In this document: one piece after another, positions 1-64,000 of the stretch | Layout of the letters: each line of letters starts with the position of its first letter | Position numbering within the stretch: position 1 is the first letter of the stretch | Assembly (NCBI GenBank): GCA_016188245.1 | Contig: JACPIE010000028.1 | Span: 5,704 to 69,703 of the forward strand | Direction: 5' to 3' | Source of the DNA: Candidatus Woesearchaeota archaeon | Lineage (GTDB): Archaea; Nanobdellota; Nanobdellia; Woesearchaeales; GW2011-AR4 | DNA length: 64,000 nt | The notes under the pieces: model-generated | The model's database searches: none | What the model was told of the DNA's origin: nothing | Seen by the model: only the letters and a program-made list of their open reading frames with translations | Position numbers and translations under genes: made by a program

Positions 1-1
1 A

Positions 2-592
2 GTGCTGTCAGGCCCAAACCATGCTGAGGAAGTTAGCATAAAAATGCCGACTGCAAGCGTTGTTGCAAGCAGCGACAGGAAAGTGTCAAAAATTGCTGCG
101 GAACTGCTGGCAACACCAACTTTCAAATTATACCAGCTTAAGGATGTTACAGGGGTTGAAACCTGCGGAGCGCTAAAAAATATATCGGCCATTGCAACAG
201 GTGTTGTTGACGGGCTGAGCTTCGGCGACAATGCAAAAGCGTCCATAATGACTTTGGGATTGATGGAGATGAACAATTTCGGCAGGCACTTCGGGGCAAA
301 AAGGGGAACTGCCTATGGGTTGGCCGGAGTGGGTGATTTGATTGCAACATGCATGAGCATACATTCAAGAAACAGGTTTTTGGGCCAGCAGCTGGCAAAA
401 GGCAAATCAATTGACGAAATCAAAAAAGAGATGAGGGGCATGATTGCAGAAGGAGTTCCTACGACAAAAGCAGTCTATGAATACAGCAAGCAGCATAAAA
501 TTGAAATGCCACTAACGCAGCAGGCTTATGAAGTTCTTTTTGAGAACAAGGACTTGAAAAAAGCGATAACTGATTTGCTAAGATTGGTTTAA
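2..592 (+). CDS. gpsA: NAD(P)H-dependent sn-glycerol-3-phosphate dehydrogenase, C-terminal part (5' end outside the window)
   Basis: Frame is open to the window edge; stop TAA 590-592. Motifs GALKNISAIATGVVDGL, GDNAKAS, GLAGVGDLIATCMS and SRNR match the conserved GpsA C-terminal domain. Confidence 0.85.
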   Translation: MLSGPNHAEEVSIKMPTASVVASSDRKVSKIAAELLATPTFKLYQLKDVTGVETCGALKNISAIATGVVDGLSFGDNAKASIMTLGLMEMNNFGRHFGAKRGTAYGLAGVGDLIATCMSIHSRNRFLGQQLAKGKSIDEIKKEMRGMIAEGVPTTKAVYEYSKQHKIEMPLTQQAYEVLFENKDLKKAITDLLRLV

Positions 593-594
593 AT

Positions 595-1194
595 CTATTC
601 CTCTGTAAAATCTTCAATCTTATTGGAAAATTCCTCGTCAGATTTCAGTTTTCCTTTCAATTTCAAGAACTCTTTTGTCAATATATAAAACAGCAAGCCA
701 AGGCTTTTCTTTCCCTTGTTGTTGCAGGGCATGACAAAATCAATGAAATTGCTCTGGTTGTTTGTGTCACACAATGCAACCACGGGAATTCCAACCTTTA
801 CAGCATCTAAGACAGCATTCCTGTCAGGCCACGCGTCGACAACAAACACTATCTTCGCTTCCGTATACTCCTCCAAATTGGGGTTAGTTAGAATTCCAGG
901 CGGATAGCGGCCGGCGAACGCCCTTACCCCTGTCAATTTGCTGAAAAGCTCAACAGCCTTCCATCCGTTCTCTCTTCTGCAGACAACCAAGATATCCTCT
1001 ATGCCATACTGGGCGAGAAAAGATGCAGCAACCCTCAGCCTTTCATCTATCTTCTGCAGGTTCAGCACAGACAGCCCATCCGGCCTTGTCTTGTAAATAA
1101 ACTGCTCCATGTACGCAGTCCTGAATTTTGTGCCTATGTGTATTCCTGACTTCAGGTAAGCATCCCTCGGAACCAAAAAACTTTCTTCAGCCAT
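595..1194 (-). CDS. rps2: 30S ribosomal protein uS2 (archaeal type)
   Basis: 199 aa; N-terminus LVPRDAYLKSGIHIGTKFRT and the central VVDAWPDRNAV..IPVVALCDTN are typical archaeal/eukaryotic uS2. Confidence 0.9.
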   Translation of the reverse strand: MAEESFLVPRDAYLKSGIHIGTKFRTAYMEQFIYKTRPDGLSVLNLQKIDERLRVAASFLAQYGIEDILVVCRRENGWKAVELFSKLTGVRAFAGRYPPGILTNPNLEEYTEAKIVFVVDAWPDRNAVLDAVKVGIPVVALCDTNNQSNFIDFVMPCNNKGKKSLGLLFYILTKEFLKLKGKLKSDEEFSNKIEDFTEE

Positions 1195-1337
1195 TCTTAA
1201 TTGCAGTCTCCTATTGGAATTTTTAACTTTGTTTTAAACAGTCCAGAAGCTGAACTGACTTTTATAGCCTCTCAGTCGTTGAAGTGACCAGCACTTCGTA
1301 GGCAATATGCACGGGATTGCACAGCCATTTAAAAACC

Positions 1338-1868
1338 TTACTGATTGGAATTGAAAACGGCGACATCTTCATAGACTGGCCCTTCTGCAGTCAAATCTGA
1401 TTTAACCAGCCTGAAACTGCCGATTTCAATTTTTTTGCCTTCAACTTTTGTCTTTTTCAACTTCTCAAGAAACTGTTTTTTGCCTTCAGGATGGTTAACC
1501 CTTGCCAGCGTTATATGGGCTTTGAAATTTTTTTCTTTCCTGAACAATGGACTTAAAGATTCATCAATGTTTTTTTGCAATTCCGAAACTATTTTTTCAG
1601 GGCTGACTCCAACCCAAACAACCTTTACATGCCATCCATCCTGGAAAAAACCAATGTCTCCGAGAAAAACGCCAAATTGTTTATACCTTACACCATTTAA
1701 CCTGCTTATGACATCCCCAATATTATCAGAATGAACTTCTCCCAGAAATTTTAAAGTCATGTGGAAAGATTTTACAAGGCTGAAATCCGCATTTTTGGGC
1801 AAGCGGCTCTGCAATTCAAGAAAGTAACCCTTCAACTCATTGAAATCAACTGCAATAAAAAGCCTCAT
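1338..1868 (-). CDS. thpR: RNA 2',3'-cyclic phosphodiesterase / 2'-5' RNA ligase family (LigT/ThpR)
   Basis: 176 aa with the two HxTx motifs of the 2H phosphoesterase fold (HMTLKFLG and HITLARV). Abuts the next gene (1869). Confidence 0.8.
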   Translation of the reverse strand: MRLFIAVDFNELKGYFLELQSRLPKNADFSLVKSFHMTLKFLGEVHSDNIGDVISRLNGVRYKQFGVFLGDIGFFQDGWHVKVVWVGVSPEKIVSELQKNIDESLSPLFRKEKNFKAHITLARVNHPEGKKQFLEKLKKTKVEGKKIEIGSFRLVKSDLTAEGPVYEDVAVFNSNQ

Positions 1869-2528
1869 CTAATGGCTGAAAGCATCCGCATAAATATACT
1901 TTTCCTTTGGCAGCTGCTGCTTTGTGCCGAACACGTAATCGGCAAGCGGAAGTATCACATTTAGATTTGTGCTTGGATTCAGATGATGCTGGTAGTGGTG
2001 TCTGTTAATAACCTTCATGATGCCGGTGCTGCAAATCCACCTCCATTTATTTGGCACATGCATTACTGCGTGCAGCCATTCATAGGCCGCATAATACGCC
2101 GCAAAAGCCAATCCAAATCCAATCACTTCAGGCATAAGAAGCGCAACAGAAATACCGAGCATCATGCGTATTGAGGCATCAATTCCATAAACAACGGCTG
2201 TTGCAGATGCAACAATCAGAAACCCCTCATACCATGAAAAAGTCAGCACTTCGTTCTTGTTTGTATCATCACGTGTGTAATGGTCATCCGGGGCGTAATT
2301 AGAATGATGGGAAACAACATGGCCATGCCACATCCCTTTCACATATTTGATTTTCCTTAAATGCTTTGGGGTGCTGTGAAGAAAATACTTATGAATCCCA
2401 TACTCCATGAAGCTGCCTAATGCCACTCCTGCAGCAAACCCGGCACTTATCCCAGCCCAATTGACCAATATTTTGCCTCTTTTGTCATTCCATCCCCCAT
2501 AGGTATATAAATCAATATGTTCAATCAA
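1869..2528 (-). CDS. Membrane di-iron fatty acid hydroxylase / sterol desaturase superfamily protein
   Basis: Histidine boxes HKYFLH, HGHVVSHH and NRHHYQHH, interspersed with hydrophobic segments. Confidence 0.55.
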   Translation of the reverse strand: MIEHIDLYTYGGWNDKRGKILVNWAGISAGFAAGVALGSFMEYGIHKYFLHSTPKHLRKIKYVKGMWHGHVVSHHSNYAPDDHYTRDDTNKNEVLTFSWYEGFLIVASATAVVYGIDASIRMMLGISVALLMPEVIGFGLAFAAYYAAYEWLHAVMHVPNKWRWICSTGIMKVINRHHYQHHLNPSTNLNVILPLADYVFGTKQQLPKEKYIYADAFSH

Positions 2529-2552
2529 AAATAAAACAAAAAAAGAACAAGC

Positions 2553-2909
2553 TTATTGATTATCCTCTCCGAAATTCTCAGAATCTTCTCCGGAGTACTG
2601 CTCTTCTGCAGGCTCATCTGAGCTTTCGTAGTTTTCTTCTGAAGCAGGCCCTTCATTCGATTCGCTTGCCGCTTCCTGGCTTTTTTCTCCAGCTACCTCA
2701 GCAAACCCGACTTTTTGAAGCACTCGTGTCACTCTTATCCTCACTTCATCGCCTTGCTTTGTGCCTGGCACAAAAAGTACAAATCCGTCTTTCTTTGCTA
2801 TCCCGTCTCCCTTCTCGCCAACAGCCTCTATCTTCACATCAAGCTCATCGCCTACTTTGACAGGCGCGAAACTTCTATCCCTAAAACTACTTCGTCTTTC
2901 GTGTCTCAT
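2553..2909 (-). CDS. TRAM domain protein with acidic C-terminal tail
   Basis: VKVGDELDVKIEAVGEKGDGIAKKDGFVLFVPGTKQGDEVRIRVTRV matches the TRAM beta-barrel pattern. The tail is rich in E/S/D. Confidence 0.7.
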   Translation of the reverse strand: MRHERRSSFRDRSFAPVKVGDELDVKIEAVGEKGDGIAKKDGFVLFVPGTKQGDEVRIRVTRVLQKVGFAEVAGEKSQEAASESNEGPASEENYESSDEPAEEQYSGEDSENFGEDNQ

Positions 2910-3029
2910 ATCAATTTACCTCTACCATATTTAATCTTTTTGATGTTCTTTAGAACTAGATTCTAAAAAACAACCACATATCTACAGCAATAAAAGACAA
3001 GTAATATTTAAAGCTTACCACTTATTTGG

Positions 3030-3764
3030 CTAAAAATTCAATCCCCCATCAACTCTGATGACATCTCCTGTGATGTATCCTGCTTTGTCAGATGCAAGGA
3101 AAACGACAAGATTTGCGACATCTTCCGGCATTCCGGGCCTGCCAAGGGGCACCATTGCCATAATTATCTTTTTCCTTATGAAGGGCATGCCTTTCGTCAT
3201 GTAAGTTTCTATAAACCCCGGAGCAATGGCGTTCACAGTAACTTTTTGCTTGCCTAGCTCCCTTGCAAGAGATTTAGTAAAGCCGATTACCCCTGCCTTT
3301 GAAGCAGCGTAATTTGTTTGGCCATGGTTGCCGCTTATGCCCACAATTGAGCTTATGTTGATGATCCTTCCATTTTCCCTTATCAACGGGAGAGCGTTCT
3401 TCGTCACATTAAAAATGCCGTCCAGATTGGTCCTTACAACAAGATCCCACTGCCCCTTATCCATATTTTTCAGCGTTCTGTCGGAGATTGCGCCTGCATT
3501 ATTCACCAAAATGTCCAGATAGCCGAACTTTTTTTTAACAGCATCCATCATAGAAGAGCACTCTTCAAACTTGGAAACGTCTGCTTTAACAGCAATCGAA
3601 TCAACTCCGAGCTTTTTAATCTCTTCCACGACACCAGCCGCTTCTTTTTCATCTTTATAGTAATTGACAGCTATATCGGCATTGTTTTTAGCCAGCTCTA
3701 TAGCTATTGCCTTTCCAATTCCCCTCGAAGCTCCTGTCACCAAAGCAACTCTTCTGTTTTGCAT
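3030..3764 (-). CDS. Short-chain dehydrogenase/reductase, 3-oxoacyl-(ACP/CoA) reductase-like (FabG-like)
   Basis: TGASRGIGKAIA Rossmann motif, NNAG, and YAASKAG catalytic Y-x3-K. Start moved to ATG 3762-3764; the longer track ORF overlaps the upstream gene. Confidence 0.8.
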   Translation of the reverse strand: MQNRRVALVTGASRGIGKAIAIELAKNNADIAVNYYKDEKEAAGVVEEIKKLGVDSIAVKADVSKFEECSSMMDAVKKKFGYLDILVNNAGAISDRTLKNMDKGQWDLVVRTNLDGIFNVTKNALPLIRENGRIINISSIVGISGNHGQTNYAASKAGVIGFTKSLARELGKQKVTVNAIAPGFIETYMTKGMPFIRKKIIMAMVPLGRPGMPEDVANLVVFLASDKAGYITGDVIRVDGGLNF

Positions 3765-3774
3765 TTTTTCCCTC

Positions 3775-4743
3775 CTAAATTTTAATCGCCGTAAAATACA
3801 CCCACTCTGCCGTAAAACTTTTTCCATCAGCAAACGGATTGTTGCTTTCAAGCTCCTTAAACAATTTCAATGAAGCAATCGTTATTAATTCATCTCTGTC
3901 CTGTTCCTCTTGTTGAGAAGGCTCTTTGCCTCCAACCTCAGGCAATATTCCAGCTTGCAATCTTTTAACTCTCAAAAAATCAAGCCAATCTTTGTATTTA
4001 ACTTTAATAAGTTTATGATGTGTGCCTATATCGTCAAAACCTGCGTTTTTTAACATCTTTAGATAAACTTCTATACGCCTTGGCTCAGGAAACACAAACT
4101 TACGCTGCACATCTTCATTTTCTATCTTTTCATCAAGTCCTATCCAGTATATTTTGTATTTGACATCTGTGCGTATCAATTCCAAAGCAATTTCATGCAC
4201 CCTTTTAACAGTATCATCAATCATCAATACTCCTTTTTTCCTGCCTTCCCTCATGATATTCCCGCTTTGAAAAGCGAAGCTTCCTCCACGGCGCAATGCG
4301 GCATTTATTCCTAAAAAAGCACTTTTCAGGTCTTGTATCAGGTGAAATGTGTTGGCAGACACCACATGATTTGCAATATTCTCTCCAACTGTCTCTGCAA
4401 GCGTAGCATACCTTTCATCAATCTTATCCAGAACGAAAAACTCAACATGCGGGTTCTTTCCCAGGATTTCATAAGCCTTGCCCAGCCAGGCAGCAGAATT
4501 GTCAACAAGCCAAAGCCTGAAATTTGACTTTACGGTTTTCAAAAAATAAAAGGACAAACCCCCTGTCCCGGCTCCAAAATCAACCACGATATCCTTATCT
4601 TTTACCTTTCCCTGCACTACCCTTATAAGCTCGCTTACATTTTCGACATGCCAGGAAGCATTAATCACAGCATCGTGGTAAGCCGCAGCCCCTCTCGATA
4701 CGGGCTTGCCAGGCTGCCATGTTTTTTCCATCATTTTTTGCAT
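3775..4743 (-). CDS. Class I SAM-dependent methyltransferase
   Basis: Motif I VVDFGAGTGGLSFYF, followed by LVDNS. Track start 4758 is TTG; first ATG is at 4741-4743. Confidence 0.6.
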   Translation of the reverse strand: MQKMMEKTWQPGKPVSRGAAAYHDAVINASWHVENVSELIRVVQGKVKDKDIVVDFGAGTGGLSFYFLKTVKSNFRLWLVDNSAAWLGKAYEILGKNPHVEFFVLDKIDERYATLAETVGENIANHVVSANTFHLIQDLKSAFLGINAALRRGGSFAFQSGNIMREGRKKGVLMIDDTVKRVHEIALELIRTDVKYKIYWIGLDEKIENEDVQRKFVFPEPRRIEVYLKMLKNAGFDDIGTHHKLIKVKYKDWLDFLRVKRLQAGILPEVGGKEPSQQEEQDRDELITIASLKLFKELESNNPFADGKSFTAEWVYFTAIKI

Positions 4744-4779
4744 TTTATTCTGAAACAAAGCACGATTTTTAAACTTTCC

Positions 4780-5895
4780 TCACAATACAACCCCACTTTT
4801 TTTAAGCCTGCTTATGTATCCCTTACCATACCCCATTTGATGCATTATCTCCATAGTGTTTTCGCCAAGTTTAGGCGCCTTCTTATAACTGATTTTTTTG
4901 ACTGAAGAGAATATCACGGGCATGGCAGCTTGCCTAAACCCGTCAATATCTACAAAATTTCCCCTTTTATTTAATTCCTTATCACGAATGACATCTTCAA
5001 TCTTCTTGACAGGCTCACAGCAAAAATCATACTTTTTTCTAAGCCTTAACCAATCGCCCATCTCTTTGCTCTTGAATATCTTCTTTACTTCCTTTATTGT
5101 ACCCTCATCAAACTGCTTAGATACCAAATCACTCCTTTTGACCGCATCGCAAAAAGAATTCCAGAATTTAGTTTCTATTGCCCCAAAGCTTGCATATTTC
5201 CCATCTTTTGTTTCATAAACATTGTAGCAGGCTTTGCTGCCGGACAGAACAGTTTTTCGGTTTTTAGATACTGAATGGCGTGCAAAATGCATCCCAATAA
5301 CAGAAAGGGCGCTTCCAAATATGGAAACGTCAATATAGCTGCCTTTGCCTGTTTTTTCTCTATTATACAAGGCTGAAACTATTGAAAACGCTGCAATAAA
5401 TGCACTTGCCGCATCTGCCATTTGCACTCCCGGCACAAACGGGTTAGAAGATAGCACGTCTAGCATCCCGCTCAAACCCGAATAATTTAAGTCATGGCCT
5501 GCCTTGTTTTTGTATGGGCCTTTTTGCCCATATCCTGAGATTGAGCAATAAACTATTTTTGGGTTTACCTTTTTAATACTTTTATACCCGATTCCTAGCG
5601 CATCAGATTTTCCAGGCCTGAAACCCTCAATAATCACATCAGTATCTTTTGCAATATCAATAAATATTTTTCTACCTTCAGCTGCCTTAAGGTTTATCGC
5701 TATGCTTTTTTTGTTCCTGTTTAATGCAGAAAAATAAGGGCTTTTTTTGCCCAACATTTCAAAATGCCTCATAAAATCACCATTAAGGCTTTCCACTTTG
5801 ATTACTTCGGCGCCAAGATCAGCCAAGAATAAAGAGCACAATGGTCCCGGAAGCAGGGTTGACAAATCCAAAACTTTTATGCTTTTTAGCAGCAT
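4780..5895 (-). CDS. CoA-transferase family III protein (CaiB/BaiF / alpha-methylacyl-CoA racemase-like)
   Basis: N-terminus IKVLDLSTLLPGPLCSLFLADLGAEVIKVE and GFRPG are family III CoA-transferase hallmarks. Confidence 0.75.
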   Translation of the reverse strand: MLLKSIKVLDLSTLLPGPLCSLFLADLGAEVIKVESLNGDFMRHFEMLGKKSPYFSALNRNKKSIAINLKAAEGRKIFIDIAKDTDVIIEGFRPGKSDALGIGYKSIKKVNPKIVYCSISGYGQKGPYKNKAGHDLNYSGLSGMLDVLSSNPFVPGVQMADAASAFIAAFSIVSALYNREKTGKGSYIDVSIFGSALSVIGMHFARHSVSKNRKTVLSGSKACYNVYETKDGKYASFGAIETKFWNSFCDAVKRSDLVSKQFDEGTIKEVKKIFKSKEMGDWLRLRKKYDFCCEPVKKIEDVIRDKELNKRGNFVDIDGFRQAAMPVIFSSVKKISYKKAPKLGENTMEIMHQMGYGKGYISRLKKSGVVL

Positions 5896-5907
5896 TTGTA
5901 ATCACAA

Positions 5908-7044
5908 TCAATTAAGATTCTTGAATATGTGGACCGTGGCAACGCTGCCAACTCCTCCGATATTGTGAGCCAGCCCGTACTTTGGCTTTTTTAATTGCCT
6001 GTCTCCAGCCTCGTTCCTCATCTGCTTAACAATCTCATACACTTGCGAAATCCCGGTAGGGCTTATTGGATGCCCTTTTGCCTTTAGGCCTCCGCTTGTA
6101 TTCACAGGCAGCTTTCCGTCAATATTGGTGATGCCTTTCCTTATCATTTCTTTTCCTTCGCCTTTTTTGCAAAATCCAAGGTCTTCATATGAAATCATTT
6201 CCAACGGAGTGAAAGCATCATGCACTTCTGCCATGCCTATATCTTCCGGTCCAACTCCTGCCTGTTTGTACGCTTCTTCGGCAGCAAGCCTTGTTGCTTC
6301 CAGCGATGTCATATCCTCTCTCTCAAAAGGGCTTAAATAATCGTTCTCTTCCCCAGAGCCAACTACTTCCACATCCGACTCCGCTTTTGAAAGTACCAAT
6401 GCAGCTGCCCCATTGCACGAGATGCTGCAGTCAAAAATTCTCAATGGGGAAGCCACAACAGGGGAATTCTTGATTTCTTCCAAAGAAACATTTTTCTTGT
6501 AAAACCTTGCCTTTGGGTTCAGGAAAGCATTCTTATGGTTCTTGTAAGCGACAAGCGCAAAATCATCAGTTGTGGCGCCATGCTTCATCATATACTGCTG
6601 CGCTACAAGCGCATTTTGGGCAGGAAAGTTCAGGCCTTCAGCCTGCTCGTAGATTCTTTCTGCAGCCATCAAAATCTCATCAGTTACTTTTTTGCCAGTT
6701 GTTGCAACAAGCTTATCAAATCCAATAACAAGTATGTTTTCATAATTTCCTGATTTTTGGATTCTTAAAGCTGTCCACAAGGCAGTTCCGCCGCCGGCAC
6801 ATGCAGCAGGAACTGTTATAATCGGCAATTTTTTTTGGAATAAGCTGCTCATTTGGGAAGCACTATGCCTTTGCCTTTCCCCATTGCTTAAAAAATCATG
6901 ATTTGAAAGCACAATGGCATCAACATCATTCATTGACAGTTCTGCATCGTTCAAAGCATCCAGAGTTGCTTCGTAGACAAGATGGGTTGATGCATCCTCC
7001 TGTATCCCGAACTTAGTCATACCTACTCCCTTAATGAAACTCAT
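5908..7044 (-). CDS. Thiolase-like protein (archaeal acetyl-CoA C-acetyltransferase / SCP-x type), paralog 1
   Basis: 378 aa; GVGMTKFG N-terminus, ACAGGGTAL active-site Cys region, C-terminal NTSGGLKAKGHPISPTG and NIGGVG. Start overlaps the stop of the upstream gene (ATGA at 7041-7044). Confidence 0.8.
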   Translation of the reverse strand: MSFIKGVGMTKFGIQEDASTHLVYEATLDALNDAELSMNDVDAIVLSNHDFLSNGERQRHSASQMSSLFQKKLPIITVPAACAGGGTALWTALRIQKSGNYENILVIGFDKLVATTGKKVTDEILMAAERIYEQAEGLNFPAQNALVAQQYMMKHGATTDDFALVAYKNHKNAFLNPKARFYKKNVSLEEIKNSPVVASPLRIFDCSISCNGAAALVLSKAESDVEVVGSGEENDYLSPFEREDMTSLEATRLAAEEAYKQAGVGPEDIGMAEVHDAFTPLEMISYEDLGFCKKGEGKEMIRKGITNIDGKLPVNTSGGLKAKGHPISPTGISQVYEIVKQMRNEAGDRQLKKPKYGLAHNIGGVGSVATVHIFKNLN

Positions 7045-8495
7045 CTGATCACCCTTGAAAGAAGTTTTTTCATTTTGGATTTTACTTTATCAACCGGAGT
7101 TATTTTTGGCATGCCTTTTGTATCCAGCAATTTTTTTAACAGCACAAGCTGCTCAACAGCATCAAGCCTTTCATCTATCCGGACAACAGATGCTATGCCC
7201 ATTTCATCAATTTTTTTTGATGCACAATCCCCCAAAACAACCAGCCTTTCCCTGCCTTTTAGCATATCCTCGCTGAGCATTGAGCCGATAACCAAATTGA
7301 GCTCATCCCCCCTCAATCCCACTAATTTTGAAGTGAGGCTGTACATCATATTCAGGCAGGCAGGGCATGCTTTTCCGTCAATGACTTTAATATCCGGATG
7401 GGGAGTTTCGTTTGGGGTAGGCTGCTTAATTGGATACTTAAGCGCTTCAAGATCATTTCCCACAATTTCAATGTTTTTGATGTTGATTTTCCCTAGAGAG
7501 TTTGTTACATGCAAAGGTATCGGCAAAATAGTTGATTCGCAAAAGACAGTGTCAAGCGCAGCGGCATTCAATCCTGCAAAAACCAGATTCAAGAAAGCCG
7601 GCTCTCCCAAAACCAAAGGGCCCTGTGCCTGCATTCCATTTGTTGCATCAGCTATTGTAACAATGCCAGGAAGCAGCTTTGCCATCTGCGGAAGCGTTTT
7701 ATCAATTCCCTTAAAATACATCTGCCTTTGGGTTTCCTCATCAGCAAGCCTTGATAGATTTTCCAATGCACCAGAAATCCCAATCTGAAAATTTGTCTTC
7801 ATTATCGGCACATTTACAATTTTCCTTTTCAAAGCCTCTTTAGATAAGCTGAACATGAAACCGTCTGACTCAATTTCCTCAAAAGGGCCTTTTGAAATAT
7901 CCTCGAACTTTACTGAATGCTTCTTGCACACCTCAAGAATTCCTGATTTTGAGGCAGCATCCATCACATCGCTTCCTATAAGCGCCTGCTCGGCAACAAT
8001 AATATTGCCTTTGCCTATGCCATATTCAAACAGGACTTTAAGCAATGCGTCCAAAAAATCAGGGTTAGTATTAACTGCCTGATAAGGGTAGGCTGCTGTT
8101 ACAATGCTGGGCTTGATGAGTATCTTGTCATCCGGGCTGAATTTGATGCCATTCAAAAGCCCAACTGCTTCTTTTATTGCTTCATAAATGTCGTACTTTA
8201 CTTTCACGACAGCGACAGCATCTTTTGTTTTTGCATTTGGCTGAGAATAAGCATCGCCTATCTTGTAATCTTTCATGGTTTTTTTCGGCATCCTGTTGCC
8301 AAACTCATCTTCAAGAAGAAGTATATTGTAAGGCGTAATCGGATGCATAGGTGACGGGATTGCCACTTTGGTTATACCGGAAACTTTTATCTTAGTTCCT
8401 TTCTGCTTTGTGATTGTTCCCTTGCAATAGACACATTTCTCAACAGGATAAATCCATTTCTTATTGCATTTTTCACATATCCATCTTATTATCAT
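7041..8495 (-). CDS. Fusion protein: DUF35-type zinc-ribbon + OB-fold N-terminus joined to a DUF362 domain
   Basis: N-terminus CEKCNKKWIYPVEKCVYCKG followed by an OB-like segment, as in the DUF35 scaffold of archaeal thiolase complexes. The rest (ILIKPSIV..NTNPDFLDALLKVLFEYG..IIVAE, C-terminal ACPACL) resembles DUF362. Translationally coupled to both thiolase genes. Confidence 0.6.
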   Translation of the reverse strand: MIIRWICEKCNKKWIYPVEKCVYCKGTITKQKGTKIKVSGITKVAIPSPMHPITPYNILLLEDEFGNRMPKKTMKDYKIGDAYSQPNAKTKDAVAVVKVKYDIYEAIKEAVGLLNGIKFSPDDKILIKPSIVTAAYPYQAVNTNPDFLDALLKVLFEYGIGKGNIIVAEQALIGSDVMDAASKSGILEVCKKHSVKFEDISKGPFEEIESDGFMFSLSKEALKRKIVNVPIMKTNFQIGISGALENLSRLADEETQRQMYFKGIDKTLPQMAKLLPGIVTIADATNGMQAQGPLVLGEPAFLNLVFAGLNAAALDTVFCESTILPIPLHVTNSLGKINIKNIEIVGNDLEALKYPIKQPTPNETPHPDIKVIDGKACPACLNMMYSLTSKLVGLRGDELNLVIGSMLSEDMLKGRERLVVLGDCASKKIDEMGIASVVRIDERLDAVEQLVLLKKLLDTKGMPKITPVDKVKSKMKKLLSRVIR

Positions 8496-9616
8496 AAGCT
8501 CACCTTCTTCAGTATGTTCACAGTCACGGTGCTTCCTGCCCCGCCAATATTCTGCGCAAGGCCATACCTCACATTGTTAACCTGCCTGTCTCCTGCTTCA
8601 TTCCTCATCTGCTTAACAATCTCATATACCTGTGAAACGCCTGTTGCGCTTATCGGATGGCCTTTTGCCTTCAACCCTCCGCTTGTGTTTACAGGCAATT
8701 TTCCGTCAATGTTTGTAACGCCTTTCCTTATCATTTCTTTTCCTTCGCCTTTTTTGCAAAATCCAAGGTCTTCATAGCTAATCAGCTCAACAGAAGTAAA
8801 GGCATCATGCAGCTCTGCAATGTCAATATCAGCAGGAGAAATTCCAGCCTGGTTGTAAGCTTCCTCAGCAGCAAGCTTTGTAGCATCCCAGGATGTCATG
8901 TCCTGGCTTTCAAAAGCAGGAAGCCTGTCAACATATAAGCTCGAGCCTGCAATCTCAATGTCAGTCTTCTCTTTTGTCAATATAGCTGCGGCAGCGCCAT
9001 TGACAGACAGGCTGCAGTCAAAAAGCCTTAACGGAGAAGCAACAACAGGAGATTTCTTAATTTGTTTTAAAGTGACTTCTCTTTTGTAGAACCTTGCCTT
9101 CGGGTTCAGGAAAGCATTCTTATGGTTTTTATATGCAACCAAAGCAAAATCATCAAGAGTCACCCCATATCTGAGCATGTACTGCTGCGCTACAAGCGCA
9201 TTTTGGGCAGGAAAGTTCAGGCCTTCAGCCTGCTCGTAGATTCTTTCTGCAGCCATTAAAATCTCATCAGTTATCCTCATGGAGTTGTTTGTCAGCAGCC
9301 TTTCAACACCTACAACAAGCACATTATTGTAATCAAGCTTGTTGGCTGTCCACAAAGCTGCTCCGCCGCCGCCGCAAACAGCAGTTGCGGTTAAGATAGG
9401 CACTTTCTTTCTTAAGATGCTGTTTAGGATATTTGAAAACAGCCTTTGCCTTTCTCCATTGCTTTCCGTGTCAACTGCAGAAACCACAACTGCATCAATA
9501 TCCCCTATCCCGGAATCAGCATTCTCGACAGCTTCCAAAGTAGCCTCGTAAACAAGCTTCTGGCTAGAGTCTGTCTGTGCCCCAAACTTTGTCATGCCCA
9601 CCCCCTTAACATACAT
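8492..9616 (-). CDS. Thiolase-like protein, paralog 2
   Basis: 374 aa, collinear with 5908-7044. Shares long identical peptides (ITDEILMAAERIYEQAEGLNFPAQNALVAQQYM, FCKKGEGKEMIRKG, IDGKLPVNTSGGLKAKGHPIS). Confidence 0.8.
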   Translation of the reverse strand: MYVKGVGMTKFGAQTDSSQKLVYEATLEAVENADSGIGDIDAVVVSAVDTESNGERQRLFSNILNSILRKKVPILTATAVCGGGGAALWTANKLDYNNVLVVGVERLLTNNSMRITDEILMAAERIYEQAEGLNFPAQNALVAQQYMLRYGVTLDDFALVAYKNHKNAFLNPKARFYKREVTLKQIKKSPVVASPLRLFDCSLSVNGAAAAILTKEKTDIEIAGSSLYVDRLPAFESQDMTSWDATKLAAEEAYNQAGISPADIDIAELHDAFTSVELISYEDLGFCKKGEGKEMIRKGVTNIDGKLPVNTSGGLKAKGHPISATGVSQVYEIVKQMRNEAGDRQVNNVRYGLAQNIGGAGSTVTVNILKKVSL

Positions 9617-9625
9617 AGAATCACC

Positions 9626-10114
9626 TTACTTAAACTTTGCCCTGAACTCTTCTTTGCTGACAATCGCCAGCATAAGGAGGGCTTCTGCAACTAACACGCC
9701 TTTGCTAAAAGTTTTGCCCTGAAGAATAGCACCTCTTTCATCCTGGGCTATCAAATCAACTTCAAATCTTACCTGAGCCGGGGGCAGTATCGGCGCAAAA
9801 AACTTAACTTCTTTAAGCTTATGGGCAAGCACATCCTTTTCCTGATGGTTTGGGATGTTGCTTCTTGCCAATAAAGTGGCTGCCTGCCCCATGCCTTCCA
9901 CTGTCAAAGCGCCAGGGGTGATTGGGAATCCAACAAAATGGCCTTTGTAAAAATCTTCTTTGCCGGTGAATTCTTTTACCGCTATCACTTTGTTTCTTGT
10001 TAGGCTTGTAATCTTGTCCAGGAATAAAAAAGGCTTGTCATAAGGGATTATCTTCATAATGCCCGGAATGCCAATTTCTCCCTGTGAATTTTTAAGCTCG
10101 TTGATTGTATTCAT
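9626..10114 (-). CDS. Hotdog-fold dehydratase, FabZ/FabA-like (3-hydroxyacyl thioester dehydratase)
   Basis: FLFLDKITSL and GHFVGFPITPGALTVEGMGQAA match the FabZ active-site region. Confidence 0.7.
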   Translation of the reverse strand: MNTINELKNSQGEIGIPGIMKIIPYDKPFLFLDKITSLTRNKVIAVKEFTGKEDFYKGHFVGFPITPGALTVEGMGQAATLLARSNIPNHQEKDVLAHKLKEVKFFAPILPPAQVRFEVDLIAQDERGAILQGKTFSKGVLVAEALLMLAIVSKEEFRAKFK

Positions 10115-10176
10115 TTCAGTAAATTTACCTCTTTGCCCATTTAAAAAACTTTCTACTGGGCTATTCTACAATCTAT

Positions 10177-12180
10177 ATGTCACAACAAATATATTCAAAA
10201 CTATTAATACTTCACATAGGGTGCAAATCTTTATATAACCTGCTGCAAAATTCAAGTACTATGTTTAAGCACAAGAAAGCAGGGCTGGATATGAAGCAGG
10301 GCCATAAATTCATGGCAAACTTCCTTAATAAAATGTTCAAGCCAATTGAGAGGTACTGCGGCATATTAATCGGCTCTATTTTAAAATCAAAGGAAAAATT
10401 TCCAGCGATTTATAAATATCTTGAAAATGTGGTAAGCCGCCACATCATTACCCCAAGCAAAAGCCTGTTCAACTCTTCCAAGATTGAAGATATGGGCAGC
10501 TTTATAACTGCCAATGTAATAAAAAGGCTTCCAAATGTCGATGAATTCAAGGTAGACCAAATATTAAGCAATCCTTCTGCCAAATCCTTTTTGGGGGTAC
10601 TAACAGCAGGGCTGGGCATAAACAAGGAAAAAGAAAGAACGTACACAAAACTAGGCAACAAAGGATTCAAAAGGATACTAATAGCCAACAGGGGAGAGAT
10701 AGCATTAAGGGTTATACGGGCATGCAGGGAGCTTGGAATTGAAAGCGTTGTTGTATACTCTGAAGAGGAAAAAGATTCGCTTGCTGTTAAATTTGCTGAC
10801 AAATCCTATAATATAGGAAAATCAAAAAATTATCTTGACATCAAAAAAATAGTAAAAATTGCAAAGCAGGCAAATTGTGACGCAATACATCCAGGCTACG
10901 GATTTCTTGCTGAAAACCCAATATTTGCAAAACTATGCGAAAGAAAGAATATAAAGTTCATAGGCCCTTCTTCCAAGATGATAAGGAAGCTTGGCGACAA
11001 GGTCGAGGCTAAAAAGGCAATGCTTAGGGCAAGCATACCGGTCATAGAAGGATTAAAAGAAGAATTAAGGAGCAAAAGGCATGCCCTGAAGGTTGCAAAA
11101 AGGATAGGATTCCCTGTCATAATAAAGGCATCTGCAGGCGGCGGAGGAAAAGGGATGAGGATTGTTGGCAAAGCCGAAGAACTTTTTGATTCTTATGAAA
11201 ATGCAAAGAAAGAAGCGCTCAATGCTTTTGGAGATGACTCACTCTACATTGAAAAATACCTTGAAGAGCCCCACCATATAGAATTTCAGGTGCTGGCTGA
11301 CAAATATTCCAATGTCATACACCTTGGCGAAAGAGACTGCAGCATACAAAGAAAACATCAAAAATTGGTGGAAGAATCGCCAAGCCCTGCGCTTAACAAT
11401 GAGCTGAGGGAGATGATGGGAAATGCCGCTGTAAATGCAATAAAGGCAATAGGATATGAGGGGGCAGGCACGGTTGAATTCCTGCTGGACAAAAACAGGA
11501 ATTTTTATTTTATTGAGATGAACACGCGAATACAAGTTGAGCATGGTGTGACTGAAATGGTGACCAACGTTGATTTGGTGAAGGAACAGATAAAATTAGC
11601 CGAAGGAGCCAGACTTGCCTATAAGCAGGAAGACATCAAAGTTGAAGGGCATGCAATTGAGTGCAGGATTAACGCAGAGGATGCTGCAAATAATTTTGCC
11701 CCATCTCCGGGCACAATCACAAATTATCTGCCGCCCGGAGGCCCAGGAATAAGGATAAGCAGCTCATGCCATTCAGGCTGCAAGATTTCTTCGCAATTTG
11801 ATTCGCTGATTGCCCTGCTGATATGCCATGGGAAGACAAGGAATGAAGCCATAGCCAGAATGAAAAGGTCTTTGGACGAATTTATCATAGAAGGGGTGAA
11901 CACAACAATACCCTTCCATAGGCTTGTTTTGGGCAAAAGGCAGTTTTTAAGGGGAAACATCACAACCTCTTTCATAGAAAACAACAATTTAATGGAAGAG
12001 CTTAAAGGAACGAGAGAAATGAAAAAAGAAGAGCTGCCAAAAGAAAAGAAAGTCCTTATTGTCACAACAGCTGTTGCCCAGTATCTTGCAAAGAAGCAGC
12101 ATGGAAACAGCAGGAGAATAAATCCGTGGGTAATGGCAGCAAGGCAGGAGTCAATGAACGAGGGCAGCTTTGAGGAATAG
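10177..12180 (+). CDS. accC: Biotin carboxylase subunit of an acyl-CoA carboxylase, with N-terminal (58-164 aa) and C-terminal extensions
   Basis: KRILIANRGEIALRVIRACRELGIE, ATP-grasp segments GGGGKGMRIV, EMNTRIQVEH and HAIECRINAED. The canonical domain starts near residue 165 of the ORF; the last upstream ATG is residue 106, so the true start is uncertain. Confidence 0.85.
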   Translation: MSQQIYSKLLILHIGCKSLYNLLQNSSTMFKHKKAGLDMKQGHKFMANFLNKMFKPIERYCGILIGSILKSKEKFPAIYKYLENVVSRHIITPSKSLFNSSKIEDMGSFITANVIKRLPNVDEFKVDQILSNPSAKSFLGVLTAGLGINKEKERTYTKLGNKGFKRILIANRGEIALRVIRACRELGIESVVVYSEEEKDSLAVKFADKSYNIGKSKNYLDIKKIVKIAKQANCDAIHPGYGFLAENPIFAKLCERKNIKFIGPSSKMIRKLGDKVEAKKAMLRASIPVIEGLKEELRSKRHALKVAKRIGFPVIIKASAGGGGKGMRIVGKAEELFDSYENAKKEALNAFGDDSLYIEKYLEEPHHIEFQVLADKYSNVIHLGERDCSIQRKHQKLVEESPSPALNNELREMMGNAAVNAIKAIGYEGAGTVEFLLDKNRNFYFIEMNTRIQVEHGVTEMVTNVDLVKEQIKLAEGARLAYKQEDIKVEGHAIECRINAEDAANNFAPSPGTITNYLPPGGPGIRISSSCHSGCKISSQFDSLIALLICHGKTRNEAIARMKRSLDEFIIEGVNTTIPFHRLVLGKRQFLRGNITTSFIENNNLMEELKGTREMKKEELPKEKKVLIVTTAVAQYLAKKQHGNSRRINPWVMAARQESMNEGSFEE

Positions 12181-12209
12181 TTTTAATACTTCTTGATTAT
12201 ACTTTAGAT

Positions 12210-12929
12210 ATGTATAAAATATTCCGCTTTAAATCCTTAACATCAACCCAGGACAAAGCTAAAGAATTCTCCAAGAAAGGATTAAGCGATATAGTAGTTG
12301 TTGCCGGTGTTCAGACAAAAGGAATTGGGCGCTTCAAGAGAAAATGGCATTCCGGCAAAGGCGGATTATGGATGTCGATTTTGCTGAAGCCAAAAAGCAT
12401 CAAAAATTCCCAATATCTCACTTTTATTGCTGCAATCTCTGTTGCTGAATCAATACAAAAGATATCAAAATTAAAAACAAATATTAAATGGCCAAATGAT
12501 GTGCATTACAAAAGGAAAAAACTATGCGGCATACTTACAGATGGCATTTTTGGCAAAGATAATTTTATTGCTGTCGGAATAGGATTAAATGTCAACCAAA
12601 ATAAATTTCCAAGAGAAATAAGCAATACGGCAACTTCATTAAATCTCATAAAGCACAGGGCTTTCAGCATCAAAAAATTACTGGACGAAATAACGAATAA
12701 GTTCTTTTATTTGTATGAAAATTACTACATCAAAAATAAATTAGAATATATACTAAACTCATGGAAAAAATATAGTGACACTATAGGCAAGAATGTAATA
12801 GTTGCCACAAGAACAAAAAAGATTTACGGAAAAGCCATAGGCATCGATAAAAACTGCAATTTGCTATTAAGGCAAAAAAAAAGAAGAATAACAAAGATTA
12901 TTGAAGGAGACATAACTGTCAGGCATTAG
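12210..12929 (+). CDS. birA: Biotin-[acetyl-CoA-carboxylase] ligase
   Basis: GIGRFKRKWHSGKGGLWMSILLKP matches the GRGRxGRxWxSxxGxL biotin-ligase motif; also KWPNDV. No N-terminal HTH is evident. Confidence 0.8.
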   Translation: MYKIFRFKSLTSTQDKAKEFSKKGLSDIVVVAGVQTKGIGRFKRKWHSGKGGLWMSILLKPKSIKNSQYLTFIAAISVAESIQKISKLKTNIKWPNDVHYKRKKLCGILTDGIFGKDNFIAVGIGLNVNQNKFPREISNTATSLNLIKHRAFSIKKLLDEITNKFFYLYENYYIKNKLEYILNSWKKYSDTIGKNVIVATRTKKIYGKAIGIDKNCNLLLRQKKRRITKIIEGDITVRH

Positions 12930-13324
12930 CCAATCTTAATCTTCTTCCTTAAATCGTCTGGAATCTTGATTGACTTCATTTTTTTCCAGTCCACAAAAAC
13001 ATTTACAGTGTAGCCTGCTGCAAGCAGCTTTTTGTCCTTCTTCCTGTAAACCTTATGCTCAAATTTAACGCTTTTTTCCTTTATTTCTGTGATATTTGTT
13101 TCTACAATTACAACATCATCATACCTAGCAGGGTGGAAATAATTGCAATGTGCTTCGACAACAGGAGTGATTATGCCTCTTTCGCTAAGCGCATTGTAGC
13201 CAATCTTCAAGCTTCTGAATATCTCTCGCCTTCCGCTTTCAAACCACCTAAAATAGTTGGCATAATAAACAACCTGGCCGGCGTCTGTGTCGCCATATAT
13301 AACACGGTGCTCTACCTTGTGCAT
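12926..13324 (-). CDS. Acyl-CoA thioesterase, 4HBT/YbgC hotdog family
   Basis: HRVIYGDTDAGQVVYYANYFRWFESGRREIFRSL is the YbgC-type catalytic Asp region. Track start 13342 is TTG; ATG is at 13322-13324. Confidence 0.75.
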   Translation of the reverse strand: MHKVEHRVIYGDTDAGQVVYYANYFRWFESGRREIFRSLKIGYNALSERGIITPVVEAHCNYFHPARYDDVVIVETNITEIKEKSVKFEHKVYRKKDKKLLAAGYTVNVFVDWKKMKSIKIPDDLRKKIKIG

Positions 13325-13439
13325 GGCAAATGCAAAAAGCAAGTACTATTTATGCTTTGCCACAATTAAGGAAGATACTCAATTTTTGAATCCAACAGTT
13401 TCAAAACCTTTAAAAAAGCCATGAATTAACTTCATCTTA

Positions 13440-13667
13440 ATGTCTATTTTGAAGAACGTGCCTATCCTGGGAAAGCTTCTTGAAATAGGCTATGCAATGC
13501 TTGTTGTGGTGGTATTAAGCGCATTGGTTGGGCTGATTCTTGCATTTCCTGTTATGTGGCTGTGGAACTTTGTTTTCGGGAACCTGCACAAAATAAGCGT
13601 GTTCCAGGCATGGGCGCTGAATGTGCTTGCAGGAATACTCTTCGGGCAGAGAAATTCTAATAAATAA
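13440..13667 (+). CDS. Small membrane protein (2 predicted TM segments)
   Basis: 75-aa ORF with an ATG start and two hydrophobic stretches. No recognisable family. Confidence 0.35.
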   Translation: MSILKNVPILGKLLEIGYAMLVVVVLSALVGLILAFPVMWLWNFVFGNLHKISVFQAWALNVLAGILFGQRNSNK

Positions 13668-13786
13668 TGATATCAACAAGCTTATTTTAAAGAAATAAAG
13701 GTGGGCACATCCTAAGTTCAGCGTTTAGAAACAATGGAAAAGCAGTCTTTGCTCCCGATGTAGATTTTGGAACATTAGTTTTCGGA

Positions 13787-16081
13787 TTGGATATTGGATT
13801 AGATATTCTGACGGGCGGAAGCGGGCAAAGAAGAAAACATATTGAAACAGCGACAGAGCCAAAAGAAGAAGAGACAACAAAAGCAGCGCTTCCATCCCCA
13901 TTCTTTTTGGACGATTTTGTAATGCCGAAGGATGCAGGGGTTCTGGAGAAAAAGGTATTTTTTGTCGCTTACACCAGTTTACAACCTGTAAATTCCATTT
14001 TTGACTATTTATTTTCTGGCGCTGATTCAAGGATAATAGGTAATTTTAATCCGCGCTATTTGGTTTACAAGGCTCTTGAATTTCCAGTGCAAAATTACCT
14101 TGGATATGCGGCGCCTCAAGATGGTTCTGTTTCTGCTTATCAAAGCGAACAGGCTTATGGGCCATCAAGCAGTTTTGTTGCTTACCGGTCAACATTGCAA
14201 ACTGAAATAAAACCATATACATTTCCTTTGCCCAAGCCAGAAGAATTATTTGCACCTGAATATAGGCAAGCAAATTCTGCTCCGAACTATGACATGCCAA
14301 AGCATGCGATTGAAGCTTTAAGTCATAATCTTTGGGAGGCTTCGCCTTATTTTGTTGGTTTTTATAAGCCTTTTACAGAATCTTTAATGCCTAGCACTCA
14401 AACTCAAAAAGAAATTCCAAAGAAAACATTAGATTTTATTGTTGCAAAAACTCCTGATGTTAAGACAGCTCCCTTTAGAATGATATACTCCATAAGCATA
14501 GGAATTCCGGCACATCCGATACAGGCAAACACAAGAGGCATTGAACTGATAGCTCAAGCAGCTTTTGTACACCAAAAACAAAATCAACCAAAATCACCAT
14601 ATACTGGAAGCAGACAGCCAAATTACGATTCACAAAAGCAATATATTGATATTATGAGTTCAAGCTTTTGGAGAGAATCATCTTCGTATGAAGGTGAATA
14701 CCGGGCTGATGGGAATTTAGCAGACCAAGCTAAAAAAGATAAAGTCCATGGAAACGGAGTTTACAGAAGAAGAAAAAGAAATCCAAAAAATGATGGAAAA
14801 TATGATATTAAAAAATTGAAAAAAGCAGAAAAAGAGTCAAAGAAAAAAACAAAAAGAATCGCTGCAAAAGAGCAAACAAATGGACATAAACAAAATCATG
14901 TTAGAAATCCAAAAACTTATCATACAAATAGTCAAATGACCGAATATTCTCCACAAAAACAACAATATGATGAAAAAAATCAGCCAGCAGTTGCATTATA
15001 TCTGGCAGCTATATCCAAGATAGCATTTCTTTTTGAAAGAGGAGTAAGATATTTGCTCAATGGAAAAAATAAGTTTAGAGGTGAGCACAAAGCTTTCATT
15101 GCTGATTATGAAAACTGGAGAGGTAGGGCAGAAAAAGATTTGGGGGTAAAAATATATGATTTTTTTATGGATACGAAAACCAGCTCTACTTATGGTCATG
15201 GCGAAAATGTTGTTGTGCCATCGGCATCATTGAATAAAATAGGCATAGGTGATGCTTTGGTATCTATGCTACAGGAAGGCAGACTGGATATAAACAAAGA
15301 AGTACCTCACATTCCTGAATTAGTTCTTGATCGTGAAACCAGGAAATACAAGCAATTTGGTAAAGATGGAAATAAAAGTCATAAGCTTGCGGATTTGAAT
15401 GTATTAATGGAAAAATTCTCTTGTAATGGCGCAACTAACCATATCCTATATGCTCTCGGTCATGAGGACGATTACAAAGAAAACCCAACACCAGCAGAAA
15501 TAAAAAGGCAGATAGATAAGGGTATGCAAATAGTAATGAATTATGCTTCAAGAAAAGGCGTTTATATAAAAATGGAAGCCCCTTATGTTGATGAGCCAAA
15601 ATTAAGGGTGTTGGGATATTCTAAAGATTGGAGTTCAAATACCACCACTGCAAAAGACATTGGATTGCTTATGGCATCAACACAAGCAGATGGCCATTTA
15701 AGTGAAGAATACCGAAGAATGTGGGTTGAGCCGCTGGAACAAGAAGAAACCATGCAATGGTTTAAAAGAATACTTGGTGTAGAAAATGCACCTGGAAAAC
15801 CCGGCATTGACAGGCATAATAATGGCTATGCGATCGTGCTTAATGGTAAAGTGTTAACAATAATATTAGATCAACATCCTAGTCCGATTTACGATAATCC
15901 AGACAATAAATCTGAAATACATAATACGGCAACACCACAAGGAAAAAAGACATTTAATTATTTAGCAGAACTCGGCACAATCTTACATAACTATTGGGTA
16001 AATCCTTCGCAAAAAAAAGTCTACAATCCGATTTTTCTTGACGTACTTAAATCAGCCAAACCAAATCAAAAACCAGCCTAA
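13787..16081 (+). CDS. Large hypothetical protein: Q/N/Y/P-rich N-terminal half, lysine-rich linker, C-terminal serine beta-lactamase / DD-peptidase-like domain
   Basis: The C-terminal about 250 aa carries ordered S-x-x-K (SLNK), S-x-N (SCNGATNHIL, compare class A SDNTAANLL), TTTAKDIGLLM and a KTG-like KPG. Track start is TTG, so the true start is uncertain. Confidence 0.5.
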   Translation: MDIGLDILTGGSGQRRKHIETATEPKEEETTKAALPSPFFLDDFVMPKDAGVLEKKVFFVAYTSLQPVNSIFDYLFSGADSRIIGNFNPRYLVYKALEFPVQNYLGYAAPQDGSVSAYQSEQAYGPSSSFVAYRSTLQTEIKPYTFPLPKPEELFAPEYRQANSAPNYDMPKHAIEALSHNLWEASPYFVGFYKPFTESLMPSTQTQKEIPKKTLDFIVAKTPDVKTAPFRMIYSISIGIPAHPIQANTRGIELIAQAAFVHQKQNQPKSPYTGSRQPNYDSQKQYIDIMSSSFWRESSSYEGEYRADGNLADQAKKDKVHGNGVYRRRKRNPKNDGKYDIKKLKKAEKESKKKTKRIAAKEQTNGHKQNHVRNPKTYHTNSQMTEYSPQKQQYDEKNQPAVALYLAAISKIAFLFERGVRYLLNGKNKFRGEHKAFIADYENWRGRAEKDLGVKIYDFFMDTKTSSTYGHGENVVVPSASLNKIGIGDALVSMLQEGRLDINKEVPHIPELVLDRETRKYKQFGKDGNKSHKLADLNVLMEKFSCNGATNHILYALGHEDDYKENPTPAEIKRQIDKGMQIVMNYASRKGVYIKMEAPYVDEPKLRVLGYSKDWSSNTTTAKDIGLLMASTQADGHLSEEYRRMWVEPLEQEETMQWFKRILGVENAPGKPGIDRHNNGYAIVLNGKVLTIILDQHPSPIYDNPDNKSEIHNTATPQGKKTFNYLAELGTILHNYWVNPSQKKVYNPIFLDVLKSAKPNQKPA

Positions 16082-16471
16082 TCACTCCAGCACAGCCAGC
16101 ACATCCCCTTTGTTCACATTATCGTTCTTTTTGACTTTGATTTCTTTGATAATTCCGTCCCTTGGCGCAACAACATCATTTTCCATCTTCATTGCAATAA
16201 GCGTAAACAAGCTTTGCCCTTGCCCAACCTTGGCTCCGTCCTTAACTTTAACATCATAAATTACGCCTGGCAGCGGCGCTGTTATCTCAATTTTCCCCCC
16301 TTCAGCTGCCTGCTTTTTATGAAGCCTCTCAATGGCTGACTGCTCAATATCCTTTTTAGTTTCAACCTCGTAAACATCGCCTTCGCAATGGACAAGAACC
16401 TTGCCTTGCTCTGTTTCCTCTACAAGAACCTTGTATTCCTTGCCGTCAACCTTAACAACTATCTCTTCCAT
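16082..16471 (-). CDS. accB: Biotin carboxyl carrier protein (biotinyl domain)
   Basis: C-terminal LIAMKMENDVVAPRDGIIKEIKV contains the AMKM biotinylation motif. Sits 2 nt downstream of the carboxyltransferase gene. Confidence 0.85.
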   Translation of the reverse strand: MEEIVVKVDGKEYKVLVEETEQGKVLVHCEGDVYEVETKKDIEQSAIERLHKKQAAEGGKIEITAPLPGVIYDVKVKDGAKVGQGQSLFTLIAMKMENDVVAPRDGIIKEIKVKKNDNVNKGDVLAVLE

Positions 16472-16473
16472 GT

Positions 16474-17991
16474 CTACAAAGGAATGTTGCCGTGTTTTTT
16501 AGAAGGCCTTTTTTCCCTTTTGGAAAGCAGCATGTCAAGGCACTTAATCAGGGAAATCCTTGCATCTTTGGGCTCTATAATCATGTCAACCTTGCCAAGC
16601 TCAGCAGCAGCATAAGGATTAAGGTATTTTTTTGTATATTCATTTACAAGGTCTGCTTTGGCTTTTGTGTTTTTGCTCATCTCTTCCCTGTTTATGATGC
16701 TGACAGCCTGCTCTGCCCCCATTACTGCAATTTCAGCAAACGGCAATGCGATAACCTTGTCAAACCCCATATCCTTTGAGACCATTGCAATATACGCCCC
16801 TCCATAAGCTTTTCTTAACACAAGAGATATCTTGGGAACAGCAGCCTCAGAATAAGCAAAAAGGACTTTTGCACCGTGCCTTATAATCCCATTATGCTCC
16901 TGCTCTGTGCCAGGCAGGTAGCCGGTTACATCAACAAGATTAATCAATGGAATGTTGAAGCAATCGCAAAATCTTACAAATCTTGCCATCTTATCCGAAG
17001 AGTTTATGTCAAGGCAGCCTGCAAGCACTTTTGGCTGGTTTGCCACTATTCCGACAACATTGCCGTTAAGCCTTGCAAATCCGGCTATTATATTGGATGC
17101 ATAAGCAGCCTGAATCTCAAAAAAAGATTTTTTGTCGAAAACCTCAATAATCACATCTTTCATGTCATACGCTTTTTTAGGGTCTTCAGGCACTATTGAC
17201 TCAAGCTTTTTGGTTTCCCTGTCTGCAGCATCATTCGCATAGTAAGGCGGGCTTTCCAGGTTATTCTGGGGAAGGTAGCTCAGCAAAATTTTCAGCATAT
17301 CCAGGCAGTCCTTTTCACTGTCAGCAGCAAAATGCGCAACGCCGCTTTTTTCATTATGTATGGAAGAGCCTCCAAGCTTCTCGAAATCTATTGACTCATT
17401 AGTTACGGTCTTGATGACTTCAGGGCCGGTAATGAACATATAGCTTGTTTTTTTTACCATCAAAATGAAATCAGTCAGAGCAGGAGAGTAAACAGCTATT
17501 CCTGCGCAGGGCCCCATTATGGCCGATATCTGCGGCACAATGCCAGACATTGTTGTATTAAGCTGGAATATTCTGCCTCCTGTGTCCAAAGCCGAAATCC
17601 CTTCCTGTATCCTTGCCCCCCCTGAATCGAGCAATCCTATGCAAGGGCATCCTGTTTTCAACGCCAGCTCCATAACATTGGCGATTTTCCTGTTGTGCAT
17701 CTCACCCATTGAGCCCCCGACAAAAGAGAAATCCTGGGCGTAGACGTAAACTGGCTTTTTGCCTATCATCCCATATCCCGTAATGACCCCATCTCTTGGC
17801 TTTTTCTTCCCAAGCTGCTGGCTTTGATGCTCTGCAAATGCATCCAGCTCAACAAAAGAACCAGGATCAAGCAGATAGTTCAGCCTTTCTTTCGCTGTCA
17901 GCTTGCCTTTCTTGTGCTGCAGCTCAGCAGCCGGCTTGTCATTATCCAGCTCTTTTCTTTTCTCAAGAAACTCCTTAAGCTTTCCCCCCAT
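16474..17991 (-). CDS. Acyl-CoA carboxylase carboxyltransferase subunit (propionyl-CoA carboxylase beta / methylmalonyl-CoA decarboxylase alpha family)
   Basis: 505 aa; DSGGARIQEG, MGPCAGIAVYSPALTDF and ANQPKVLAGCLD are typical of the fused carboxyltransferase family. Confidence 0.85.
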   Translation of the reverse strand: MGGKLKEFLEKRKELDNDKPAAELQHKKGKLTAKERLNYLLDPGSFVELDAFAEHQSQQLGKKKPRDGVITGYGMIGKKPVYVYAQDFSFVGGSMGEMHNRKIANVMELALKTGCPCIGLLDSGGARIQEGISALDTGGRIFQLNTTMSGIVPQISAIMGPCAGIAVYSPALTDFILMVKKTSYMFITGPEVIKTVTNESIDFEKLGGSSIHNEKSGVAHFAADSEKDCLDMLKILLSYLPQNNLESPPYYANDAADRETKKLESIVPEDPKKAYDMKDVIIEVFDKKSFFEIQAAYASNIIAGFARLNGNVVGIVANQPKVLAGCLDINSSDKMARFVRFCDCFNIPLINLVDVTGYLPGTEQEHNGIIRHGAKVLFAYSEAAVPKISLVLRKAYGGAYIAMVSKDMGFDKVIALPFAEIAVMGAEQAVSIINREEMSKNTKAKADLVNEYTKKYLNPYAAAELGKVDMIIEPKDARISLIKCLDMLLSKREKRPSKKHGNIPL

Positions 17992-18044
17992 GCACCAAGC
18001 TTATGAACGGATGTTTAAAAAGGTTTTCAAAAAATTTTTCTAGG

Positions 18045-18764
18045 CTAAAACAGCTTAAACCCTTTGCTTTCTGTGGTTCCGATTATCCCGCCGTCAACTA
18101 TCTTGAAGATAAATTCCTTTTCCGGCTGGATTGACCTGTGCTTCTTCAGTATAAGCCTTCGGTTGTTGTTTGGGGTTATCTGCAGCTCTATGAGGCATTT
18201 GCTTCCATATCTAAGAATGTCCCCCCCTACAATATTGACTTTGTCTTTGTTGTCAAAATCAGAGTAGACCTGGTTTGTCACAAGGATAGGAATTTCCTTT
18301 TTCCTTGCTATCTCTGTAAGGTATGCTATCTGCTTTCCAAGCTCCCTGTTAACCTCATGGATGTCCTCATTTTTGCCAAGCTCGAGCCTGTAAAGCATTG
18401 CTATCGTGTCAACAATTATCAGGCCTATCTTGTCATTCACTATGTCTTTTAATTTCTCAAACGATTTTTTTTGCTCGGCAAAGCTTGCGGGCTTCAGGAA
18501 AATGATATTGTCAAGCAGTTTCTTGTAATCCTGATTGATATGGGAAGAGATTTGCTTCAGCCTTTCAAAGGAAAAACCGCCTTCGCTGTCAACATAAACC
18601 ACTTTTTTGCCTTTCATTGCAACATTTATTGCGCAAAGCAGGCAAAGAACCGTCTTGCCGGAGCCTGCAGGGCCGTATACAGTTGTTATTACATCCTTTT
18701 CATAGCCTCCGTTCAGCATTTCATCAAGTATTTTGCTTCCTGTCGGCAGCCTGTTATCTTCCAT
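18045..18764 (-). CDS. radB: RadA paralog RadB (KaiC/RecA-like ATPase)
   Basis: LPTGSKILDEMLNGGYEKDVITTVYGPAGSGKT (Walker A) and LIIVDTI (Walker B), at RadB size. Start set to the internal ATG at 18762-18764. Confidence 0.75.
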   Translation of the reverse strand: MEDNRLPTGSKILDEMLNGGYEKDVITTVYGPAGSGKTVLCLLCAINVAMKGKKVVYVDSEGGFSFERLKQISSHINQDYKKLLDNIIFLKPASFAEQKKSFEKLKDIVNDKIGLIIVDTIAMLYRLELGKNEDIHEVNRELGKQIAYLTEIARKKEIPILVTNQVYSDFDNKDKVNIVGGDILRYGSKCLIELQITPNNNRRLILKKHRSIQPEKEFIFKIVDGGIIGTTESKGFKLF

Positions 18765-18852
18765 GGCAATAAGCGCTTTGAAGCTTTTTATAAAATTTGT
18801 TATTATCCCAATACCCAAAAAATTTTAAATAAAGGCAGCATATCCAGCTTAC

Positions 18853-20109
18853 ATGCCTGCATCAATCTATGTTAAGGCTGTATTATGGACAGCTTATCTT
18901 ATCTCTCTGTATTTTGCAGTATTCTGGTTTCTTGTGCTTATCGACAGGGAAACCAAGCAAAAGACAAAAAAGCTGAAAAGCCACCCTTTAGTAAGCATTG
19001 CAATTCCGGCATATAATGAAGAAAAGAACATAGCAAAAACTTTAGCGTCGCTAACAGAACTGAAGTATCCAAAAAACAAGCTGGAGATAATTGTTGTCAA
19101 TGACGGCAGCACTGACGGAACAAAAGAGGCCGTCACTAAGCTCATCTCAGAAAACAGGCAATTTGATATAAAACTAATCAACAAAAAGAATCAAGGAAAA
19201 GGCGCTGCCCTGAATCATGCCCTAAAAACTGCCAGGGGCGAGTTTTTTGTCTGCCTGGATGCAGACTCAATCGTGACAAAAGGCGCTCTGCTGAAGATAC
19301 TGCCTCATTTTACAAGCGGCAACATAGCTGTAGTGCTTCCGCTGCTTAAAGTTGAAAAGCCGAAAAATATCTGGCAGAAAATGCAGTGGCTCGAGTACAT
19401 TGTCAATATGTTTTACAAGAAGCTCATGGGCAAGCTTAACTGCGTTCATGTCTCTCCGGGCCCATTCAGCGTTTACAGAAAGAGCATATTAAAAAATATC
19501 GGGGGATTTGACGAGAACAACTTAACAGAGGATTTGGAAATAACTTTGAGGCTGCAAAGCAAAAATTACATAATAGTCCAGCTGCTTGATGCGGAAGTCT
19601 TTACTTTGGCGCCAAAAACATTCAAAGAGCTGTACAAGCAAAGAAACAGGTGGTATAAGGGCTCTGTTATCAATGCATTCAGGTACAAGCACATGATGTT
19701 CAACAAGCAATACGGGGATTTTGGCATGATCCAGATGCCGACAATAATAATTTCCGGGCTAATAGCGATGATACTGGTTTCATCTGCCATGTATTACGGA
19801 TTGAAGCCGTATTTTAAAATAATGCACAACTCAATTTTTATCGACTTTGATTTTTATACATTGGCAAAGGCATTCAAGTTCGATTTCAGCTTTATGGATT
19901 TAAATTATATGGCAATTTTAGTTGCAGCCATAATGCTTGCAATATCCGTTCTTGTCTTGAAAAAATCACATACAGCAACAAATGAGAACCCAAACAAGCA
20001 TGGACTGTTCTCTCTGGTTTCATATACTTTCTTCTATTTTTTAGTCATAGGATTTATATGGGTAGGGATAACTTTGGATTTAATGTTTGGAAAAAAGCAG
20101 AAGTGGTAA
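18853..20109 (+). CDS. Membrane-embedded family 2 glycosyltransferase (processive type)
   Basis: VSIAIPAYNEEKNI, VVNDGSTDGT, LDADS and QRNRWYKG (QxxRW), plus N- and C-terminal TM segments. Confidence 0.75.
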   Translation: MPASIYVKAVLWTAYLISLYFAVFWFLVLIDRETKQKTKKLKSHPLVSIAIPAYNEEKNIAKTLASLTELKYPKNKLEIIVVNDGSTDGTKEAVTKLISENRQFDIKLINKKNQGKGAALNHALKTARGEFFVCLDADSIVTKGALLKILPHFTSGNIAVVLPLLKVEKPKNIWQKMQWLEYIVNMFYKKLMGKLNCVHVSPGPFSVYRKSILKNIGGFDENNLTEDLEITLRLQSKNYIIVQLLDAEVFTLAPKTFKELYKQRNRWYKGSVINAFRYKHMMFNKQYGDFGMIQMPTIIISGLIAMILVSSAMYYGLKPYFKIMHNSIFIDFDFYTLAKAFKFDFSFMDLNYMAILVAAIMLAISVLVLKKSHTATNENPNKHGLFSLVSYTFFYFLVIGFIWVGITLDLMFGKKQKW

Positions 20110-20110
20110 T

Positions 20111-20797
20111 ATGAGAATCTTAAGCAAAGACAAATATGTAATTGCAGGAGTTATAACTCTTGGAATATTCCTGCTTGGGCTTTTCTTGGGGCTAGCCATA
20201 GAGGGAAAAAGGGTAAACTACATAGAATCAGTCAGCAGGAGGCAAAACCTTGATTTCGGCAGCCTTCAGCTCCAGTATGCGTTCATAGACCAGCTCAGCC
20301 AGGACAATAACTGCCTGGCTGTGCAGAAAACCTTTGAGCACAACATCAACAATCTTGAATCAACGAGAATAAGGCTTGAAAATTTCAACAGGGATGCAAC
20401 ATTAAACAAAAATGAGCTGGACATATTGAAGAACGAGTATATTCTTGCCCAAATAAGGTACTGGCTTCTTGCGGAAAGAACGAAAGAAGTTTGCGGCTCT
20501 GACATAGTGAACATCCTTTATTTTTTTTCAGATGAGGAAGAATGCCCAGACTGCGAGAAGCAGGCATTTGTACTGACTTACCTCAAGAAAAAATTCAAGG
20601 ATAAGCTGCTTATATTCTCATTTGACTCAAAATTCAAGGACGAGCCAATGATAGGCCTGCTTAAAAACACATATGCTGTTGACAAGTACCCTTCATTAGT
20701 CATTGAAGGGAATCCCTCAAGCGGATTCAAGGACAAAAATGCGCTTCTGGAGCAGATATGCCCCAGTTATAAGGAAAAAACTGAAGATTGCGCCTGA
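20111..20797 (+). CDS. Membrane-anchored protein with a thioredoxin-like CxxC segment
   Basis: N-terminal TM helix; LYFFSDEEECPDCEKQAFVLTYLKK resembles a thioredoxin-fold CxxC site. ATG at 20111 lies directly after the GT2 stop. Confidence 0.35.
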   Translation: MRILSKDKYVIAGVITLGIFLLGLFLGLAIEGKRVNYIESVSRRQNLDFGSLQLQYAFIDQLSQDNNCLAVQKTFEHNINNLESTRIRLENFNRDATLNKNELDILKNEYILAQIRYWLLAERTKEVCGSDIVNILYFFSDEEECPDCEKQAFVLTYLKKKFKDKLLIFSFDSKFKDEPMIGLLKNTYAVDKYPSLVIEGNPSSGFKDKNALLEQICPSYKEKTEDCA

Positions 20798-20799
20798 AA

Positions 20800-22152
20800 A
20801 TGATAGGTGTTCTCAGGAAAAACAAAATATACTTAATAGTTTTTTTGTACCTTGCACTGAAGCTTCTTACGCTATTCAGCTATAATTCCACATGGTGGGA
20901 TTCTGCCGTTTACATCGGAATGGGGAAGTACTTATATTCACTGGGCAATTCTGGATTATGGGAGCCTTCAAGGCCTTTGGTTTGGCCCATTATTCTGGGC
21001 ATTTTTTGGAAAACAGGGCTGGCAACTTCAGCAGCAAGGATACTGGAGATTGCCTCTGGCAGCTTAGCAATCTTTCTTGCATACCTCATAGGGAAAAAGA
21101 TATTTGATGAAAAAACTGCACTGATTTCATCATTTTTTCTTGCGATATCCCCAACATACTTTTTCTATAATGGAGTCATGCTTACCGAGACGATATCGAC
21201 AGCATTCTCTTTGGCTGCAATCTACCTTTTGATTAAGCAGAAGCATCTTGCTTCCGGGCTGCTTTTTGGGATTGCATTTATGACGAGATTTTTGCAGATA
21301 TTCGCATTTATCGGAATTATTTTAGCGTTAATTTATCCTAAAAGAAACATAAAAACCCTGCAAAAAATATTTTTCGGATTAATTATCGCGGTTATTCCTT
21401 ACCTGATCTTTAACCTAGTATTGTACGGCAACGCATTTTTCCCGTTTTTTGACCAGATACTCCTTACAAACAACAGCGGCTGGCAAAATCACCATACGGC
21501 AAGCTATTATTTTACAGAATTGTTCAGGGAAAACTATCTTTATCTTATGTTCATAGTTGGAATAACACTGACATTTAAAAAATCAAACAGCAGGCTGGTT
21601 TTATTTCCCTTCATGACCCTATTCCTGTTTTTTAACATAATCAAACAGAAAGAGATGAGATTTTTGATAATGCTGCTGCCATACATGTACCTGCTTATGG
21701 CATATCCTATTTCCAATTTTATGAAATCCAGAAAAATAAAACCGGTTGCAATGGCACTTATGCTCATCATGTTTGTTTCTTCTATAACCCAAATATCGGC
21801 AGCCATTGCTTCAGAATCAGGAAAAACAAACCAATATGGGTTGCTTCAGAATAAGCTCGAGCAGGCAAAAGGCAGCATATGGATTTCAAGCCCGGTGATG
21901 GCTGCCAACAGCGACAAGAGAATTGAAAAACTAGTCTATTACCCCTATTTCAGCCAAAATTTTGATGAATTGACCAAAGGATCTAAAAGTGCTGACTTTA
22001 TCTTTGTTGACACTTGCGACCTGGCATGCGGGCCTCTTGATGCAAAGTGCGAGAATAACAGGAAAGAGCTGATACGGCATTTCCAGCAGGAATTTAAGAC
22101 TGATTATTCTTCAAAAACAGGCAGTTGCGAGCAGTTTGCTTTCCAGAAATGA
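20800..22152 (+). CDS. Polytopic GT-C type glycosyltransferase (ArnT/PMT family 39-like)
   Basis: About 12 hydrophobic segments. The first loop WWDSAVYIGMG resembles the DE/DS acidic motif of GT-C enzymes. Track start is TTG; ATG is at 20800. Confidence 0.5.
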   Translation: MIGVLRKNKIYLIVFLYLALKLLTLFSYNSTWWDSAVYIGMGKYLYSLGNSGLWEPSRPLVWPIILGIFWKTGLATSAARILEIASGSLAIFLAYLIGKKIFDEKTALISSFFLAISPTYFFYNGVMLTETISTAFSLAAIYLLIKQKHLASGLLFGIAFMTRFLQIFAFIGIILALIYPKRNIKTLQKIFFGLIIAVIPYLIFNLVLYGNAFFPFFDQILLTNNSGWQNHHTASYYFTELFRENYLYLMFIVGITLTFKKSNSRLVLFPFMTLFLFFNIIKQKEMRFLIMLLPYMYLLMAYPISNFMKSRKIKPVAMALMLIMFVSSITQISAAIASESGKTNQYGLLQNKLEQAKGSIWISSPVMAANSDKRIEKLVYYPYFSQNFDELTKGSKSADFIFVDTCDLACGPLDAKCENNRKELIRHFQQEFKTDYSSKTGSCEQFAFQK

Positions 22153-22183
22153 TGAGATTGTTTATGATTAAGCATTTGCCGCC

Positions 22184-23017
22184 CTATACAACTTTAAAAT
22201 CCGCACATATCCTGTAAAATCCAGGCGCATACTGCCCGCACTTTACAATGTTCAAAATCCTGCATTTTTTCTTTGCTTTCCCGCACGCTCTTTTGATTTT
22301 TTCTTCAGCGGCATTAAGCTCATTCTCATGCAGGAAGATGTAAAAATGAATATTCCCGCCTTTTTTTATGTGCTTCAAAGCCAATCCCAGAAAAGCTTCC
22401 CCTCCTTTCGGCAGCGGCATCAGGATCCTATCAAATTTTTTATTTAGCTTCGGCATAACTTTTCTGGCATCGCCTAAAAACAGCTTTACTTTATTTTCAA
22501 GCTTGTTTTTCTTGATATTTTCCAAAGCGTATCTATGGGCAACTGGATTCATTTCAATCCCGTAAACTTCCCTGCATTCCGAATTTTTGGCAATTACCAG
22601 CGGATAGGCCCCGGAGCCTGAAAACATGACTAAAACAGACTCATTTGGAATGATTAAATCTTCAATCCTTTTCCTTTCATTCGACATTCTCGGGGAAAAA
22701 TATACTTTTTCAACATCAAGCTTTACAAGAACATTGTTTTCCTTGCATACTGTTTCTTTTTTCTTTTCACCTGCAATAACCTTAAGCTTAGGCGTCCTGA
22801 ACTTTCCCGAGTATTTTTTCGTTTTTTTTAGTACAGTCTTTATGTGGCCGTAATTTTCAAGAATCGTCTGCCCGATTAATCTTTCTTTTTTAGAAAGCTC
22901 TTTCGGAAAATCAGAAAAAATCATGATGTCTCCGACTACATCAAAAGAGGAAGGCACCAATTCAAGCTCTTTTTTTGGCAATTTATCTTTTAGGTAAAAT
23001 TTTAGGTTTTGTTTCAT
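22184..23017 (-). CDS. trm5: tRNA (guanine37-N1)-methyltransferase Trm5 (Met-10+ family)
   Basis: FDVVGDIMIF, VLVMFSGSGAYPLVIAK, YGIEMNPVAHRYALENIKKNKL and DRILMPLPKG. Track start is GTG; ATG is at 23015-23017. Confidence 0.8.
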   Translation of the reverse strand: MKQNLKFYLKDKLPKKELELVPSSFDVVGDIMIFSDFPKELSKKERLIGQTILENYGHIKTVLKKTKKYSGKFRTPKLKVIAGEKKKETVCKENNVLVKLDVEKVYFSPRMSNERKRIEDLIIPNESVLVMFSGSGAYPLVIAKNSECREVYGIEMNPVAHRYALENIKKNKLENKVKLFLGDARKVMPKLNKKFDRILMPLPKGGEAFLGLALKHIKKGGNIHFYIFLHENELNAAEEKIKRACGKAKKKCRILNIVKCGQYAPGFYRICADFKVV

Positions 23018-23019
23018 AG

Positions 23020-24057
23020 TCACCCAAAAAACTCCCCCAGCCCTTTCTGCCTTTTTTTCTCTTTTGCCTTAGCCAATCCTTCAATCTGGTTCCTGACCCT
23101 TTCTTCAGAGAAATCATGCTTGTCAACAAGCAGCTTCATTATCTTTTCTTCGTCAATATTTTTCCATTCAAGATGGAAGTTCTCATCAGCAGGCATATTC
23201 CTTATCAGTTCAAATACTTCTTTCCATTCAAACTCAAAAAAATCACTCCATTTGGCATCCTCAAACAATTTTTCAAAATTTGTCCCGTGCTCCCTGACTA
23301 GCTTCAATGCGGTTTTCGGCCCAACACCCTTTATCCCTCCGCCGTTGTAATCAGTCCCGATAAGCATTGCCAACGCCACCAATTGGTCATGGCTGATGCC
23401 CATATGATCAAGATTTTCTTTTAAATCTATCATGTCAGGGCTTATAATCTCAAAACTCAGCTTGTCTTTTCTTTTCTTTTTGCCGGCAATGTTCAGGTTT
23501 CTCACAATCCTTGGGGCTCCAAAAAGCAAAGCATCTGCATCATTTGTAGCCAGTGCAAATGCGTTTCCAGTCTTAACAATAAGGGATGCCTGAGCTTCTG
23601 CTTCAGAAGGCGCTTCAATGACCGGCAAGCCAAAAGCCTCAACAAGCCTTTTTGCCTCGCCAATCATCTCCTCTGTCAGCCTTGAAGTTCTCGATGCATA
23701 CTTTTTCATAAGATCTTCATCAGCCTTTTCCTTTGCCTGCTCAAACTTTTTTTGCGCTTCAATCTTCACTTCCTTTCTTTTTTCAAGCGTCAAATGCTTC
23801 AATTTTGGAGGTTTGCCGTCAAACACAAAAGCGAGATTTATATCGCTTTGGAGCAGGCTTGAAACCCTCGAAAGCAGCCCAATCAGATGGGATGTCACAT
23901 TGCCCTTTGAATCCGTGAGCAAAGTTCCGTCCCTCTGCCTTATGGAACTTAAGAACTGGTAGAGCCACATGGGAGAGTCAACAGCCAAAACTTTATTTTT
24001 AAGCAGCCCTATGTCAATCTGCTTAATTAGCAATAGTTCTGTTAAGGCAACTCCCAT
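23020..24057 (-). CDS. fen: Flap endonuclease 1
   Basis: MGV..L..LL N-terminus, AVDSPMWLYQFLSSIRQRDGTLLTDSKGNVTSHL, and the H3TH region GIKGVGPKTALKLV. C-terminal PIP box QKGLGEFF. Confidence 0.9.
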   Translation of the reverse strand: MGVALTELLLIKQIDIGLLKNKVLAVDSPMWLYQFLSSIRQRDGTLLTDSKGNVTSHLIGLLSRVSSLLQSDINLAFVFDGKPPKLKHLTLEKRKEVKIEAQKKFEQAKEKADEDLMKKYASRTSRLTEEMIGEAKRLVEAFGLPVIEAPSEAEAQASLIVKTGNAFALATNDADALLFGAPRIVRNLNIAGKKKRKDKLSFEIISPDMIDLKENLDHMGISHDQLVALAMLIGTDYNGGGIKGVGPKTALKLVREHGTNFEKLFEDAKWSDFFEFEWKEVFELIRNMPADENFHLEWKNIDEEKIMKLLVDKHDFSEERVRNQIEGLAKAKEKKRQKGLGEFFG

Positions 24058-24058
24058 T

Positions 24059-24973
24059 TTATATCTTCTTGAATGTTAAATTTAATTCTTTTCCCATCAT
24101 CCCTTGCGCCTTTTCTGATAAATCTCCTCCAGAAATAAAAAGGACCGGCAATCTTTTCATCTGCCCCTTTACATATGCGCTGCTAAGGTCAGAATCGCTT
24201 ATCCTTTTCTTGCTCTTTGCCCTGCAGTAATACTGCAGATTGCCAACAACGCTTGGAATCTCAAGAATGAACTCAATTTCAGAGTTTTTTTTTATTATCT
24301 CGCTTGTTATTATACTTATTTTATTTTTTTCAAAAAATTTATTTATTTCTTTGAGGAACTGGTCTTCATTGTCTTTGGAATGGTGTTTTCTTTTTTCCTT
24401 TGGCTGTTTTGAAATTGTTTGGGGATTATCTTCTTTCTGTACCCCTTCTTTTTGCCTTAAATCCAATTGCCTCTCTTCAATCTTTTTTTCTACCGGCTTT
24501 TCTTCTATTTTATTCTCAAAAGGCTTTTCCGGAATATTCAGTTTTGACTTTATCAGCTTTTCAGCATCTTCATTGCTTTCCAAGTACCACTTCCAGAAAA
24601 TTTCCTTGCTGTCGTCATGCGTGACATTCAAAGGCACTGCAAAATCTTTGATTTCCCTCAATGCAACCCTGATGACCGGCTCAAGCTCTGAATCCCTCAA
24701 TGCCCTGCCTTGCTGCAGCATATCATAAGCCTTTTTTTCCTTGTCATTCATGCCTGATACAAATTTTTGCAGCATTGATTCTTGCCCTTGAAGGTAGTAG
24801 AGCGGAGAGTTCCCAACCTTTATTGCTGAAACCTTCAGCTTGTTTGTTGCAGTCAATTCCGCAAGATGCGCAGAAGCCATAAGAATGTCGCTTCCTATCT
24901 CCTTTGCAATCTGCACAGGCAGCACAGGGCCTTTTAGTTTTATAAATTCAAGGATTTTGTCTCTGTGGTCCAT
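24059..24973 (-). CDS. Hypothetical protein: N-terminal winged-helix, K/E-rich repeat linker, C-terminal Mrr-like PD-(D/E)xK-type domain
   Basis: N-terminus ILEFIKLKGPVLPVQIAKEIG is wHTH-like. C-terminus IEFILEI..YYCRAKSKKRISDSDLSSAYVKGQMKRLPVLFISGGDLSEKA resembles the Mrr_cat core. Confidence 0.35.
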   Translation of the reverse strand: MDHRDKILEFIKLKGPVLPVQIAKEIGSDILMASAHLAELTATNKLKVSAIKVGNSPLYYLQGQESMLQKFVSGMNDKEKKAYDMLQQGRALRDSELEPVIRVALREIKDFAVPLNVTHDDSKEIFWKWYLESNEDAEKLIKSKLNIPEKPFENKIEEKPVEKKIEERQLDLRQKEGVQKEDNPQTISKQPKEKRKHHSKDNEDQFLKEINKFFEKNKISIITSEIIKKNSEIEFILEIPSVVGNLQYYCRAKSKKRISDSDLSSAYVKGQMKRLPVLFISGGDLSEKAQGMMGKELNLTFKKI

Positions 24974-25016
24974 AATCCAGAATAAGGAAGGTTTGTTTTT
25001 ATATTTTGTTGTTGGA

Positions 25017-25616
25017 CTATGGCCTTAACCACTTAATCTCATAATAGGTCACATCATTTTCTGCATCAACTATCCCTATCAGCAGCCTTTTTTTTGTAGA
25101 ATGCGCAACACGATTCTTTGCCGCAAATTCATACCACGTCAATACAGACCCTTCATGCACCGGAAAAACAACCCACCTTGCATGGTCTTCTCCTGGCTTC
25201 ACTCCCCTGTCATAAATCCTAAAGTCTGCTCCGAACTTCAATGCCGTCTTTATTATATATCCCCTGTTCCTTATGTCTTTATAGACACAATACCTTACCC
25301 AGAAATTCGGCTCAAATTTTTGCGCTTTTTTCAGGAATTTCTCGAAGCCAACCGGCTTATTCCTCTGGTCATAGGCTATCAGCCTTTTTTTTTCAAGCAG
25401 ATAAACTGACTCTATCAGGGAAAGCTGAACTCTGCCGTCATCCAATAATTCACCATACCTGCTTTGGTTATAGAACTCTCTAGCGTTGTCCGAGCTTTCT
25501 GTTAGCACCCTTTCATTTGAAAGGTATGCATTGACAGGCTCCTTGATTATCTTCTCTTCTTTGGCTTCTTTTTTGGGAAGCACTTCTTCGGCGTCTTCTT
25601 TTTTCTTTGATGTCAT
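25017..25616 (-). CDS. endA: tRNA-splicing endonuclease (single short subunit, about 199 aa)
   Basis: Catalytic C-terminal domain ALKFGADFRIYDRG..HARWVV..HSTKKRLLIGIVD, with a K/E-rich N-terminal extension. Confidence 0.8.
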   Translation of the reverse strand: MTSKKKEDAEEVLPKKEAKEEKIIKEPVNAYLSNERVLTESSDNAREFYNQSRYGELLDDGRVQLSLIESVYLLEKKRLIAYDQRNKPVGFEKFLKKAQKFEPNFWVRYCVYKDIRNRGYIIKTALKFGADFRIYDRGVKPGEDHARWVVFPVHEGSVLTWYEFAAKNRVAHSTKKRLLIGIVDAENDVTYYEIKWLRP

Positions 25617-25715
25617 AAAATAGAGAATAATGGTATATTATCTCATTTAAAAACTTATTTCTTTTCAATATCGAAAACAAAAACCATTAAATATCCTGAT
25701 TCAATACTTGGCTTC

Positions 25716-26606
25716 ATGCAAATAACATTCCTTGGAACTTCTTCAATGGTTCCGACAAAAGAGAGAAACCAGATGGCTGTTTTTCTTAGCTATGGCTCTG
25801 AAGGAATCTTGTTTGACTGCGGGGAAGGCACCCAAAGGCAGCTCAAGATAGCGGGCATAAGCCTGACAAAGGCAACAAAAATCTTAATAAGCCACTGGCA
25901 CGGCGACCATGTTCTCGGATTGCCTGGCTTGATTCAGACATTGAGCTCAATGGATTACAGCGGAAAGCTGGAAATTTATGGCCCAACAGGAACAAAAAAA
26001 AGAATGGAAATGATGTTCGAGGCGTTCATCTTCGACAAGAGGCTGGACTTTATCGTCAAAGAAGTGAAAAGCGGGATTTTTTTTGAAAATAATGATTTTC
26101 AGCTGGAAGCACATGGGCTGGAGCACGGAATTGAGACGCTAGGCTATAGGTTTGTTGAAAAAGACAAACGAAAAATAGACATGAAAAAAGTAAGGAAGCT
26201 GGGCATTCCGCCTGGGCCACTGCTCGGCAAACTTCAGGACGGAAAAAGCATAGAATTCAACGGAAAAAAGATTGATGCAGATGAAGCTACTTACACTGAA
26301 GCCGGCAAAAAAATCGCATATATAACTGACACGCTGCATTGCGACAATTGCTATAAAATAGCCCAAGATGCAGATTTGCTCATGTGCGAGGCAACTTACT
26401 CCTCCAAGCTTGAAAGCAAAGGAGAAGAATACGGGCACATGACTGCAAAGCAGGCAGGACAGATTGCAAACAAGTCGAATGCAAAGCAGCTTGTCTTAAT
26501 TCATTTCAGCGCAAGATACAAAAACACCCAGGAATTAGAGGAGGATGCAAGGGACATTTTTGACAATGTGATATGCGCAAAGGATTTCATGAAAATTGAT
26601 TTATAA
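25716..26606 (+). CDS. rnz: Ribonuclease Z (tRNA 3' endonuclease)
   Basis: MQITFLGTSS..PTKERN, ILISHWHGDHVLGLPGLIQT (HxHxDH) and a C-terminal LIHFS motif. Confidence 0.85.
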   Translation: MQITFLGTSSMVPTKERNQMAVFLSYGSEGILFDCGEGTQRQLKIAGISLTKATKILISHWHGDHVLGLPGLIQTLSSMDYSGKLEIYGPTGTKKRMEMMFEAFIFDKRLDFIVKEVKSGIFFENNDFQLEAHGLEHGIETLGYRFVEKDKRKIDMKKVRKLGIPPGPLLGKLQDGKSIEFNGKKIDADEATYTEAGKKIAYITDTLHCDNCYKIAQDADLLMCEATYSSKLESKGEEYGHMTAKQAGQIANKSNAKQLVLIHFSARYKNTQELEEDARDIFDNVICAKDFMKIDL

Positions 26607-26620
26607 AAAAGAGCGGAATA

Positions 26621-27013
26621 ATGTCATCCAAATCCAAAGGAAGCAATGCTGAAAGGGAGTTGCTGCATAAATTTTGGAGCACTGGAAAATGGTGTGCAAT
26701 CAGATCAGCCGGCAGCGGCTCTATGAAATACCCGGGTCCTGACTTGTTAGCTGGCAACTTGGCAAGAAGAATGTCTATCGAATGCAAATCGTCAAAAAGC
26801 AATAAAATCTACTTAACTAACGAGGATATCGCCCAGTTAAATCAATTCTCAAAAGTATTTGATGCAAGGCCGTGGTTCGCAGTCAAGTTTTTCAGGAAAG
26901 ACTGGCTATTTGTAAGCATAGAGGATCTGGAAAAAACACCTAAAGGATACGCCATCGGTTTAAAAGAAGCAGAGCTTAAAGGGCTGTCTTTCGAAGAATT
27001 GATATCATATTAA
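26621..27013 (+). CDS. hjc: Holliday junction resolvase Hjc
   Basis: KGSNAERELLHKFWSTGKWCAIRSAGSG, PDLLAGN and IECKSSK form the Hjc PD-(D/E)xK signature. Confidence 0.8.
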   Translation: MSSKSKGSNAERELLHKFWSTGKWCAIRSAGSGSMKYPGPDLLAGNLARRMSIECKSSKSNKIYLTNEDIAQLNQFSKVFDARPWFAVKFFRKDWLFVSIEDLEKTPKGYAIGLKEAELKGLSFEELISY

Positions 27014-27016
27014 AAA

Positions 27017-27208
27017 CTAATGCCTCTTCTTCATGGCCCTTTCAATCTTTATCTCTTCCCTGACGATTTTGTCTACAACCCTTTCAATGTGCATCTCTAT
27101 CCTGGCAATTCTTCTTTCCATCAGGACCAGAATCCTCAAAGAATAAACAATAGCAGCCAAAGTTCCTATTATAACTGCAAGAGTTATCTCCTGAACGCCA
27201 AAAACCAT
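27017..27208 (-). CDS. Small single-TM protein with charged helical tail
   Basis: 63-aa ORF with ATG start: one hydrophobic helix, then an R/E/K-rich helix. Confidence 0.3.
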   Translation of the reverse strand: MVFGVQEITLAVIIGTLAAIVYSLRILVLMERRIARIEMHIERVVDKIVREEIKIERAMKKRH

Positions 27209-27318
27209 CTAATCACCTCTATTTTGCATTAATCCCATTTTATTCGCTTATTTAAATAGTTTTCGCAAATTGAGAATTTGCGAGAACTCCCGAAAACTTT
27301 GTTTTCGAAAAATTTGGA

Positions 27319-28665
27319 TTATGACGTTGCATCTTTCTTGGGTTTTTCCGCCTTTTTGCCTTTTCCTTTGTTTTGGTTCATCATCCAAGCTTTTTTTGTC
27401 GTGTATTGGGCCGGATTCCGTATCCTCTGGCAGAAACTGTCGGGCTTGCATACCCCAATCCCAACCATATACGCTTCATTGCTGCAGTTTGGAGGCAAAA
27501 CTTTCTTGTGGCTTTGCTTGTGGTACCTCAGCTGCCCCATAAGGTAAACTTCCCTTAACGGCTCCCTGTTTTTTGAATTCCATTCATTGAGCTTTTTTTC
27601 TATGGCATCATAGCCCCATCCTATTGAAGTGAAATAATTAAGCAGGACAAGCAATGCCCTTTTTCTTCCGTCCTCCAATCCGTTGAGTATGAGCTTCACA
27701 CACGGCGGGAACAGCTCTTCAGGCAACGCATTTTCAGGTGCTGCAAACTCTTTTTTTCCGCCAAGCTTGACCTCTTCATGCCTGATTCCAAAATCCAAGG
27801 CTTCCATCAGCAGCCCTTTTGCCTCATCGCTTTTGGCATTCTCCCTTGCAAGAAACACATGCCTGCTTATCCTGACATTTTTTGGAGCCGCAAGCTCCTT
27901 CCTGAAAAGCAAGACTTTTTCAGGATTTAATGGCGTTGAAGCCAATCCAGACTTTTCATGCAGGGAGTACGGCATCCTGTACAAGTGCCTTGAGGAAATA
28001 AGCAAAGTGTCTATGTTCAGGAACGGCTCGGCATTCAGTGCCCTGTTTTTGTTAATGTAGTAAGTTATTTCATTTGCGTTTTTGCCAGTCTTTTTCATTA
28101 TGGCATTAAAGTCATTATTTTCAAAGCCCATTATCTTTTCCCCAAGCGGCTTTTTTATCATCTCCTTTATGTACAGCGCAATCTGCCTTGGGGCATCGGG
28201 AAACAGCTTTTTTGTGCCTTCATTCCTTATCTTCTCAGGGAAAGCCTCAAAAGGCACCCCTATATGGAACCCCTTGTTGCCTGAGAACTTGCATGAAATC
28301 GATTTTATGCCGTGAAACTTCAAAGCCTTTACAATCAAATCAGCGGCTATTTTCGAATATTCAAAAAATCCGCAGTCTATGTCAAGAACCAAGTCCCACC
28401 CGGACCTTAAATTGTCAAGCTCATGCTTCTTCATCGAAGTGTCAAGCTGCAAAGGGTTTCTCCAAAGCTCTTCAGATGCGTGAAAAGAAGTTGCGCCCTG
28501 CTTGGCAAGCTCAAGAATATCGCCCGAATGCCTCAGCACGTCAGGCCTTTTGCCGAAATTATCGCTGAATTTGACTGCAATTTCCCTGTCTTTGGAATTT
28601 GCAATTATCCCTTCCCGGATATCTTCCCTTTTGTAATAGCTTAAAGAAACATTTAAAGGAATCAT
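27319..28665 (-). CDS. DNA primase, fused small (PriS) and large-subunit C-terminal (PriL-like) domains
   Basis: N-terminal catalytic motifs DLVLDIDC and SGNKGFHIGVPF. The C-terminal ELFPPCVKLILNGLEDGRKRALLVLLNYFTSIGW and Cys-rich end resemble the PriL CTD. Lys-rich tail. Confidence 0.7.
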   Translation of the reverse strand: MIPLNVSLSYYKREDIREGIIANSKDREIAVKFSDNFGKRPDVLRHSGDILELAKQGATSFHASEELWRNPLQLDTSMKKHELDNLRSGWDLVLDIDCGFFEYSKIAADLIVKALKFHGIKSISCKFSGNKGFHIGVPFEAFPEKIRNEGTKKLFPDAPRQIALYIKEMIKKPLGEKIMGFENNDFNAIMKKTGKNANEITYYINKNRALNAEPFLNIDTLLISSRHLYRMPYSLHEKSGLASTPLNPEKVLLFRKELAAPKNVRISRHVFLARENAKSDEAKGLLMEALDFGIRHEEVKLGGKKEFAAPENALPEELFPPCVKLILNGLEDGRKRALLVLLNYFTSIGWGYDAIEKKLNEWNSKNREPLREVYLMGQLRYHKQSHKKVLPPNCSNEAYMVGIGVCKPDSFCQRIRNPAQYTTKKAWMMNQNKGKGKKAEKPKKDATS

Positions 28666-28706
28666 AGCCCTGGGTATGTTTTTTGTTATTTAAGGCTTTT
28701 GCAGCA

Positions 28707-29093
28707 ATGTTTAAAAAGAATAAGCCAGCACGAAAGCCAATGGACAGGAAGTTAGAAGATTTCAACAGCCTTGTTGAAAAAATAAAAGATTTGGATACTC
28801 CTGTCATTGTTGAAGGCAAGAAAGACAGGGCAGCATTGGAAAAATTCGGCATCAGGAACATAATTGAGCTCAATAAAAAGCCATTGTTCCAGATTATCGA
28901 GGAAATTTCAAGCTCAAATAATGAATGTATTATCCTGACTGACCTGGACAAAGAGGGAAAAGAGATATACGGAAAGCTGAATTCAGGCCTGCAAAAGCAC
29001 GGCACCAAAGTTAACAATAAACTGAGGAATTTCCTGTTTAAAAATACGAAGCTCAGGCAGATTGAAGGAATCGGCTCTTATTTTGGAATATAA
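28707..29093 (+). CDS. Small Toprim domain protein
   Basis: VIVEGKKDRAALEKFGI and ILTDLDKEGKEI supply the Toprim E and DxD motifs. Track start is TTG; ATG is at 28707. Confidence 0.65.
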   Translation: MFKKNKPARKPMDRKLEDFNSLVEKIKDLDTPVIVEGKKDRAALEKFGIRNIIELNKKPLFQIIEEISSSNNECIILTDLDKEGKEIYGKLNSGLQKHGTKVNNKLRNFLFKNTKLRQIEGIGSYFGI

Positions 29094-29134
29094 GCATTAA
29101 GTTTTTAAATAAAAACGCATTATACAATCACAAG

Positions 29135-29980
29135 ATGACAATAAAAAATCAGCTGAAAACAGCCATACTGCTTGCGCTGCTAACATCCATTCTGCTGTGG
29201 ATTGGCAGCCTGTTCGGAAAAGCAGGATTCTATTTTGCATTGATATTTGTGGGACTGATGAATTTTGGCTCTTATTGGTTTTCTGATAGGATTGTGCTTT
29301 GGATGTACAGGGCAAAAGAGGCAAAGCAAAGCGAATATCCAAATTTTTACAAGATTGTGAAGGAAATTTCTAAATTAAGCGGATTGCCAATGCCTAAAGT
29401 TTATGTTATTCCGACAAATTCGCCGAACGCCTTCGCAACAGGAAGGAACCCTGGTCATGCAGCAGTTGCAGCAACGGAAGGCATCCTGAAACTGCTGAAC
29501 GAGGAAGAGCTTAAAGGCGTTATCTCCCATGAATTTGCCCACATCAAGAACCGGGATATCTTAATTTCAACAGTTGCAGGAACAATTGCAGGAATCATCT
29601 CTTACATAGCCAATATGTTCATGTGGAGCGCAATTTTTGGCGGCAGGGACGATGACAACAGGGGCAACATAATCAGCTTATTGGTATTGGCAATACTCAC
29701 CCCAATAATCGCTTCATTAATCCAGCTTGCAATTTCAAGAAGCAGGGAATATCTTGCTGACGAGACTGGAGCAAAAACCGTAAAAAATGGAAATTCTCTT
29801 GCAGATGCCTTGGAGAAAATAGAGAAGAATGTCGACGCAAATCCATTAAGGTTTGGGAACCAGTCAACAGCGCATTTATTCATATCCAACCCGTTCAGAG
29901 GGCAGGCGCTCATGGCATTGTTCATGACGCACCCGAGCACCAAAGAGCGCACCCAAAGGCTCAGGGCAATGAAATTTTAG
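29135..29980 (+). CDS. htpX: Zinc metalloprotease HtpX (peptidase M48)
   Basis: NAFATG, HEFAHIKNRD (HExxH), EYLADETGA and THPSTKERTQRL. Confidence 0.85.
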   Translation: MTIKNQLKTAILLALLTSILLWIGSLFGKAGFYFALIFVGLMNFGSYWFSDRIVLWMYRAKEAKQSEYPNFYKIVKEISKLSGLPMPKVYVIPTNSPNAFATGRNPGHAAVAATEGILKLLNEEELKGVISHEFAHIKNRDILISTVAGTIAGIISYIANMFMWSAIFGGRDDDNRGNIISLLVLAILTPIIASLIQLAISRSREYLADETGAKTVKNGNSLADALEKIEKNVDANPLRFGNQSTAHLFISNPFRGQALMALFMTHPSTKERTQRLRAMKF

Positions 29981-30960
29981 GCTTTTTTCCTGCTTTTCTT
30001 CTTCGGCTTAATTGAGGATTCTTTAATCACTTCTTTTTGCGCTGATTTTTTCTTTCGGGCAAATGTATAGATCTTCCCGGCTATACCTATAGATAAAAAC
30101 ACAATTCCCAAAATTATTATTGCATGAGTATAGGTTCTCAGAAACAAAAGAAGAGCCACACTTATCAGCGCTTTTGGCTCAATGCCAAACCCTTCTCCAA
30201 ACATGTTCCCGAGGATTGATGTTGTGTCTATCCCGACAAAATTGTCATAAATGACTATCACCATGTACGGCAGCATTATAAAAATTCCGATATTCAAAGA
30301 AATGCCTGCCAATTCCAAAACAAACAATTTTACGTCCATCAACAACAAATACAGCAAAATCAGCAGTATAAGTATGGCGGCAAAATAGACAAGCTTATTG
30401 TTGCTTAAATAATTCATGAATTTAGCATAGCCTTCAAAAACCCCGCTATCCGGAATTTGGCCCGGCATTGCCCCTCCAACAACATCAAAGAAAAACTCCC
30501 TGTCATTTATTTTGCCGGACTTGTAATCCTTGCACAAGCTTCCTATCTTGCTCAAATCAGGTAGCAATGAACTTTTCTGCATTTTATTGCATTGGTTTTC
30601 AATCTCCCCTGATTCTATTTTGCTGCAGCTCTCTCTCACTCTGGCTTCATTTTCAATTTTGGCATTGCTTTTTTTTAGCTCCCGGTAACCTGCACAATCC
30701 TCTTTCATTGACTCAAGCAGGCTTCTGTTGGCGCAAATCTGGCTTATGGTTACCAAGTTTCCCTGCTCCAGCGATGAGCATGACTCTGCCAACTGGCCAA
30801 TTACTTGCTTTTGGGCATCGGGCGAGGCGTATGCAAAAATGTCCCCAAAAATTCCCTTAATCAGGTCCGGAAAATCAAAAGCTACTGAAGAAAAAATCAA
30901 TGTCGCGACAACTAAAACAATAAGAGATTTGACTATTGATATGGGGAATTTTTTTACCAT
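29977..30960 (-). CDS. Polytopic membrane protein with Cys-rich extracytoplasmic domain and Lys-rich tail
   Basis: N-terminal TM, about 150-aa soluble Cys-containing segment, 4-5 TM segments, KKKSRKKA tail. Start overlaps the upstream NTase gene by 7 nt. Confidence 0.35.
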   Translation of the reverse strand: MVKKFPISIVKSLIVLVVATLIFSSVAFDFPDLIKGIFGDIFAYASPDAQKQVIGQLAESCSSLEQGNLVTISQICANRSLLESMKEDCAGYRELKKSNAKIENEARVRESCSKIESGEIENQCNKMQKSSLLPDLSKIGSLCKDYKSGKINDREFFFDVVGGAMPGQIPDSGVFEGYAKFMNYLSNNKLVYFAAILILLILLYLLLMDVKLFVLELAGISLNIGIFIMLPYMVIVIYDNFVGIDTTSILGNMFGEGFGIEPKALISVALLLFLRTYTHAIIILGIVFLSIGIAGKIYTFARKKKSAQKEVIKESSIKPKKKSRKKA

Positions 30961-31472
30961 GAGCCCTCCTGCACAATTCCGTTTAATAAATTTGCCTTGA
31001 ATTCTTCGCTTATTTTGCCTAAACTTACTTCATGCACGCTTATTGCCTTTTTTAATATATTTTCATATTTTGACAAATCCAAATTTAATCTCTTGCTTGT
31101 TATGACAGCAATACCTATGTCTGATTTTTCGATGTCTTCTCCTCTTGAGAAGCTTCCAAACAAGATGATTGTTTTTGGCTGGTTGTATGATTCGGAAAGG
31201 CAGTCTATGATGCCTGATCGGTATATCAGCTCCAAATTATGCAGTCTTTTAAGCCTTGCAAAATCAATGTTTTCCCTGTTTGCAAAAACCTTTGTTATTA
31301 CCTTGCCCTTTTCCTTTATTATTAACCTCTCTTTTGCTAATCTGTCTGTTGCAGAAATGATGGTTGGCATGGATAATTTTAATATTCTGGAAAGCTCTCT
31401 AAGATGGAATTCCCTTGATGGATTATCAAAAAATACCGCTAAAACCTTCTGTATGGTAGATTTTTCTATCAT
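30954..31472 (-). CDS. Winged-helix + minimal nucleotidyltransferase (MNT-like) protein
   Basis: N-terminal FHLRELSRILKLSMPTIISATDRL is wHTH-like. ILFGSFSRGEDIEKSDIGIAV matches the GSxxRGxxxxxSDID NTase motif. Confidence 0.6.
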   Translation of the reverse strand: MIEKSTIQKVLAVFFDNPSREFHLRELSRILKLSMPTIISATDRLAKERLIIKEKGKVITKVFANRENIDFARLKRLHNLELIYRSGIIDCLSESYNQPKTIILFGSFSRGEDIEKSDIGIAVITSKRLNLDLSKYENILKKAISVHEVSLGKISEEFKANLLNGIVQEGSW

Positions 31473-31655
31473 TTGATAGATAAAAGTATCAATTGATATT
31501 TAAAACTATCGGTTTAATAAAGGACATAAAAATTTCTGAAAATTACCACCCTTCCTTGCCATATCTTTGAAAAATTTACTCTCTTATCAACTTTTATTTT
31601 TTCTTTCATTATAAATAAAAGTATTATTGAATGTATAAATGTTTTGGTTAGACAG

Positions 31656-31993
31656 AAAAGTTCGTGAAACGTACAATATTAAACGAGCTTTTTTCCCTCG
31701 TAAATTTTGTCCTCGTGAGGATTTTTTTGAGGCAGCCCACAAAAAATCCGAAACAGAGCTGACAAAATTTTCAGAGCTGGAAAAAAGTTAAGTTGAGTGA
31801 AGCGAAGCTACGAAGTGGCGAGCGGAACGAACCGTTTAATATGTGTTATATTCTTTTCCCATGCGTAGTGTGGGAAAACTGCGTCCGCAGACTTTTTCTG
31901 CGCCCAAGTGTGTTTGAGGCGACTTTTATGTAAGAAAAGGGCGTATAATCTACAGAGATTATGCGTAGGCTCAAATAGGATAATGAGGTTAGA
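31656..31993 (+). repeat. Left copy of a block-conserved inverted element (blocks A-D), expanded by hairpin insertions; possible structured ncRNA
   Basis: Blocks AAAAGTTCGTGAAAC (31656-31670), GTGTTATATTC (31843-31853), ACTTTTTCTGCGCCC (31891-31905) and GGATAATGAGGTTAGA (31978-31993) recur in the same order, reverse-complemented, at 38428-38525. The spacers fold into stems, including a 10-bp stem with one G-U pair at 31942-31965. TATAAAT lies at about 31634-31640. Confidence 0.5.
31676..31842. repeat. 167-nt hairpin-forming insertion bounded by 10-nt perfect inverted repeats (MITE-like or inserted RNA helix)
   Basis: ATATTAAACG (31676-31685) pairs with CGTTTAATAT (31833-31842). Inside is a three-tier nested stem: CTTTTTTCC/GGAAAAAAG, AAATTTTGTC/GACAAAATTT and GGATTTTTT/AAAAAATCC (31688-31787). 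Absent from the right copy, where blocks A and B are 2 nt apart. Confidence 0.5.
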
Positions 31994-32068
31994 TACTAGA
32001 GTACTTACGTTAGGCGAACTTTCCCAAATTAAGAAAATTTATAAATCAAAAAATCTTCTTTTTTGTTA

Positions 32069-32749
32069 ATGACAAATACTAAATGGAAAGCTTTTGAGGA
32101 ACTTGTCAAAAAAATTTATGATATATTCCTATCAGAATACGATAAAAATGTTAAGCACGATATTAAAATTAAAGGAAAATCTGGGCTGGAACATCAAATT
32201 GATGTTTTTGTTGAAATTTTTATGCCAATTCTAACAATTAAAGACATAATAGACTGTAAACATTGGAATAGCAGAGTTAAAAAATCTGACGTAAAAGAAA
32301 TTTATACTACTAGGGATGAGGTCAATGCTAATAGGGCTACAATAATTTCTCGTAAGGGATTTCAAAGTGGTGCAATTCAGTTTGCTAAATTTAACGGGAT
32401 TAATTTATATAAAATTCTGAAACCAGAAGAATTGGGATTGCACACTGCTGTTTTTAAGGTAGAAGGCATAAAAGAAGAAGTCATTAAACTTAATGTTCAA
32501 TTAGAAGCTGAAAATCCCGAACAATTAAATCAATTATTTTCAAAATTTCATAAGAAGAAAAATTATAATGAGGTCACGATTTATAACCAAAAAGGAGAAG
32601 CGATAGCAAATGTTTTCGATTTGATGGATGATGCTTTTAGTCATTTGCGAAAAATTCCAGAACCAGGTTTAGAATCTACGACAAGGTTTTTAAATAGTTA
32701 CATGATAATAGATGGCAAGAAAAGAAAGGTTAACTTTATTGAAATATGA
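32069..32749 (+). CDS. Restriction endonuclease-like protein (Mrr_cat type PD-(D/E)xK N-terminal domain + unknown C-terminal domain)
   Basis: WKAFEELVKKIY, GKSGLEHQIDVFVE, IIDCKHW and ATIISRKGFQSGAIQFAKFNGINLY follow the Mrr catalytic-domain pattern. Track start is TTG; ATG is at 32069. Confidence 0.6.
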   Translation: MTNTKWKAFEELVKKIYDIFLSEYDKNVKHDIKIKGKSGLEHQIDVFVEIFMPILTIKDIIDCKHWNSRVKKSDVKEIYTTRDEVNANRATIISRKGFQSGAIQFAKFNGINLYKILKPEELGLHTAVFKVEGIKEEVIKLNVQLEAENPEQLNQLFSKFHKKKNYNEVTIYNQKGEAIANVFDLMDDAFSHLRKIPEPGLESTTRFLNSYMIIDGKKRKVNFIEI

Positions 32750-32879
32750 ATTCAAAAGAGACCAATAAAAACAGAGAGATCTCAAGACATTAAAAATATA
32801 AAATTGCTCATAAACGATGTAGTTAATAACAAAATGTTTCTTGTTGAAAAACCAATTGGATTTGATTTGTTGGAAAAGG

Positions 32880-33647
32880 ATGGAATTTAAATGGGTAGTG
32901 AATAAAGAGGATATAGAAAGATTAAATAATTTCGTAGATAAATTTAAAGGAAATAATTTTGTGAAAGGTAGGGTTAAGAGGAACTTATCCGACAGTATAC
33001 CTCAATTTACTGAATCTGAATTTTGGAAATGGATGATTGGCTGCCTCTTGACAACACAACAGAGATCTGGTCCAAACAGCAGAATTTCTAAATTCTTAAT
33101 AATCACCCCTTTCCCCTTAAGCTATGATTCTTGTAAAAAGACTAAAAATCTTAAGAATTATTCATATGAGGTGCTTACCAAATCAAGAGGAATAAGAAGA
33201 ACAAACAAAATCAGTGAAGAAATTAAATTTAATTTTGATTGGTTGGTGAATGATGGTTGGGAAAAGATTATCAACATTTCAGAAAAGCTTATGGAAGCGA
33301 GGAAACAAAAGCCTTCAACAGAAAACATTAAGGTAGAACGAGAAGCATGCTTACTTGTTCAAGATTTGAAGGGGATAGGACCTAAGCAATCAAGGAATTT
33401 ATGGCAGGCTATGGGTTTAACAAGATATGAGATACCAATTGATAGCAGAATTATAAAATGGTTAAATAAAAATGAATTTCCATTTACTTTATCACCATCT
33501 GGATTATCGGATGAGAACTATTATCAGATGTTAATGGGGGGTATACAGGAATGGTGTGAAAGAGCGGATATTTTTCCTTGCATTTTTGATGCAGCAATAT
33601 TCTCAAGCTATGATGAAGAATGGCCAGAAGATTATGAACTTTGGTGA
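32880..33647 (+). CDS. HhH-GPD superfamily DNA glycosylase-like protein
   Basis: LKGIGPKQSRNLWQAMGLTRYEIPIDSRIIKWL is a helix-hairpin-helix plus a downstream Asp, as in EndoIII/OGG/AGOG enzymes. Track start is TTG; ATG is at 32880. Confidence 0.5.
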   Translation: MEFKWVVNKEDIERLNNFVDKFKGNNFVKGRVKRNLSDSIPQFTESEFWKWMIGCLLTTQQRSGPNSRISKFLIITPFPLSYDSCKKTKNLKNYSYEVLTKSRGIRRTNKISEEIKFNFDWLVNDGWEKIINISEKLMEARKQKPSTENIKVEREACLLVQDLKGIGPKQSRNLWQAMGLTRYEIPIDSRIIKWLNKNEFPFTLSPSGLSDENYYQMLMGGIQEWCERADIFPCIFDAAIFSSYDEEWPEDYELW

Positions 33648-33674
33648 ATATTAAAATTAATTTTTTCAGAAAAA

Positions 33675-34247
33675 ATGAAAAATAAAAAACTCACAATTGA
33701 AGAAAATATAAAAAAATTAAATTATTTTACTAGTATAGCTAAGGAAGCCGAGAAATCTGAGGATTTTCCAACAAAATTGGGTGCCTTGACTATTTATGCC
33801 GGAATGGTGGATTTCTCTGCTATACAAGCAGCAAAAGTTCTCGAACAAGTAATACTAAAATCACAGATAAAATTAAACAAAAGACCCTCATTTAAACCAA
33901 AATCTGATGAATATTTTTATAATTTTCAAGTCCCTAGCAGAAGAATAGGTAGAGTAATAAGCTCTCATTTACCTTTCAGACCCTTAGCTGGAACTAATGA
34001 AGAAAAAGCTCAGGAAATTACTTCTAAAGCTAAAAAATTTTTAGAATCACTGAATAACTTTCTTAATTATCGGAACACTCTGGTTCACCATTTAGGAAAT
34101 TCTAAGTTTAGTAAAGAATATTTATACGAACTACTAAATAAAGCAATATCAAAGTACAAAGAATATGTTATGGCTCATGAAGAATTTATGGACATAATAG
34201 CACCCTACACTCTTACTAAAGAACAAAGAGAAGAACTTTACAAATAG
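33675..34247 (+). CDS. Hypothetical all-helical protein with HEPN-like RNxxxH motif
   Basis: 190 aa; LNYRNTLVHHLGN fits the R-N-x3-H motif of HEPN RNases. No other recognisable feature. Confidence 0.35.
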   Translation: MKNKKLTIEENIKKLNYFTSIAKEAEKSEDFPTKLGALTIYAGMVDFSAIQAAKVLEQVILKSQIKLNKRPSFKPKSDEYFYNFQVPSRRIGRVISSHLPFRPLAGTNEEKAQEITSKAKKFLESLNNFLNYRNTLVHHLGNSKFSKEYLYELLNKAISKYKEYVMAHEEFMDIIAPYTLTKEQREELYK

Positions 34248-34332
34248 AAAATTAGAAAAGATGATATTACTATTATCAATTCAGCTATTATGTTCTCAAA
34301 AATGCCATCTAAAGTTATCATTTTTAGTTAAA

Positions 34333-34995
34333 TCAACCTATATAATCTGGCTTTTCTTTCTTGTTTTTTCTCTCTTGATATTTTCTAATGAAATATCTTA
34401 TTAACCAACGTGAGCCTGCGTATATTGTACATATTAAAGTCAATAGCGTTGTCCATGTCACAAAAAAGGTCAATTTATTTGTGAAATCTTTAGAGCTTTC
34501 AATAATGTAATCCAAGAGTGAAGGATCAGGAATTCGGATAAAATTATAGTAAGTTCCATTAAATCCAACATAAAGCCATGTAGGAATTGTCCGGATTTGT
34601 ATTGTGGTAGTCCCATTAACTAATTTTAGATTTTTTTCATGTAGTTCTTTTCCATTGCCAAAATCATAATACAAATCAGCAGAACAATCTTGGCATGGAA
34701 CACAAACAGGTTCAAAACTACTACATAAGTTTAACGTGATATGTAGCAAATCTCTTTCGCCAAAATTTTCATTATATGCTGCATCAATGTTATATGCTGG
34801 TACTATAGACATCATGCCGGGAATTGGAATCGCTACTCTATCTCCACTCCACCATAAAAATTGCTGATAAAAGAGAAGAGAAACCATCACGAATGAAAGA
34901 AATGCCGTCAGTAAAATTCTTTTTTCTGTAGGAATACCTCTAACAAACTCGTGCATTTTCTCAGCATTGGTTTTATATTTCTTCTTTTTCTTCAT
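34333..34995 (-). CDS. Hypothetical bitopic membrane protein with Cys-rich extracytoplasmic domain
   Basis: 220 aa; TM near the N-terminus and TM near the C-terminus; CSSFEPVCVPCQDCS cluster. Last gene of a 3-gene minus-strand cassette. Confidence 0.35.
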   Translation of the reverse strand: MKKKKKYKTNAEKMHEFVRGIPTEKRILLTAFLSFVMVSLLFYQQFLWWSGDRVAIPIPGMMSIVPAYNIDAAYNENFGERDLLHITLNLCSSFEPVCVPCQDCSADLYYDFGNGKELHEKNLKLVNGTTTIQIRTIPTWLYVGFNGTYYNFIRIPDPSLLDYIIESSKDFTNKLTFFVTWTTLLTLICTIYAGSRWLIRYFIRKYQERKNKKEKPDYIG

Positions 34996-35296
34996 TTATG
35001 TATTCTAGAGCTCTTTTTTTATTCCATTTATGTACTCCTTTTTCTTTAAATTCCACTAATAATGTTGTATTACTAAAATATCGTCCACAAGTATATGCTA
35101 ATAAAACTAAAACAATTATAAAAAAAGGGTATATGACCCAAGTTTCTCCACTTAAGATGGCTCTTAAAAAATCAAAAAAAGTTATGATAAGTACAACTAA
35201 AAAACTAACCATAAAAGCTTGATAAACACTCAACTGTCTCTTTAATTCTGATAATTTTGATTTTTTTACAATATTTAGCATTTTTTCTGCATTCAT
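34973..35296 (-). CDS. Hypothetical small membrane protein (2 TM)
   Basis: 107 aa; overlaps the downstream gene by 23 nt and lies 9 nt after the upstream gene. Confidence 0.3.
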   Translation of the reverse strand: MNAEKMLNIVKKSKLSELKRQLSVYQAFMVSFLVVLIITFFDFLRAILSGETWVIYPFFIIVLVLLAYTCGRYFSNTTLLVEFKEKGVHKWNKKRALEYINEEKEEI

Positions 35297-35305
35297 TTGT
35301 CAAAA

Positions 35306-35986
35306 TCATTTAGTTTCTCTTTTTATAAAATTAACAAATTTATAACCGAATTCATTTTGCCTAAACTCGAGATTTGGTTTATGGAAAAAATGATCATATG
35401 GCATAGAACCAGTATTTGCTTCTCTTTTCAATTGTTCAAATGATTCCCCAACCTTTTCGAAAGCCCGACCAATCGAATCAATATCCCTTTGTACTAAGCC
35501 GTGTCCAGACAGCACATTTATCAAGGATTTTTCTCGTGGATTTAAAAAAGATTCATTAATTATAGTATGATCTTCCTCGTAGATACTTAATAGATAGACA
35601 AGTTCTTCCTCAGATAGTCTATCTAAAATATTAAGAAACGAGAGTTTTTCGTCAAAAGAAATTTTCTTTTTATAAGAATTTATTGCCAAATTTAAATATC
35701 TCTTTCGTTTTTCTTCTCTATTCTCAAAAGCTACCTTTTGAACAAGTTCTCGGATAAATTGTATATTTTCCGCAGATTTCCTAGCATCATCAATCATAAA
35801 CAAAACATCGACTTCATTGATAAATTCTTCCCACCACTCTTTATTTCTTTTACTAAGATATTCAAAGCCCTGAACTAGCAAGGCAAAAGATCCTGTTGTT
35901 GCCCCAACAATCCCCCCAAATAGAATGTCTATTATTGGTGCTACAGTCTTAAAGACTTCAATTCCAAACTCTTTTTTCTCATTCAT
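35306..35986 (-). CDS. Hypothetical protein (N-terminal Gly-rich hydrophobic segment, helical body)
   Basis: 226 aa with ATG start; first gene of the minus-strand cassette. No family recognised. Confidence 0.4.
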   Translation of the reverse strand: MNEKKEFGIEVFKTVAPIIDILFGGIVGATTGSFALLVQGFEYLSKRNKEWWEEFINEVDVLFMIDDARKSAENIQFIRELVQKVAFENREEKRKRYLNLAINSYKKKISFDEKLSFLNILDRLSEEELVYLLSIYEEDHTIINESFLNPREKSLINVLSGHGLVQRDIDSIGRAFEKVGESFEQLKREANTGSMPYDHFFHKPNLEFRQNEFGYKFVNFIKRETK

Positions 35987-36158
35987 TTTTATTTAGTTGG
36001 TTTCTAATCCTTTAAAAAGGCTTCCATACATTACACTGAAAATGTTTGACATAACGTTAACAGAGTATGCAAATATGAGAAACTTACCTATCCAAAAATC
36101 AGTAACCTTTAAATTCCCTTATTCATTCTATTTTCTATAGTAAAAGGGATTGATAATC

Positions 36159-36320
36159 ATGCTTGATTGGGATAAAAAGCAATGGAAATTATTCTGGCTA
36201 GGTAGTACTGGATTTTTCATTATAACTGGTGTTTTTGGGATAATGAGTCAAGTTTGGTATACGATTGCAATCTCGGTAATTATGACATCTATCTCAATTA
36301 TACAATATAAAAAAATTTAA
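36159..36320 (+). CDS. Small membrane protein (53 aa, 2 TM), below the ORF-track cutoff
   Basis: ATG 36159, TAA 36318-36320; translates to MLDWDKKQWKLFWLGSTGFFIITGVFGIMSQVWYTIAISVIMTSISIIQYKKI. Ends 2 nt before the next ATG. Confidence 0.25.
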   Translation: MLDWDKKQWKLFWLGSTGFFIITGVFGIMSQVWYTIAISVIMTSISIIQYKKI

Positions 36321-36322
36321 TC

Positions 36323-37429
36323 ATGAGTAAAGAAGAGCTAGATAGGAAAATTTCTGAATTCAGGGATTTTTTAGAGAAAAATAATTTTCCTGTTGTGAAT
36401 TTAATATTTGAAAATTTTCTTAGTGGGAAAATAAAAAACAAATTCTTAGATTTAGTTAAATTATCAAAAAAAGTAGATACCTCAAAACAGGAAAACGAAA
36501 TAAAATTTGATTTAATAAAACTACTCGATAGAATCGTTAGATTAGATCCAACAAGAATTAAGAAATATTATCTTTGGGATATTGCTGTTGAAGAAAAAAC
36601 AGATTTTGTATTTGAGAAATTCCCAGAGGTAAAAGAATTATTGGACGAAGATGGGCTTATTCAAATACCTTACAACTCTGATTTAAATAAGAATGGATTC
36701 AGATACAAGGATAGTTATCTAATTTTTGAGAATGCTTACAGCAGAAATTTTCATCTAACACAATGGTTAATAGAAAATTGGAAAAATAATTTTGTACTAA
36801 AACTTCCGATTAACAAAAACTGTTTAGGAGTTTCTGAAACAAGGAGACAAGTAGAATTACTTTCTCATTGGCAAGGTCCTAAAACAATTAATCAAATTAA
36901 AGAATCTTTAGCGGGAAAGGAATTTGTCGTGAAAGGCCCAAGTTTTTTTGATGCACCTTTGATGGATAAAACAGAGTTCTTATTTAATTCACGAGATAAT
37001 AAGTGGCATTTGCAAATTGAGGAGTTGTTACCTCTAGACGGCATTGAACTTGGAACAATAATTAATTATCAAGACAAAGAACATAAATTTTATACTAGGT
37101 ATCTACATGCAATTACTAACAAAAATCTGTCAGAATGTTTTCATATGGATGGTGGAATAAGAGTTTACAAAACTTATGAAAATTTTGAAAGGAGGAATAA
37201 ATCTGAATTAAAAGATTCTAGCATAACAAGTTACTCAGATAGATATAAATTTTTTAGAGTAGATTCAGAAAGTGGAATTTCATCCTTTCAAGAGATTATT
37301 GGTTTGTTTTTCATAGCAAACCCTTATGTTTTAGAGTTTTTTGATGGAGAAAGTAATTTCACCAAAGATTTAGAAAAAAACAGAACAGGCATTTTAGAAA
37401 TAGATTTTAAGTATAAAAAATTCAATTAA
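36323..37429 (+). CDS. Hypothetical soluble protein, 368 aa
   Basis: Long ATG-initiated ORF in an A+T-rich context where stop codons are frequent. No family recognised. Confidence 0.45.
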   Translation: MSKEELDRKISEFRDFLEKNNFPVVNLIFENFLSGKIKNKFLDLVKLSKKVDTSKQENEIKFDLIKLLDRIVRLDPTRIKKYYLWDIAVEEKTDFVFEKFPEVKELLDEDGLIQIPYNSDLNKNGFRYKDSYLIFENAYSRNFHLTQWLIENWKNNFVLKLPINKNCLGVSETRRQVELLSHWQGPKTINQIKESLAGKEFVVKGPSFFDAPLMDKTEFLFNSRDNKWHLQIEELLPLDGIELGTIINYQDKEHKFYTRYLHAITNKNLSECFHMDGGIRVYKTYENFERRNKSELKDSSITSYSDRYKFFRVDSESGISSFQEIIGLFFIANPYVLEFFDGESNFTKDLEKNRTGILEIDFKYKKFN

Positions 37430-37483
37430 TTAACAAGTTAAATAAAGTAATCCTTAAATACATATTGATATTTGTAAAAATTT

Positions 37484-38407
37484 ATGAATAATATAATAAT
37501 AAATGCTTCGAATGGAATCAACGCTTCTATATCTATTTTAAACAACAATCCACCTATAAATTATTCTATAATAGAAAGTATAGCAAATAATGCTGTTTCA
37601 ACTTTAACAAGTGCTAATACGGCTTTTATTGATCCTTACTGGTTTTATAGTGCCGCTGCACAATCTGCCGCAGCAATTGTTGGTCTTATGGGTGCTTTCT
37701 TAACCACTAAAATCATAAGTATACATAGTCAGAAAAAACAATTAAAACAGAATATTTCGACTTACAAAAATCAGATAGAGTTTATAGAAAAAGAAATAAA
37801 ACCATTTCAAGAATGGATAAAAAAAATTGATGAGGATGAAGAAAGAAAAAATGTTATAAAATTCTTGGATGAAATAAAAGAAACAATAAATCTAGATAAT
37901 CCCCCAGAGTTTGAATCAATTCTGAAAGAAGCAAGAGAATCTGAAGATTTTAAAGACATCAGTGAAGAAATTCTAAAAGAAGAGTACAATGAAGAATTTT
38001 TTAATTCAGTAAGAAACTATCGCCGTACGCCACCTTTTGCTAGGGGACTCTCTAACTTATTCACTTCAAATTTAGACGCAACTAGAGATAAATGGAATAG
38101 GTATCGAGAATATTCTGATTATATAGATAAAAAATTAGTAGAAGTTGAATCACTCAAAAAATTAATTTCCATAAAAGAAGATGAAATAAAAAGTCTAGTA
38201 ACACTAAAGGAGTTAAGAGATAACATTTTTTCACTAATAATATTTTCTATATTGGGTGTTGTTGTCCCATTAACTTTATTAATGTTGAATTATGAGACAA
38301 TGCTTAAATGGCGATTAATCGTTCTTGCTCTTTTTATTTTTGGATTAAGTCTTGTTGTTGTTACTATTAGCAATGAAATAAGAAAAATATTTTCAAGCAA
38401 ATATTGA
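37484..38407 (+). CDS. Hypothetical membrane protein: TM - long coiled coil - two C-terminal TM segments
   Basis: 307 aa; hydrophobic AAAQSAAAIVGLMGAFLTTKII, an E/K-rich heptad-like middle, and a C-terminal LIIFSILGVVVPLTLLML / LIVLALFIFGLSLVVV. Confidence 0.4.
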   Translation: MNNIIINASNGINASISILNNNPPINYSIIESIANNAVSTLTSANTAFIDPYWFYSAAAQSAAAIVGLMGAFLTTKIISIHSQKKQLKQNISTYKNQIEFIEKEIKPFQEWIKKIDEDEERKNVIKFLDEIKETINLDNPPEFESILKEARESEDFKDISEEILKEEYNEEFFNSVRNYRRTPPFARGLSNLFTSNLDATRDKWNRYREYSDYIDKKLVEVESLKKLISIKEDEIKSLVTLKELRDNIFSLIIFSILGVVVPLTLLMLNYETMLKWRLIVLALFIFGLSLVVVTISNEIRKIFSSKY

Positions 38408-38427
38408 TACATAAAACAAATAAATAG

Positions 38428-38525
38428 TCTAACCTCATTATCCGTTAGTCTTTCTTTCTCTTAAGAGAAACAGTAATCGAAGGGGCGCAGAAAAAGTGAA
38501 TATAACACTAGTTTCACGAACTTTT
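38428..38525 (-). repeat. Right (compact) copy of the block-conserved inverted element
   Basis: Reverse complements of blocks D (38428-38443), C (38483-38497), B (38498-38508) and A (38511-38525). The C-D spacer contains a 16-nt perfect palindrome TTTCTCTTAAGAGAAA (38455-38470). Confidence 0.5.
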
Positions 38526-38557
38526 ACTTTATTTTCATACGTAAATTTTCCATTTTT

Positions 38558-40768
38558 CTAACTCTCCTTATACTCCCCTTCGACAACGTCCTTTATCTGC
38601 TTTGCCTTTAAAGGGCCTATCTTGCCGACTTCCTGCAGCTCCTTTTCAGAGGCATTCACAATGTTTTTTATTGTCTTGAAATGCTTCAGCAAGGGCTTTG
38701 CCAAAGTAAGGTTTATGCCGGGCAGCGAGCTTACAAAATACTCCTGCTGCTCTTTTAATGTGGCTGGCTTTCTGTCGGCATGCAGGCTGAAGTCCTTGCC
38801 CGTTTCGTCCTGCTCCCTTCTTGCTATTATCTGCAGCAAGGCAGCAGTTTCCTTAGAGCTTCTTGTCTGCACAATCGGGATGCCGTAGCTTACGGCAATC
38901 GTGGCAAGCATACCCAGGATTGAATTTTGATGCACGTTCCTCACGCTGTAGATGTCTTGGTTTCCTTCTATGACCACCATGGGCCTTTCAAAATTATTCT
39001 TGAGATTTTTTATCTGCTCAAGCAGCCTTCCGTCAATTATGCTGTCAACAAAATCGTGCACTGCTTTGACTTCAATGCCGCACCTTGAAGAAACAATATA
39101 ATCCGCATAATCCAGCTTTTCCAGGCTTATGGAAACATCATTTTCAGCAAGCTCTTTTAAAATGCCGCTTCCCTTTTCCCTATAGTCGGCAAATATCCTT
39201 AACCTGCCGGCGAACCTGTTCACCGGAACCTCTTTTTTAACATTCAATGAAAGATTCAGCTTTTTCCTCAAATTTTCCAGGTGCCTGTGCATCTTCTTTT
39301 CATTATGGTGCGCAACCCACCTGTAGGCTTCATCTCTTGTGCCTTCTGCCATAAGAATAATGACTCTGCCCTTATCCTGCCTTCCTGTCCTGCCTCTCCT
39401 CTGTATGCTCCTTATCGCGCTTGGAATAGGCTCGTAAAAAATAACCAAGTCCACTTTTGGAATATCCAGCCCTTCCTCCCCGATTGAAGTTGCCACAATG
39501 ACATTAAACAAGCCCTGCCTGAAATCGTCAAGCATCTGCTTCTGCTCTTTCTGGCTCAATCCAGTGTCATTTTTTTTCTGCTGCCCGACAAAAATATTGG
39601 CCTTGACGTTTGGAATCATGTTAAGCTTTCTCATAACATCAAGGGCGTTATCCCTGTATTGGTTGAAAATCATTATTTTTACATTTTCATTTTGCCTGAC
39701 TTCATTTTCGACAATATTCTGCAGCTCTATCAGCTTCGGGTGCTCTACTTTTTCCTCGTGCAAAATCCTTGCCTTGACCATCGCAGACTTGAAGTTTGAA
39801 TCGCCCATTACGGATTTTATCGCCTTGGTTTTGCCTGTCCTTGATTCGGCGATAAGCTTTTCAAAGTACTTGTGCAGCGCGGCAATTCCCTGGCTTTCAA
39901 GCAACTCCAGGGCATGATGCACCTTCATCATTTCAGCAAGCAAGGAAATTGAGTTCCATACAACAAAATCCTTTTCGCCGGAAGATATCTTTCCTCTCAG
40001 CTCAGCCTGCAGCTGCAGCAAGTCAGACTTTGAGGCAAACTTGGAATTCTGCCTCTGCAGGATGCCCCATTGCCTGAGCTTTTCAAACCTCTCTTTCAAA
40101 AACAGCAGCAAAAATTTTTGTATGTCTATGAATACCTTTGGAAGCTTAACTTTGACCCAGTCTATCTGCATCTCCTGTATGTACGGCTTTACATCAGGAT
40201 CTTCGTCAGTCCTTACTTCAATTCCCTCAATGAAAAGATTCCTGCAGACATCCTCTATCTTGGCCATATCGCTTCCGGGAGAGGCTGTCAAGGCAATTAT
40301 CCTCGGAAATCTTGAAAGCTTCATGAACTGCTTCGCGACAAAAACATAAGAATAATCCCCAACAGCGCGATGGGCCTCGTCAATCCCAAGCAGGCAAACT
40401 TCTTCAAGATTTATCCTGCTGCTTATTATGTCATTTTCCAGGCCTTGGGGAGTTGAGAAAATTATTTTTGATTTGCCCCAGAGCTCCTGCCTTTTTTCCG
40501 GGCTTACCATTCCTGTAAAAACTGCCATATCACTGCCATCGATGACAAAATGCTCCCTGAAAACATTTATGTACTGCTCAATCAAGGGTTTTGTGGGGCC
40601 TATGAAAAGCACCTTTGAATTCGGATACTGCTTGAGCCTTTGCGCAGCAAGCATAAGGAAAATGTTGGTCTTGCCCATGCCTGTAGGCAGCACAACCAAA
40701 GTGTTCTTTTCAGCGGCTGTTGCAAGAATTGTCTGCTGGTACAGCCTTGGCTCAAAGTTCTTAATCAT
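38558..40768 (-). CDS. hef: Hef: helicase-associated endonuclease for fork-structured DNA (SF2 helicase + ERCC4 nuclease + HhH2)
   Basis: LPTGMGKT, GIDEAHRAVG, TSIGEEGLDIP, QRRGRTGR, then ERCC4 YADYIVSSRCGIEVK and the C-terminal LPGINLTLAKPLL HhH pair. Track start is TTG; ATG is at 40766-40768. Confidence 0.85.
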   Translation of the reverse strand: MIKNFEPRLYQQTILATAAEKNTLVVLPTGMGKTNIFLMLAAQRLKQYPNSKVLFIGPTKPLIEQYINVFREHFVIDGSDMAVFTGMVSPEKRQELWGKSKIIFSTPQGLENDIISSRINLEEVCLLGIDEAHRAVGDYSYVFVAKQFMKLSRFPRIIALTASPGSDMAKIEDVCRNLFIEGIEVRTDEDPDVKPYIQEMQIDWVKVKLPKVFIDIQKFLLLFLKERFEKLRQWGILQRQNSKFASKSDLLQLQAELRGKISSGEKDFVVWNSISLLAEMMKVHHALELLESQGIAALHKYFEKLIAESRTGKTKAIKSVMGDSNFKSAMVKARILHEEKVEHPKLIELQNIVENEVRQNENVKIMIFNQYRDNALDVMRKLNMIPNVKANIFVGQQKKNDTGLSQKEQKQMLDDFRQGLFNVIVATSIGEEGLDIPKVDLVIFYEPIPSAIRSIQRRGRTGRQDKGRVIILMAEGTRDEAYRWVAHHNEKKMHRHLENLRKKLNLSLNVKKEVPVNRFAGRLRIFADYREKGSGILKELAENDVSISLEKLDYADYIVSSRCGIEVKAVHDFVDSIIDGRLLEQIKNLKNNFERPMVVIEGNQDIYSVRNVHQNSILGMLATIAVSYGIPIVQTRSSKETAALLQIIARREQDETGKDFSLHADRKPATLKEQQEYFVSSLPGINLTLAKPLLKHFKTIKNIVNASEKELQEVGKIGPLKAKQIKDVVEGEYKES

Positions 40769-40808
40769 GGAAAAAGAGGGTGTTTCCGGATTTAAATATC
40801 TATTGCAG

Positions 40809-41585
40809 TCATCTCTGTATTTCAACAGTCAAAACCGCTTTTCTAACTCCTGAAGCAGGCCAATAGCTCGTTATTTTAGTCTCGTCCTTCATTGTAAACT
40901 CCCTTGTTATAGGCTGCTCGCCTTTCAGCTTGTAGTTGATGTCCTGAAAAGGCCCTTTTATATCTATGCCTGCAAAATAGATTGAGCTGTCCCTGAATTT
41001 GAAGCTTATTTTCACTTTATCGCCAATTTTTGCCTTTATAGTGCTTGGGTAAAAGCCATTGTCATCGGATTCTACTGTAAACTCTGCAATGCCCTGCGGC
41101 ATCTCCTGCTTTGGAGGCACATAATCAGATTCAACATCAATAGTGATTGCTTTAGTCACTTTTGGGCTTAACGAGGAATGGTTGCTTTGGACAAGCTCGG
41201 CCACTATGGTGTGTTTTCCTGAAACAATGTTATCAAAAGAGATTATGCTGTCAGCCGTGACTCTTTTATCGCTGTCGAGCCACACATGAAAGTGGCCTTC
41301 TCCCTTTCTTGGAGGCTTGCCTATCTCAACAATCCTGAAGTTTGAAGCGCTTACATTGACAGCTACTGTGCTGTTCTTTATAATGCTGCCATCTTTCGGA
41401 AATATTATCCTAATTTCCGGATTTTGGGCAGTTTCCTCAGTATCATTAATCTCTATCTTTGTAGTCCTCATGTATGCATTGTCTTTGATGACTCTTTCAA
41501 TGGAAGAATCTTCTATCCTGACGGACTCTTCGGAGCATGCAGCCAGCAAGGCAAATGCCATAAAAAAAGCAAAAAAATATCTCAT
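40809..41585 (-). CDS. Secreted lipoprotein, DUF4399-like + cupredoxin-like C-terminal domain
   Basis: Signal/lipobox FALLAAC; GEGHFHVWLD resembles DUF4399; C-terminal beta-rich segment. Confidence 0.45.
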   Translation of the reverse strand: MRYFFAFFMAFALLAACSEESVRIEDSSIERVIKDNAYMRTTKIEINDTEETAQNPEIRIIFPKDGSIIKNSTVAVNVSASNFRIVEIGKPPRKGEGHFHVWLDSDKRVTADSIISFDNIVSGKHTIVAELVQSNHSSLSPKVTKAITIDVESDYVPPKQEMPQGIAEFTVESDDNGFYPSTIKAKIGDKVKISFKFRDSSIYFAGIDIKGPFQDINYKLKGEQPITREFTMKDETKITSYWPASGVRKAVLTVEIQR

Positions 41586-41586
41586 T

Positions 41587-41910
41587 TTAGAATCTTATAT
41601 CCTTCAAAATTTTCTTGTTATACAGGCTGTAGCTTAAAATTGCGCCTATGACAAACAGCATGATCATCAGCCTTTTGTTTCCGTAATACACCCCTATCAG
41701 GTAGCCTATCACAAAGCCGGCAATAATGAGGAGATAAGGCAGCTGCATCTTGTTCTTCCTTTCATAAATCAGCCTTCCTGCAAACATCCCAACAAAGAAT
41801 ATGATGAAATAGCTTATGGCTGCGCTTGGCGATGCCAAGGCAACAATCATGCCCAAAGCCATGAGCACAACGAAAAAAAACTCCATCCAGTTCTTGTAAA
41901 ATTCAAACAT
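41587..41910 (-). CDS. Small membrane protein (3 TM)
   Basis: Start set to ATG 41908-41910, which removes the overlap with the upstream gene. Confidence 0.35.
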   Translation of the reverse strand: MFEFYKNWMEFFFVVLMALGMIVALASPSAAISYFIIFFVGMFAGRLIYERKNKMQLPYLLIIAGFVIGYLIGVYYGNKRLMIMLFVIGAILSYSLYNKKILKDIRF

Positions 41911-41914
41911 AAAT

Positions 41915-42673
41915 TCACCTTGGGCCCGGATAAGCCCTGTTCTCAAAGCTTATGTAATATGCCAGCCATAATGCAATTCCGACCAAAAAGGAAATAACCA
42001 AAGACAGGAATATCGGGACTTTAGTTATCATAAGTACGGCTGCAACTATTATTGCAGGCAGTGAAAATGCGTAAAGCATCCTGCTCCCAAAATAAATTTT
42101 GCTTCCGTCAAATGGAGGCAGAGGCAATAGGCATGTTATTATATAAATTACATTGAAGATTATTGCCTTTTCTATAAGCGGGTTGGAGGAGAAAACACTC
42201 AAAATTTTAAGCAATATCAGGAGCATCAATGAGAACAAAGGACCTGCGAGCGCAATCATGGCCTGACCGAAGTAATTAATCCCGTACCTGAACCAGCCCA
42301 AGCGAGGGCCGGCAAGATGGTGAATCATAAAACCTCCGGGCATTATGAACCATAAGCTCCCATTGCTGATGAATGCCAATACCAATGCAATGATTAGTCC
42401 AAAAGTCCACATCTTGAACTCAACCCTGTAGCCTATTGCAAGCCCCCAAAGCCTTTGCCCCATATCATGGACAAGGATAGACAATGCAGCAATAAGGACT
42501 GCATTAAAAAGATTGAAAAGTCCATCAGCCAAATCAAATGATGATGTGCCCCACTCCTTGAATGATATGATGAAAGCAATGACAAGTATGGATATTGTTA
42601 ATCCTCTTACCTCATAAGGCGTAAGCTTGTAAAATCTCTTTACTTTGTCTATATAGTCGACTATCTCTCCCAT
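41915..42673 (-). CDS. Polytopic membrane protein, site-2-protease (M50)-like with degenerate metal motif
   Basis: The HExxH position reads VHDMGQR; a later LPLPPFDGSKI resembles the M50 LDG motif. Confidence 0.35.
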   Translation of the reverse strand: MGEIVDYIDKVKRFYKLTPYEVRGLTISILVIAFIISFKEWGTSSFDLADGLFNLFNAVLIAALSILVHDMGQRLWGLAIGYRVEFKMWTFGLIIALVLAFISNGSLWFIMPGGFMIHHLAGPRLGWFRYGINYFGQAMIALAGPLFSLMLLILLKILSVFSSNPLIEKAIIFNVIYIITCLLPLPPFDGSKIYFGSRMLYAFSLPAIIVAAVLMITKVPIFLSLVISFLVGIALWLAYYISFENRAYPGPR

Positions 42674-42715
42674 ACCAACTCAATTCAAAATAATGTATTT
42701 AAATATATCGGAATG

Positions 42716-43381
42716 TCATGCATCTTTTACCAGCCCAAGCACTTCATCAATATGGCCTGCCCCCAAAATCACAAGAATCTTCTTGTCCGGCTCGGCATCC
42801 ATGAGCTTTTTCAGCTTATTTGCGATGACAGCATTCCTTTCCTCAATCAGCACCTTGTAAACATTCGGATAGCGCTCTTTTAATTTGCCTGTCAGCTTTT
42901 TTATTATTTTTTTGTCCGGGACAGTTGCCAGGTCAAAATCCACCCTTTCTTTTTTCAGGAGCAATGCCTTTAAGATATCGGCAATGAAATTCATCTTTTC
43001 TTTCCAGGTTATCGAGCCTGAAAATCTTTTTAGGGTTGTTTCTATGTCCTGGTCTACAAGTGCAATCCTGATGTTTTCTTTTCTGGCAATCCTTATTGCC
43101 TGCTTCATTTCAGAGCCCGGAGCGACCCCGACAAGATTGCCGAGCTTCTTTTCAGCCCATGCCCCAAATAATGAAAAAAGAAATCCCTTGAGCCCAATCT
43201 TTTTTATGATTTTGACTTCAAACTTTCTTTGCCCATTGCTCATGAGGGCATTGATTCTCTTCGCATCAAGCTCCAGCGCAATAATCCCGGGCTTTTCCGA
43301 TTCTATGTTTCTTTTGACTTCATCAAGGCTCTGCTTTGCTATATGGGAGGTCCCCAAGAACACCAGATTTTTGTATCTCAT
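42716..43381 (-). CDS. TraB/PrgY family protein
   Basis: FLGTSHIAKQSLDEV, PGIIALELD and VILGAGHI are typical of the TraB family. Confidence 0.7.
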   Translation of the reverse strand: MRYKNLVFLGTSHIAKQSLDEVKRNIESEKPGIIALELDAKRINALMSNGQRKFEVKIIKKIGLKGFLFSLFGAWAEKKLGNLVGVAPGSEMKQAIRIARKENIRIALVDQDIETTLKRFSGSITWKEKMNFIADILKALLLKKERVDFDLATVPDKKIIKKLTGKLKERYPNVYKVLIEERNAVIANKLKKLMDAEPDKKILVILGAGHIDEVLGLVKDA

Positions 43382-43483
43382 AAGTTACCAGAAAACAGCA
43401 CTTTTTATAAAACCTATCCAAAAGATTTATATACTTGGCAGTAGATAAAATGGAAGTTAATTAAAACAATAAAGGTGATCTGA

Positions 43484-43783
43484 ATGCTGAAGATGAAAAA
43501 GATAAGCGAGACTTTTGATATGAGGGTTTTTACCGATAATGGAGAATATTTTGGGGATGTTGAAGAAAGCATATTGACCCAGAACAAGGTGTTCGGATGG
43601 AGGGTAAGGGCAACAAAGAATTCTTTCCTTAACAAAGTTTTAGGAAGCGCAAAAGGCGTCATTGTCCCTCACCAGCTTGTCAAGAGCATTGGCGACATCA
43701 TGATAATAAGCAAGGCTGCTGTGCCTTCCTACAGTGAAGGAGAATCTGAATCAAAAGGAAAATCTGCAAAGGATGAAGATTAA
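43484..43783 (+). CDS. PRC-barrel domain protein
   Basis: FDMRVFTDNGEYFGDVEESILTQNKVFGWRV fits the PRC-barrel pattern. Confidence 0.5.
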   Translation: MLKMKKISETFDMRVFTDNGEYFGDVEESILTQNKVFGWRVRATKNSFLNKVLGSAKGVIVPHQLVKSIGDIMIISKAAVPSYSEGESESKGKSAKDED

Positions 43784-43786
43784 TTA

Positions 43787-44104
43787 TTAAAAGCTTAAAA
43801 CCCTTGCATTGCAGTAAGGGCAGTTCTTTGGCTTCTTGGTTTCTGGGTCTATCTTGAATTTATACCCGCATGAGCTGCATTTGTGGGAAATTTTAGCATC
43901 TGTTTCAGCCTCAGCATGCCTTTGCTCTGGCTTGTGGAAAACTTCTTTTTCAATCTCTTTATGAATGCTTTTGTTTTTGATGCAGTCCGGGCATATCATC
44001 TTTTTCTCATCAAAGTCAAGCTTCAGGGAGGAAGCAGTCACTTTATTGCCGCATTTCCTGCACGGAACCATCACATCTTCCTGCTTTGGCTTTAGCCATT
44101 CCAC
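43787..44104 (-). CDS. Double zinc-ribbon protein
   Basis: Cys pairs CRKC..CPDC and CSSC..CPYC; paralog of the next gene. Confidence 0.45.
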   Translation of the reverse strand: MEWLKPKQEDVMVPCRKCGNKVTASSLKLDFDEKKMICPDCIKNKSIHKEIEKEVFHKPEQRHAEAETDAKISHKCSSCGYKFKIDPETKKPKNCPYCNARVLSF

Positions 44105-44107
44105 AAG

Positions 44108-44392
44108 TTAGTCACCCTTCATCTTGGCAACATCAGCCATTATCCTGGCTACGCTGCCTTTGACCATCAAAGATCCTGAATCGCAGTATGGGCAAGTGCT
44201 TATAACAAGATGCTTCGCCCTTTTAAAGCTGTACTTGCATGATTTGCAGAAGTATTCTTTCATAGGACTTTCTTGTTTTTGCTGCTTAGGCTCGGCAGTT
44301 TTTGCCGAAACGCCCTTTTGCACAGGCTTTCTCTCAATGCAGCTCCTGCACATCAAGCTCTTGCCGTCAGGAGCCATGCGCATCATTGACAT
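44108..44392 (-). CDS. Double zinc-ribbon protein (paralog)
   Basis: CRSC and CKSC..CPYC; same C-terminal architecture as 43787-44104. Confidence 0.45.
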   Translation of the reverse strand: MSMMRMAPDGKSLMCRSCIERKPVQKGVSAKTAEPKQQKQESPMKEYFCKSCKYSFKRAKHLVISTCPYCDSGSLMVKGSVARIMADVAKMKGD

Positions 44393-44528
44393 TTCATATT
44401 CATTGCCGCATTTACGGCACTTTATCCTGATTTCAGTGTTTTTTTCTATTTTCCATCACCGTTTTAAAAACAAAAATTCATTTCCATGCCTAATATTTAA
44501 ATATTATTGTTTAATACCGCAAGTTTAT

Positions 44529-44654
44529 ACGGCTGTGGTCTAGTGGTTTGATACGAGCTTCCCAGTAACATAAAGTTATGAAAGAGCTTGTGGTCCGGGT
44601 TCGATTATGTGTGAAGTGAGCAATGCTTTCACATCGCAAGTCCCGGCAGCCGTA
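44529..44654 (+). tRNA. tRNA-Gly(CCC) with two introns (after position 37, and in the T-loop)
   Basis: Acceptor ACGGCUG/CAGCCGU plus discriminator A. D-arm GUC-UAGUGGUUU-GAU. Anticodon stem CGAGC/GCUUG, with loop UUCCCA interrupted by about 20 nt (44565-44584). T-arm CCGGG-UUCGAUU-CCCGG interrupted by 35 nt (44607-44641) that forms a UGUGAAG/UUUCACA helix. Confidence 0.75.
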
Positions 44655-44699
44655 TTTATTTAGAAACCTATTTATACTAATCCCCATAGTTCATGAGTT

Positions 44700-45308
44700 A
44701 TGGTATGGGGTCTGTTTCACGAGATAGGAAGAAAGATAATCCACATAACGATTCTTTTCGTGCTTGGAGCTTATTTCCTTATACAGGAAAGCCTTACAGG
44801 TGCCGGCTATACAGCTGCACTTGCAAAACAGGTTGCACTGCTTTTTCTTGTTGCACTGCTGATCATTTTTTTGATACTTGAATACCTGAGGCTGGAGCTC
44901 GGATGGAGAATGCCGTTCTTTTCGCAGTTTATAAGGCCAAAAGAGCAAAATAGGATGTATGGGGTCATTTATTTTCTCTCAGCAACTGTCATTTCGCTTG
45001 CTGTATTCGACCATAAGATTGCCTTGGCAGCGCTGCTCATGACAACTTTTGGGGACATGGCTGCCGCGTTAATAGGAAAAAGATACGGAAACACTTTAAT
45101 TTACAGGAACAAAACCTGGGCGGGTTTTTTGGCAGAGCTCGGAGTGAATTTAGCTGTTGGGTTTTTTGTGCTGAACAACATCTATGTCATAATAGGCATG
45201 GCATCGATTGCCACAGTCGTGGAAACATTAGTTGACGAGCTGGACGACAACCTTCTCATACCCCTGTTTGCCGGTTTTGCAGGCCAGATAATACAGTTTA
45301 GCCTATAA
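44700..45308 (+). CDS. Polyprenol/dolichol kinase-like membrane protein (CTP-dependent cytidylyltransferase-fold family)
   Basis: Polytopic; TFGDMAAALIGKRYGN and KTWAGFLAE resemble the dolichol kinase / CDS-family motif. Confidence 0.5.
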   Translation: MVWGLFHEIGRKIIHITILFVLGAYFLIQESLTGAGYTAALAKQVALLFLVALLIIFLILEYLRLELGWRMPFFSQFIRPKEQNRMYGVIYFLSATVISLAVFDHKIALAALLMTTFGDMAAALIGKRYGNTLIYRNKTWAGFLAELGVNLAVGFFVLNNIYVIIGMASIATVVETLVDELDDNLLIPLFAGFAGQIIQFSL

Positions 45309-45764
45309 TTTTGCAATCAACTGGCCTTCATCTATTGGCTCCACCATTTCAAACATCGACTTCAGCCCATTCTCCAAAGAAGACTCGTCGCATATCTTGT
45401 GGTGGGTATGCGGGAAAACTATCCATTTTTTGTCAAGCCCGGAAAAAGGATTCACAAATATTATGCTAAGAAACTTAAAGTTTATCAGCTTCTGCCAGTT
45501 TTTTATAACTGTGTCAAAATTGCCCTTGGAGTTTAAGGCCACAATGCCGAAATAGGCGTTATTGCTTATTCTTTGTATGATCGCATTCATATCCGAGATG
45601 CTTGGCGCAATTATAAAATACTGCTCCCTGTCTTTGTATCTGACATACAGGTCAAAGCCGTCTTTGCCATTCTCTATTTTCTCTATTTTTTTGGAGACAA
45701 TATCCTTGTTTTTTATGAAGTTTACTGTCCAGTCTGCCAGGAACAATGCTGCTTTGTCCTTCAT
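45303..45764 (-). CDS. Hypothetical protein, 153 aa
   Basis: ATG-initiated ORF with a TATA-like element about 25 nt upstream. No family recognised. Confidence 0.4.
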   Translation of the reverse strand: MKDKAALFLADWTVNFIKNKDIVSKKIEKIENGKDGFDLYVRYKDREQYFIIAPSISDMNAIIQRISNNAYFGIVALNSKGNFDTVIKNWQKLINFKFLSIIFVNPFSGLDKKWIVFPHTHHKICDESSLENGLKSMFEMVEPIDEGQLIAKL

Positions 45765-45788
45765 GGCAAAATTTTTAGAATTCTTATT

Positions 45789-45806
45789 TATAAAATTATC
45801 GAAAAA
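45789..45806 (-). promoter_or_regulatory. TATA-box-like promoter element (copy 1 of an 18-nt direct repeat)
   Basis: TATAAAATTATCGAAAAA reads TTTTTCGATAATTTTATA on the minus strand, with TTTTATA about 25 nt upstream of the ATG at 45764. An identical 18-mer lies at 45852-45869. Confidence 0.35.
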
Positions 45807-45893
45807 TTTCGTTTTTCGGAATTTTATATTCGAAAATTTTAATTTTCTTTATATAAAATTATCGAAAAACTTGGATTTGATTTTAAAGTATTC

Positions 45894-46637
45894 TCAGTCG
45901 TTCTCCACCCTTGGAGCAAGAATAAATGAAAGCATTACCTTGTCAACTGTCTTGTATTCAAGCTTTAAGGGGTAGTCCTTGTTGAATTGTATCGTAACAT
46001 CGCCGCTGAGCTTGGAGCCATTAATCATCTTTTTAAGGTATTCTATGCTGTATTTTGCCTTTACCTTTTCATTTCCATCCATGCTTATTTTTGTGATTTC
46101 ATCTTCTTTTATGTCGATTTTTGCCTGGTTTAGGTCGCCCTCTGCATGCAGTGTAAACTTTTTCGGCTCTGCAATGAAAGCCACGCTCTCACCTACAACA
46201 TCAACATCGGCAACAGCCTCATTAAGGACGCTTGAAGATGTTTTTATAGTGACCGGAAACTTCAAATCAGGGACTTTTTGCTCTTTATCTTCCAGGTCAA
46301 TTATCGGCAGATTGAATGTCCTTGTCGTGCCGCTTTTCAGCTCTATCTTGAGCCTGCCTTCTTCAAGCTCAAGGGTCAGCATATCCTTTGGAGAAGCCCT
46401 CCTGAGCACCTGCTTCAGATTGGCAAGATTGATTGCAATCTCAGTGTCTTTTGTGACATCATACTCTGTGAAAGAGCTGCTAAGCAGCTTGAATACAACC
46501 ATTGCGACATTTGCCGGGTCCATTGCAACCAATTCAATTGCATTCGGAGTTATTTTGAACCTTGCTTCATTCACTAAGTCAGAAATAATGGCAATGCTCT
46601 CCTTCAAGTAGCTCGGTTCTGCTAAAGTAAGTCTCAT
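45894..46637 (-). CDS. pcn: DNA polymerase sliding clamp PCNA
   Basis: LKESIAIISDLVNEARFKITPNAIELVAMDPANVAMVVF plus C-terminal YPLKLEY..LSFILAPRVE. Start set to ATG 46635-46637. Confidence 0.9.
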   Translation of the reverse strand: MRLTLAEPSYLKESIAIISDLVNEARFKITPNAIELVAMDPANVAMVVFKLLSSSFTEYDVTKDTEIAINLANLKQVLRRASPKDMLTLELEEGRLKIELKSGTTRTFNLPIIDLEDKEQKVPDLKFPVTIKTSSSVLNEAVADVDVVGESVAFIAEPKKFTLHAEGDLNQAKIDIKEDEITKISMDGNEKVKAKYSIEYLKKMINGSKLSGDVTIQFNKDYPLKLEYKTVDKVMLSFILAPRVEND

Positions 46638-46687
46638 GAAACACCCCATATCAGGTTATAGTGCTTCATTTATAATTTTTATGGTTT

Positions 46688-48016
46688 TTATAGCCTGACC
46701 CTCTCCCCATTGCCCATTACATGCACATTCTCCCCTTTTTTATAACCCATCTCAGCTGCCAAGTCAGCCAGTGCAGAAGTCATGCTTCGCTCTCCATGCG
46801 CAGGGATTATATGCTTTGGCTTGACAAGATTTATCAAATCTCTTAAGTCTTCCCTTGCAGCATGCCCGCTTTGGTGTACATCTTTGAAAATCCTGACATT
46901 AAAATCCCTTAAATCGGCTTCCAGCCTCTTCCTGTTCTCAATGTTTGTCGGAGTCGGAATTGTCCTGCATGAGAATATCACGTGGTCTTCAGGCATAAAA
47001 TTAAATTTAAGCTCCCCATTCATCATCTTTGAAAGCACGGAATTAGGTTCCCCTTGATGACCAGTTGCAACCATCAAGTACCTGCCCCTGTCTTTGGCAA
47101 TTGCCTTGAGCTTTCTTTTTATCTGCCCGCTGAATTTTAAAACTTCAACTTTGTTGGAAAAGTTCGCAATGCCGGCTGCCTCTGCAGCCCTTACATATTT
47201 TGCCATTGAGCGGCCCATGAAAACTATCTTCCTGTTCATCTTCCTGCCGAATTCAACTATGGAATTCAGCCTTGCGATATGGGATGAAAATGTTGTTACA
47301 ACAACGTGCTTGTTTTTTGACTCTATGCCGAGCATTATCTCTCTCAGCATCTCCTTTGCTATGCTCTCAGAAGGCATTTTTCTCGCATCAGCTGCATAGG
47401 TCGAGTCGCAGACCAAAGCCAAGACTTTTTGATTGCCGAGCTCTTCCAGCCTCCTGAAGTTCGGCTTTTTTCCAAGCGTCGGAAACAGGTCAAACTTGAA
47501 GTCATTTGCGTAAAGTATGATTCCCTCTTTTGTGTGCAAAGCAATAATTACTGTATGGGGAGTTGAATGGGTCATGTGCACGAACTCTATCTTCACATTG
47601 CCTGATGCCTGGAATGATGAGTTGGCAGACATGCTCCTTATCTTGCTGTTGAGTCTTATCTTGTCTTCTGTTATGATGCCATTTATTACTTCTGAAGTGA
47701 AAGGGGTGCACATTATTGGGGCTTTGAAGTTGTTTGCAAGGTAAGGTATTGCGCCGACATGGTCAAGATGCGCATGGGTTGGCAGGATCATCTTGACTTT
47801 TGACTTCCAGTCGCCAATTGCAGAAATGTCAGGAACAGCGCCTGCATCCATGAGCTCATTGGGATTTATGCTTATTATGTCCTCGTCCCTTGTGTATTTT
47901 ACATAATTCTCAAGGTGAATCCCCAAATCAAGAATGTAAACTTCGTCCCCAATCTTCACGGCTGTTGAGTTTTTCCCGACTTCATCATAGCCGCCCACTG
48001 TGCAGATTTCTACCAT
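46688..48016 (-). CDS. rnj: Archaeal RNase J (metallo-beta-lactamase / beta-CASP ribonuclease)
   Basis: GGYDEVGKNSTAV, ILPTHAHLDHVGAIP, beta-CASP region, and C-terminal HQSGHAAREDL..IIPAHGE. Confidence 0.8.
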   Translation of the reverse strand: MVEICTVGGYDEVGKNSTAVKIGDEVYILDLGIHLENYVKYTRDEDIISINPNELMDAGAVPDISAIGDWKSKVKMILPTHAHLDHVGAIPYLANNFKAPIMCTPFTSEVINGIITEDKIRLNSKIRSMSANSSFQASGNVKIEFVHMTHSTPHTVIIALHTKEGIILYANDFKFDLFPTLGKKPNFRRLEELGNQKVLALVCDSTYAADARKMPSESIAKEMLREIMLGIESKNKHVVVTTFSSHIARLNSIVEFGRKMNRKIVFMGRSMAKYVRAAEAAGIANFSNKVEVLKFSGQIKRKLKAIAKDRGRYLMVATGHQGEPNSVLSKMMNGELKFNFMPEDHVIFSCRTIPTPTNIENRKRLEADLRDFNVRIFKDVHQSGHAAREDLRDLINLVKPKHIIPAHGERSMTSALADLAAEMGYKKGENVHVMGNGERVRL

Positions 48017-48050
48017 TGAGGATTAGCAATCAGAGGATGGTATAAAAAGG

Positions 48051-48443
48051 TTATGTAGATAATTCGTTCAATAGTTTCATTGCTTCTTTTGATTTTCCAA
48101 TAGGAACAAACAAGTGGTCATGATAATAGGCAGAAACAGCATTAATACTTATCCCATTGGAGGCGAGCTTATTTGTTATCACCGCTAAGAAACCTATTGC
48201 ATTTAAATTAGAATGAACGGTTAAAGTAATCATTGCCCATTCATTTTCATAAGAAATTTTATTTTGGTCAGCAATTTTCTTTTCCAAAATAATTGTGATT
48301 CCTTCTTTCTCCTTAAAAATCATTATTGCTTCATCTTTTAACTTTAATTTTAAATTTTTTACAGTACAAAAAACAAAGCTTTCACCCATCAGTTTAGGCT
48401 TTATTGATTTTAGCAGAATGTTCAAATCTTTAATACCTTTCAT
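48051..48443 (-). CDS. ACT domain protein
   Basis: ITLTVHSNLNAIGFLAVITNKLASNGISINAVSAYYHDHLFV is ACT-like. Start set to ATG 48441-48443 to clear the adjacent tRNA. Confidence 0.6.
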   Translation of the reverse strand: MKGIKDLNILLKSIKPKLMGESFVFCTVKNLKLKLKDEAIMIFKEKEGITIILEKKIADQNKISYENEWAMITLTVHSNLNAIGFLAVITNKLASNGISINAVSAYYHDHLFVPIGKSKEAMKLLNELST

Positions 48444-48458
48444 TTTGTTAATAATATA

Positions 48459-48617
48459 TGCGGGGAGCAGGATTCGAACCTGCGAAGGCACTAAGCCAAT
48501 AGATGGCTCGCAAGTACTTCATCAGCTTTTTGAGCCTCGTTACTTCAAACTTGAGTTTGGATGTTTAGCACCCTAATGCCAAAACGCTATCCCGTTTGGC
48601 CGCTCCGGCATCCCCGC
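48459..48617 (-). tRNA. tRNA gene with about 80 nt of intervening sequence; anticodon unresolved (Leu-like acceptor/D-arm)
   Basis: Reverse complement has acceptor GCGGGGA/UCCCCGC plus discriminator A, D-arm CCG-GAGCGGCCAAA-CGG and T-arm GCAGG-UUCGAAU-CCUGC. Several alternative anticodon-arm-like hairpins lie between D- and T-arms. Confidence 0.6.
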
Positions 48618-48816
48618 ATAGGGTTTAGAATTAAAATTGGCTTTAAAAACATTGCTGAAAAATCAATTACGATAGTAATATCAAAAATCAATCACGAGAG
48701 CGACTTTGTGTTTCATCAGGTTAAGAAAGTAATCCGCTTTGGACAGAGCATTAAATTAATAGGAGAGCCAGAACTTGTGGCAGGCAGTGAGGGTGGGCAC
48801 AAGATATTGTTGCGAA

Positions 48817-48867
48817 GCCCTAAAAAATCCATAGGATTTTTGGGCACCAAAAATGCTTTGCATTTTT
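48817..48867 (-). terminator. Two tandem hairpins with U-tracts downstream of the 50219-48909 operon
   Basis: GCCCTAAAAAATCC-ATA-GGATTTTTGGGC (48817-48845) and AAAAATGC-TTT-GCATTTTT (48849-48867). On the minus strand each ends in a T-run, 40-90 nt after the stop at 48909. Confidence 0.35.
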
Positions 48868-48908
48868 TAGTGCAACGGAATGAAAAAAATTTAAGAAAAA
48901 ACAATCTT

Positions 48909-49337
48909 TCAAATCAAATTCTTCAGCTTGCCTTCTATCGCGCTTAGCTGTGATTCAAGCTTCTCCACTTCAGTCATGTCTTTTTTTGGAGGGGCATTAT
49001 CTTTTTTCTGAGGTGTTTTTTCCTTTTTCTGCTCAGGAGCTTTTGATTTTTTCTTCTTATGGTTTTTTTTGGCAGGAGCTTCCCTGACGACAACAGCCCT
49101 CAGGTTGGTCTGCGGCAGCTTGCCCCTTAAGTCGCCAAGCATTTTGTTTGCCTGCCTGATTTGGACTCTAAGATGGTTTATCTTTTCAATCTTTTCGTGC
49201 CTTATCTGCCTGAATTTCTCAAAGCTCTGCAGCACCCCGACTATCTCCTTCAGGGTTTCAAGAATGCTTCTCCTGACTTCAGCAGGGTTCCTGACCTGCA
49301 CGAAAAAAAGCTCGCTGTCCTGCTCCTTTTTTACCAT
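48909..49337 (-). CDS. Hypothetical coiled-coil protein with Lys-rich middle (paralog group member 3)
   Basis: LFFVQVRNPAEVRRSILETLKEIV aligns with the VFVKIDEYKEIL / IYVKVDKFKATL openings of the two upstream genes. Overlaps the upstream gene by 7 nt. Confidence 0.4.
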   Translation of the reverse strand: MVKKEQDSELFFVQVRNPAEVRRSILETLKEIVGVLQSFEKFRQIRHEKIEKINHLRVQIRQANKMLGDLRGKLPQTNLRAVVVREAPAKKNHKKKKSKAPEQKKEKTPQKKDNAPPKKDMTEVEKLESQLSAIEGKLKNLI

Positions 49338-49573
49338 GTCTGTTCCGGCTCAAACATAATCTTGTCAATTCCTTCTATCTTCCTTTCTATCTCATTTATG
49401 GTGTTGTTCCACATGGAAAGCTCACCATCCTCTTCATTTCGCAATGAATTGATGCTGCCAAGCGTTTCCCTTATCTCCCGTATCTTGGACTTCACCATCT
49501 CCAAAACATCCAGTATCTCCTTATACTCATCTATCTTAACGAAAACAGGCGCTCCGGTTCTTTGCTCTTGCAT
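49331..49573 (-). CDS. Hypothetical small coiled-coil protein (paralog group member 2)
   Basis: Start set to ATG 49571-49573, 1 nt after the upstream stop. Contains PVFVKIDEYKEILDVLEMVKSKIREIRETLGSI. Confidence 0.4.
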   Translation of the reverse strand: MQEQRTGAPVFVKIDEYKEILDVLEMVKSKIREIRETLGSINSLRNEEDGELSMWNNTINEIERKIEGIDKIMFEPEQTW

Positions 49574-49574
49574 T

Positions 49575-50219
49575 TTACTCACCTTCAAATAAAGTTTTGT
49601 CAATGAAAATAAGTTTTTTCTGCAGGTCATCAAGCGAGGATTTTACCCTGTCAAAAGCCCTGTCCTTTGAATTTTTTATGCTCTCAAGCTTCGCCAGCGC
49701 TTCCTCAGTTTTTTTCAAATCGCTCCTGACAACATTGATGCTTCCAAGAGTGGCTTTAAATTTGTCCACTTTTACATAGATTGTTTTGCCTGTCGGCCTT
49801 TCCCGCAACGGCTTTTCATGGGAAAACAGCCTTCTGCCCATTTTTGACCTGCCCATCTGCGTAAATTTGGGCTCTTCCGGGGCAGCGATGTTCTCTTCTT
49901 CAGGCTCAGCAACCGCCATTGGCTCCGGAATATTCGGAGAAGTCATAGTGGCGCTTATATCCTGCACAGTGGCTGCAGCAGGCGCTTCAACAGCCCGGAT
50001 ATCGGGATTTTCAAGCTCCGGAATCTCAGGCAAGGGCTCTTCATTCATATCAAAATTAGGCATATCTTTTGGGGCAGAAATTTTCTCCTCGGGAAATTCA
50101 GGAAACTCCGGAAGATCCATGCTTCCTTCTGCATTCCCAAGTGAAGGCGGCGCAGGCGGCAAATCTAGCTCATCCAAATCAGCTTTCTTTTCCCTCTTCA
50201 AGAACTTTAAAAAACCCAC
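49575..50219 (-). CDS. Hypothetical protein: N-terminal amphipathic MGFLKFLKR, Pro/Glu-rich linker, C-terminal coiled coil (paralog group member 1)
   Basis: 214 aa; low-complexity acidic/proline linker; C-terminus TIYVKVDKFKATLGSINVVRSDLKKTEEAL. Confidence 0.45.
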   Translation of the reverse strand: MGFLKFLKREKKADLDELDLPPAPPSLGNAEGSMDLPEFPEFPEEKISAPKDMPNFDMNEEPLPEIPELENPDIRAVEAPAAATVQDISATMTSPNIPEPMAVAEPEEENIAAPEEPKFTQMGRSKMGRRLFSHEKPLRERPTGKTIYVKVDKFKATLGSINVVRSDLKKTEEALAKLESIKNSKDRAFDRVKSSLDDLQKKLIFIDKTLFEGE

Positions 50220-50344
50220 TCAATCACACCCTATTGGATATACTTAGCCGTTCTTATTAAAATTTTTGTTAGCATTGTTAAATGGTAAAGTATATATGCT
50301 TGCTGGAATAAAAGATATATACTCCAAGCACGCAATCAAATAAA

Positions 50345-51070
50345 ATGAAAAAACTGGCAATTTTCCTGCTTTTCTCGGTTGTTTATATGAACTTTTCATT
50401 TGCACAGGCAACTTGCGATTATAAGGTTGAAATCCTTGCCGACGGAGACGAATTTGAAGCAGAAGAATTCAAGTGGCGCATGAAAGCAACAAAAATAGAG
50501 GGCAAATCAACAAATATAACAGGAACTGCAAAAATTGAAGATTCAGGCGGCAGGGCTGTCAAAAGCTACAAGCCATGGACTTCCCAGTCAATTTCAAAGC
50601 AGAAAACCTCGAGTGAATATTCGCCCAACTTAAAGCCCGGAGAATACAAAATAACGGCAGAAATCAAAGTTGAATGCGATGACACAGACAAGTCAAATAA
50701 TGAGGATGAAAAAGAGATTGAAATAAAAGGCGAAATAAAAGAAAAAACATCCAAAAGCAGCAAAAATGATGAAGAAACTGCCGATGAAGGCACAGGGGGC
50801 GAGCAAAGACAGCAAACAGCTAAAACCACACAAACTGCAGCAAAAGAAAAGCCGAGCAAACAAGCCACAGAAGAGCTTGAGAATACAGTGGAATTGAAGT
50901 CACAGGCTGTCCAGCGAAACAAAGAGCTGCCGGCAACAGCAAACATAATCTCGAATGAAAAAATAGAAACCGTCTATGCATCAAGCAATGAGCGGGCAAA
51001 AGGGTGGATTATGGCACTCCTATTGACTATATCGGTATTGCTGAATATCATCCTGATATGGAAAAGATGA
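50345..51070 (+). CDS. Secreted, C-terminally membrane-anchored protein
   Basis: Signal peptide MKKLAIFLLFSVVYMNFSFAQA, a beta-rich domain, an acidic/Lys-rich linker, and C-terminal TM WIMALLLTISVLLNIILIW. Confidence 0.4.
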   Translation: MKKLAIFLLFSVVYMNFSFAQATCDYKVEILADGDEFEAEEFKWRMKATKIEGKSTNITGTAKIEDSGGRAVKSYKPWTSQSISKQKTSSEYSPNLKPGEYKITAEIKVECDDTDKSNNEDEKEIEIKGEIKEKTSKSSKNDEETADEGTGGEQRQQTAKTTQTAAKEKPSKQATEELENTVELKSQAVQRNKELPATANIISNEKIETVYASSNERAKGWIMALLLTISVLLNIILIWKR

Positions 51071-51697
51071 TCAGCGCCTTGAATGCCAAACATACACAAA
51101 TTCCCCGGCATTCCTGCATTTTTCAATAAAACCATTCAAGAGCCTGTAAATCTCCCTGCATTTCATTATGTCAATGGAATTCTTGTAAAAATGGAACAGT
51201 TCAGAAAGCGCTTCATTGCAAATATCTTCCGAATCATCTTTTAGAATCTGCAGTTTTTTGTAATGAGCCAATGCTTCATCTGGCTTTTTCGCGCCGAATG
51301 CCTTGTTTAGCCCTTCTGCCGAGACGCAAATGGCATTTACAAGCTTTAACATATGGCTGTCAATGCGCTCAATGCCCAGGGCCATAAGTTTGGATGATAA
51401 ATCAGCCAGCAAATCTGCAGCCTCGCGCAAAAGCAAAGCAATGCTGTACATGTTGTTTTTTCCGGATAAGCCGCCGCTGCCAAGCTTGAGAACAATCTCT
51501 TGATGCAGCTCATCAGACTGCCCTTTGAGCTTTTTAATATGCTGGACTCTTGATTTTCTTTCGCTCCTGTCAAGCTTTGAATAATCATCAACAATGGATT
51601 TCAGCTCATTTGCCGAAACAAGAACGTTTGCAGACTGGCCTGCAAGCATATCAAATATGGCTTTTTTTGGCGCAAGCCAATGCATGATATTTTTCAT
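51071..51697 (-). CDS. Hypothetical helical protein (possibly DUF47/PhoU-like)
   Basis: All-helical heptad-like sequence of DUF47-like size. Start set to ATG 51695-51697; assignment is weak. Confidence 0.3.
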   Translation of the reverse strand: MKNIMHWLAPKKAIFDMLAGQSANVLVSANELKSIVDDYSKLDRSERKSRVQHIKKLKGQSDELHQEIVLKLGSGGLSGKNNMYSIALLLREAADLLADLSSKLMALGIERIDSHMLKLVNAICVSAEGLNKAFGAKKPDEALAHYKKLQILKDDSEDICNEALSELFHFYKNSIDIMKCREIYRLLNGFIEKCRNAGEFVYVWHSRR

Positions 51698-51773
51698 AAT
51701 TTCAGACGATAGCCTTTTGTATAAATAAGTTTCGTTGCAAAGATTTTTAAACAAATATCTTTACTTTGGGCAT

Positions 51774-52355
51774 ATGGCAGAAGAGCAGCAAGGAGAACAT
51801 GCACATATAAGGTGCAGGGCAATAATTGAAGTACTGGGCAAGCCGAAAGAGCATGTTGAAAATGCGATAAAAGAGTACATAGAGCACATCAAGCAGGACT
51901 CCGAGCTTGTCATTTTAAATGAGGAATACTCGGATGCAGAAGAGCATGGCAGCCTCTGGAGCAAATTTGTTGAAATTGAACTTGTGGTAAAAGGAACAAA
52001 AAAACTTATTGCCTTTTGCTTTGAATACATGCCGTCCTCTCTTGAGATTCTAAAACCGGAGCACTTAGTAATGACTAATCCGGAGCTTTCAAGCTTCCTT
52101 AATGACTTGCAGGCAAGGCTGCATGATGTTGACATGGTGGTCAAGAAGCTGAAGGCAGAGAATGATTTTCTAAGGCTCAACATGAATGCAATCCTGCATA
52201 ACTCAATACTCATCTGCCTTAAAGTCAGCAGGCTTAGCATTGAGCAGATTTCCCAAATTACAGGGGTTGACAAGAAGGAGATTGAGATTTTTGTTGAAAA
52301 AATGCTCAAGGAAAACAAGATTAAAAAAGAAGACGAGCTTTACACTTTAGCATGA
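51774..52355 (+). CDS. Hypothetical protein with C-terminal wHTH-like segment, translationally coupled to scpB
   Basis: Start at ATG 51774. C-terminus LSIEQISQITGVDKKEIEIFVEKML. ATGA overlap with the next gene at 52352-52355. Confidence 0.35.
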   Translation: MAEEQQGEHAHIRCRAIIEVLGKPKEHVENAIKEYIEHIKQDSELVILNEEYSDAEEHGSLWSKFVEIELVVKGTKKLIAFCFEYMPSSLEILKPEHLVMTNPELSSFLNDLQARLHDVDMVVKKLKAENDFLRLNMNAILHNSILICLKVSRLSIEQISQITGVDKKEIEIFVEKMLKENKIKKEDELYTLA

Positions 52356-53347
52356 TTGAGCTTAAAAAACCAAGCGCCAAAAGCAAGATAGAGGCAATCA
52401 TATTCTCCACAGGGCACAGAATCAGCCTGGATGAGCTCAGCAAGCTGAGCCGCTCAAGAAAAGAAGATGTTCTTGCTGCATTAAAGGAGCTCCAAAAGGA
52501 ATATGAGGAAAAGCAATCATCATTAATGCTTGTTGAGGAAGGCGATTTCTGGAAATTCACAGTCAAAGACCATTTTATCCCCATGGTGAGAAAAATAGTC
52601 ACTGAAACAGAGCTTACAAAAAGCGTGCTTGAGACATTGGCGGTAATAGCATTTAAATATCCAATCCTGCAGTCTGACATGATAAAGATAAGGACGAACA
52701 AGGCATATGACCACCTTGTTGAGCTGGAGAAGTCCGGCTATATCTCAAGGCAGAAGCACGGCAGGACAAACCTGATTAAGCTGACAGACAAGTTCTTCAA
52801 ATACTTTGACCTGACAGAGGATAAGCTCAAGGAGCAGTTTAAAGATTTTGGAAGCATAGCCAAAGCCATCAAGGATAAAGAGGAAGAAGTTGAAAAAATC
52901 AAGGAAGAGCAAAGAAGCAGGGCGGAGGAGCTCAAGAAACAGGACGAGACCATAAAGAAAGAGATTGAATCGCTTGATGAATCCGGAGAAGAATTTGAAG
53001 TTCCGCTTGAGACTTACAAAGCGAAGCAAAAAGAAAACGTTTCAGAGGAATTTGAGCAGGAAGGAAGCCTAATTCTTGAAAAGCAGAAGCTCGGAGAGAT
53101 GGAAATTGTTGATGAGGAAAAACAAAAAATAAAAAAAGAGCAACAAGCTCAGGAAAAAGCAGAAATGCAGCAGGAGCAGGAAACAGCCGAGACCCATCCG
53201 GCTTTTGAAAAACAGGAAAAAGCCCGAAAGAAGCATGCAAAAAAGAGCGAAGGAATCAAGATGACTCCTGAAATGGAAAAGGCTGCCGATGATAAAGTCA
53301 ATGAGATGCTAGGGGCAGCAAAAGAAGAAAATAAAGAAAACCAATAA
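52352..53347 (+). CDS. scpB: Segregation and condensation protein B-like, with long K/E-rich tail
   Basis: KIEAIIFSTGHRISLDELSKLS and a second wHTH LETLAVIAFKYPILQSDMIKIR match the ScpB tandem winged helices. Confidence 0.7.
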   Translation: MIELKKPSAKSKIEAIIFSTGHRISLDELSKLSRSRKEDVLAALKELQKEYEEKQSSLMLVEEGDFWKFTVKDHFIPMVRKIVTETELTKSVLETLAVIAFKYPILQSDMIKIRTNKAYDHLVELEKSGYISRQKHGRTNLIKLTDKFFKYFDLTEDKLKEQFKDFGSIAKAIKDKEEEVEKIKEEQRSRAEELKKQDETIKKEIESLDESGEEFEVPLETYKAKQKENVSEEFEQEGSLILEKQKLGEMEIVDEEKQKIKKEQQAQEKAEMQQEQETAETHPAFEKQEKARKKHAKKSEGIKMTPEMEKAADDKVNEMLGAAKEENKENQ

Positions 53348-53348
53348 A

Positions 53349-53489
53349 ATGTTTCTTCTCCAATGCCCGAAATGCAAAAACAAAATGAAATATCAAAGTA
53401 AGGATATTTATTTAACCAGCAAAAAGAAAAAATGCGTTTATTGCGGGTTCTCAATAAGTGTCAGCAAGGCAATTGTGAGGAAGGTTTAA
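53349..53489 (+). CDS. Small zinc-ribbon protein (46 aa), below the ORF-track cutoff
   Basis: ATG 53349, TAA 53487-53489; MFLLQCPKCKNKMKYQSKDIYLTSKKKKCVYCGFSISVSKAIVRKV has CxxC..CxxC. Confidence 0.35.
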   Translation: MFLLQCPKCKNKMKYQSKDIYLTSKKKKCVYCGFSISVSKAIVRKV

Positions 53490-53605
53490 CTTTGTTTTCC
53501 ATATTGAAGTTTTCCATATAGACAACAATACAAAAACGTAACTCTTATAAAGCATAAAATACACCATTTTGTAGACGATAAAATGGTTTTGACATTCTCA
53601 CAAAA

Positions 53606-56600
53606 ATGACAGAGGAAACAGTGCAAAAATCAGGCACAAGAATAGTGCCAAGAGTCATCCAGGAAGAGATGAAGCAGAGCTACCTTGATTATTCAATGTC
53701 TGTTATTGTAGGGAGGGCACTGCCTGACGTGAGGGACGGATTAAAGCCCGTCCACAGAAGAGTGCTTTTTACGATGTGGGATATTGGATTGACTCATGAC
53801 AAGCAATTCAAAAAATCCGCCAATGTTGTCGGAAACTGCATGGCGCGTTTTCATCCGCATGGCGATTCGGCAATTTATGATACGCTTGTCCGCTTAGCCC
53901 AGGATTTTTCTATGAGGTATCCTTTGATTGACGGGCAGGGAAATTTTGGTTGTTTTACAGCTGATACAAAAGTCAAGCTGACTGACGGAAGAGATATAAC
54001 TTTTACAGAATTAATAGAAGAGCATAAACAGGGAAAAAGGAATTTTACATTTACCATCGACGAAAAAGGATTTGTTAAAATAGCAGAGATAAAAAACCCA
54101 AGACTAACTAAAAAGGATCAGAAATTAATGAAAGTTGTCCTTGATAATGGGGAGGAAATTAAATGCACTTTGAATCATAAATTTATGTTGAGGAACGGCG
54201 CATATAAAGAAGCTCAGGATCTAAAGCACGGTGATTCCTTAATGCCGCTTAACTTAAGATTTTCTACCAAAGAAGATGCTATAAAACCAGAGCTTGTTGG
54301 TTATCAAATGATTCATCAACCAAATGTAGATGAATGGACTGGTGTCCATGTTCTTGCTGATGAATGGAATTTAGAGCATGGAGTATATGCAAGAAGTTCA
54401 GGAAAAATAAGGCATCACATGGATTTTAACAAATTGAACAACAGCCCAGACAATTTAGTCAGAATGCAATGGAAAGACCATTGGAAATTACATGCAGAAC
54501 ACGCTTCACATCTTCATAATAATCCAGAATATCGTAAAAAGATATCTGAAGGAAGGAAAAAATATTGGTCTGCAAAAGAGAACAGGGAAAAAGCAGCCAA
54601 GATACTTTCTGACGGAAATAAGCAAAACTGGAAGGATGCAAATTACAGGAATTTAATGATAAAAATGTTAAGTGAAATTAATATTGAACACTACAAAAAA
54701 CATCCTGAACTAAGAAAAGTCATTAGTAACAGATTAAAAAATTTATGGAAAAATGAAGAATATCAAAGGTTAATGAGTACATTTAAGTCGAAAGAAACGA
54801 AGGAGAGATGGAAAAATAAAGACCCGTCTTTAAGAAAATTTACATCTGAAGAATCCAAAAAGATATGGTCTAATCCTAGGCATAGAGAATTTGTTTCTAG
54901 CCTAATGAAAGAAATTTGGCAGAATGAGGGATATAGAATTAGGATGGGCAAAGAGTCAAAGGAAAGATGGGAAGATGCCACATATCGCTCGAAATTTAAT
55001 CAAAATCATTTTCAAAATCATTTTAGTCAAATGGCAAAAAAATTGTGGACAGATCCAAATATACATAAACTACATAGTGAAAAAACATCACTTCAATGGA
55101 AAAATCCTGAATTCCGTGAAAAAATTATTAGCCAAGTAAAAAAAAGCAACGAACAACGACTGCAAAAAGATCCAGATTATATGAAAAAATTAGCAAAGAA
55201 AGCCAGTATGTCATTAAGAGAAAGATGGCAACATACACACTATAAAAAAAAAATCATAAAAAATAAGATTTTGGGTTATGTCAATTCCCTCAATAAAAAA
55301 TATGCAGAAATAACACCTGAAATTTACGAAAAAGAAAGGTACAATAACAGTATTCCAAGAATCAGCACTGCCCTAAAATATTTTGATAATTTCTTTGATA
55401 TGGTTAAACAAGCAGAGACCTATAACCATAAGGTTTTGTATGTTGAAATTCTTACAAAAAACGAAGATGTTTATGATTTGACTGTAGCAGAAACCCATAA
55501 TTTTGCCCTTAGTGCTGGAGTTTTTGTACATAATTCTGTTGACGGGGATCCGGCAGCCGCAATGCGCTACACAGAATGCCGCCTGACCAAGCTGTCAGAA
55601 GAGATGCTTGAAGATATCGATAAAAAAACAGTCAGGTTCATTTCAAACTTTGACAGCAGCACGACTGAGCCGATTGTGCTGCCTTCCAAGCTTCCCAATC
55701 TCCTTATCAACGGCAGCTCGGGAATTGCAGTCGGCATGGCGACAAACATGCCACCAAACAATGTCGGCGAAATTATCGATGCAGTTACTATGCAAATATC
55801 CAATCCTGAAATAGGAATTAACGAAATATTAAACATAGTCCGGGGGCCTGATTTTCCCACAGGCGCATTAATATGCGGAAAAAACGGCATCAGGGAAGCC
55901 TACTCAACCGGAAGAGGCAAGATTCTCGTAAGGGCAAAAACCACAATTGAACAGGACAAAAATAAATCAACAATCATCGTGAACGAAATACCATTCATGG
56001 TGAATAAGTCAGAGCTGCTTGAAGAGATAGCTGACATGGTAAGGGACAAGAAAGTAATAGGGATTTCTGATTTGAGGGATGAAAGCGACAGGCATGGAAT
56101 AAGGATTGTGATTGAGCTGAAAAAAGATGCTGATGCCAATGTGGTCCTTAACCAGCTGTTTGAGCATTCAAGGCTGCAGACAACTTTCGGAATCATAATG
56201 CTTGCCCTTGTGAGCAATGAGCCAAAAATCCTCAATATAAAACAGCTGATACATTTTTACATAGAGCACAGGAAGGATGTTGTCAGAAAAAGAACATTGT
56301 TTGACCTAAACAAGGCCCAAACCAGGGTGCATGTTTTGGAAGGGCTGATAATTGCGCTTAGTAACATCAGTAGTGTAATCAAGCTGATTAGGGAAAGCAA
56401 ATCAGTGGAAACAGCGAAAGATGCCCTGGCATCAAGCTTCAACCTTACAAATGAGCAGGCAATTGCAATCCTCGAAATGAGGCTGCAAAGGCTGACTTCC
56501 CTGGAGCAGGAAAAAATAAAGCAGGAGCATTCTGGATTACTGAAGCTCATCGAGGAGCTGGAATCTATATTGTCGAACCCGCAGAAAATATTAGGCATAA

Positions 56601-57643
56601 TCAAAAAAGAGCTTGGAGAGCTGAAGGAAAAGTACAACGATGCAAGAAGAACGCAGGTGATAGAGGCTGAAAATGAGGAGCTTGAGACAGAAGACCTGAT
56701 AAAAGACGAGGAGATGGCAATAACCATAACCAACTCCGGATATATAAAAAGGCTGCCACTGCAGACTTACAAGCTCCAGCACAGGGGAGGCAAAGGCGTC
56801 ATAGCTGCAGCAGCCAAGGAACAAGACATAGTCAAGGACATATTTGTTGCAAGCACACATTCTTACATTCTGGTTTTCACAGACAAAGGAAGGGTGTACT
56901 GGCTGAAAGTGTATAATGTTCCGGAGGCAAGCAGGCAGGCAAGAGGCAAGGCCATTGTGAATATGCTTGAAATGCAGGGCAATGAAAAAGTCACAGCTTT
57001 TGTTCCTGTAAGGAATTTTGACAGCGGAAAATACCTTATCATGTCAACAAAAAAAGGCACTGTAAAGAAAACAGAAATAATGGCTTACAGCAACCCAAGA
57101 AGGCACGGCATAGTTGCAATCACGCTTGAGCAGGGGGATGAGCTGATAAATGTTGAGCTTACTGACGGCAACCAGCAAATAATCCTGGCAACCAAAAACG
57201 GCCTGGCTGTAAGATTTGAGGAAAAAGATGTTAGGGCAACGGGCAGGAGCGCGCAAGGCGTAAGGGGAATATCTTTGAAGGACAATGATGGAGTCATAGG
57301 GATGGTTGTGGCATCTGATGAAACCACCCTTATGAGCGTTACTGAAAACGGGTACGGAAAAAGAACGCCAATTTCCGAGTACAGGCTGATAAATCGAGGA
57401 GGATCAGGAGTTATAAACATCCAATGCAGCGAAAGGAATGGCAAGGTTGTCTCAATCTGCCCTGTGGCAGAAAATGACGACATAATCTTCATAAGCAAGA
57501 ACGGCATTGTCATAAGGGTTTCAGCAGCCGACATTTCAGTCATTGGCAGGAACACCCAAGGCGTCAAAATAATGAAGCTTGATGAAAGCGACAAGGTTGT
57601 GAGCGCTGTAAAGGTGGCTAAAGAGGAAAATAACCACGAGTAA
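53606..57643 (+). CDS. gyrA: DNA gyrase subunit A, interrupted by an intein
   Basis: Extein motifs SMSVIVGRALPDVRDGLKPVHRRVL, HPHGD, PLIDGQGNFG | SVDGDPAAAMRYTE (catalytic Tyr), and a C-terminal beta-pinwheel with repeated G-rich blades. The extein sum is 817 aa. Confidence 0.9.
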   Translation: MTEETVQKSGTRIVPRVIQEEMKQSYLDYSMSVIVGRALPDVRDGLKPVHRRVLFTMWDIGLTHDKQFKKSANVVGNCMARFHPHGDSAIYDTLVRLAQDFSMRYPLIDGQGNFGCFTADTKVKLTDGRDITFTELIEEHKQGKRNFTFTIDEKGFVKIAEIKNPRLTKKDQKLMKVVLDNGEEIKCTLNHKFMLRNGAYKEAQDLKHGDSLMPLNLRFSTKEDAIKPELVGYQMIHQPNVDEWTGVHVLADEWNLEHGVYARSSGKIRHHMDFNKLNNSPDNLVRMQWKDHWKLHAEHASHLHNNPEYRKKISEGRKKYWSAKENREKAAKILSDGNKQNWKDANYRNLMIKMLSEINIEHYKKHPELRKVISNRLKNLWKNEEYQRLMSTFKSKETKERWKNKDPSLRKFTSEESKKIWSNPRHREFVSSLMKEIWQNEGYRIRMGKESKERWEDATYRSKFNQNHFQNHFSQMAKKLWTDPNIHKLHSEKTSLQWKNPEFREKIISQVKKSNEQRLQKDPDYMKKLAKKASMSLRERWQHTHYKKKIIKNKILGYVNSLNKKYAEITPEIYEKERYNNSIPRISTALKYFDNFFDMVKQAETYNHKVLYVEILTKNEDVYDLTVAETHNFALSAGVFVHNSVDGDPAAAMRYTECRLTKLSEEMLEDIDKKTVRFISNFDSSTTEPIVLPSKLPNLLINGSSGIAVGMATNMPPNNVGEIIDAVTMQISNPEIGINEILNIVRGPDFPTGALICGKNGIREAYSTGRGKILVRAKTTIEQDKNKSTIIVNEIPFMVNKSELLEEIADMVRDKKVIGISDLRDESDRHGIRIVIELKKDADANVVLNQLFEHSRLQTTFGIIMLALVSNEPKILNIKQLIHFYIEHRKDVVRKRTLFDLNKAQTRVHVLEGLIIALSNISSVIKLIRESKSVETAKDALASSFNLTNEQAIAILEMRLQRLTSLEQEKIKQEHSGLLKLIEELESILSNPQKILGIIKKELGELKEKYNDARRTQVIEAENEELETEDLIKDEEMAITITNSGYIKRLPLQTYKLQHRGGKGVIAAAAKEQDIVKDIFVASTHSYILVFTDKGRVYWLKVYNVPEASRQARGKAIVNMLEMQGNEKVTAFVPVRNFDSGKYLIMSTKKGTVKKTEIMAYSNPRRHGIVAITLEQGDELINVELTDGNQQIILATKNGLAVRFEEKDVRATGRSAQGVRGISLKDNDGVIGMVVASDETTLMSVTENGYGKRTPISEYRLINRGGSGVINIQCSERNGKVVSICPVAENDDIIFISKNGIVIRVSAADISVIGRNTQGVKIMKLDESDKVVSAVKVAKEENNHE
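53951..55534 (+). mobile_element. Intein (528 aa) with HNH-type endonuclease motif and NUMOD3-like repeat array
   Basis: Begins CFTADTKVKLTDG (block A, Cys1) and ends VYDLTVAETHNFALSAGVFVHN, followed by Ser+1. The interior has HHMDFNKLNNSPDNL..H..H and about 10 repeats of the type W-x-[ND]-P-E-[YF]-R / S-x-E-[ST]-K-x-x-W. Confidence 0.85.
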
Positions 57644-57686
57644 AAAAATCCAAACTTATTTATACACCTTAAATTTGATTTCTGTT

Positions 57687-58946
57687 ATGAAAAATGTTAA
57701 TGCAGTGCTTGATGAAGCCCTTACAGGCATCCAGCCGGACAAAAATTACGAGAAAGAAATATTCGAGAAGCTCAGCCTGATAATAAAAAAAATAAACCAT
57801 AACCAGAAAAGCATCAAGGCAGTCCTCGGCGGCTCCGGGGCAAAAGGGACATGGCTCAAAACTTTCGATGCGGACATATTTGTCCTGTTCAATTACGGCA
57901 GATTCAAGGGCAAAAGCGACAAACTTTCAGATATCCTGGAAAAAATGCTGAAAAGGAAATTCAAGAATATTGCAAGGCTCCATGGCTCTAGGGACTATTT
58001 CCAAATTAACCAGGGAAAATTCACTTTTGAAATTGTGCCGATATTAAGGATAACAAGGGCAGAGCAGGCAAAAAACATAACTGACGTGAGCCCGCTGCAC
58101 TCGAACTGGGTTAAAAAGCACAAAAAACTGGTTGATGACATCAAGCTGACAAAGCAGTTTTGCCAGGCCCGGGGAATTTACGGGGCAGAAAGCTATATAA
58201 TGGGATTTTCAGGATATGTGTGCGAAATCCTGACAGTTTATTACGGCTCATTTCTTAGCCTGATAAAAAATGCCGCGAAATGGCAGGACAAAACAGTTGT
58301 GGATGCGCAAAAATATTACAAGGGGAAGGATGTTTTCAGGCTTGTCAACACGTCAAAGCTGGCCTCTCCGCTTATAGTCATAGACCCTGTCCAAAAAGAC
58401 AGGAACGCTGCAGCAGCCCTGAGCCGGGAAAAATTCGAGGCCTTCAGGAAAGCGGCAAATGAATTTTTAAAAAAGCCATCAAGAAATTTTTTCATTAAAA
58501 AGGACATGAAATCTGCATTTTTAGAAGAAAAATCAAAAAATACCAAGCTCATAGCAGTCAATGCAGGGCCTTTGCCGGGGAAAACAGATGTCATCGGCAG
58601 CAAACTGCTGAAGATTTATGAATTTTTAAAAGAGCAGCTGCAAAAAAACGGATTTAAGCCAATCAAGTCCGGCTGGGAATGGGACAAGAAAAACGAAGCC
58701 GTTTTCTATTTTATTTTAGATAAAATGCCTTTGCCAAAAACTGCCGAGGCAGAGGGCCCCCCGCTTAAGATGGAGCAGCATGCTGAAAATTTCAGGAAGA
58801 TTCACAGGAAAACATTTGTAAAAAACAACAAGATTTATGCAATTGAAAACAGGGAGTTTACATTGCCGGAGCAGTTAGTCAAAAACCTGATAAAAAATCG
58901 ATTTATCATAGAAAGGGCAAAACATATTAAAATAAAAATTCTCTAA
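57687..58946 (+). CDS. cca: CCA-adding tRNA nucleotidyltransferase (archaeal class I)
   Basis: LGGSGAKGTWLKTFDADIFVLF is the class I NTase motif. Track start is TTG; ATG is at 57687. Confidence 0.85.
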   Translation: MKNVNAVLDEALTGIQPDKNYEKEIFEKLSLIIKKINHNQKSIKAVLGGSGAKGTWLKTFDADIFVLFNYGRFKGKSDKLSDILEKMLKRKFKNIARLHGSRDYFQINQGKFTFEIVPILRITRAEQAKNITDVSPLHSNWVKKHKKLVDDIKLTKQFCQARGIYGAESYIMGFSGYVCEILTVYYGSFLSLIKNAAKWQDKTVVDAQKYYKGKDVFRLVNTSKLASPLIVIDPVQKDRNAAAALSREKFEAFRKAANEFLKKPSRNFFIKKDMKSAFLEEKSKNTKLIAVNAGPLPGKTDVIGSKLLKIYEFLKEQLQKNGFKPIKSGWEWDKKNEAVFYFILDKMPLPKTAEAEGPPLKMEQHAENFRKIHRKTFVKNNKIYAIENREFTLPEQLVKNLIKNRFIIERAKHIKIKIL

Positions 58947-58947
58947 A

Positions 58948-59922
58948 ATGCAGGCAGTTATCTTGGCAGCAGGAAAATCAACAAGAGCATACCCTTTAAC
59001 ACTCACAAGGCCAAAGCCCCTGCTTAAAGCCGCCAACAGGACTTTGCTGGAGCATAATCTGGACAGCCTAAGCGGCACTGCGGATGAGGCCATAATTGTC
59101 GTAGGCTACAAAAAAAGCATGATTAGAAGGCACATCGGAAACAAATACAAATCCATAAAAATCAGGTATGTCGGGCAGAAACAGCAGCTGGGGACGGCAC
59201 ACGCAGTTTCCTTAGCCAGGCGCCTCATCAAAGATAGGTTTATTTTGCTGATGGGCGATGACATTTATCCAAAAGAAGACATAAGAAAATGCACACGCCA
59301 CAGGTATTCAATACTGGCAGCAAGAATAAAGAACCCGCAGAATTTTGGGGTCATAACAGAAAAAAACGGATTTTTGGCTGATTTTGCCGAGAAGCCGAAA
59401 AAATTTGTTTCAAGCCTGGCCAGCACTGCGCTTTATTCCCTGGATAAAAAAATATTCATCCATATAAAAAAGATAAAAAAATCAAACAGGGAAGAATTTG
59501 AGCTTCCGGATGCCATCAAACTGCTTGCCAAGGAAGAAAATATAAGTATTGTAAAAACAAGCAAATGGCTTCCGGTCGGCAATGCGTCTGATTTGCTGGA
59601 AGCTGACAGGATATTAAGAAAAAATAAAAATAAATTAGGCAAAAATTCCAAAATCTCCGGGAACATAAAAAACTCAAGCATTGGGAACGGCTGCATCATA
59701 ATGGGCAATGTCAAAAACTCGATAATAATGGACAAGGCGATAATTGGCAAAAACTCAACTGTTGAAAACTCAGTTATAGGCGAGAATGCCCATGTTAACG
59801 GCAGGGCATTGAACTGCATAATGGCAGACAACACCAAGATAAGCAATTCAATTGTTAAAAACTGCAGGATATGGCCGAATAAGTCTATTGCAAACAAAAT
59901 AATCCAGAATGATGTGAAATGA
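58948..59922 (+). CDS. Sugar-1-phosphate nucleotidyltransferase with C-terminal left-handed beta-helix (GlmU/RmlA-like)
   Basis: MQAVILAAGKSTRAYPLTLTRPKPLL N-terminus and a hexapeptide-repeat C-terminus. Confidence 0.75.
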   Translation: MQAVILAAGKSTRAYPLTLTRPKPLLKAANRTLLEHNLDSLSGTADEAIIVVGYKKSMIRRHIGNKYKSIKIRYVGQKQQLGTAHAVSLARRLIKDRFILLMGDDIYPKEDIRKCTRHRYSILAARIKNPQNFGVITEKNGFLADFAEKPKKFVSSLASTALYSLDKKIFIHIKKIKKSNREEFELPDAIKLLAKEENISIVKTSKWLPVGNASDLLEADRILRKNKNKLGKNSKISGNIKNSSIGNGCIIMGNVKNSIIMDKAIIGKNSTVENSVIGENAHVNGRALNCIMADNTKISNSIVKNCRIWPNKSIANKIIQNDVK

Positions 59923-60533
59923 TTGTAGAAAAAATAATTGAGTATATAGTGCTTGGCATGTCGGCATTCGGGTATTTTGGCCTGTTCATACTTATGGCTC
60001 TGGAAAGCATGATAGCCCCTGTGCCGAGCGAGGTTGTCATGCCGTTTGCAGGCTACCTGGCCCTGCAGGGAAGATTTAGCTTCTGGACAGCTGCTTTTGT
60101 CAGCGGCCTTGGCTCCGTTTTCGGATCTTTGGCATCGTACTACATGGGAAGCTATCTTGGGCGCCCATTTATTCTTAAATTCGGAAGATATCTGCTTTTG
60201 GAAGAGGAGCACCTTGACTGGACTGAGAAATGGTTTAAAAAACAAGGCGACAAAACAATTTTCATAAGCAGATTTGTCCCTGTTGTGAGGCATTTGATAT
60301 CAATACCGGCAGGCATCGCAAAGATGCCCATGAAAAAATTTGCAGGATACACTCTCATTGGAGCCACTATGTGGAATATTATATTGCTTTATGCGGGCTA
60401 TAAACTAGGCTCGCATTGGGACAAAATCCACCAGTACTCAAAGCAGCTTGACATTGTGTTTATTGCAGCCGTTGCTTTGTTTTTAGCTTACTTTGTATGG
60501 AAGCACCATAAAAAAAATGAAAAAACCAAATGA
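59919..60533 (+). CDS. DedA family membrane protein
   Basis: ESMIAPVPSEVVMPFAGYL and FISRFVPVVRHLISIPAG. ATGA overlap with the upstream gene. Confidence 0.75.
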   Translation: MIVEKIIEYIVLGMSAFGYFGLFILMALESMIAPVPSEVVMPFAGYLALQGRFSFWTAAFVSGLGSVFGSLASYYMGSYLGRPFILKFGRYLLLEEEHLDWTEKWFKKQGDKTIFISRFVPVVRHLISIPAGIAKMPMKKFAGYTLIGATMWNIILLYAGYKLGSHWDKIHQYSKQLDIVFIAAVALFLAYFVWKHHKKNEKTK

Positions 60534-61080
60534 CGCCGCAATACTTATAATTGGAATCATCATATTTGCCATTTCATACAGCATTGACAATCAGGCAAGC
60601 GCATTTTTTAAAGAAGCAAAATTCCCGCTTTTTGATGCCGTGTTCAGCACTATAACTAATTTCGGAGTTGTCCTGATCGTGATGCTTGCAATCCCGTCAA
60701 TCATGATTTACAAGAAAAAAAGAAAACTGGCCTACCTGCTGCTGGCGGCTTTCTTCATCTCTTTTGCGCTGGCATTTGTTTTGAAATTGGCATTCCTGAG
60801 GCAGCGGCCCATAGACGCGTTTACATACCCATTTACCGGCATCATAAATTATTCTTTTCCAAGCATGCATGCAATGGTTGTTTTCGCATTGCTGCCGATT
60901 CTGGCCAAATATCTGCAAAAACAAAGAACTTTTTGGCTTTCATTCGCTTTTTTGGCTGTTTTTAGCAGAATTTACCTCGGTTTTCATTTTTTAAGCGATG
61001 TTGTGTTTGGGGCATTATCGGGATACTTCATCGGCACATGTTTGCTCAGATATTCAGAAAATAAAAAATGGCTGAAATAA
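60517..61080 (+). CDS. PAP2 family phosphatase (polyprenyl-diphosphate / phosphatidate phosphatase type)
   Basis: KLAFLRQRP, PSMHA and SRIYLGFHFLSDV form the three PAP2 motifs. Start set to ATG 60517. Confidence 0.75.
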   Translation: MKKPNDAAILIIGIIIFAISYSIDNQASAFFKEAKFPLFDAVFSTITNFGVVLIVMLAIPSIMIYKKKRKLAYLLLAAFFISFALAFVLKLAFLRQRPIDAFTYPFTGIINYSFPSMHAMVVFALLPILAKYLQKQRTFWLSFAFLAVFSRIYLGFHFLSDVVFGALSGYFIGTCLLRYSENKKWLK

Positions 61081-61661
61081 ACAAGTTTGAATTTGGCAGG
61101 CAGCTTTTTCATATATTTCTTGGAGTATTTATCGTGATTTTATTGATGTATAACCTCATTGGCAAAAACACGATATTGGCGGCTGTAATAATCGGATTGG
61201 CGCTCTCTTACCTGAGCAAAAAAGCCAAAATTCCGGCAATTTACCAATTGCTTCAAAAATTTGAGAGAAAAAAAGAAATCAAAAAATTTCCAGGAAAGGG
61301 ATTAATATTTTACCTAATTGGGGCTTATATCTCCCTATCCTTCTTTCCAAAAGACATTGCAATGGCTTCAATAATGGTGCTCGCCCTTGGGGATTCATTT
61401 TCCCACCTGTTTGGAATTCATTACGGCAAAACAAAGCACCCATTGTCAAAAACAAAATTTCTGGAAGGAACAATTGCCGGATTTGCAGCAGGATTCCTCG
61501 GCGCTTTGGTGTTCTTGCCGTGGCACGAGGCATTTTTTGCTTCGCTTGCAGCAATGCTGGCCGAAGCAATGGATATTCAGCTAGGCACCCATCAGGCTGA
61601 TGACAACCTGATTGTGCCTTTTGTGGCAGGGGCTGCGGTTTGGATTGTCAGGATGGCTTAA
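61068..61661 (+). CDS. Polyprenol/dolichol kinase-like membrane protein (paralog of 44700-45308)
   Basis: ALGDSFSHLFGIHYGKTKHPLSKTKFLEGTIAGF is the same motif architecture as 44700-45308. Confidence 0.5.
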   Translation: MAEINKFEFGRQLFHIFLGVFIVILLMYNLIGKNTILAAVIIGLALSYLSKKAKIPAIYQLLQKFERKKEIKKFPGKGLIFYLIGAYISLSFFPKDIAMASIMVLALGDSFSHLFGIHYGKTKHPLSKTKFLEGTIAGFAAGFLGALVFLPWHEAFFASLAAMLAEAMDIQLGTHQADDNLIVPFVAGAAVWIVRMA

Positions 61662-61809
61662 ACGAAAGAATGATATACTCGTTCTCTCAAGAGCATAGTA
61701 CATGGTTAAAGATGCGTGTGAAGGAAGAATTTGCTTTTATAAAATAGGATACTCTCTCAGATTTTTAAATATCGAAATTCCACTTATGTCATGAAAATCA
61801 AAGATTCAG

Positions 61810-61855
61810 CGAAAATCATAGATTTTCGAGGTGATCGAAAACTTATAGTTTTCGA
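61810..61855. promoter_or_regulatory. Two adjacent 8-bp-arm palindromes upstream of the AAA+ activator gene (candidate operator or RNA hairpins)
   Basis: CGAAAATC-ATA-GATTTTCG (61810-61828) and TCGAAAAC-TTATA-GTTTTCGA (61835-61855), about 140-185 nt upstream of the ATG at 61996. Confidence 0.3.
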
Positions 61856-61995
61856 CATTCGAGTGTGCTCGGAAATCGCTTTGTGATTCGCCGGCATATG
61901 GCTGGCGGTTTTTGACACTTGATAAACAATGCAATGACTTAAAAGTGGTGAAAGAACAGAAAGATTTAAAAATTTGAAGTGAAAATAACAATAAA

Positions 61996-63117
61996 ATGGC
62001 AACTGTGACGGTTGATGCACCAACAATAGAATTATGCCTTCCCCATTATGTTAGCAGGGAAGGGTTGGTAATCGTTTCTCGTTCGATGCAAGCAGTTTAT
62101 GCGGATATACAAAAAGCTGCAAGTGTCATATCGAATTTGTTAATCCTTGGAGAGAGCGGAACAGGCAAAGACACGGTAGCGTATGCCGTCCATAAAAATA
62201 GCAGTAGGCAGGGCAAAAAGCTTGTCCGCGTTGATATGGCAGCTTTACCAAGAGAATTGCTGGAAGCTGAGTTGTTTGGATATTGCAAAGGTGCATTTAC
62301 TCACGCAATTAAGGACAGGCAAGGCAGGTTTCTGTATGCTCACGGAAGCACATTATTCCTTAACGAGATAGTGGAAATAGACACTCAACTGCAGGCAAAG
62401 CTATTATCCGCCATCGAATACAAGGAAGTGACCAGGCTTGGCGAAGATGAAGCAAAGACTGTTGATGCAAGAATTATCGCAACAACTAATAGGGATATAC
62501 ACCAAGAGATGAGGCAAGGAAATTTTAGACAAGATCTTTATTATAGGTTAGCCGTCTTGACAATTCATCTTCCGCCGCTTAGAGAAAGAAGGGAAGACAT
62601 ACCCTACTTGATAGCTTTTTTAATGCAAAAACATCAACGAATTCTCGATATAGCAACAACACCATTTAAACAGCAGGAGTATGGCGTATTTCAAAATGAA
62701 TATGATTGGCCGGGAAATGTCAGGGAATTAAGCAATGTGGTTGAGCATATCATAGCTACAGGAAAGGATAAAATTGGCGTATTGGATAAAATGAGAAAAG
62801 AAGCACTTACTATATACGGGGCTAGGAACCCGGGCTTAGGAAGCGCATCAATGGGTGTTCAAAAATTGGCAGAAACTGAAAAAAGCCAAATTTTAAGCGC
62901 ATTAAGGGAATATAAGGGAAATATCACCTTAATAGCAGACAAACTAGGAGTCACGCGACAAACATTGAAATTTAAGTTAAATCAATATATTACTAGAGAC
63001 GATATAACAAGAGCTTTGGAACAATCAAATGGAGATAGAAATGCAGCTGCAGGTTTGCTTGGGATGAAACAGCAAACATTTCATGGAATGTTAATTCATC
63101 ATAAGATATCTTTATAA
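61996..63117 (+). CDS. NtrC-family sigma54-interaction-domain AAA+ transcriptional activator (no receiver/sensor domain) with C-terminal Fis-type HTH
   Basis: GESGTGKD, ELFGYCKGAFTHA, GSTLFLNEI, RQDLYYRLAVLTIHLPPLRERREDIPYL, WPGNVRELSNVVEH, and the HTH GNITLIADKLGVTRQTLKFKL. Confidence 0.8.
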   Translation: MATVTVDAPTIELCLPHYVSREGLVIVSRSMQAVYADIQKAASVISNLLILGESGTGKDTVAYAVHKNSSRQGKKLVRVDMAALPRELLEAELFGYCKGAFTHAIKDRQGRFLYAHGSTLFLNEIVEIDTQLQAKLLSAIEYKEVTRLGEDEAKTVDARIIATTNRDIHQEMRQGNFRQDLYYRLAVLTIHLPPLRERREDIPYLIAFLMQKHQRILDIATTPFKQQEYGVFQNEYDWPGNVRELSNVVEHIIATGKDKIGVLDKMRKEALTIYGARNPGLGSASMGVQKLAETEKSQILSALREYKGNITLIADKLGVTRQTLKFKLNQYITRDDITRALEQSNGDRNAAAGLLGMKQQTFHGMLIHHKISL

Positions 63118-63155
63118 ACATTAATCCTTTTTCTCTCTGGTTTAAATTATTCAAA

Positions 63156-64000
63156 ATGCTAAGCGAACAACTGACGGAAATATTCCTGAAAAACAAAGAG
63201 CCGTTTGCAGACATACTTGGGCAGGAAAATGCAAAGCAGGGCATCAAGTCAGCCTTGCTTGCCGACAGGCACATAGTCATTGTAGGCTCACCGGGAATCG
63301 GAAAAACTACATTGGCAAAGAACATAGCAAAACTGCTGCCTGATATGGAAGCCATAGAAGGCTGCCATTACCATTGTGCTCCGGAAAATCCGGTATGCCC
63401 TGCATGCAGGCAAAAAAAGCACCAAAAAACAGCCAGATTAAGCGGGGAAAAGCGATTTGTCAGGATACAGGGAAGCCCAGACTTAACAGTTGAAGACCTG
63501 CTTGGAGATATAGACCCGATAAAAGCCCTGAAATTCGGGCCCTTGAGCCTGGAAGCGTTCACTCCCGGAAAAATATTCAGGGCCAACAACGGAATTTTAT
63601 TTTTTGACGAGCTGAACAGATGCCCTGAAAAGCTGCAGAATGCCTTATTGCAGGTCCTGGAAGAAAGAAAAGCAACTATCGGCTCTTATGATGTTGACTT
63701 TGATGTTAATTTCATATTCATAGCTACGATGAACCCGGAAGACACTTCTACAGAAAAGCTGAGCGATGTGCTGCTTGACAGGTTTGACATTATTTACATG
63801 GGATATCCTGAAAACAACGAAACAGAAAAGCAGATTGTTTTGATGAAAGGAAAAAAATTGGCAAATGTTAACGATGAGCTGCTCAATCTGATTGTTTATT
63901 TCATCAGGCTGCTCCGCCAAGACGAAAAACTCGAAAAAAAGCCGAGCGTAAGGGCTTCAATCGGGCTGTATGAAAGGGCGCAAAGCAACGCACTCCTGAA
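63156..64000 (+). CDS. Mg-chelatase ChlI/BchI-like AAA+ ATPase (3' end outside the window); not in the ORF track
   Basis: My own translation from ATG 63156: FADILGQENAKQGIKSALLADRHIVIVGSPGIGKTTLAKNIAKLLP, Zn-ribbon-like insert GCHYHCAPENPVCPAC, GILFFDELNRCPEKLQNALLQVLEER, ATMNPED and LLDRFD. Open to the window end. Confidence 0.75.
   Translation, partial: MLSEQLTEIFLKNKEPFADILGQENAKQGIKSALLADRHIVIVGSPGIGKTTLAKNIAKLLPDMEAIEGCHYHCAPENPVCPACRQKKHQKTARLSGEKRFVRIQGSPDLTVEDLLGDIDPIKALKFGPLSLEAFTPGKIFRANNGILFFDELNRCPEKLQNALLQVLEERKATIGSYDVDFDVNFIFIATMNPEDTSTEKLSDVLLDRFDIIYMGYPENNETEKQIVLMKGKKLANVNDELLNLIVYFIRLLRQDEKLEKKPSVRASIGLYERAQSNALL

What the first reader, a model, noticed from the sequence alone, without database searches (positions are those of the whole stretch)
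53951..55534. GyrA intein at the GNFG/S site carrying an HNH motif and about ten NUMOD3-like W-x-N-P-E-Y-R repeats
The 528-aa insert has Cys1, a terminal His-Asn and Ser+1. It splits the universally conserved GQGNFG|S(V)DGD motif 12 residues upstream of the catalytic Tyr (AAMRYTE). This is not the site used by the well-known mycobacterial GyrA inteins, which sit directly after the Tyr. The insert has no LAGLIDADG domain. It contains an HNH-like HHMDFNKLNNSPDNL...H...H (about 54410-54505) and then a long array (about 54520-55260) of 18-25-aa repeats. These include WKNEEYQRLM, WSNPRHREFV, WQNEGYRIRM, WKNPEFREKI, SEESKKIW and SKETKERW, and they recall the NUMOD3 DNA-binding modules of free-standing homing endonucleases.
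Basis: partly seen in the sequence, partly recalled or inferred. Interest (0 to 1): 0.6.

Follow-up and report, generated by a model that had tools for sequence, protein, structure and literature searches.

The report
HNH homing intein in archaeal gyrA
The gyrase A gene of this small uncultured archaeon carries a real self-splicing intein with a DNA-cutting HNH module and 13 short basic helices that probably grip DNA, but the same element sits at the same site in hundreds of public genomes, so it is ordinary.

Summary
Window 53951-55534 encodes a 528-aa class-1 intein (Cys1, block B TLNH, His-Asn, Ser+1). It lies in frame in gyrA between GQGNFG and SVDGDPAAAMRY, 11 residues before the catalytic Tyr.

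The intein has no LAGLIDADG domain. It has an HNH (beta-beta-alpha-metal) module, then 13 tandem 17-26-aa units with consensus QDPEYRKKMSEGAKKLW. That region has net charge +33.

The Pfam NUMOD3 model does not hit the units. A profile-profile comparison and natural hybrid units in free-standing GIY-YIG and HNH endonucleases still place them as a NUMOD3 variant.

The allele is common. All 120 listed matches are GyrA, and 116 were parsed with an intein at this site. At least 498 candidate stretches in the species-genome collection encode a relative. Hosts are DPANN archaea, CPR bacteria and Omnitrophota. There are three lineages (about 525, 450-500 and about 392 aa), and gyrB inteins are the sister group.

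Within this genus, 15 of 24 other species have an empty site and 4 carry an intein there, three of them from other lineages.

Verdict: a real, probably mobile HNH homing intein and a new member of a known kind. The repeat array has no Pfam model and no solved structure. Interest is modest.

The parts
53606..57643 (+). gyrA ORF (1345-aa precursor; 818-aa GyrA after splicing)
53951..55534 (+). Intein, 528 aa: Cys1 ... His527-Asn528, followed by Ser+1 (TCT at 55535-55537)
53951..54262 (+). N-terminal Hint splicing region (residues 1-104; block A Cys1, block B T73-L-N-H76)
   Evidence: TIGR01445 1.3e-10. AF2 pLDDT is 93-98 over residues 1-100. Foldseek matches mini-inteins. C1, T73 and H76 are invariant in 57 sequences.
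54263..54517 (+). HNH (beta-beta-alpha-metal) nuclease module, residues 105-189. The core is residues 155-181 (nt 54413-54493): HH-x-D-F-N-K-x-N-N-x-P-x-N ... H-W-x2-H
   Evidence: HNH_3 E 8e-4, below its cut-off. phrog_7545 'HNH endonuclease' 9e-7. The model has strands 153-156 and 169-172 followed by helix 174-189. BFVD Foldseek matches phage HNH and NUMOD4-type homing endonucleases with probability about 1. H155, H156, N163, N164, N168 and H181 are invariant.
54518..55282 (+). Array of 13 W-x-(D/N)-P-E-Y-R helical units (residues 190-444), net charge +33, pI 10.1. Unit starts: 54518, 54569, 54632, 54695, 54749, 54812, 54869, 54920, 54971, 55049, 55100, 55163, 55229
   Evidence: The model shows about 14 helices.
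55000..55024 (+). 12-nt tandem duplication (TCAAAATCATTT x2.1) that adds QNHF inside unit 9. It explains 528 aa against the family's usual 524.
55283..55417 (+). Conserved small helical segment (residues 445-489, TPEIYE.ER.NN..P...AL.YF) between the array and the C-terminal splicing region; function unknown
55418..55534 (+). C-terminal Hint region (blocks F and G; ...DVYDLTV..THNFALSAGVFVHN)
   Evidence: TIGR01443 8.4e-6; PDB intein matches
55568..55570 (+). Codon of the GyrA catalytic Tyr (AAMRY), C-extein residue +12

Best explanation
This is a class-1 Hint-fold intein carrying an HNH homing endonuclease, inserted in frame in gyrA. After translation the intein excises itself using Cys1, block B Thr-x-x-His, the terminal His-Asn and Ser+1, and leaves a normal 818-aa GyrA. 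At the DNA level its inner module is expected to recognise and cut the uninterrupted GGN-CAR-GGN-AAY-TTY-GGN|TCN-GTN-GAY-GGN-GAY site of intein-free gyrA alleles, so that repair copies the intein in (homing). The catalytic part is a small beta-beta-alpha-metal (HNH_3/I-HmuI-like) domain. The 13 basic W-x-D-P-E-Y-R helices that follow it are a variant of the NUMOD3 helix, the minor-groove-binding helix of I-TevI (that structural role is my own knowledge). They most likely lie along the DNA and supply a long, degeneracy-tolerant target contact. Shown here: the anatomy, the conservation, the empty sites in sister species, the patchy distribution, and the link between the repeats and nucleases and NUMOD3. 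Inferred: splicing activity, cleavage activity and DNA binding by the array.
For: Intein hallmarks score above curated cut-offs, and the catalytic residues are invariant in 57 homologues. In 9 same-genus species the empty site is exactly the joined flanks of the window. Of the 24 other same-genus species, 15 are uninterrupted and 4 (G003, G005, G020, G023) hold an intein at this site. The three I placed on the tree belong to other lineages than the window's: two to the short clade and one to the intermediate group. The tree needs at least 8 Archaea/Bacteria switches, against a shuffled mean of 26. Intein GC is 0.32, against 0.445-0.455 in the exteins. HNH support: phrog_7545 9e-7, a predicted beta-beta-alpha element and BFVD matches to phage HNH homing endonucleases. 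His-Me finger group 22 of Jablonska 2017 (PMC5714182) lists the HNH_3 nucleases of GyrB inteins. The intein is 522-528 aa in most of the 116 parsed 90%-identity clusters, at 43-70% identity. Individual units also keep their own conserved residues across homologues. Both point to purifying selection. The array is strongly basic. Among 130 other proteins that share the repeat, 27 have GIY-YIG, 12 DUF559, 11 REase_MTES_1575, 11 HNH or HNH_3, and 7 a true NUMOD3. A free-standing phage HNH homing endonuclease between two topoisomerase II genes carries the same repeats. The NUMOD3 link rests.
Against: No activity was tested. Pfam HNH_3 (15-19.4 bits) is below its 24.8-bit cut-off. Pfam NUMOD3 gives no hit on the intein even at E<=10. 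The AF2 models have high local confidence but low pTM (0.56 and 0.38), so the arrangement of the helices is unknown. No solved structure resembles the insert. Thirteen helices would cover more DNA than typical homing sites need. The 12-nt duplication in unit 9 could mean relaxed constraint in this particular copy.
Confidence: 0.8

Rival explanations
1. The intein still splices, but its endonuclease is dead or decaying. On this reading the repeat array is a leftover or a mere spacer, and this copy is inherited vertically and no longer homes.
For: The same site in sister species holds shortened forms of 263 aa and about 220 aa with the nuclease region largely gone, so decay does occur. This copy has a private 12-nt duplication. 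HNH_3 is below its cut-off.
Against: All HNH motif residues that are invariant in 57 homologues are intact here. The length matches the conserved family size of about 524 aa plus the 4-aa duplication. The low GC and the closest relative lying outside the genus (L030, 61-62% identity) fit a fairly recent arrival.
Confidence: 0.12
2. The array has a host-related role rather than, or besides, a homing role. For example, it could tie splicing of GyrA to DNA binding as a conditional-splicing switch, or hold the precursor on DNA.
For: The intein sits beside the DNA-gate active site of an essential DNA enzyme. The array is very basic. Novikova 2016 (PMC4760082) argues that intein clustering in replisome proteins suggests functional importance.
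Against: The same repeat travels with unrelated nucleases in phage-like proteins. Most close relatives do well with an empty site. Nothing in the data points to regulation.
Confidence: 0.05
3. The insert is an assembly or frame artefact, or a non-intein insertion domain of GyrA.
For: None beyond the fact that the genome is a metagenome-type assembly of 41 contigs.
Against: The frame is open across both junctions, the intein signatures are canonical, and there are hundreds of independent assemblies with the same junctions.
Confidence: 0.01

Closest known systems
HNH-type GyrB inteins (His-Me finger group 22 of Jablonska et al. 2017, PMC5714182). From my own memory, not verified here: the Synechocystis PCC 6803 Ssp GyrB intein.
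   Same: They are homologous end to end: Hint blocks, the HH-x-DFNKLNN-P-N HNH module, W-type repeats and the ...THNFAL.AG.FVHN|S ending. Identity to gyrB inteins of the same order is 34-46% over the best aligned segments. They are the sister group in the tree (99% local support).
   Different: The host gene and site differ: gyrB at EGDSAGG|SAKQGR against gyrA at GQGNFG|SVDGD. The gyrB forms are 429-432 aa and have fewer repeat units.
Mycobacterial GyrA inteins (Mxe and Mle GyrA; site directly after the catalytic Tyr)
   Same: The host protein is the same and the fold is a class-1 Hint fold. The two sites are only 12 residues apart, and both can be occupied in one protein (P0011, P0107).
   Different: The insertion site differs (RY|TE against NFG|S), the +1 residue is Thr rather than Ser, and the inner module is LAGLIDADG or none rather than HNH plus repeats. 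That the mycobacterial inteins use this site is established knowledge, not retested here.
NUMOD3 (Pfam PF07460), which includes the I-TevI segment NHKHSDITKSKISEKMKGKK. From my own knowledge this is its minor-groove-binding helix, as also seen in I-HmuI and I-BmoI.
   Same: The unit is a short basic helix with the core E-(T/Y)-(K/R)-x-K-(I/M)-S-x3-K, occurs in tandem, and is attached to GIY-YIG and HNH nucleases. Hybrid units exist in natural proteins.
   Different: The N-cap is D/N-P rather than H-S/T. The unit ends in an invariant Trp instead of K-G-K plus a loop, so units follow each other without a linker. Arrays are much longer: 13 units here and more than 20 in some proteins. Pfam's model does not detect them.
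Free-standing Mob-like HNH homing endonuclease of Aeromonas phage phiA8-29 (orf_058, ARK07878.1; phrog_655)
   Same: It is an HNH nuclease followed by the same W-x-D-P-E-Y-R units, and it lies between the two phage topoisomerase II subunit genes, relatives of gyrB and gyrA.
   Different: It is not inside an intein. Its HNH is of a different sub-type (Pfam HNH, not HNH_3) and it has fewer units.

Membership tests
Intein (class 1, Hint fold) | Nucleophile at residue 1, block B T-x-x-H, C-terminal His-Asn, nucleophile at +1 | tested here: met
   Cys1, T73-L-N-H76, H527-N528 and Ser+1 are present and invariant in 57 homologues.
Intein (class 1, Hint fold) | Profile matches above curated cut-offs | tested here: met
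   PF14890 88.1 bits against 35.8. TIGR01445 42.2 against 24.5. TIGR01443 25.9 against 15.6.
Intein (class 1, Hint fold) | In-frame insertion in a conserved host motif, with intein-free alleles in relatives | tested here: met
   15 of 24 same-genus species have uninterrupted gyrA. The empty-site DNA of 9 of them is collinear with the window's joined flanks.
Intein (class 1, Hint fold) | Protein splicing activity | not testable with these tools
   Inferred from intact catalytic residues and from gyrA being the only copy found at E<=1e-10.
HNH / His-Me finger nuclease (HNH_3, I-HmuI-like) | Beta-beta-alpha-metal fold with a catalytic His at the end of strand 1, Asn in the loop, and His or Asn on the helix | tested here: met
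   The model has strands 153-156 and 169-172 and helix 174-189. H156, N164, N168 and H181 are invariant. BFVD matches to HNH homing endonucleases have rmsd 2.4-4.5 A over about 70 columns.
HNH / His-Me finger nuclease (HNH_3, I-HmuI-like) | Pfam HNH_3 score at or above the gathering cut-off | tested here: not met
   15.0-19.4 bits against 24.8. phrog_7545 'HNH endonuclease' gives 9e-7.
HNH / His-Me finger nuclease (HNH_3, I-HmuI-like) | Metal-dependent DNA cleavage or nicking | not testable with these tools
   -
NUMOD3 (PF07460) | Match to the Pfam profile (cut-off 20.4 bits) | tested here: not met
   No hit at E<=10 on the intein or its pieces or in the whole genome at this place. The positive control worked: 13 matches in T4, including I-TevI.
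NUMOD3 (PF07460) | Core helix motif E-T-K-x-K-I-S-x3-K in tandem units of about 17 aa | tested here: met
   The unit consensus is QDPEYRKKMSEGAKKLW. hhalign aligns PEYRxxMSxxxK with xETKxKISxxxK at score 12.9, above 120 of 120 permutations. Pfam NUMOD3 (3.1e-12) spans a hybrid unit in P0239.
NUMOD3 (PF07460) | Attachment to homing-endonuclease catalytic domains | tested here: met
   GIY-YIG, HNH, HNH_3, DUF559/Vsr-like, NUMOD1 and I-HmuI_NUMOD-like domains occur in proteins that share the repeat.
NUMOD3 (PF07460) | DNA (minor-groove) binding | not testable with these tools
   The only indirect support is the net charge of +33.
Classical (mycobacterial-type) GyrA intein allele | Insertion directly after the catalytic Tyr (RY|TE) | tested here: not met
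   The junction here is NFG|S, 11 residues before the Tyr. The classical site is intact here. It is occupied in G004, G029 and G034 and in P0011 and P0107.
GyrB HNH intein allele | Insertion in gyrB at GDSAGG|S | tested here: not met
   The host here is gyrA. The homologous inteins of G004, G008, G023, G025, G031 and G037 are in gyrB.

The most novel reading that the evidence does not exclude
The W-x-D-P-E-Y-R array could be a modular DNA-reading device, with each helix contacting a fixed small number of base pairs through its variable positions (4, 7, 8, 11-13, 15, 16). Changing the number and identity of units would then be how this intein family retargeted between gyrB and gyrA. It would also explain how GIY-YIG, HNH, Vsr-like nucleases and Mom-like modification enzymes come to share one address module. 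If so, it would be a new designable DNA-binding scaffold.
Probability: 0.08. Interest if true: 0.7.

Novelty: new member of a known kind. Interest (0 to 1): 0.3.

Why it matters
This copy adds little on its own, because the same element is in hundreds of public genomes. Three things are useful.

First, it documents a gyrA intein site different from the textbook one. I could not find that site described in the papers I could search. One genus holds three intein lineages at the site alongside many empty sites, which makes it a clean natural system for studying the homing cycle.

Second, the tree shows repeated Archaea/Bacteria transfer among ultra-small organisms.

Third, the basic Trp-marked helix repeat is a widespread nuclease-associated module with no Pfam model and no solved structure. 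It is bridged here to NUMOD3. A structure with DNA would show how long-target homing endonucleases read degenerate coding sequence.

Tried and rejected
- Pfam NUMOD3 on the intein, on three sub-pieces and on the whole genome gave no hit. I therefore do not file the repeats as NUMOD3 members, only as a variant.
- Sequence and profile searches of the PDB found only Hint domains. They found no HNH and no repeat structure.
- Foldseek of the whole model against the PDB found only mini-inteins. Foldseek of the insert alone (residues 105-478) found nothing better than E=5.
- The Pfam GerD and NCBIfam spore_GerD hits on repeat proteins and the PDB 4o8w hit at E=0.011 I treat as cross-matches of a helical repeat, not as homology to a spore protein. 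This was not examined further.
- A tblastn search of the phage collection found only 5 records.
- Literature searches found no description of this allele or of the repeat. The supplements of Novikova 2016 are not held, and Dalgaard 1997 is not held.
- I could not fetch the Synechocystis gyrB intein, so that link rests on memory.
- I did not attempt dN/dS, because the available pairs are about 60% identical at the protein level and synonymous sites would be saturated.

Full report
**1. What is there**

The ORF at 53606-57643(+) encodes a 1345-aa GyrA (Pfam DNA_topoisoIV 1.9e-151 and six DNA_gyraseA_C blades). Residues 116-643 (nt 53951-55534, 528 aa) are an insert. It begins with Cys, ends with His-Asn and is followed by Ser. 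It sits between GQGNFG and SVDGDPAAAMRYTE. Removing it leaves an 818-aa GyrA.

The catalytic Tyr is C-extein residue +12.

The insert matches Intein_splicing (88 bits, cut-off 35.8) and the TIGR N- and C-terminal intein models. No LAGLIDADG family is hit. An AlphaFold2 model built on 57 homologues has mean pLDDT 87. Its Hint part matches solved mini-inteins.

Intein GC is 0.32, against about 0.45 in both exteins.

**2. The nuclease**

Residues 105-189 hold the motif RHH-x-DFNKLNN-x-P-x-N ... H-W-x2-H.
- Pfam HNH_3 is only sub-threshold (15-19.4 bits against 24.8).
- phrog_7545 'HNH endonuclease' gives 9e-7.
- The model shows two strands (153-156 and 169-172) followed by helix 174-189, the beta-beta-alpha-metal layout.
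- Foldseek against viral models matches many phage HNH and NUMOD4-type homing endonucleases over about 70 columns at rmsd 2.4-4.5 A.
- H155, H156, N163, N164, P166, N168 and H181 are invariant in 57 homologues.
- Jablonska et al. 2017 (PMC5714182) list an HNH_3-related group 22 made of GyrB and dCTP-deaminase inteins.

**3. The repeats**

Residues 190-444 divide into 13 units of 17-26 aa that align to the consensus QDPEYRKKMSEGAKKLW. Each unit is one helix in the model.

The repeats are not chance. An HMM built from the query's units finds 2-10 units in every one of the other 115 related inteins, against 4 single hits in 116 shuffles. After iteration it finds 727 units against none.

There is no DNA-level repeat except a 12-nt duplication at 55000-55024. 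It adds QNHF to unit 9 and explains 528 aa against the family's 524.

The array has net charge +33 and pI 10.1. Individual units keep their own conserved residues across homologues, so the array is old and constrained.

**4. Are the repeats NUMOD3?**

By formal membership, no. Pfam NUMOD3 gives nothing on the intein at E<=10 or in the genome at this place. The same search finds 13 matches in phage T4, including I-TevI.

By relationship, yes, probably.
- A profile of 602 units aligns to ten T4 and phiA8-29 NUMOD3 instances in the register PEYRxxMSxxxK ~ xETKxKISxxxK. The score is 12.9, above all 120 column permutations (maximum 8.2).
- P0239 has the architecture GIY-YIG + W-units + NUMOD3 + HTH. 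In it, Pfam NUMOD3 (3.1e-12) covers EHREKISNLNKGEGNPMYGKHHTEEAKAKIR. The first half of that stretch belongs to a unit that starts WKDPEHREKIS, and the unit after it ends ...KKSWEDP. The two motif types therefore replace each other in register. P0172 (HNH_3 + W-units + NUMOD3) behaves likewise.

A search of 1.84 billion representative proteins with the array alone gave 480 proteins at E<=1e-3. Of 130 scanned with Pfam:

| Domain | Proteins |
|---|---|
| GIY-YIG | 27 |
| DUF559 | 12 |
| REase_MTES_1575 | 11 |
| NUMOD3 | 7 |
| HNH_3 | 6 |
| HNH | 5 |
| I-HmuI_NUMOD-like | 4 |
| NUMOD1 | 3 |

A free-standing HNH homing endonuclease of Aeromonas phage phiA8-29 lies between the two topoisomerase II genes and has the same units.

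No solved structure resembles the array. The model of the insert alone has pLDDT 88.7 but pTM 0.38. That describes a chain of confident helices without a confident global packing. It fits a module that orders on DNA, but it proves nothing.

**5. How common, and how it moves**

All 120 listed hits of the protein search are GyrA. In 116 of them I could parse an intein at G(Q/E)GNxG|C...HN|S, and most of these inteins are 522-528 aa, at 43-70% identity. The few that carry names are Aenigmarchaeota, Nanoarchaeota, Micrarchaeota, Parcubacteria, Nealsonbacteria, Wildermuthbacteria and Omnitrophota.

A scan of one genome per species found at least 498 candidate stretches that encode a relative. Of the best 80, the 73 that could be parsed are all in gyrA at this site: 24 of about 525 aa, 42 of about 392 aa and 7 in between.

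A FastTree tree shows a long clade (99), a short clade (98) and an intermediate group (96), with gyrB inteins as sister (99). It needs at least 8 Archaea/Bacteria label changes, against a shuffled mean of 26. Two caveats apply: FastTree gives only local support values, and taxonomic labels of metagenome-assembled genomes can be wrong.

In the window's own genus, among the 24 other species:
- 15 have an uninterrupted site.
- 4 have an intein at the site. G003 and G020 are in the short clade (392 aa and a 263-aa remnant). G005 is in the intermediate group (479 aa). G023 is a mini form of about 220 aa.
- At least one (G004) uses the classical site after the Tyr. Two same-order genomes (G029, G034) also use that site, and one (G032) uses a third site.

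The empty-site DNA of nine sister species is collinear with the window's joined flanks.

This is the pattern expected of repeated invasion, decay and loss. Within the genus it argues against simple vertical descent.

**6. Mechanism**

Shown: intact splicing and HNH residues, the conserved array, the empty target sites, and the patchy, cross-domain distribution.

Inferred: the precursor splices, the HNH module nicks or cuts the empty gyrA site, and the 13 NUMOD3-like helices supply an extended DNA contact that tolerates wobble variation in a conserved coding target. Nothing here tests activity.

**7. Comparison with what is known, and novelty**

HNH inteins, NUMOD modules and GyrA and GyrB inteins are all known kinds. 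Villain et al. [quoted passage not shown] Novikova 2016 lists GyrA inteins only for four bacterial phyla. I found no paper describing this site or the W-type repeat, but I could not consult InBase.

Earlier reports of this scan on other genomes reached the same reading. They are not independent evidence. I retested their main points here.

It is a new member of a known kind with a poorly described DNA-binding repeat. Interest is modest.

Noticed in passing
window 55000-55024: A perfect 12-nt tandem duplication (TCAAAATCATTT x2.1) inside repeat unit 9 adds QNHF. It is private to this copy: the family consensus has a gap there.
   Followed up: yes
G000 contigs C1, C11, C20, C25 (outside the window): The 1.29-Mb genome is intein-rich. 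Intein_splicing hits occur in at least five ORFs. These include a ribonucleotide reductase with two inteins, one of them LAGLIDADG (C20, L002). They also include a 4390-aa open frame on C25 with at least two intein hits. One hit on C11 contains a TAG stop.
   Followed up: partly
P0127, P0128, P0152 (from; other metagenomes): These 700-750-aa proteins join four parts: an N-terminal zinc ribbon, more than 20 W-x-D-P-E-Y-R units, a REase_MTES_1575/Vsr-like nuclease and a Mom-like (GNAT-type DNA-modification) domain. The combination of an address module with a nuclease and a modification domain is unusual, and I did not see it described in the papers I searched.
   Followed up: partly
L015 (Aeromonas phage phiA8-29, KY914485.1 51278-52237): A free-standing HNH homing endonuclease with the same repeat units lies between the phage topoisomerase II large and medium subunit genes. 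This hints that the repeat family targets type II topoisomerase genes in phages too.
   Followed up: partly
L016 (Bacillus phage SP-15, SP15_022): A phage protein annotated as hypothetical carries an intein of the same HNH type (Intein_splicing 9.5e-17). It was the best viral structural match for the insert.
   Followed up: partly
window 55535-55537 and loci L003-L005, L110-L119: The +1 Ser codon is TCT in all four intein-bearing alleles examined. The nine empty alleles use AGC (4) or TCN (5). This may reflect co-conversion of flanking bases during homing, or chance.
   Followed up: no
G004, G029, G034, G032; P0056: gyrA in this order uses at least three intein sites: GNFG|S, the classical RY|TE, and a third near VVGE|C...HN|CLGKYHPHGD. 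Some GyrA proteins hold two inteins.
   Followed up: partly
Pfam PF17898 / NCBIfam NF040801 (GerD): The GerD spore-protein models cross-hit W-repeat proteins: 83 of 130 at E<=0.01, and some above the Pfam cut-off, such as P0127 at 45.7 bits. This could cause mis-annotation of homing-endonuclease repeat arrays as GerD.
   Followed up: no

Follow-up and report, generated by a model that had tools for sequence, protein, structure and literature searches.

Bacterial enhancer-binding proteins (EBPs) are the textbook partners of sigma54. Archaea are considered to lack sigma factors, and a survey of 380 archaeal proteomes reported no sigma54-specific EBPs (PMC12316311); our own literature searches returned nothing specific on EBPs from archaea or DPANN. 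Within bacteria, a set of atypical EBPs, including VpsR, TyrR, NtrX, HupR, PhhR and HsfA, act independently of sigma54 as ordinary DNA-bound activators or repressors, and the sigma70-dependent VpsR has Asn-Asp in its Walker B motif, that is, Asn in place of the first Asp (PMC6158489). The ATP site of PspF has been dissected by mutation, with ATPase activity falling 26- to 170-fold in the D107A, N64Q and R122A mutants (PMC3419264). Here, we describe an EBP homologue encoded in a 64-kb stretch of archaeal DNA (hereafter, the window), to which all coordinates refer; features lie on the plus strand unless otherwise indicated.

An EBP core in a Woesearchaeal genome

The open reading frame at 61996-63117 encodes, from an ATG start, a 373-aa protein that comprises a full-length bacterial-type EBP core, in which two HTH_8 domains follow an AAA+ domain and its lid; a sensor domain is lacking. 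Pfam identified the Sigma54_activat AAA+ domain (PF00158; residues 27-191, 62074-62568) with an E-value of 6.6e-59, an assignment shared by Foldseek, followed by AAA_lid_14 (residues 196-262, 62581-62781), which includes the sensor II motif WPGNVREL. The HTH_8 match (E 8.9e-13) is divided into two stretches, corresponding to two three-helix bundles in the AF2 model (pLDDT 92.6), the first at residues 291-331 (62866-62988) and the second, common only to family member P0374, at residues 334-368 (62995-63099). A first-pass annotation of the same DNA correctly recognized the Fis-type HTH but counted one instead of two in tandem. It also described the protein as lacking an N-terminal receiver or sensor domain, in agreement with our Pfam search, which detected no N-terminal regulatory domain; 26 residues precede the AAA+ domain, whose start lies at about residue 27.

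The predicted fold superimposes on those of NtrC1, FleQ, FlrC and ZraR with rmsd of 1.1-2 A over ~230 residues at 40-46% identity (Foldseek), and ZraR is also the top PDB match in phmmer (E 3.8e-64). No named equivalog could be assigned, the protein scoring far under the curated cut-off in every NCBIfam match (best NifA, 273 vs 529).

Most of the functional residues of EBPs are in place, namely K58, the Arg fingers R178 and R184, T164/N165 of sensor I and R243 of sensor II. The ATP site nevertheless departs from the canonical one at four positions. Walker A, read directly from the sequence as GESGTGKD (62149-62172), has Asp after the Lys, compared with Glu in 93% of bacterial EBPs. Walker B reads LFLNEI (62353-62370), with Asn123 at a position occupied by Asp in ZraR, NifA and NtrC1 and in 257 of 259 bacterial homologues, a substitution also seen in the atypical EBP VpsR (PMC6158489). 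By alignment, Asp80 (62233-62235) falls at the 'glutamate switch' position, Asn64 of PspF, where the kinetics of N64Q have been measured (PMC3419264), and Ser occupies the position of PspF R122. The L1 loop, evident both in the sequence and in the alignment, is GAFTHA (62290-62307) instead of the GAFTGA of canonical EBPs, keeping the Phe and Thr. Walker A, RERREDI, WPGNVREL and GAFTHA can all be read in the sequence, as first reported, but crediting the protein with every hallmark of EBPs was an overstatement, because Walker B reads Asn-Glu.

The host is a Woesearchaeote, a DPANN archaeon. Genes of archaeal context in the window encode PCNA, PriS, Hef and a class I CCA-adding enzyme, and homologues of Hef and of the ChlI-like protein discussed below, with 80-91% identity, carry the name Candidatus Woesearchaeota. 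The EBP core in an archaeal contig is thus genuine, as attested by the Pfam, NCBIfam and PDB matches, the high-confidence fold and the Woesearchaeota context. A chimeric assembly, or an archaeal bin contaminated with bacterial DNA, could explain that the closest homologues outside the family are all bacterial, with no more than 45% identity; yet the junctions are identical in three independent Logan assemblies across 61192-63800, an interval that covers the point near 61.7 kb where a chimeric join had been contemplated, and the gene order is the same in seven further loci from other samples and MAGs (NCBI MAGs, ENA, Logan). The gene is also preceded by a promoter of archaeal type, and its composition is host-like, as the first-pass annotation had judged by eye (GC 39.9% vs ~40% for the window, with codon usage no outlier). 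We regard an artefact as already refuted, with a probability close to nil. As a side observation, the archaea that carry the gene are tiny groundwater archaea.

A family at one insertion slot

EBP homologues occupy the same slot, between the gene for a 197-aa membrane protein and a MoxR/ChlI-like ATPase-VWA operon, in eight Woesearchaeal lineages (the window, L004, L089/L090, L091, L092, L093, L094 and L176). In the window, the conserved membrane-protein gene forms the left border of the slot (61068-61661). On the other side, the Mg_chelatase/AAA_3/AAA_5-like gene of the operon starts at 63156, 38 nt downstream of the EBP gene as originally noted, and is cut by the window end at 64000; in relatives, it encodes ~346 aa and is followed by the VWA gene. 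The TATA box of this operon, CTTTATAAAC (63110-63119), is native and overlaps the EBP stop codon.

The adjacency of the EBP and ChlI-like genes reflects insertion into a variable slot beside a native, widely conserved operon, because many Woesearchaeota have the ChlI-VWA operon (80-91% identity), mostly with no EBP beside it, and the operon has kept its own promoter. For the same reasons, we rejected the possibility that the EBP and the ChlI-like gene are a co-transferred functional pair. In most relatives, the slot is empty or holds something else, with an EBP in none of the 80 sampled loci, and, in trees of the flanking genes, loci with and without an EBP are intermingled.

Across the eight lineages, the EBP homologues share 35-62% pairwise identity. 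In a neighbor-joining bootstrap tree (numpy implementation) of seven family members and 259 bacterial EBPs, the seven form one clade (bootstrap 0.815), for which no sister group was supported; the eighth member, P0443, is linked to the others by the slot and by the promoter block described below. A search of genome contigs pointed to no clear donor, yielding only bacterial EBPs from many phyla at 35-45% identity. The EBP gene evolves faster than either flank (identity to the window proteins of 42-62% for the EBP, 58-74% for the membrane protein and 73-91% for ChlI), and the DNA-binding end differs between members, which carry a pair of HTHs, a single HTH or a degenerate HTH.

The catalytic apparatus is more uniform. 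The Walker A Lys, both Arg fingers, the sensor I Asn and sensor II are kept in all seven tabulated members, and the sensor I Thr is replaced by Ser in one of them. Asn in Walker B is found in three of the seven, compared with none of 259 bacterial sequences, and the canonical Asp-Glu is present in the other four and also in P0443 (LYLDEI). Because of these canonical motifs, a 'weak ATPase' interpretation, suggested by sequence, would apply only to the subgroup of the window protein, L004 and L091. The L1 loop is largely kept, with the consensus G-[AS]-[FY]-[TS]-G-A: L004 and P0443 have the exact GAFTGA, and GSFSGA or GSFSSG occur in other members. Since the fifth position of the loop also varies among bacterial EBPs (GAFTDA, GAFTEA, GAFTNA, GAFTSA and, in P0092, GAFTHA itself), we rejected GAFTHA as proof of a lost contact with sigma54.

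A neutral or decaying passenger, horizontally transferred and functionless in the archaeon, would account for the patchy distribution among close relatives, for the faster evolution of the EBP gene compared with its flanks and for the departures of Walker B and L1 from the canonical motifs. We nonetheless consider such a passenger very improbable: the ORFs are intact in all eight lineages, dN/dS between the window EBP and its L004 counterpart is 0.12, the catalytic residues are invariant, the promoter block is conserved far above synonymous sites and the AF2 model is confident. The EBP gene is, instead, a domesticated bacterial-type EBP belonging to a small family gained from bacteria by an ancestor of a Woesearchaeota subgroup, inserted at the membrane-protein/ChlI-VWA slot and kept in some lineages by purifying selection. 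The initial suggestion of a recent bacterial acquisition does not hold for a diversified family of eight lineages, with a seven-member clade, the low dN/dS and its own conserved promoter of archaeal type. A bacterial-to-DPANN transfer is thereby on record that ended in domestication instead of loss, with purifying selection maintaining a complete EBP core at a single locus in several small-genome DPANN lineages.

Promoter region and possible modes of action

A conserved promoter block, at 61922-61972 in the window, precedes all eight members and consists of two (T)AGTGAA-like direct repeats followed by BRE/TATA. The TATA-like sequence TTTAAAAA (61965-61972) is centred ~27 nt before the ATG, indicating an archaeal-type promoter and, probably, a leaderless mRNA. 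In the eight-member alignment, the mean pairwise identity of the 51-nt block is 73%, compared with 41% at third codon positions, and the composite motif had no matches in 535 kb from EBP-lacking relatives. Other upstream features include a GC-rich hairpin followed by T5, which resembles a terminator (61888-61913), and two perfect palindromes specific to the window, CGAAAATC-ATA-GATTTTCG and TCGAAAACT-TAT-AGTTTTCGA (61810-61855, no strand assigned), which are candidate operators or RNA hairpins. We rejected the palindromes (CGAAAA-N7-TTTTCG) as a conserved family enhancer, given their absence upstream of the seven other members. Clusters of TCGAAAA also lie at 27.3 and 45.8 kb. Rfam gave no match in the EBP upstream region.

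If the protein were a conventional sigma54-dependent activator, sigma54 would have to be encoded elsewhere in the genome or supplied by a bacterial partner. The almost complete EBP core, the exact GAFTGA in two family members and the occurrence of GAFTHA in a bacterial EBP are all compatible with this scenario. Against it, archaea are regarded as devoid of sigma factors (PMC12316311), and the EBP gene itself is under a TATA-type promoter. Moreover, scanning the 64-kb window for -24/-12 promoters (TGGCAC-N5-TTGCW, at most two mismatches) revealed no excess, with 41 sites vs 46 expected, and its six-frame translation contained no RpoN box. Inspection of the N-terminus by eye showed no export signal. 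We therefore view a sigma54-dependent role as extremely improbable; as the host is an archaeon, the EBP homologue most likely works without sigma54, by analogy with the atypical EBPs VpsR, TyrR and NtrX.

The explanation that we favour, and to which we assign an even chance of being right as a whole, is a sigma54-independent EBP of the atypical type, old and domesticated, acting as an ATP-binding, oligomeric, DNA-binding regulator. Its target and mechanism we infer in their entirety. The HTH_8 domains, two in tandem in the window protein, would bind DNA, and the AAA+ core would serve mainly as an ATP-binding oligomerization switch with weak hydrolysis, not as a fast motor, a role suggested by the four substitutions (Asp to Asn in Walker B, Asn to Asp at the Glu switch, Ser at the position of PspF R122 and Asp after the Walker A Lys). 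The oligomer could then modulate archaeal TBP/TFB/RNAP promoters through occlusion or recruitment. The first target, most probably, would be the promoter of the EBP gene itself, bound via the direct (T)AGTGAA repeats that immediately precede the TATA box, so that the gene is probably autoregulated; an influence on the adjacent ChlI-VWA operon is also possible. Simple autoregulation is, however, awkward because the DNA-binding end varies between members while the promoter block is conserved, and the protein that binds the block could be a host factor and not the EBP homologue.

The L1 loop complicates the picture of a mere switch. Because this loop is largely kept, whereas classical atypical EBPs have lost GAFTGA, its sequence hints that some substrate may still be engaged. 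The protein could, accordingly, still be a mechanical AAA+ remodeller, in which the L1 loops of a hexamer engage and unfold or thread a substrate other than sigma54; this could be a repressor, an initiation factor of the archaeon or the MoxR-like ATPase/VWA complex encoded alongside. Such a mechanism, of enhancer or chaperone type, would be new to Archaea. The L1 consensus, Arg fingers, sensors I and II and the full fold persist among members that are only ~40% identical, four of the seven tabulated members have a canonical Walker B, and the ChlI-like/VWA operon adjoins the EBP gene in all eight lineages. However, the window protein is altered at four ATP-site positions where mutation reduces the activity of PspF 26- to 170-fold; the operon, for its part, is native, has its own promoter and occurs in most relatives without an EBP, so that its proximity is an effect of the insertion site. 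On balance, we consider a remodeller unlikely. A bolder version, in which the family is an ATP-driven enhancer-type machine re-targeted in Archaea, with the L1 loops engaging an archaeal initiation component or another host protein, appears to us decidedly unlikely, but would represent the first AAA+ 'activator-motor' input to archaeal-type transcription, and in genome-reduced DPANN cells.

Whether switch or motor, the family is a natural experiment on the capabilities of the EBP AAA+ core without sigma54. With its 373 aa, a confident model and a candidate operator, the window protein is also a tractable candidate for asking whether ATP-dependent activator machines interface with transcription of the TBP/TFB type.

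Comparison with known systems

The best PADLOC match of the window protein is to the RtcR-type CARF-AAA-HTH regulators (RtcR_PspF2; E 4e-90), which it resembles in the AAA+ and HTH parts. In contrast to that type, it covers only profile positions 167-478, lacks the CARF sensor and has no CRISPR or rtc context. We rejected a defence or CARF role based on this match, which is confined to the AAA+ and HTH parts.

The minimal architecture, AAA+ and HTH only in ~330-370 aa, is shared with the sensor-less PspF and HrpR/HrpS, which are regulated in trans. Unlike PspF, the window protein scores 225 bits against the TIGR02974 cut-off of 443.55 and, in an alignment by eye, has Gln at the position of the PspA-contacting Trp56. 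The genomic context differs as well, with the membrane-protein gene and the ChlI-like/VWA operon as neighbours and no psp or hrp genes near the EBP.

With the canonical EBPs NtrC1, ZraR, FleQ, FlrC and PspF, the protein has in common the AAA+ fold, Walker A, the Arg fingers, sensors I and II, RERREDI, WPGNVREL, a GAFTGA-type L1 loop and a C-terminal Fis-type HTH. It differs from them in the Asn-Glu of Walker B, the Asp at the Glu switch, the GAFTHA form of L1 and the tandem arrangement of two HTHs, and the gene differs in its archaeal host and TATA-box-type promoter, with no sigma54 or -24/-12 evidence within the 64-kb window.

The atypical EBPs offer a parallel in combining an EBP-type core with a non-consensus Walker B and/or a variant L1, represented in the window protein by Asn-Glu and GAFTHA; in contrast to them, the window protein carries no receiver or sensor domain. 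Atypical EBPs act together with sigma70 RNAP in bacteria, and GAFTGA is largely gone from them, whereas the archaeal family has mostly kept the loop and would act on an archaeal polymerase.

An enhancer-binding protein core in an archaeal genome

The open reading frame at 61996-63117 (+) proposed in the first-pass annotation is real, beginning with an ATG and encoding a 373-aa bacterial-type enhancer-binding protein (EBP). Pfam assigns residues 27-191 to Sigma54_activat (E 6.6e-59) and residues 196-262 to AAA_lid_14; with just 26 residues preceding the AAA+ domain, an N-terminal sensor or receiver is absent, as had been noted. Of the hallmark motifs claimed for the protein, Walker A (GESGTGKD), GAFTHA, RERREDI and WPGNVREL are readable in the sequence, but Walker B is non-canonical (LFLNEI): residue-by-residue alignments place an Asn where ZraR, NifA and NtrC1 have Asp, which is also the residue in 257 of the 259 bacterial homologues. 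Likewise, the Fis-type helix-turn-helix (HTH) at the C-terminus is present, but as two in tandem rather than one, matched by two HTH_8 stretches and seen as two three-helix bundles (residues 291-331 and 334-368) in the AlphaFold model (mean pLDDT 92.6). This model superposes on the AAA+ domains of NtrC1, FleQ, FlrC and ZraR with 1.1-2 Å rmsd. Against the NCBIfam EBP equivalogs, every score fell far under its cut-off, so the protein is a generic EBP core outside the named subfamilies.

The host of this gene is a DPANN archaeon. Genes for PCNA, the small subunit of primase, the helicase-nuclease Hef, a class I CCA-adding enzyme and a GyrA with an intein lie in the window, and both Hef and the ChlI-like protein encoded 3' of the EBP gene have many relatives at 80-91% identity, assigned by their sources to Candidatus Woesearchaeota or Nanoarchaeota. 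In gyrA (53606-57643), an Intein_splicing domain interrupts DNA_topoisoIV; the intein is also found in the related loci L085 and L089. An assembly chimera, that is, bacterial sequence joined at the EBP junctions, was ruled out: three Logan contigs, assembled independently from three different samples, match the window at 100% identity, and one of these extends from within the upstream gene across the EBP gene, and the 334-nt spacer before it, to the ChlI-like gene. The compositional resemblance to the flanking genes had been judged by eye; computed against the window, the gene is not an outlier (GC 39.9%, GC3 34%, codon-usage distance mid-range within the window). Elsewhere in the window, a low-GC island at 32000-38400 (28-33% GC vs about 41%, codon usage strongly deviant) contains an Mrr_cat nuclease and six ORFs without a Pfam match; in the relative L175, thioredoxin/DsbD genes occupy the same interval between Hef and an M48 peptidase, which makes this a second variable region.

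A patchy family at a conserved locus

Searching 5.8 billion proteins with a word index returned a single close relative, P0002 (about 61% identity), all further matches being bacterial at no more than 46% identity. An exhaustive phmmer search of 1.84 billion cluster representatives gave the same outcome and added several short relatives that have no sensor domain and are 40-46% identical, whose contigs share one constant gene order: NTP-transferase, VTT, PAP2, 197-aa membrane protein, EBP, ChlI-like ATPase and VWA. Besides the window, the family comprises P0384 (L089/L090, GCA_964412735.1), P0383 (L091, GCA_964528545.1), P0443 (L176/L177, GCA_016185875.1), P0385 (L094, Hainich groundwater) and, from Logan, P0374 (L092), P0430 (L093) and P0002 (L004), the last on a short contig showing just the EBP-to-ChlI side. 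Bases 1-19 of L004 are a Nextera transposase adapter remnant (AGATGTGTATAAGAGACAG) and not genomic.

Seven of the archaeal EBPs form one clade (bootstrap 0.815) in a neighbour-joining tree, the only method used, built with 259 bacterial homologues from a 240-column AAA+ core alignment; the eighth member, P0443, is linked to the family by its position and a common promoter block. Identity to the window proteins is 58-74% for the 197-aa protein and 73-91% for the ChlI-like protein, and just 42-62% for the EBPs. The EBP is under purifying selection, with dN/dS = 0.12 against L004 at a dS near saturation, and neutral decay of the gene is unlikely.

The EBP occupies a slot between the 197-aa membrane-protein gene (61068-61661) and the ChlI-like gene, which, as reported earlier, starts 38 nt downstream, at 63156, and is Mg_chelatase/AAA_3/AAA_5-like. 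This slot looks like an insertion hot spot. In L085 the flanking genes lie 377 nt apart with no EBP between them; L086 has a 72-aa ORF (2175-2393) and no EBP; in L087 (1-270) the end of an unrelated gene precedes ChlI, again with no EBP; and the L088 slot (2102-5914) holds three unrelated ORFs of 133, 873 and 259 aa that gave no Pfam or PADLOC match. In a metagenome scan with the ChlI alignment, none of 80 loci had an EBP upstream of ChlI, and where the 197-aa and ChlI genes were adjacent the gap was usually 52-74 nt, which we take as the ancestral state. Neighbour-joining trees of both flanking genes intermix EBP-bearing and EBP-lacking loci, indicating a patchy accessory gene subject to repeated loss and/or within-clade recombination. 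The EBP stop codon in the window falls within the TATA box CTTTATAAAC (63110-63119) of the ChlI-like operon. Because this box is native and kept with or without the EBP, the EBP-ChlI adjacency is explained by the insertion site. L004 and L092 have the same arrangement as the window, the EBP stop lying beside TTTTATAAAC.

The neighbours have features of their own. The ChlI-like ATPase (63156-64000; L085 6001-8218) is a MoxR/ChlI-like AAA+ protein in which Walker A is followed by a Cys-rich insertion (CHYHCAPENPVCPAC) that may be a zinc ribbon; its gene overlaps a downstream VWA-domain gene in relatives, and the pair is highly conserved (80-91%) across Woesearchaeota. The 197-aa protein has no Pfam match, although by eye its motif DSFSHLFGIHYGKTK...EGTIAGF is dolichol kinase/CDP-diglyceride synthase-like. 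It is preceded by NTP-transferase, VTT/DedA and PAP2 genes, a placement suggestive of a gene cluster for lipid or glycan carriers.

The nucleotide site and the L1 loop

Across the family, the Walker A Lys, both Arg fingers, the sensor I Asn and the sensor II Arg are invariant, and sensor I Thr is replaced by Ser in one member. Deviations concentrate around the nucleotide-binding site and L1: in 3/7 members vs 0/259 bacterial homologues, the Asp of Walker B is Asn, the Glu after the Walker A Lys becomes Asp, Asn or Thr in five of seven, the Glu-switch Asn becomes Asp in four, and the position of PspF R122 is Ser or Gly in three; in L1, Phe is Tyr in 3/7 and Thr is Ser in 2/7. The window EBP and L004 carry D59, D80, N123 and S138 together (encoded within 62149-62409 of the window), and L091 has two of the four (D59, N123). 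This co-occurrence suggests compensatory co-evolution, not decay. In PspF, a Vmax of 39.5 per min drops to 0.23 in D107A, 1.5 in N64Q and 1.26 in R122A, and E43D is tolerated (PMC3419264). Given these kinetics, we infer that the window EBP/L004 subgroup would bind ATP and hydrolyse it slowly.

The GAFTHA variant of the loop was rejected as a diagnostic: dozens of bacterial EBPs have Asp, Glu, Asn or Ser at its fifth position, and one has GAFTHA itself. Noteworthy, rather, is the retention of any GAFTGA-like loop in a host with no sigma54 signal in the 64-kb window.

An archaeal-type promoter and a proposed mode of action

A hidden sigma54 is unlikely. Six-frame translation of the 64-kb window contained no RpoN box, and sites matching TGGCAC-N5-TTGCW with up to two mismatches were not enriched in the window (41 vs 46 expected). 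Instead, a conserved block of ~51 nt (consensus AAAAATAGTGAAATGACTAAAAAGTAGTGAAnGAAnAGAAAGATTTAAATA; window 61922-61972) lies upstream of each of the eight EBP genes. It contains a pair of direct repeats resembling (T)AGTGAA, spaced by ~19 nt, and then a TATA box whose centre lies ~27 nt 5' of the ATG, the distance expected of a leaderless archaeal mRNA. Mean pairwise identity is 73% in the block, compared with 41% for third codon positions of the EBP genes, 48% immediately 3' of the TATA box and 42% for the EBP proteins. Six of the eight EBP promoters carry the composite motif; the window has a single copy, and the 535 kb from EBP-lacking relatives has none. The block is a cis-element that is under constraint and travels with the EBP gene, and autoregulation would be its simplest reading.

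The distal spacer of the window also contains two perfect palindromes (61810-61828 and 61835-61855), and others of this CGAAAA...TTTTCG type lie at 27290-27320, 45799-45868 and 25671. Exact CGAAAA-N7-TTTTCG occurs three times in the window vs none in 100 shuffles, and TCGAAAA half-sites are enriched in intergenic sequence (9/17 copies vs 1.5 expected) and absent from the orthologous spacers of L175, a relative inferred to be EBP-less. Since other family members lack the palindromes, we keep them as a side observation; a lineage-specific factor might use them as operators, or they may serve as hairpin/terminator elements. The RNA of 61785-61920 is predicted to form five hairpins in a row (MFE -44 kcal/mol, z = -4.0, 0/200 shuffles folding as well), the last of which, 3' of the palindromes, is a GC hairpin followed by T5 (U5 in RNA; 61888-61913). 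A TATA-like TTTTATAAAA lies 5' of this stretch (61737-61746). The folded stretch has no Rfam match, is found only in the spacer of the window lineage, and may represent a 3' UTR or a small RNA with structure.

We propose that the EBP acts without sigma54, in the fashion of atypical EBPs, as a DNA-bound, ATP-dependent oligomer that would modulate TBP/TFB-type promoters, its own first. The main rival is that the motor still remodels some protein substrate, in keeping with the retained L1 loop and an otherwise intact motor.

Databases contain annotations of EBP-like proteins from some methanogens, so their mere occurrence in archaea is probably not without precedent. A survey of 380 archaeal proteomes found no sigma54-specific EBPs (PMC12316311). 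This kind of protein is already known; new, as far as the literature searched shows, is the setting, a vertically maintained and selected DPANN EBP family with its own archaeal promoter. The atypical EBP VpsR has the same Walker B Asp-to-Asn change as the window EBP and works with sigma70 (PMC6158489).
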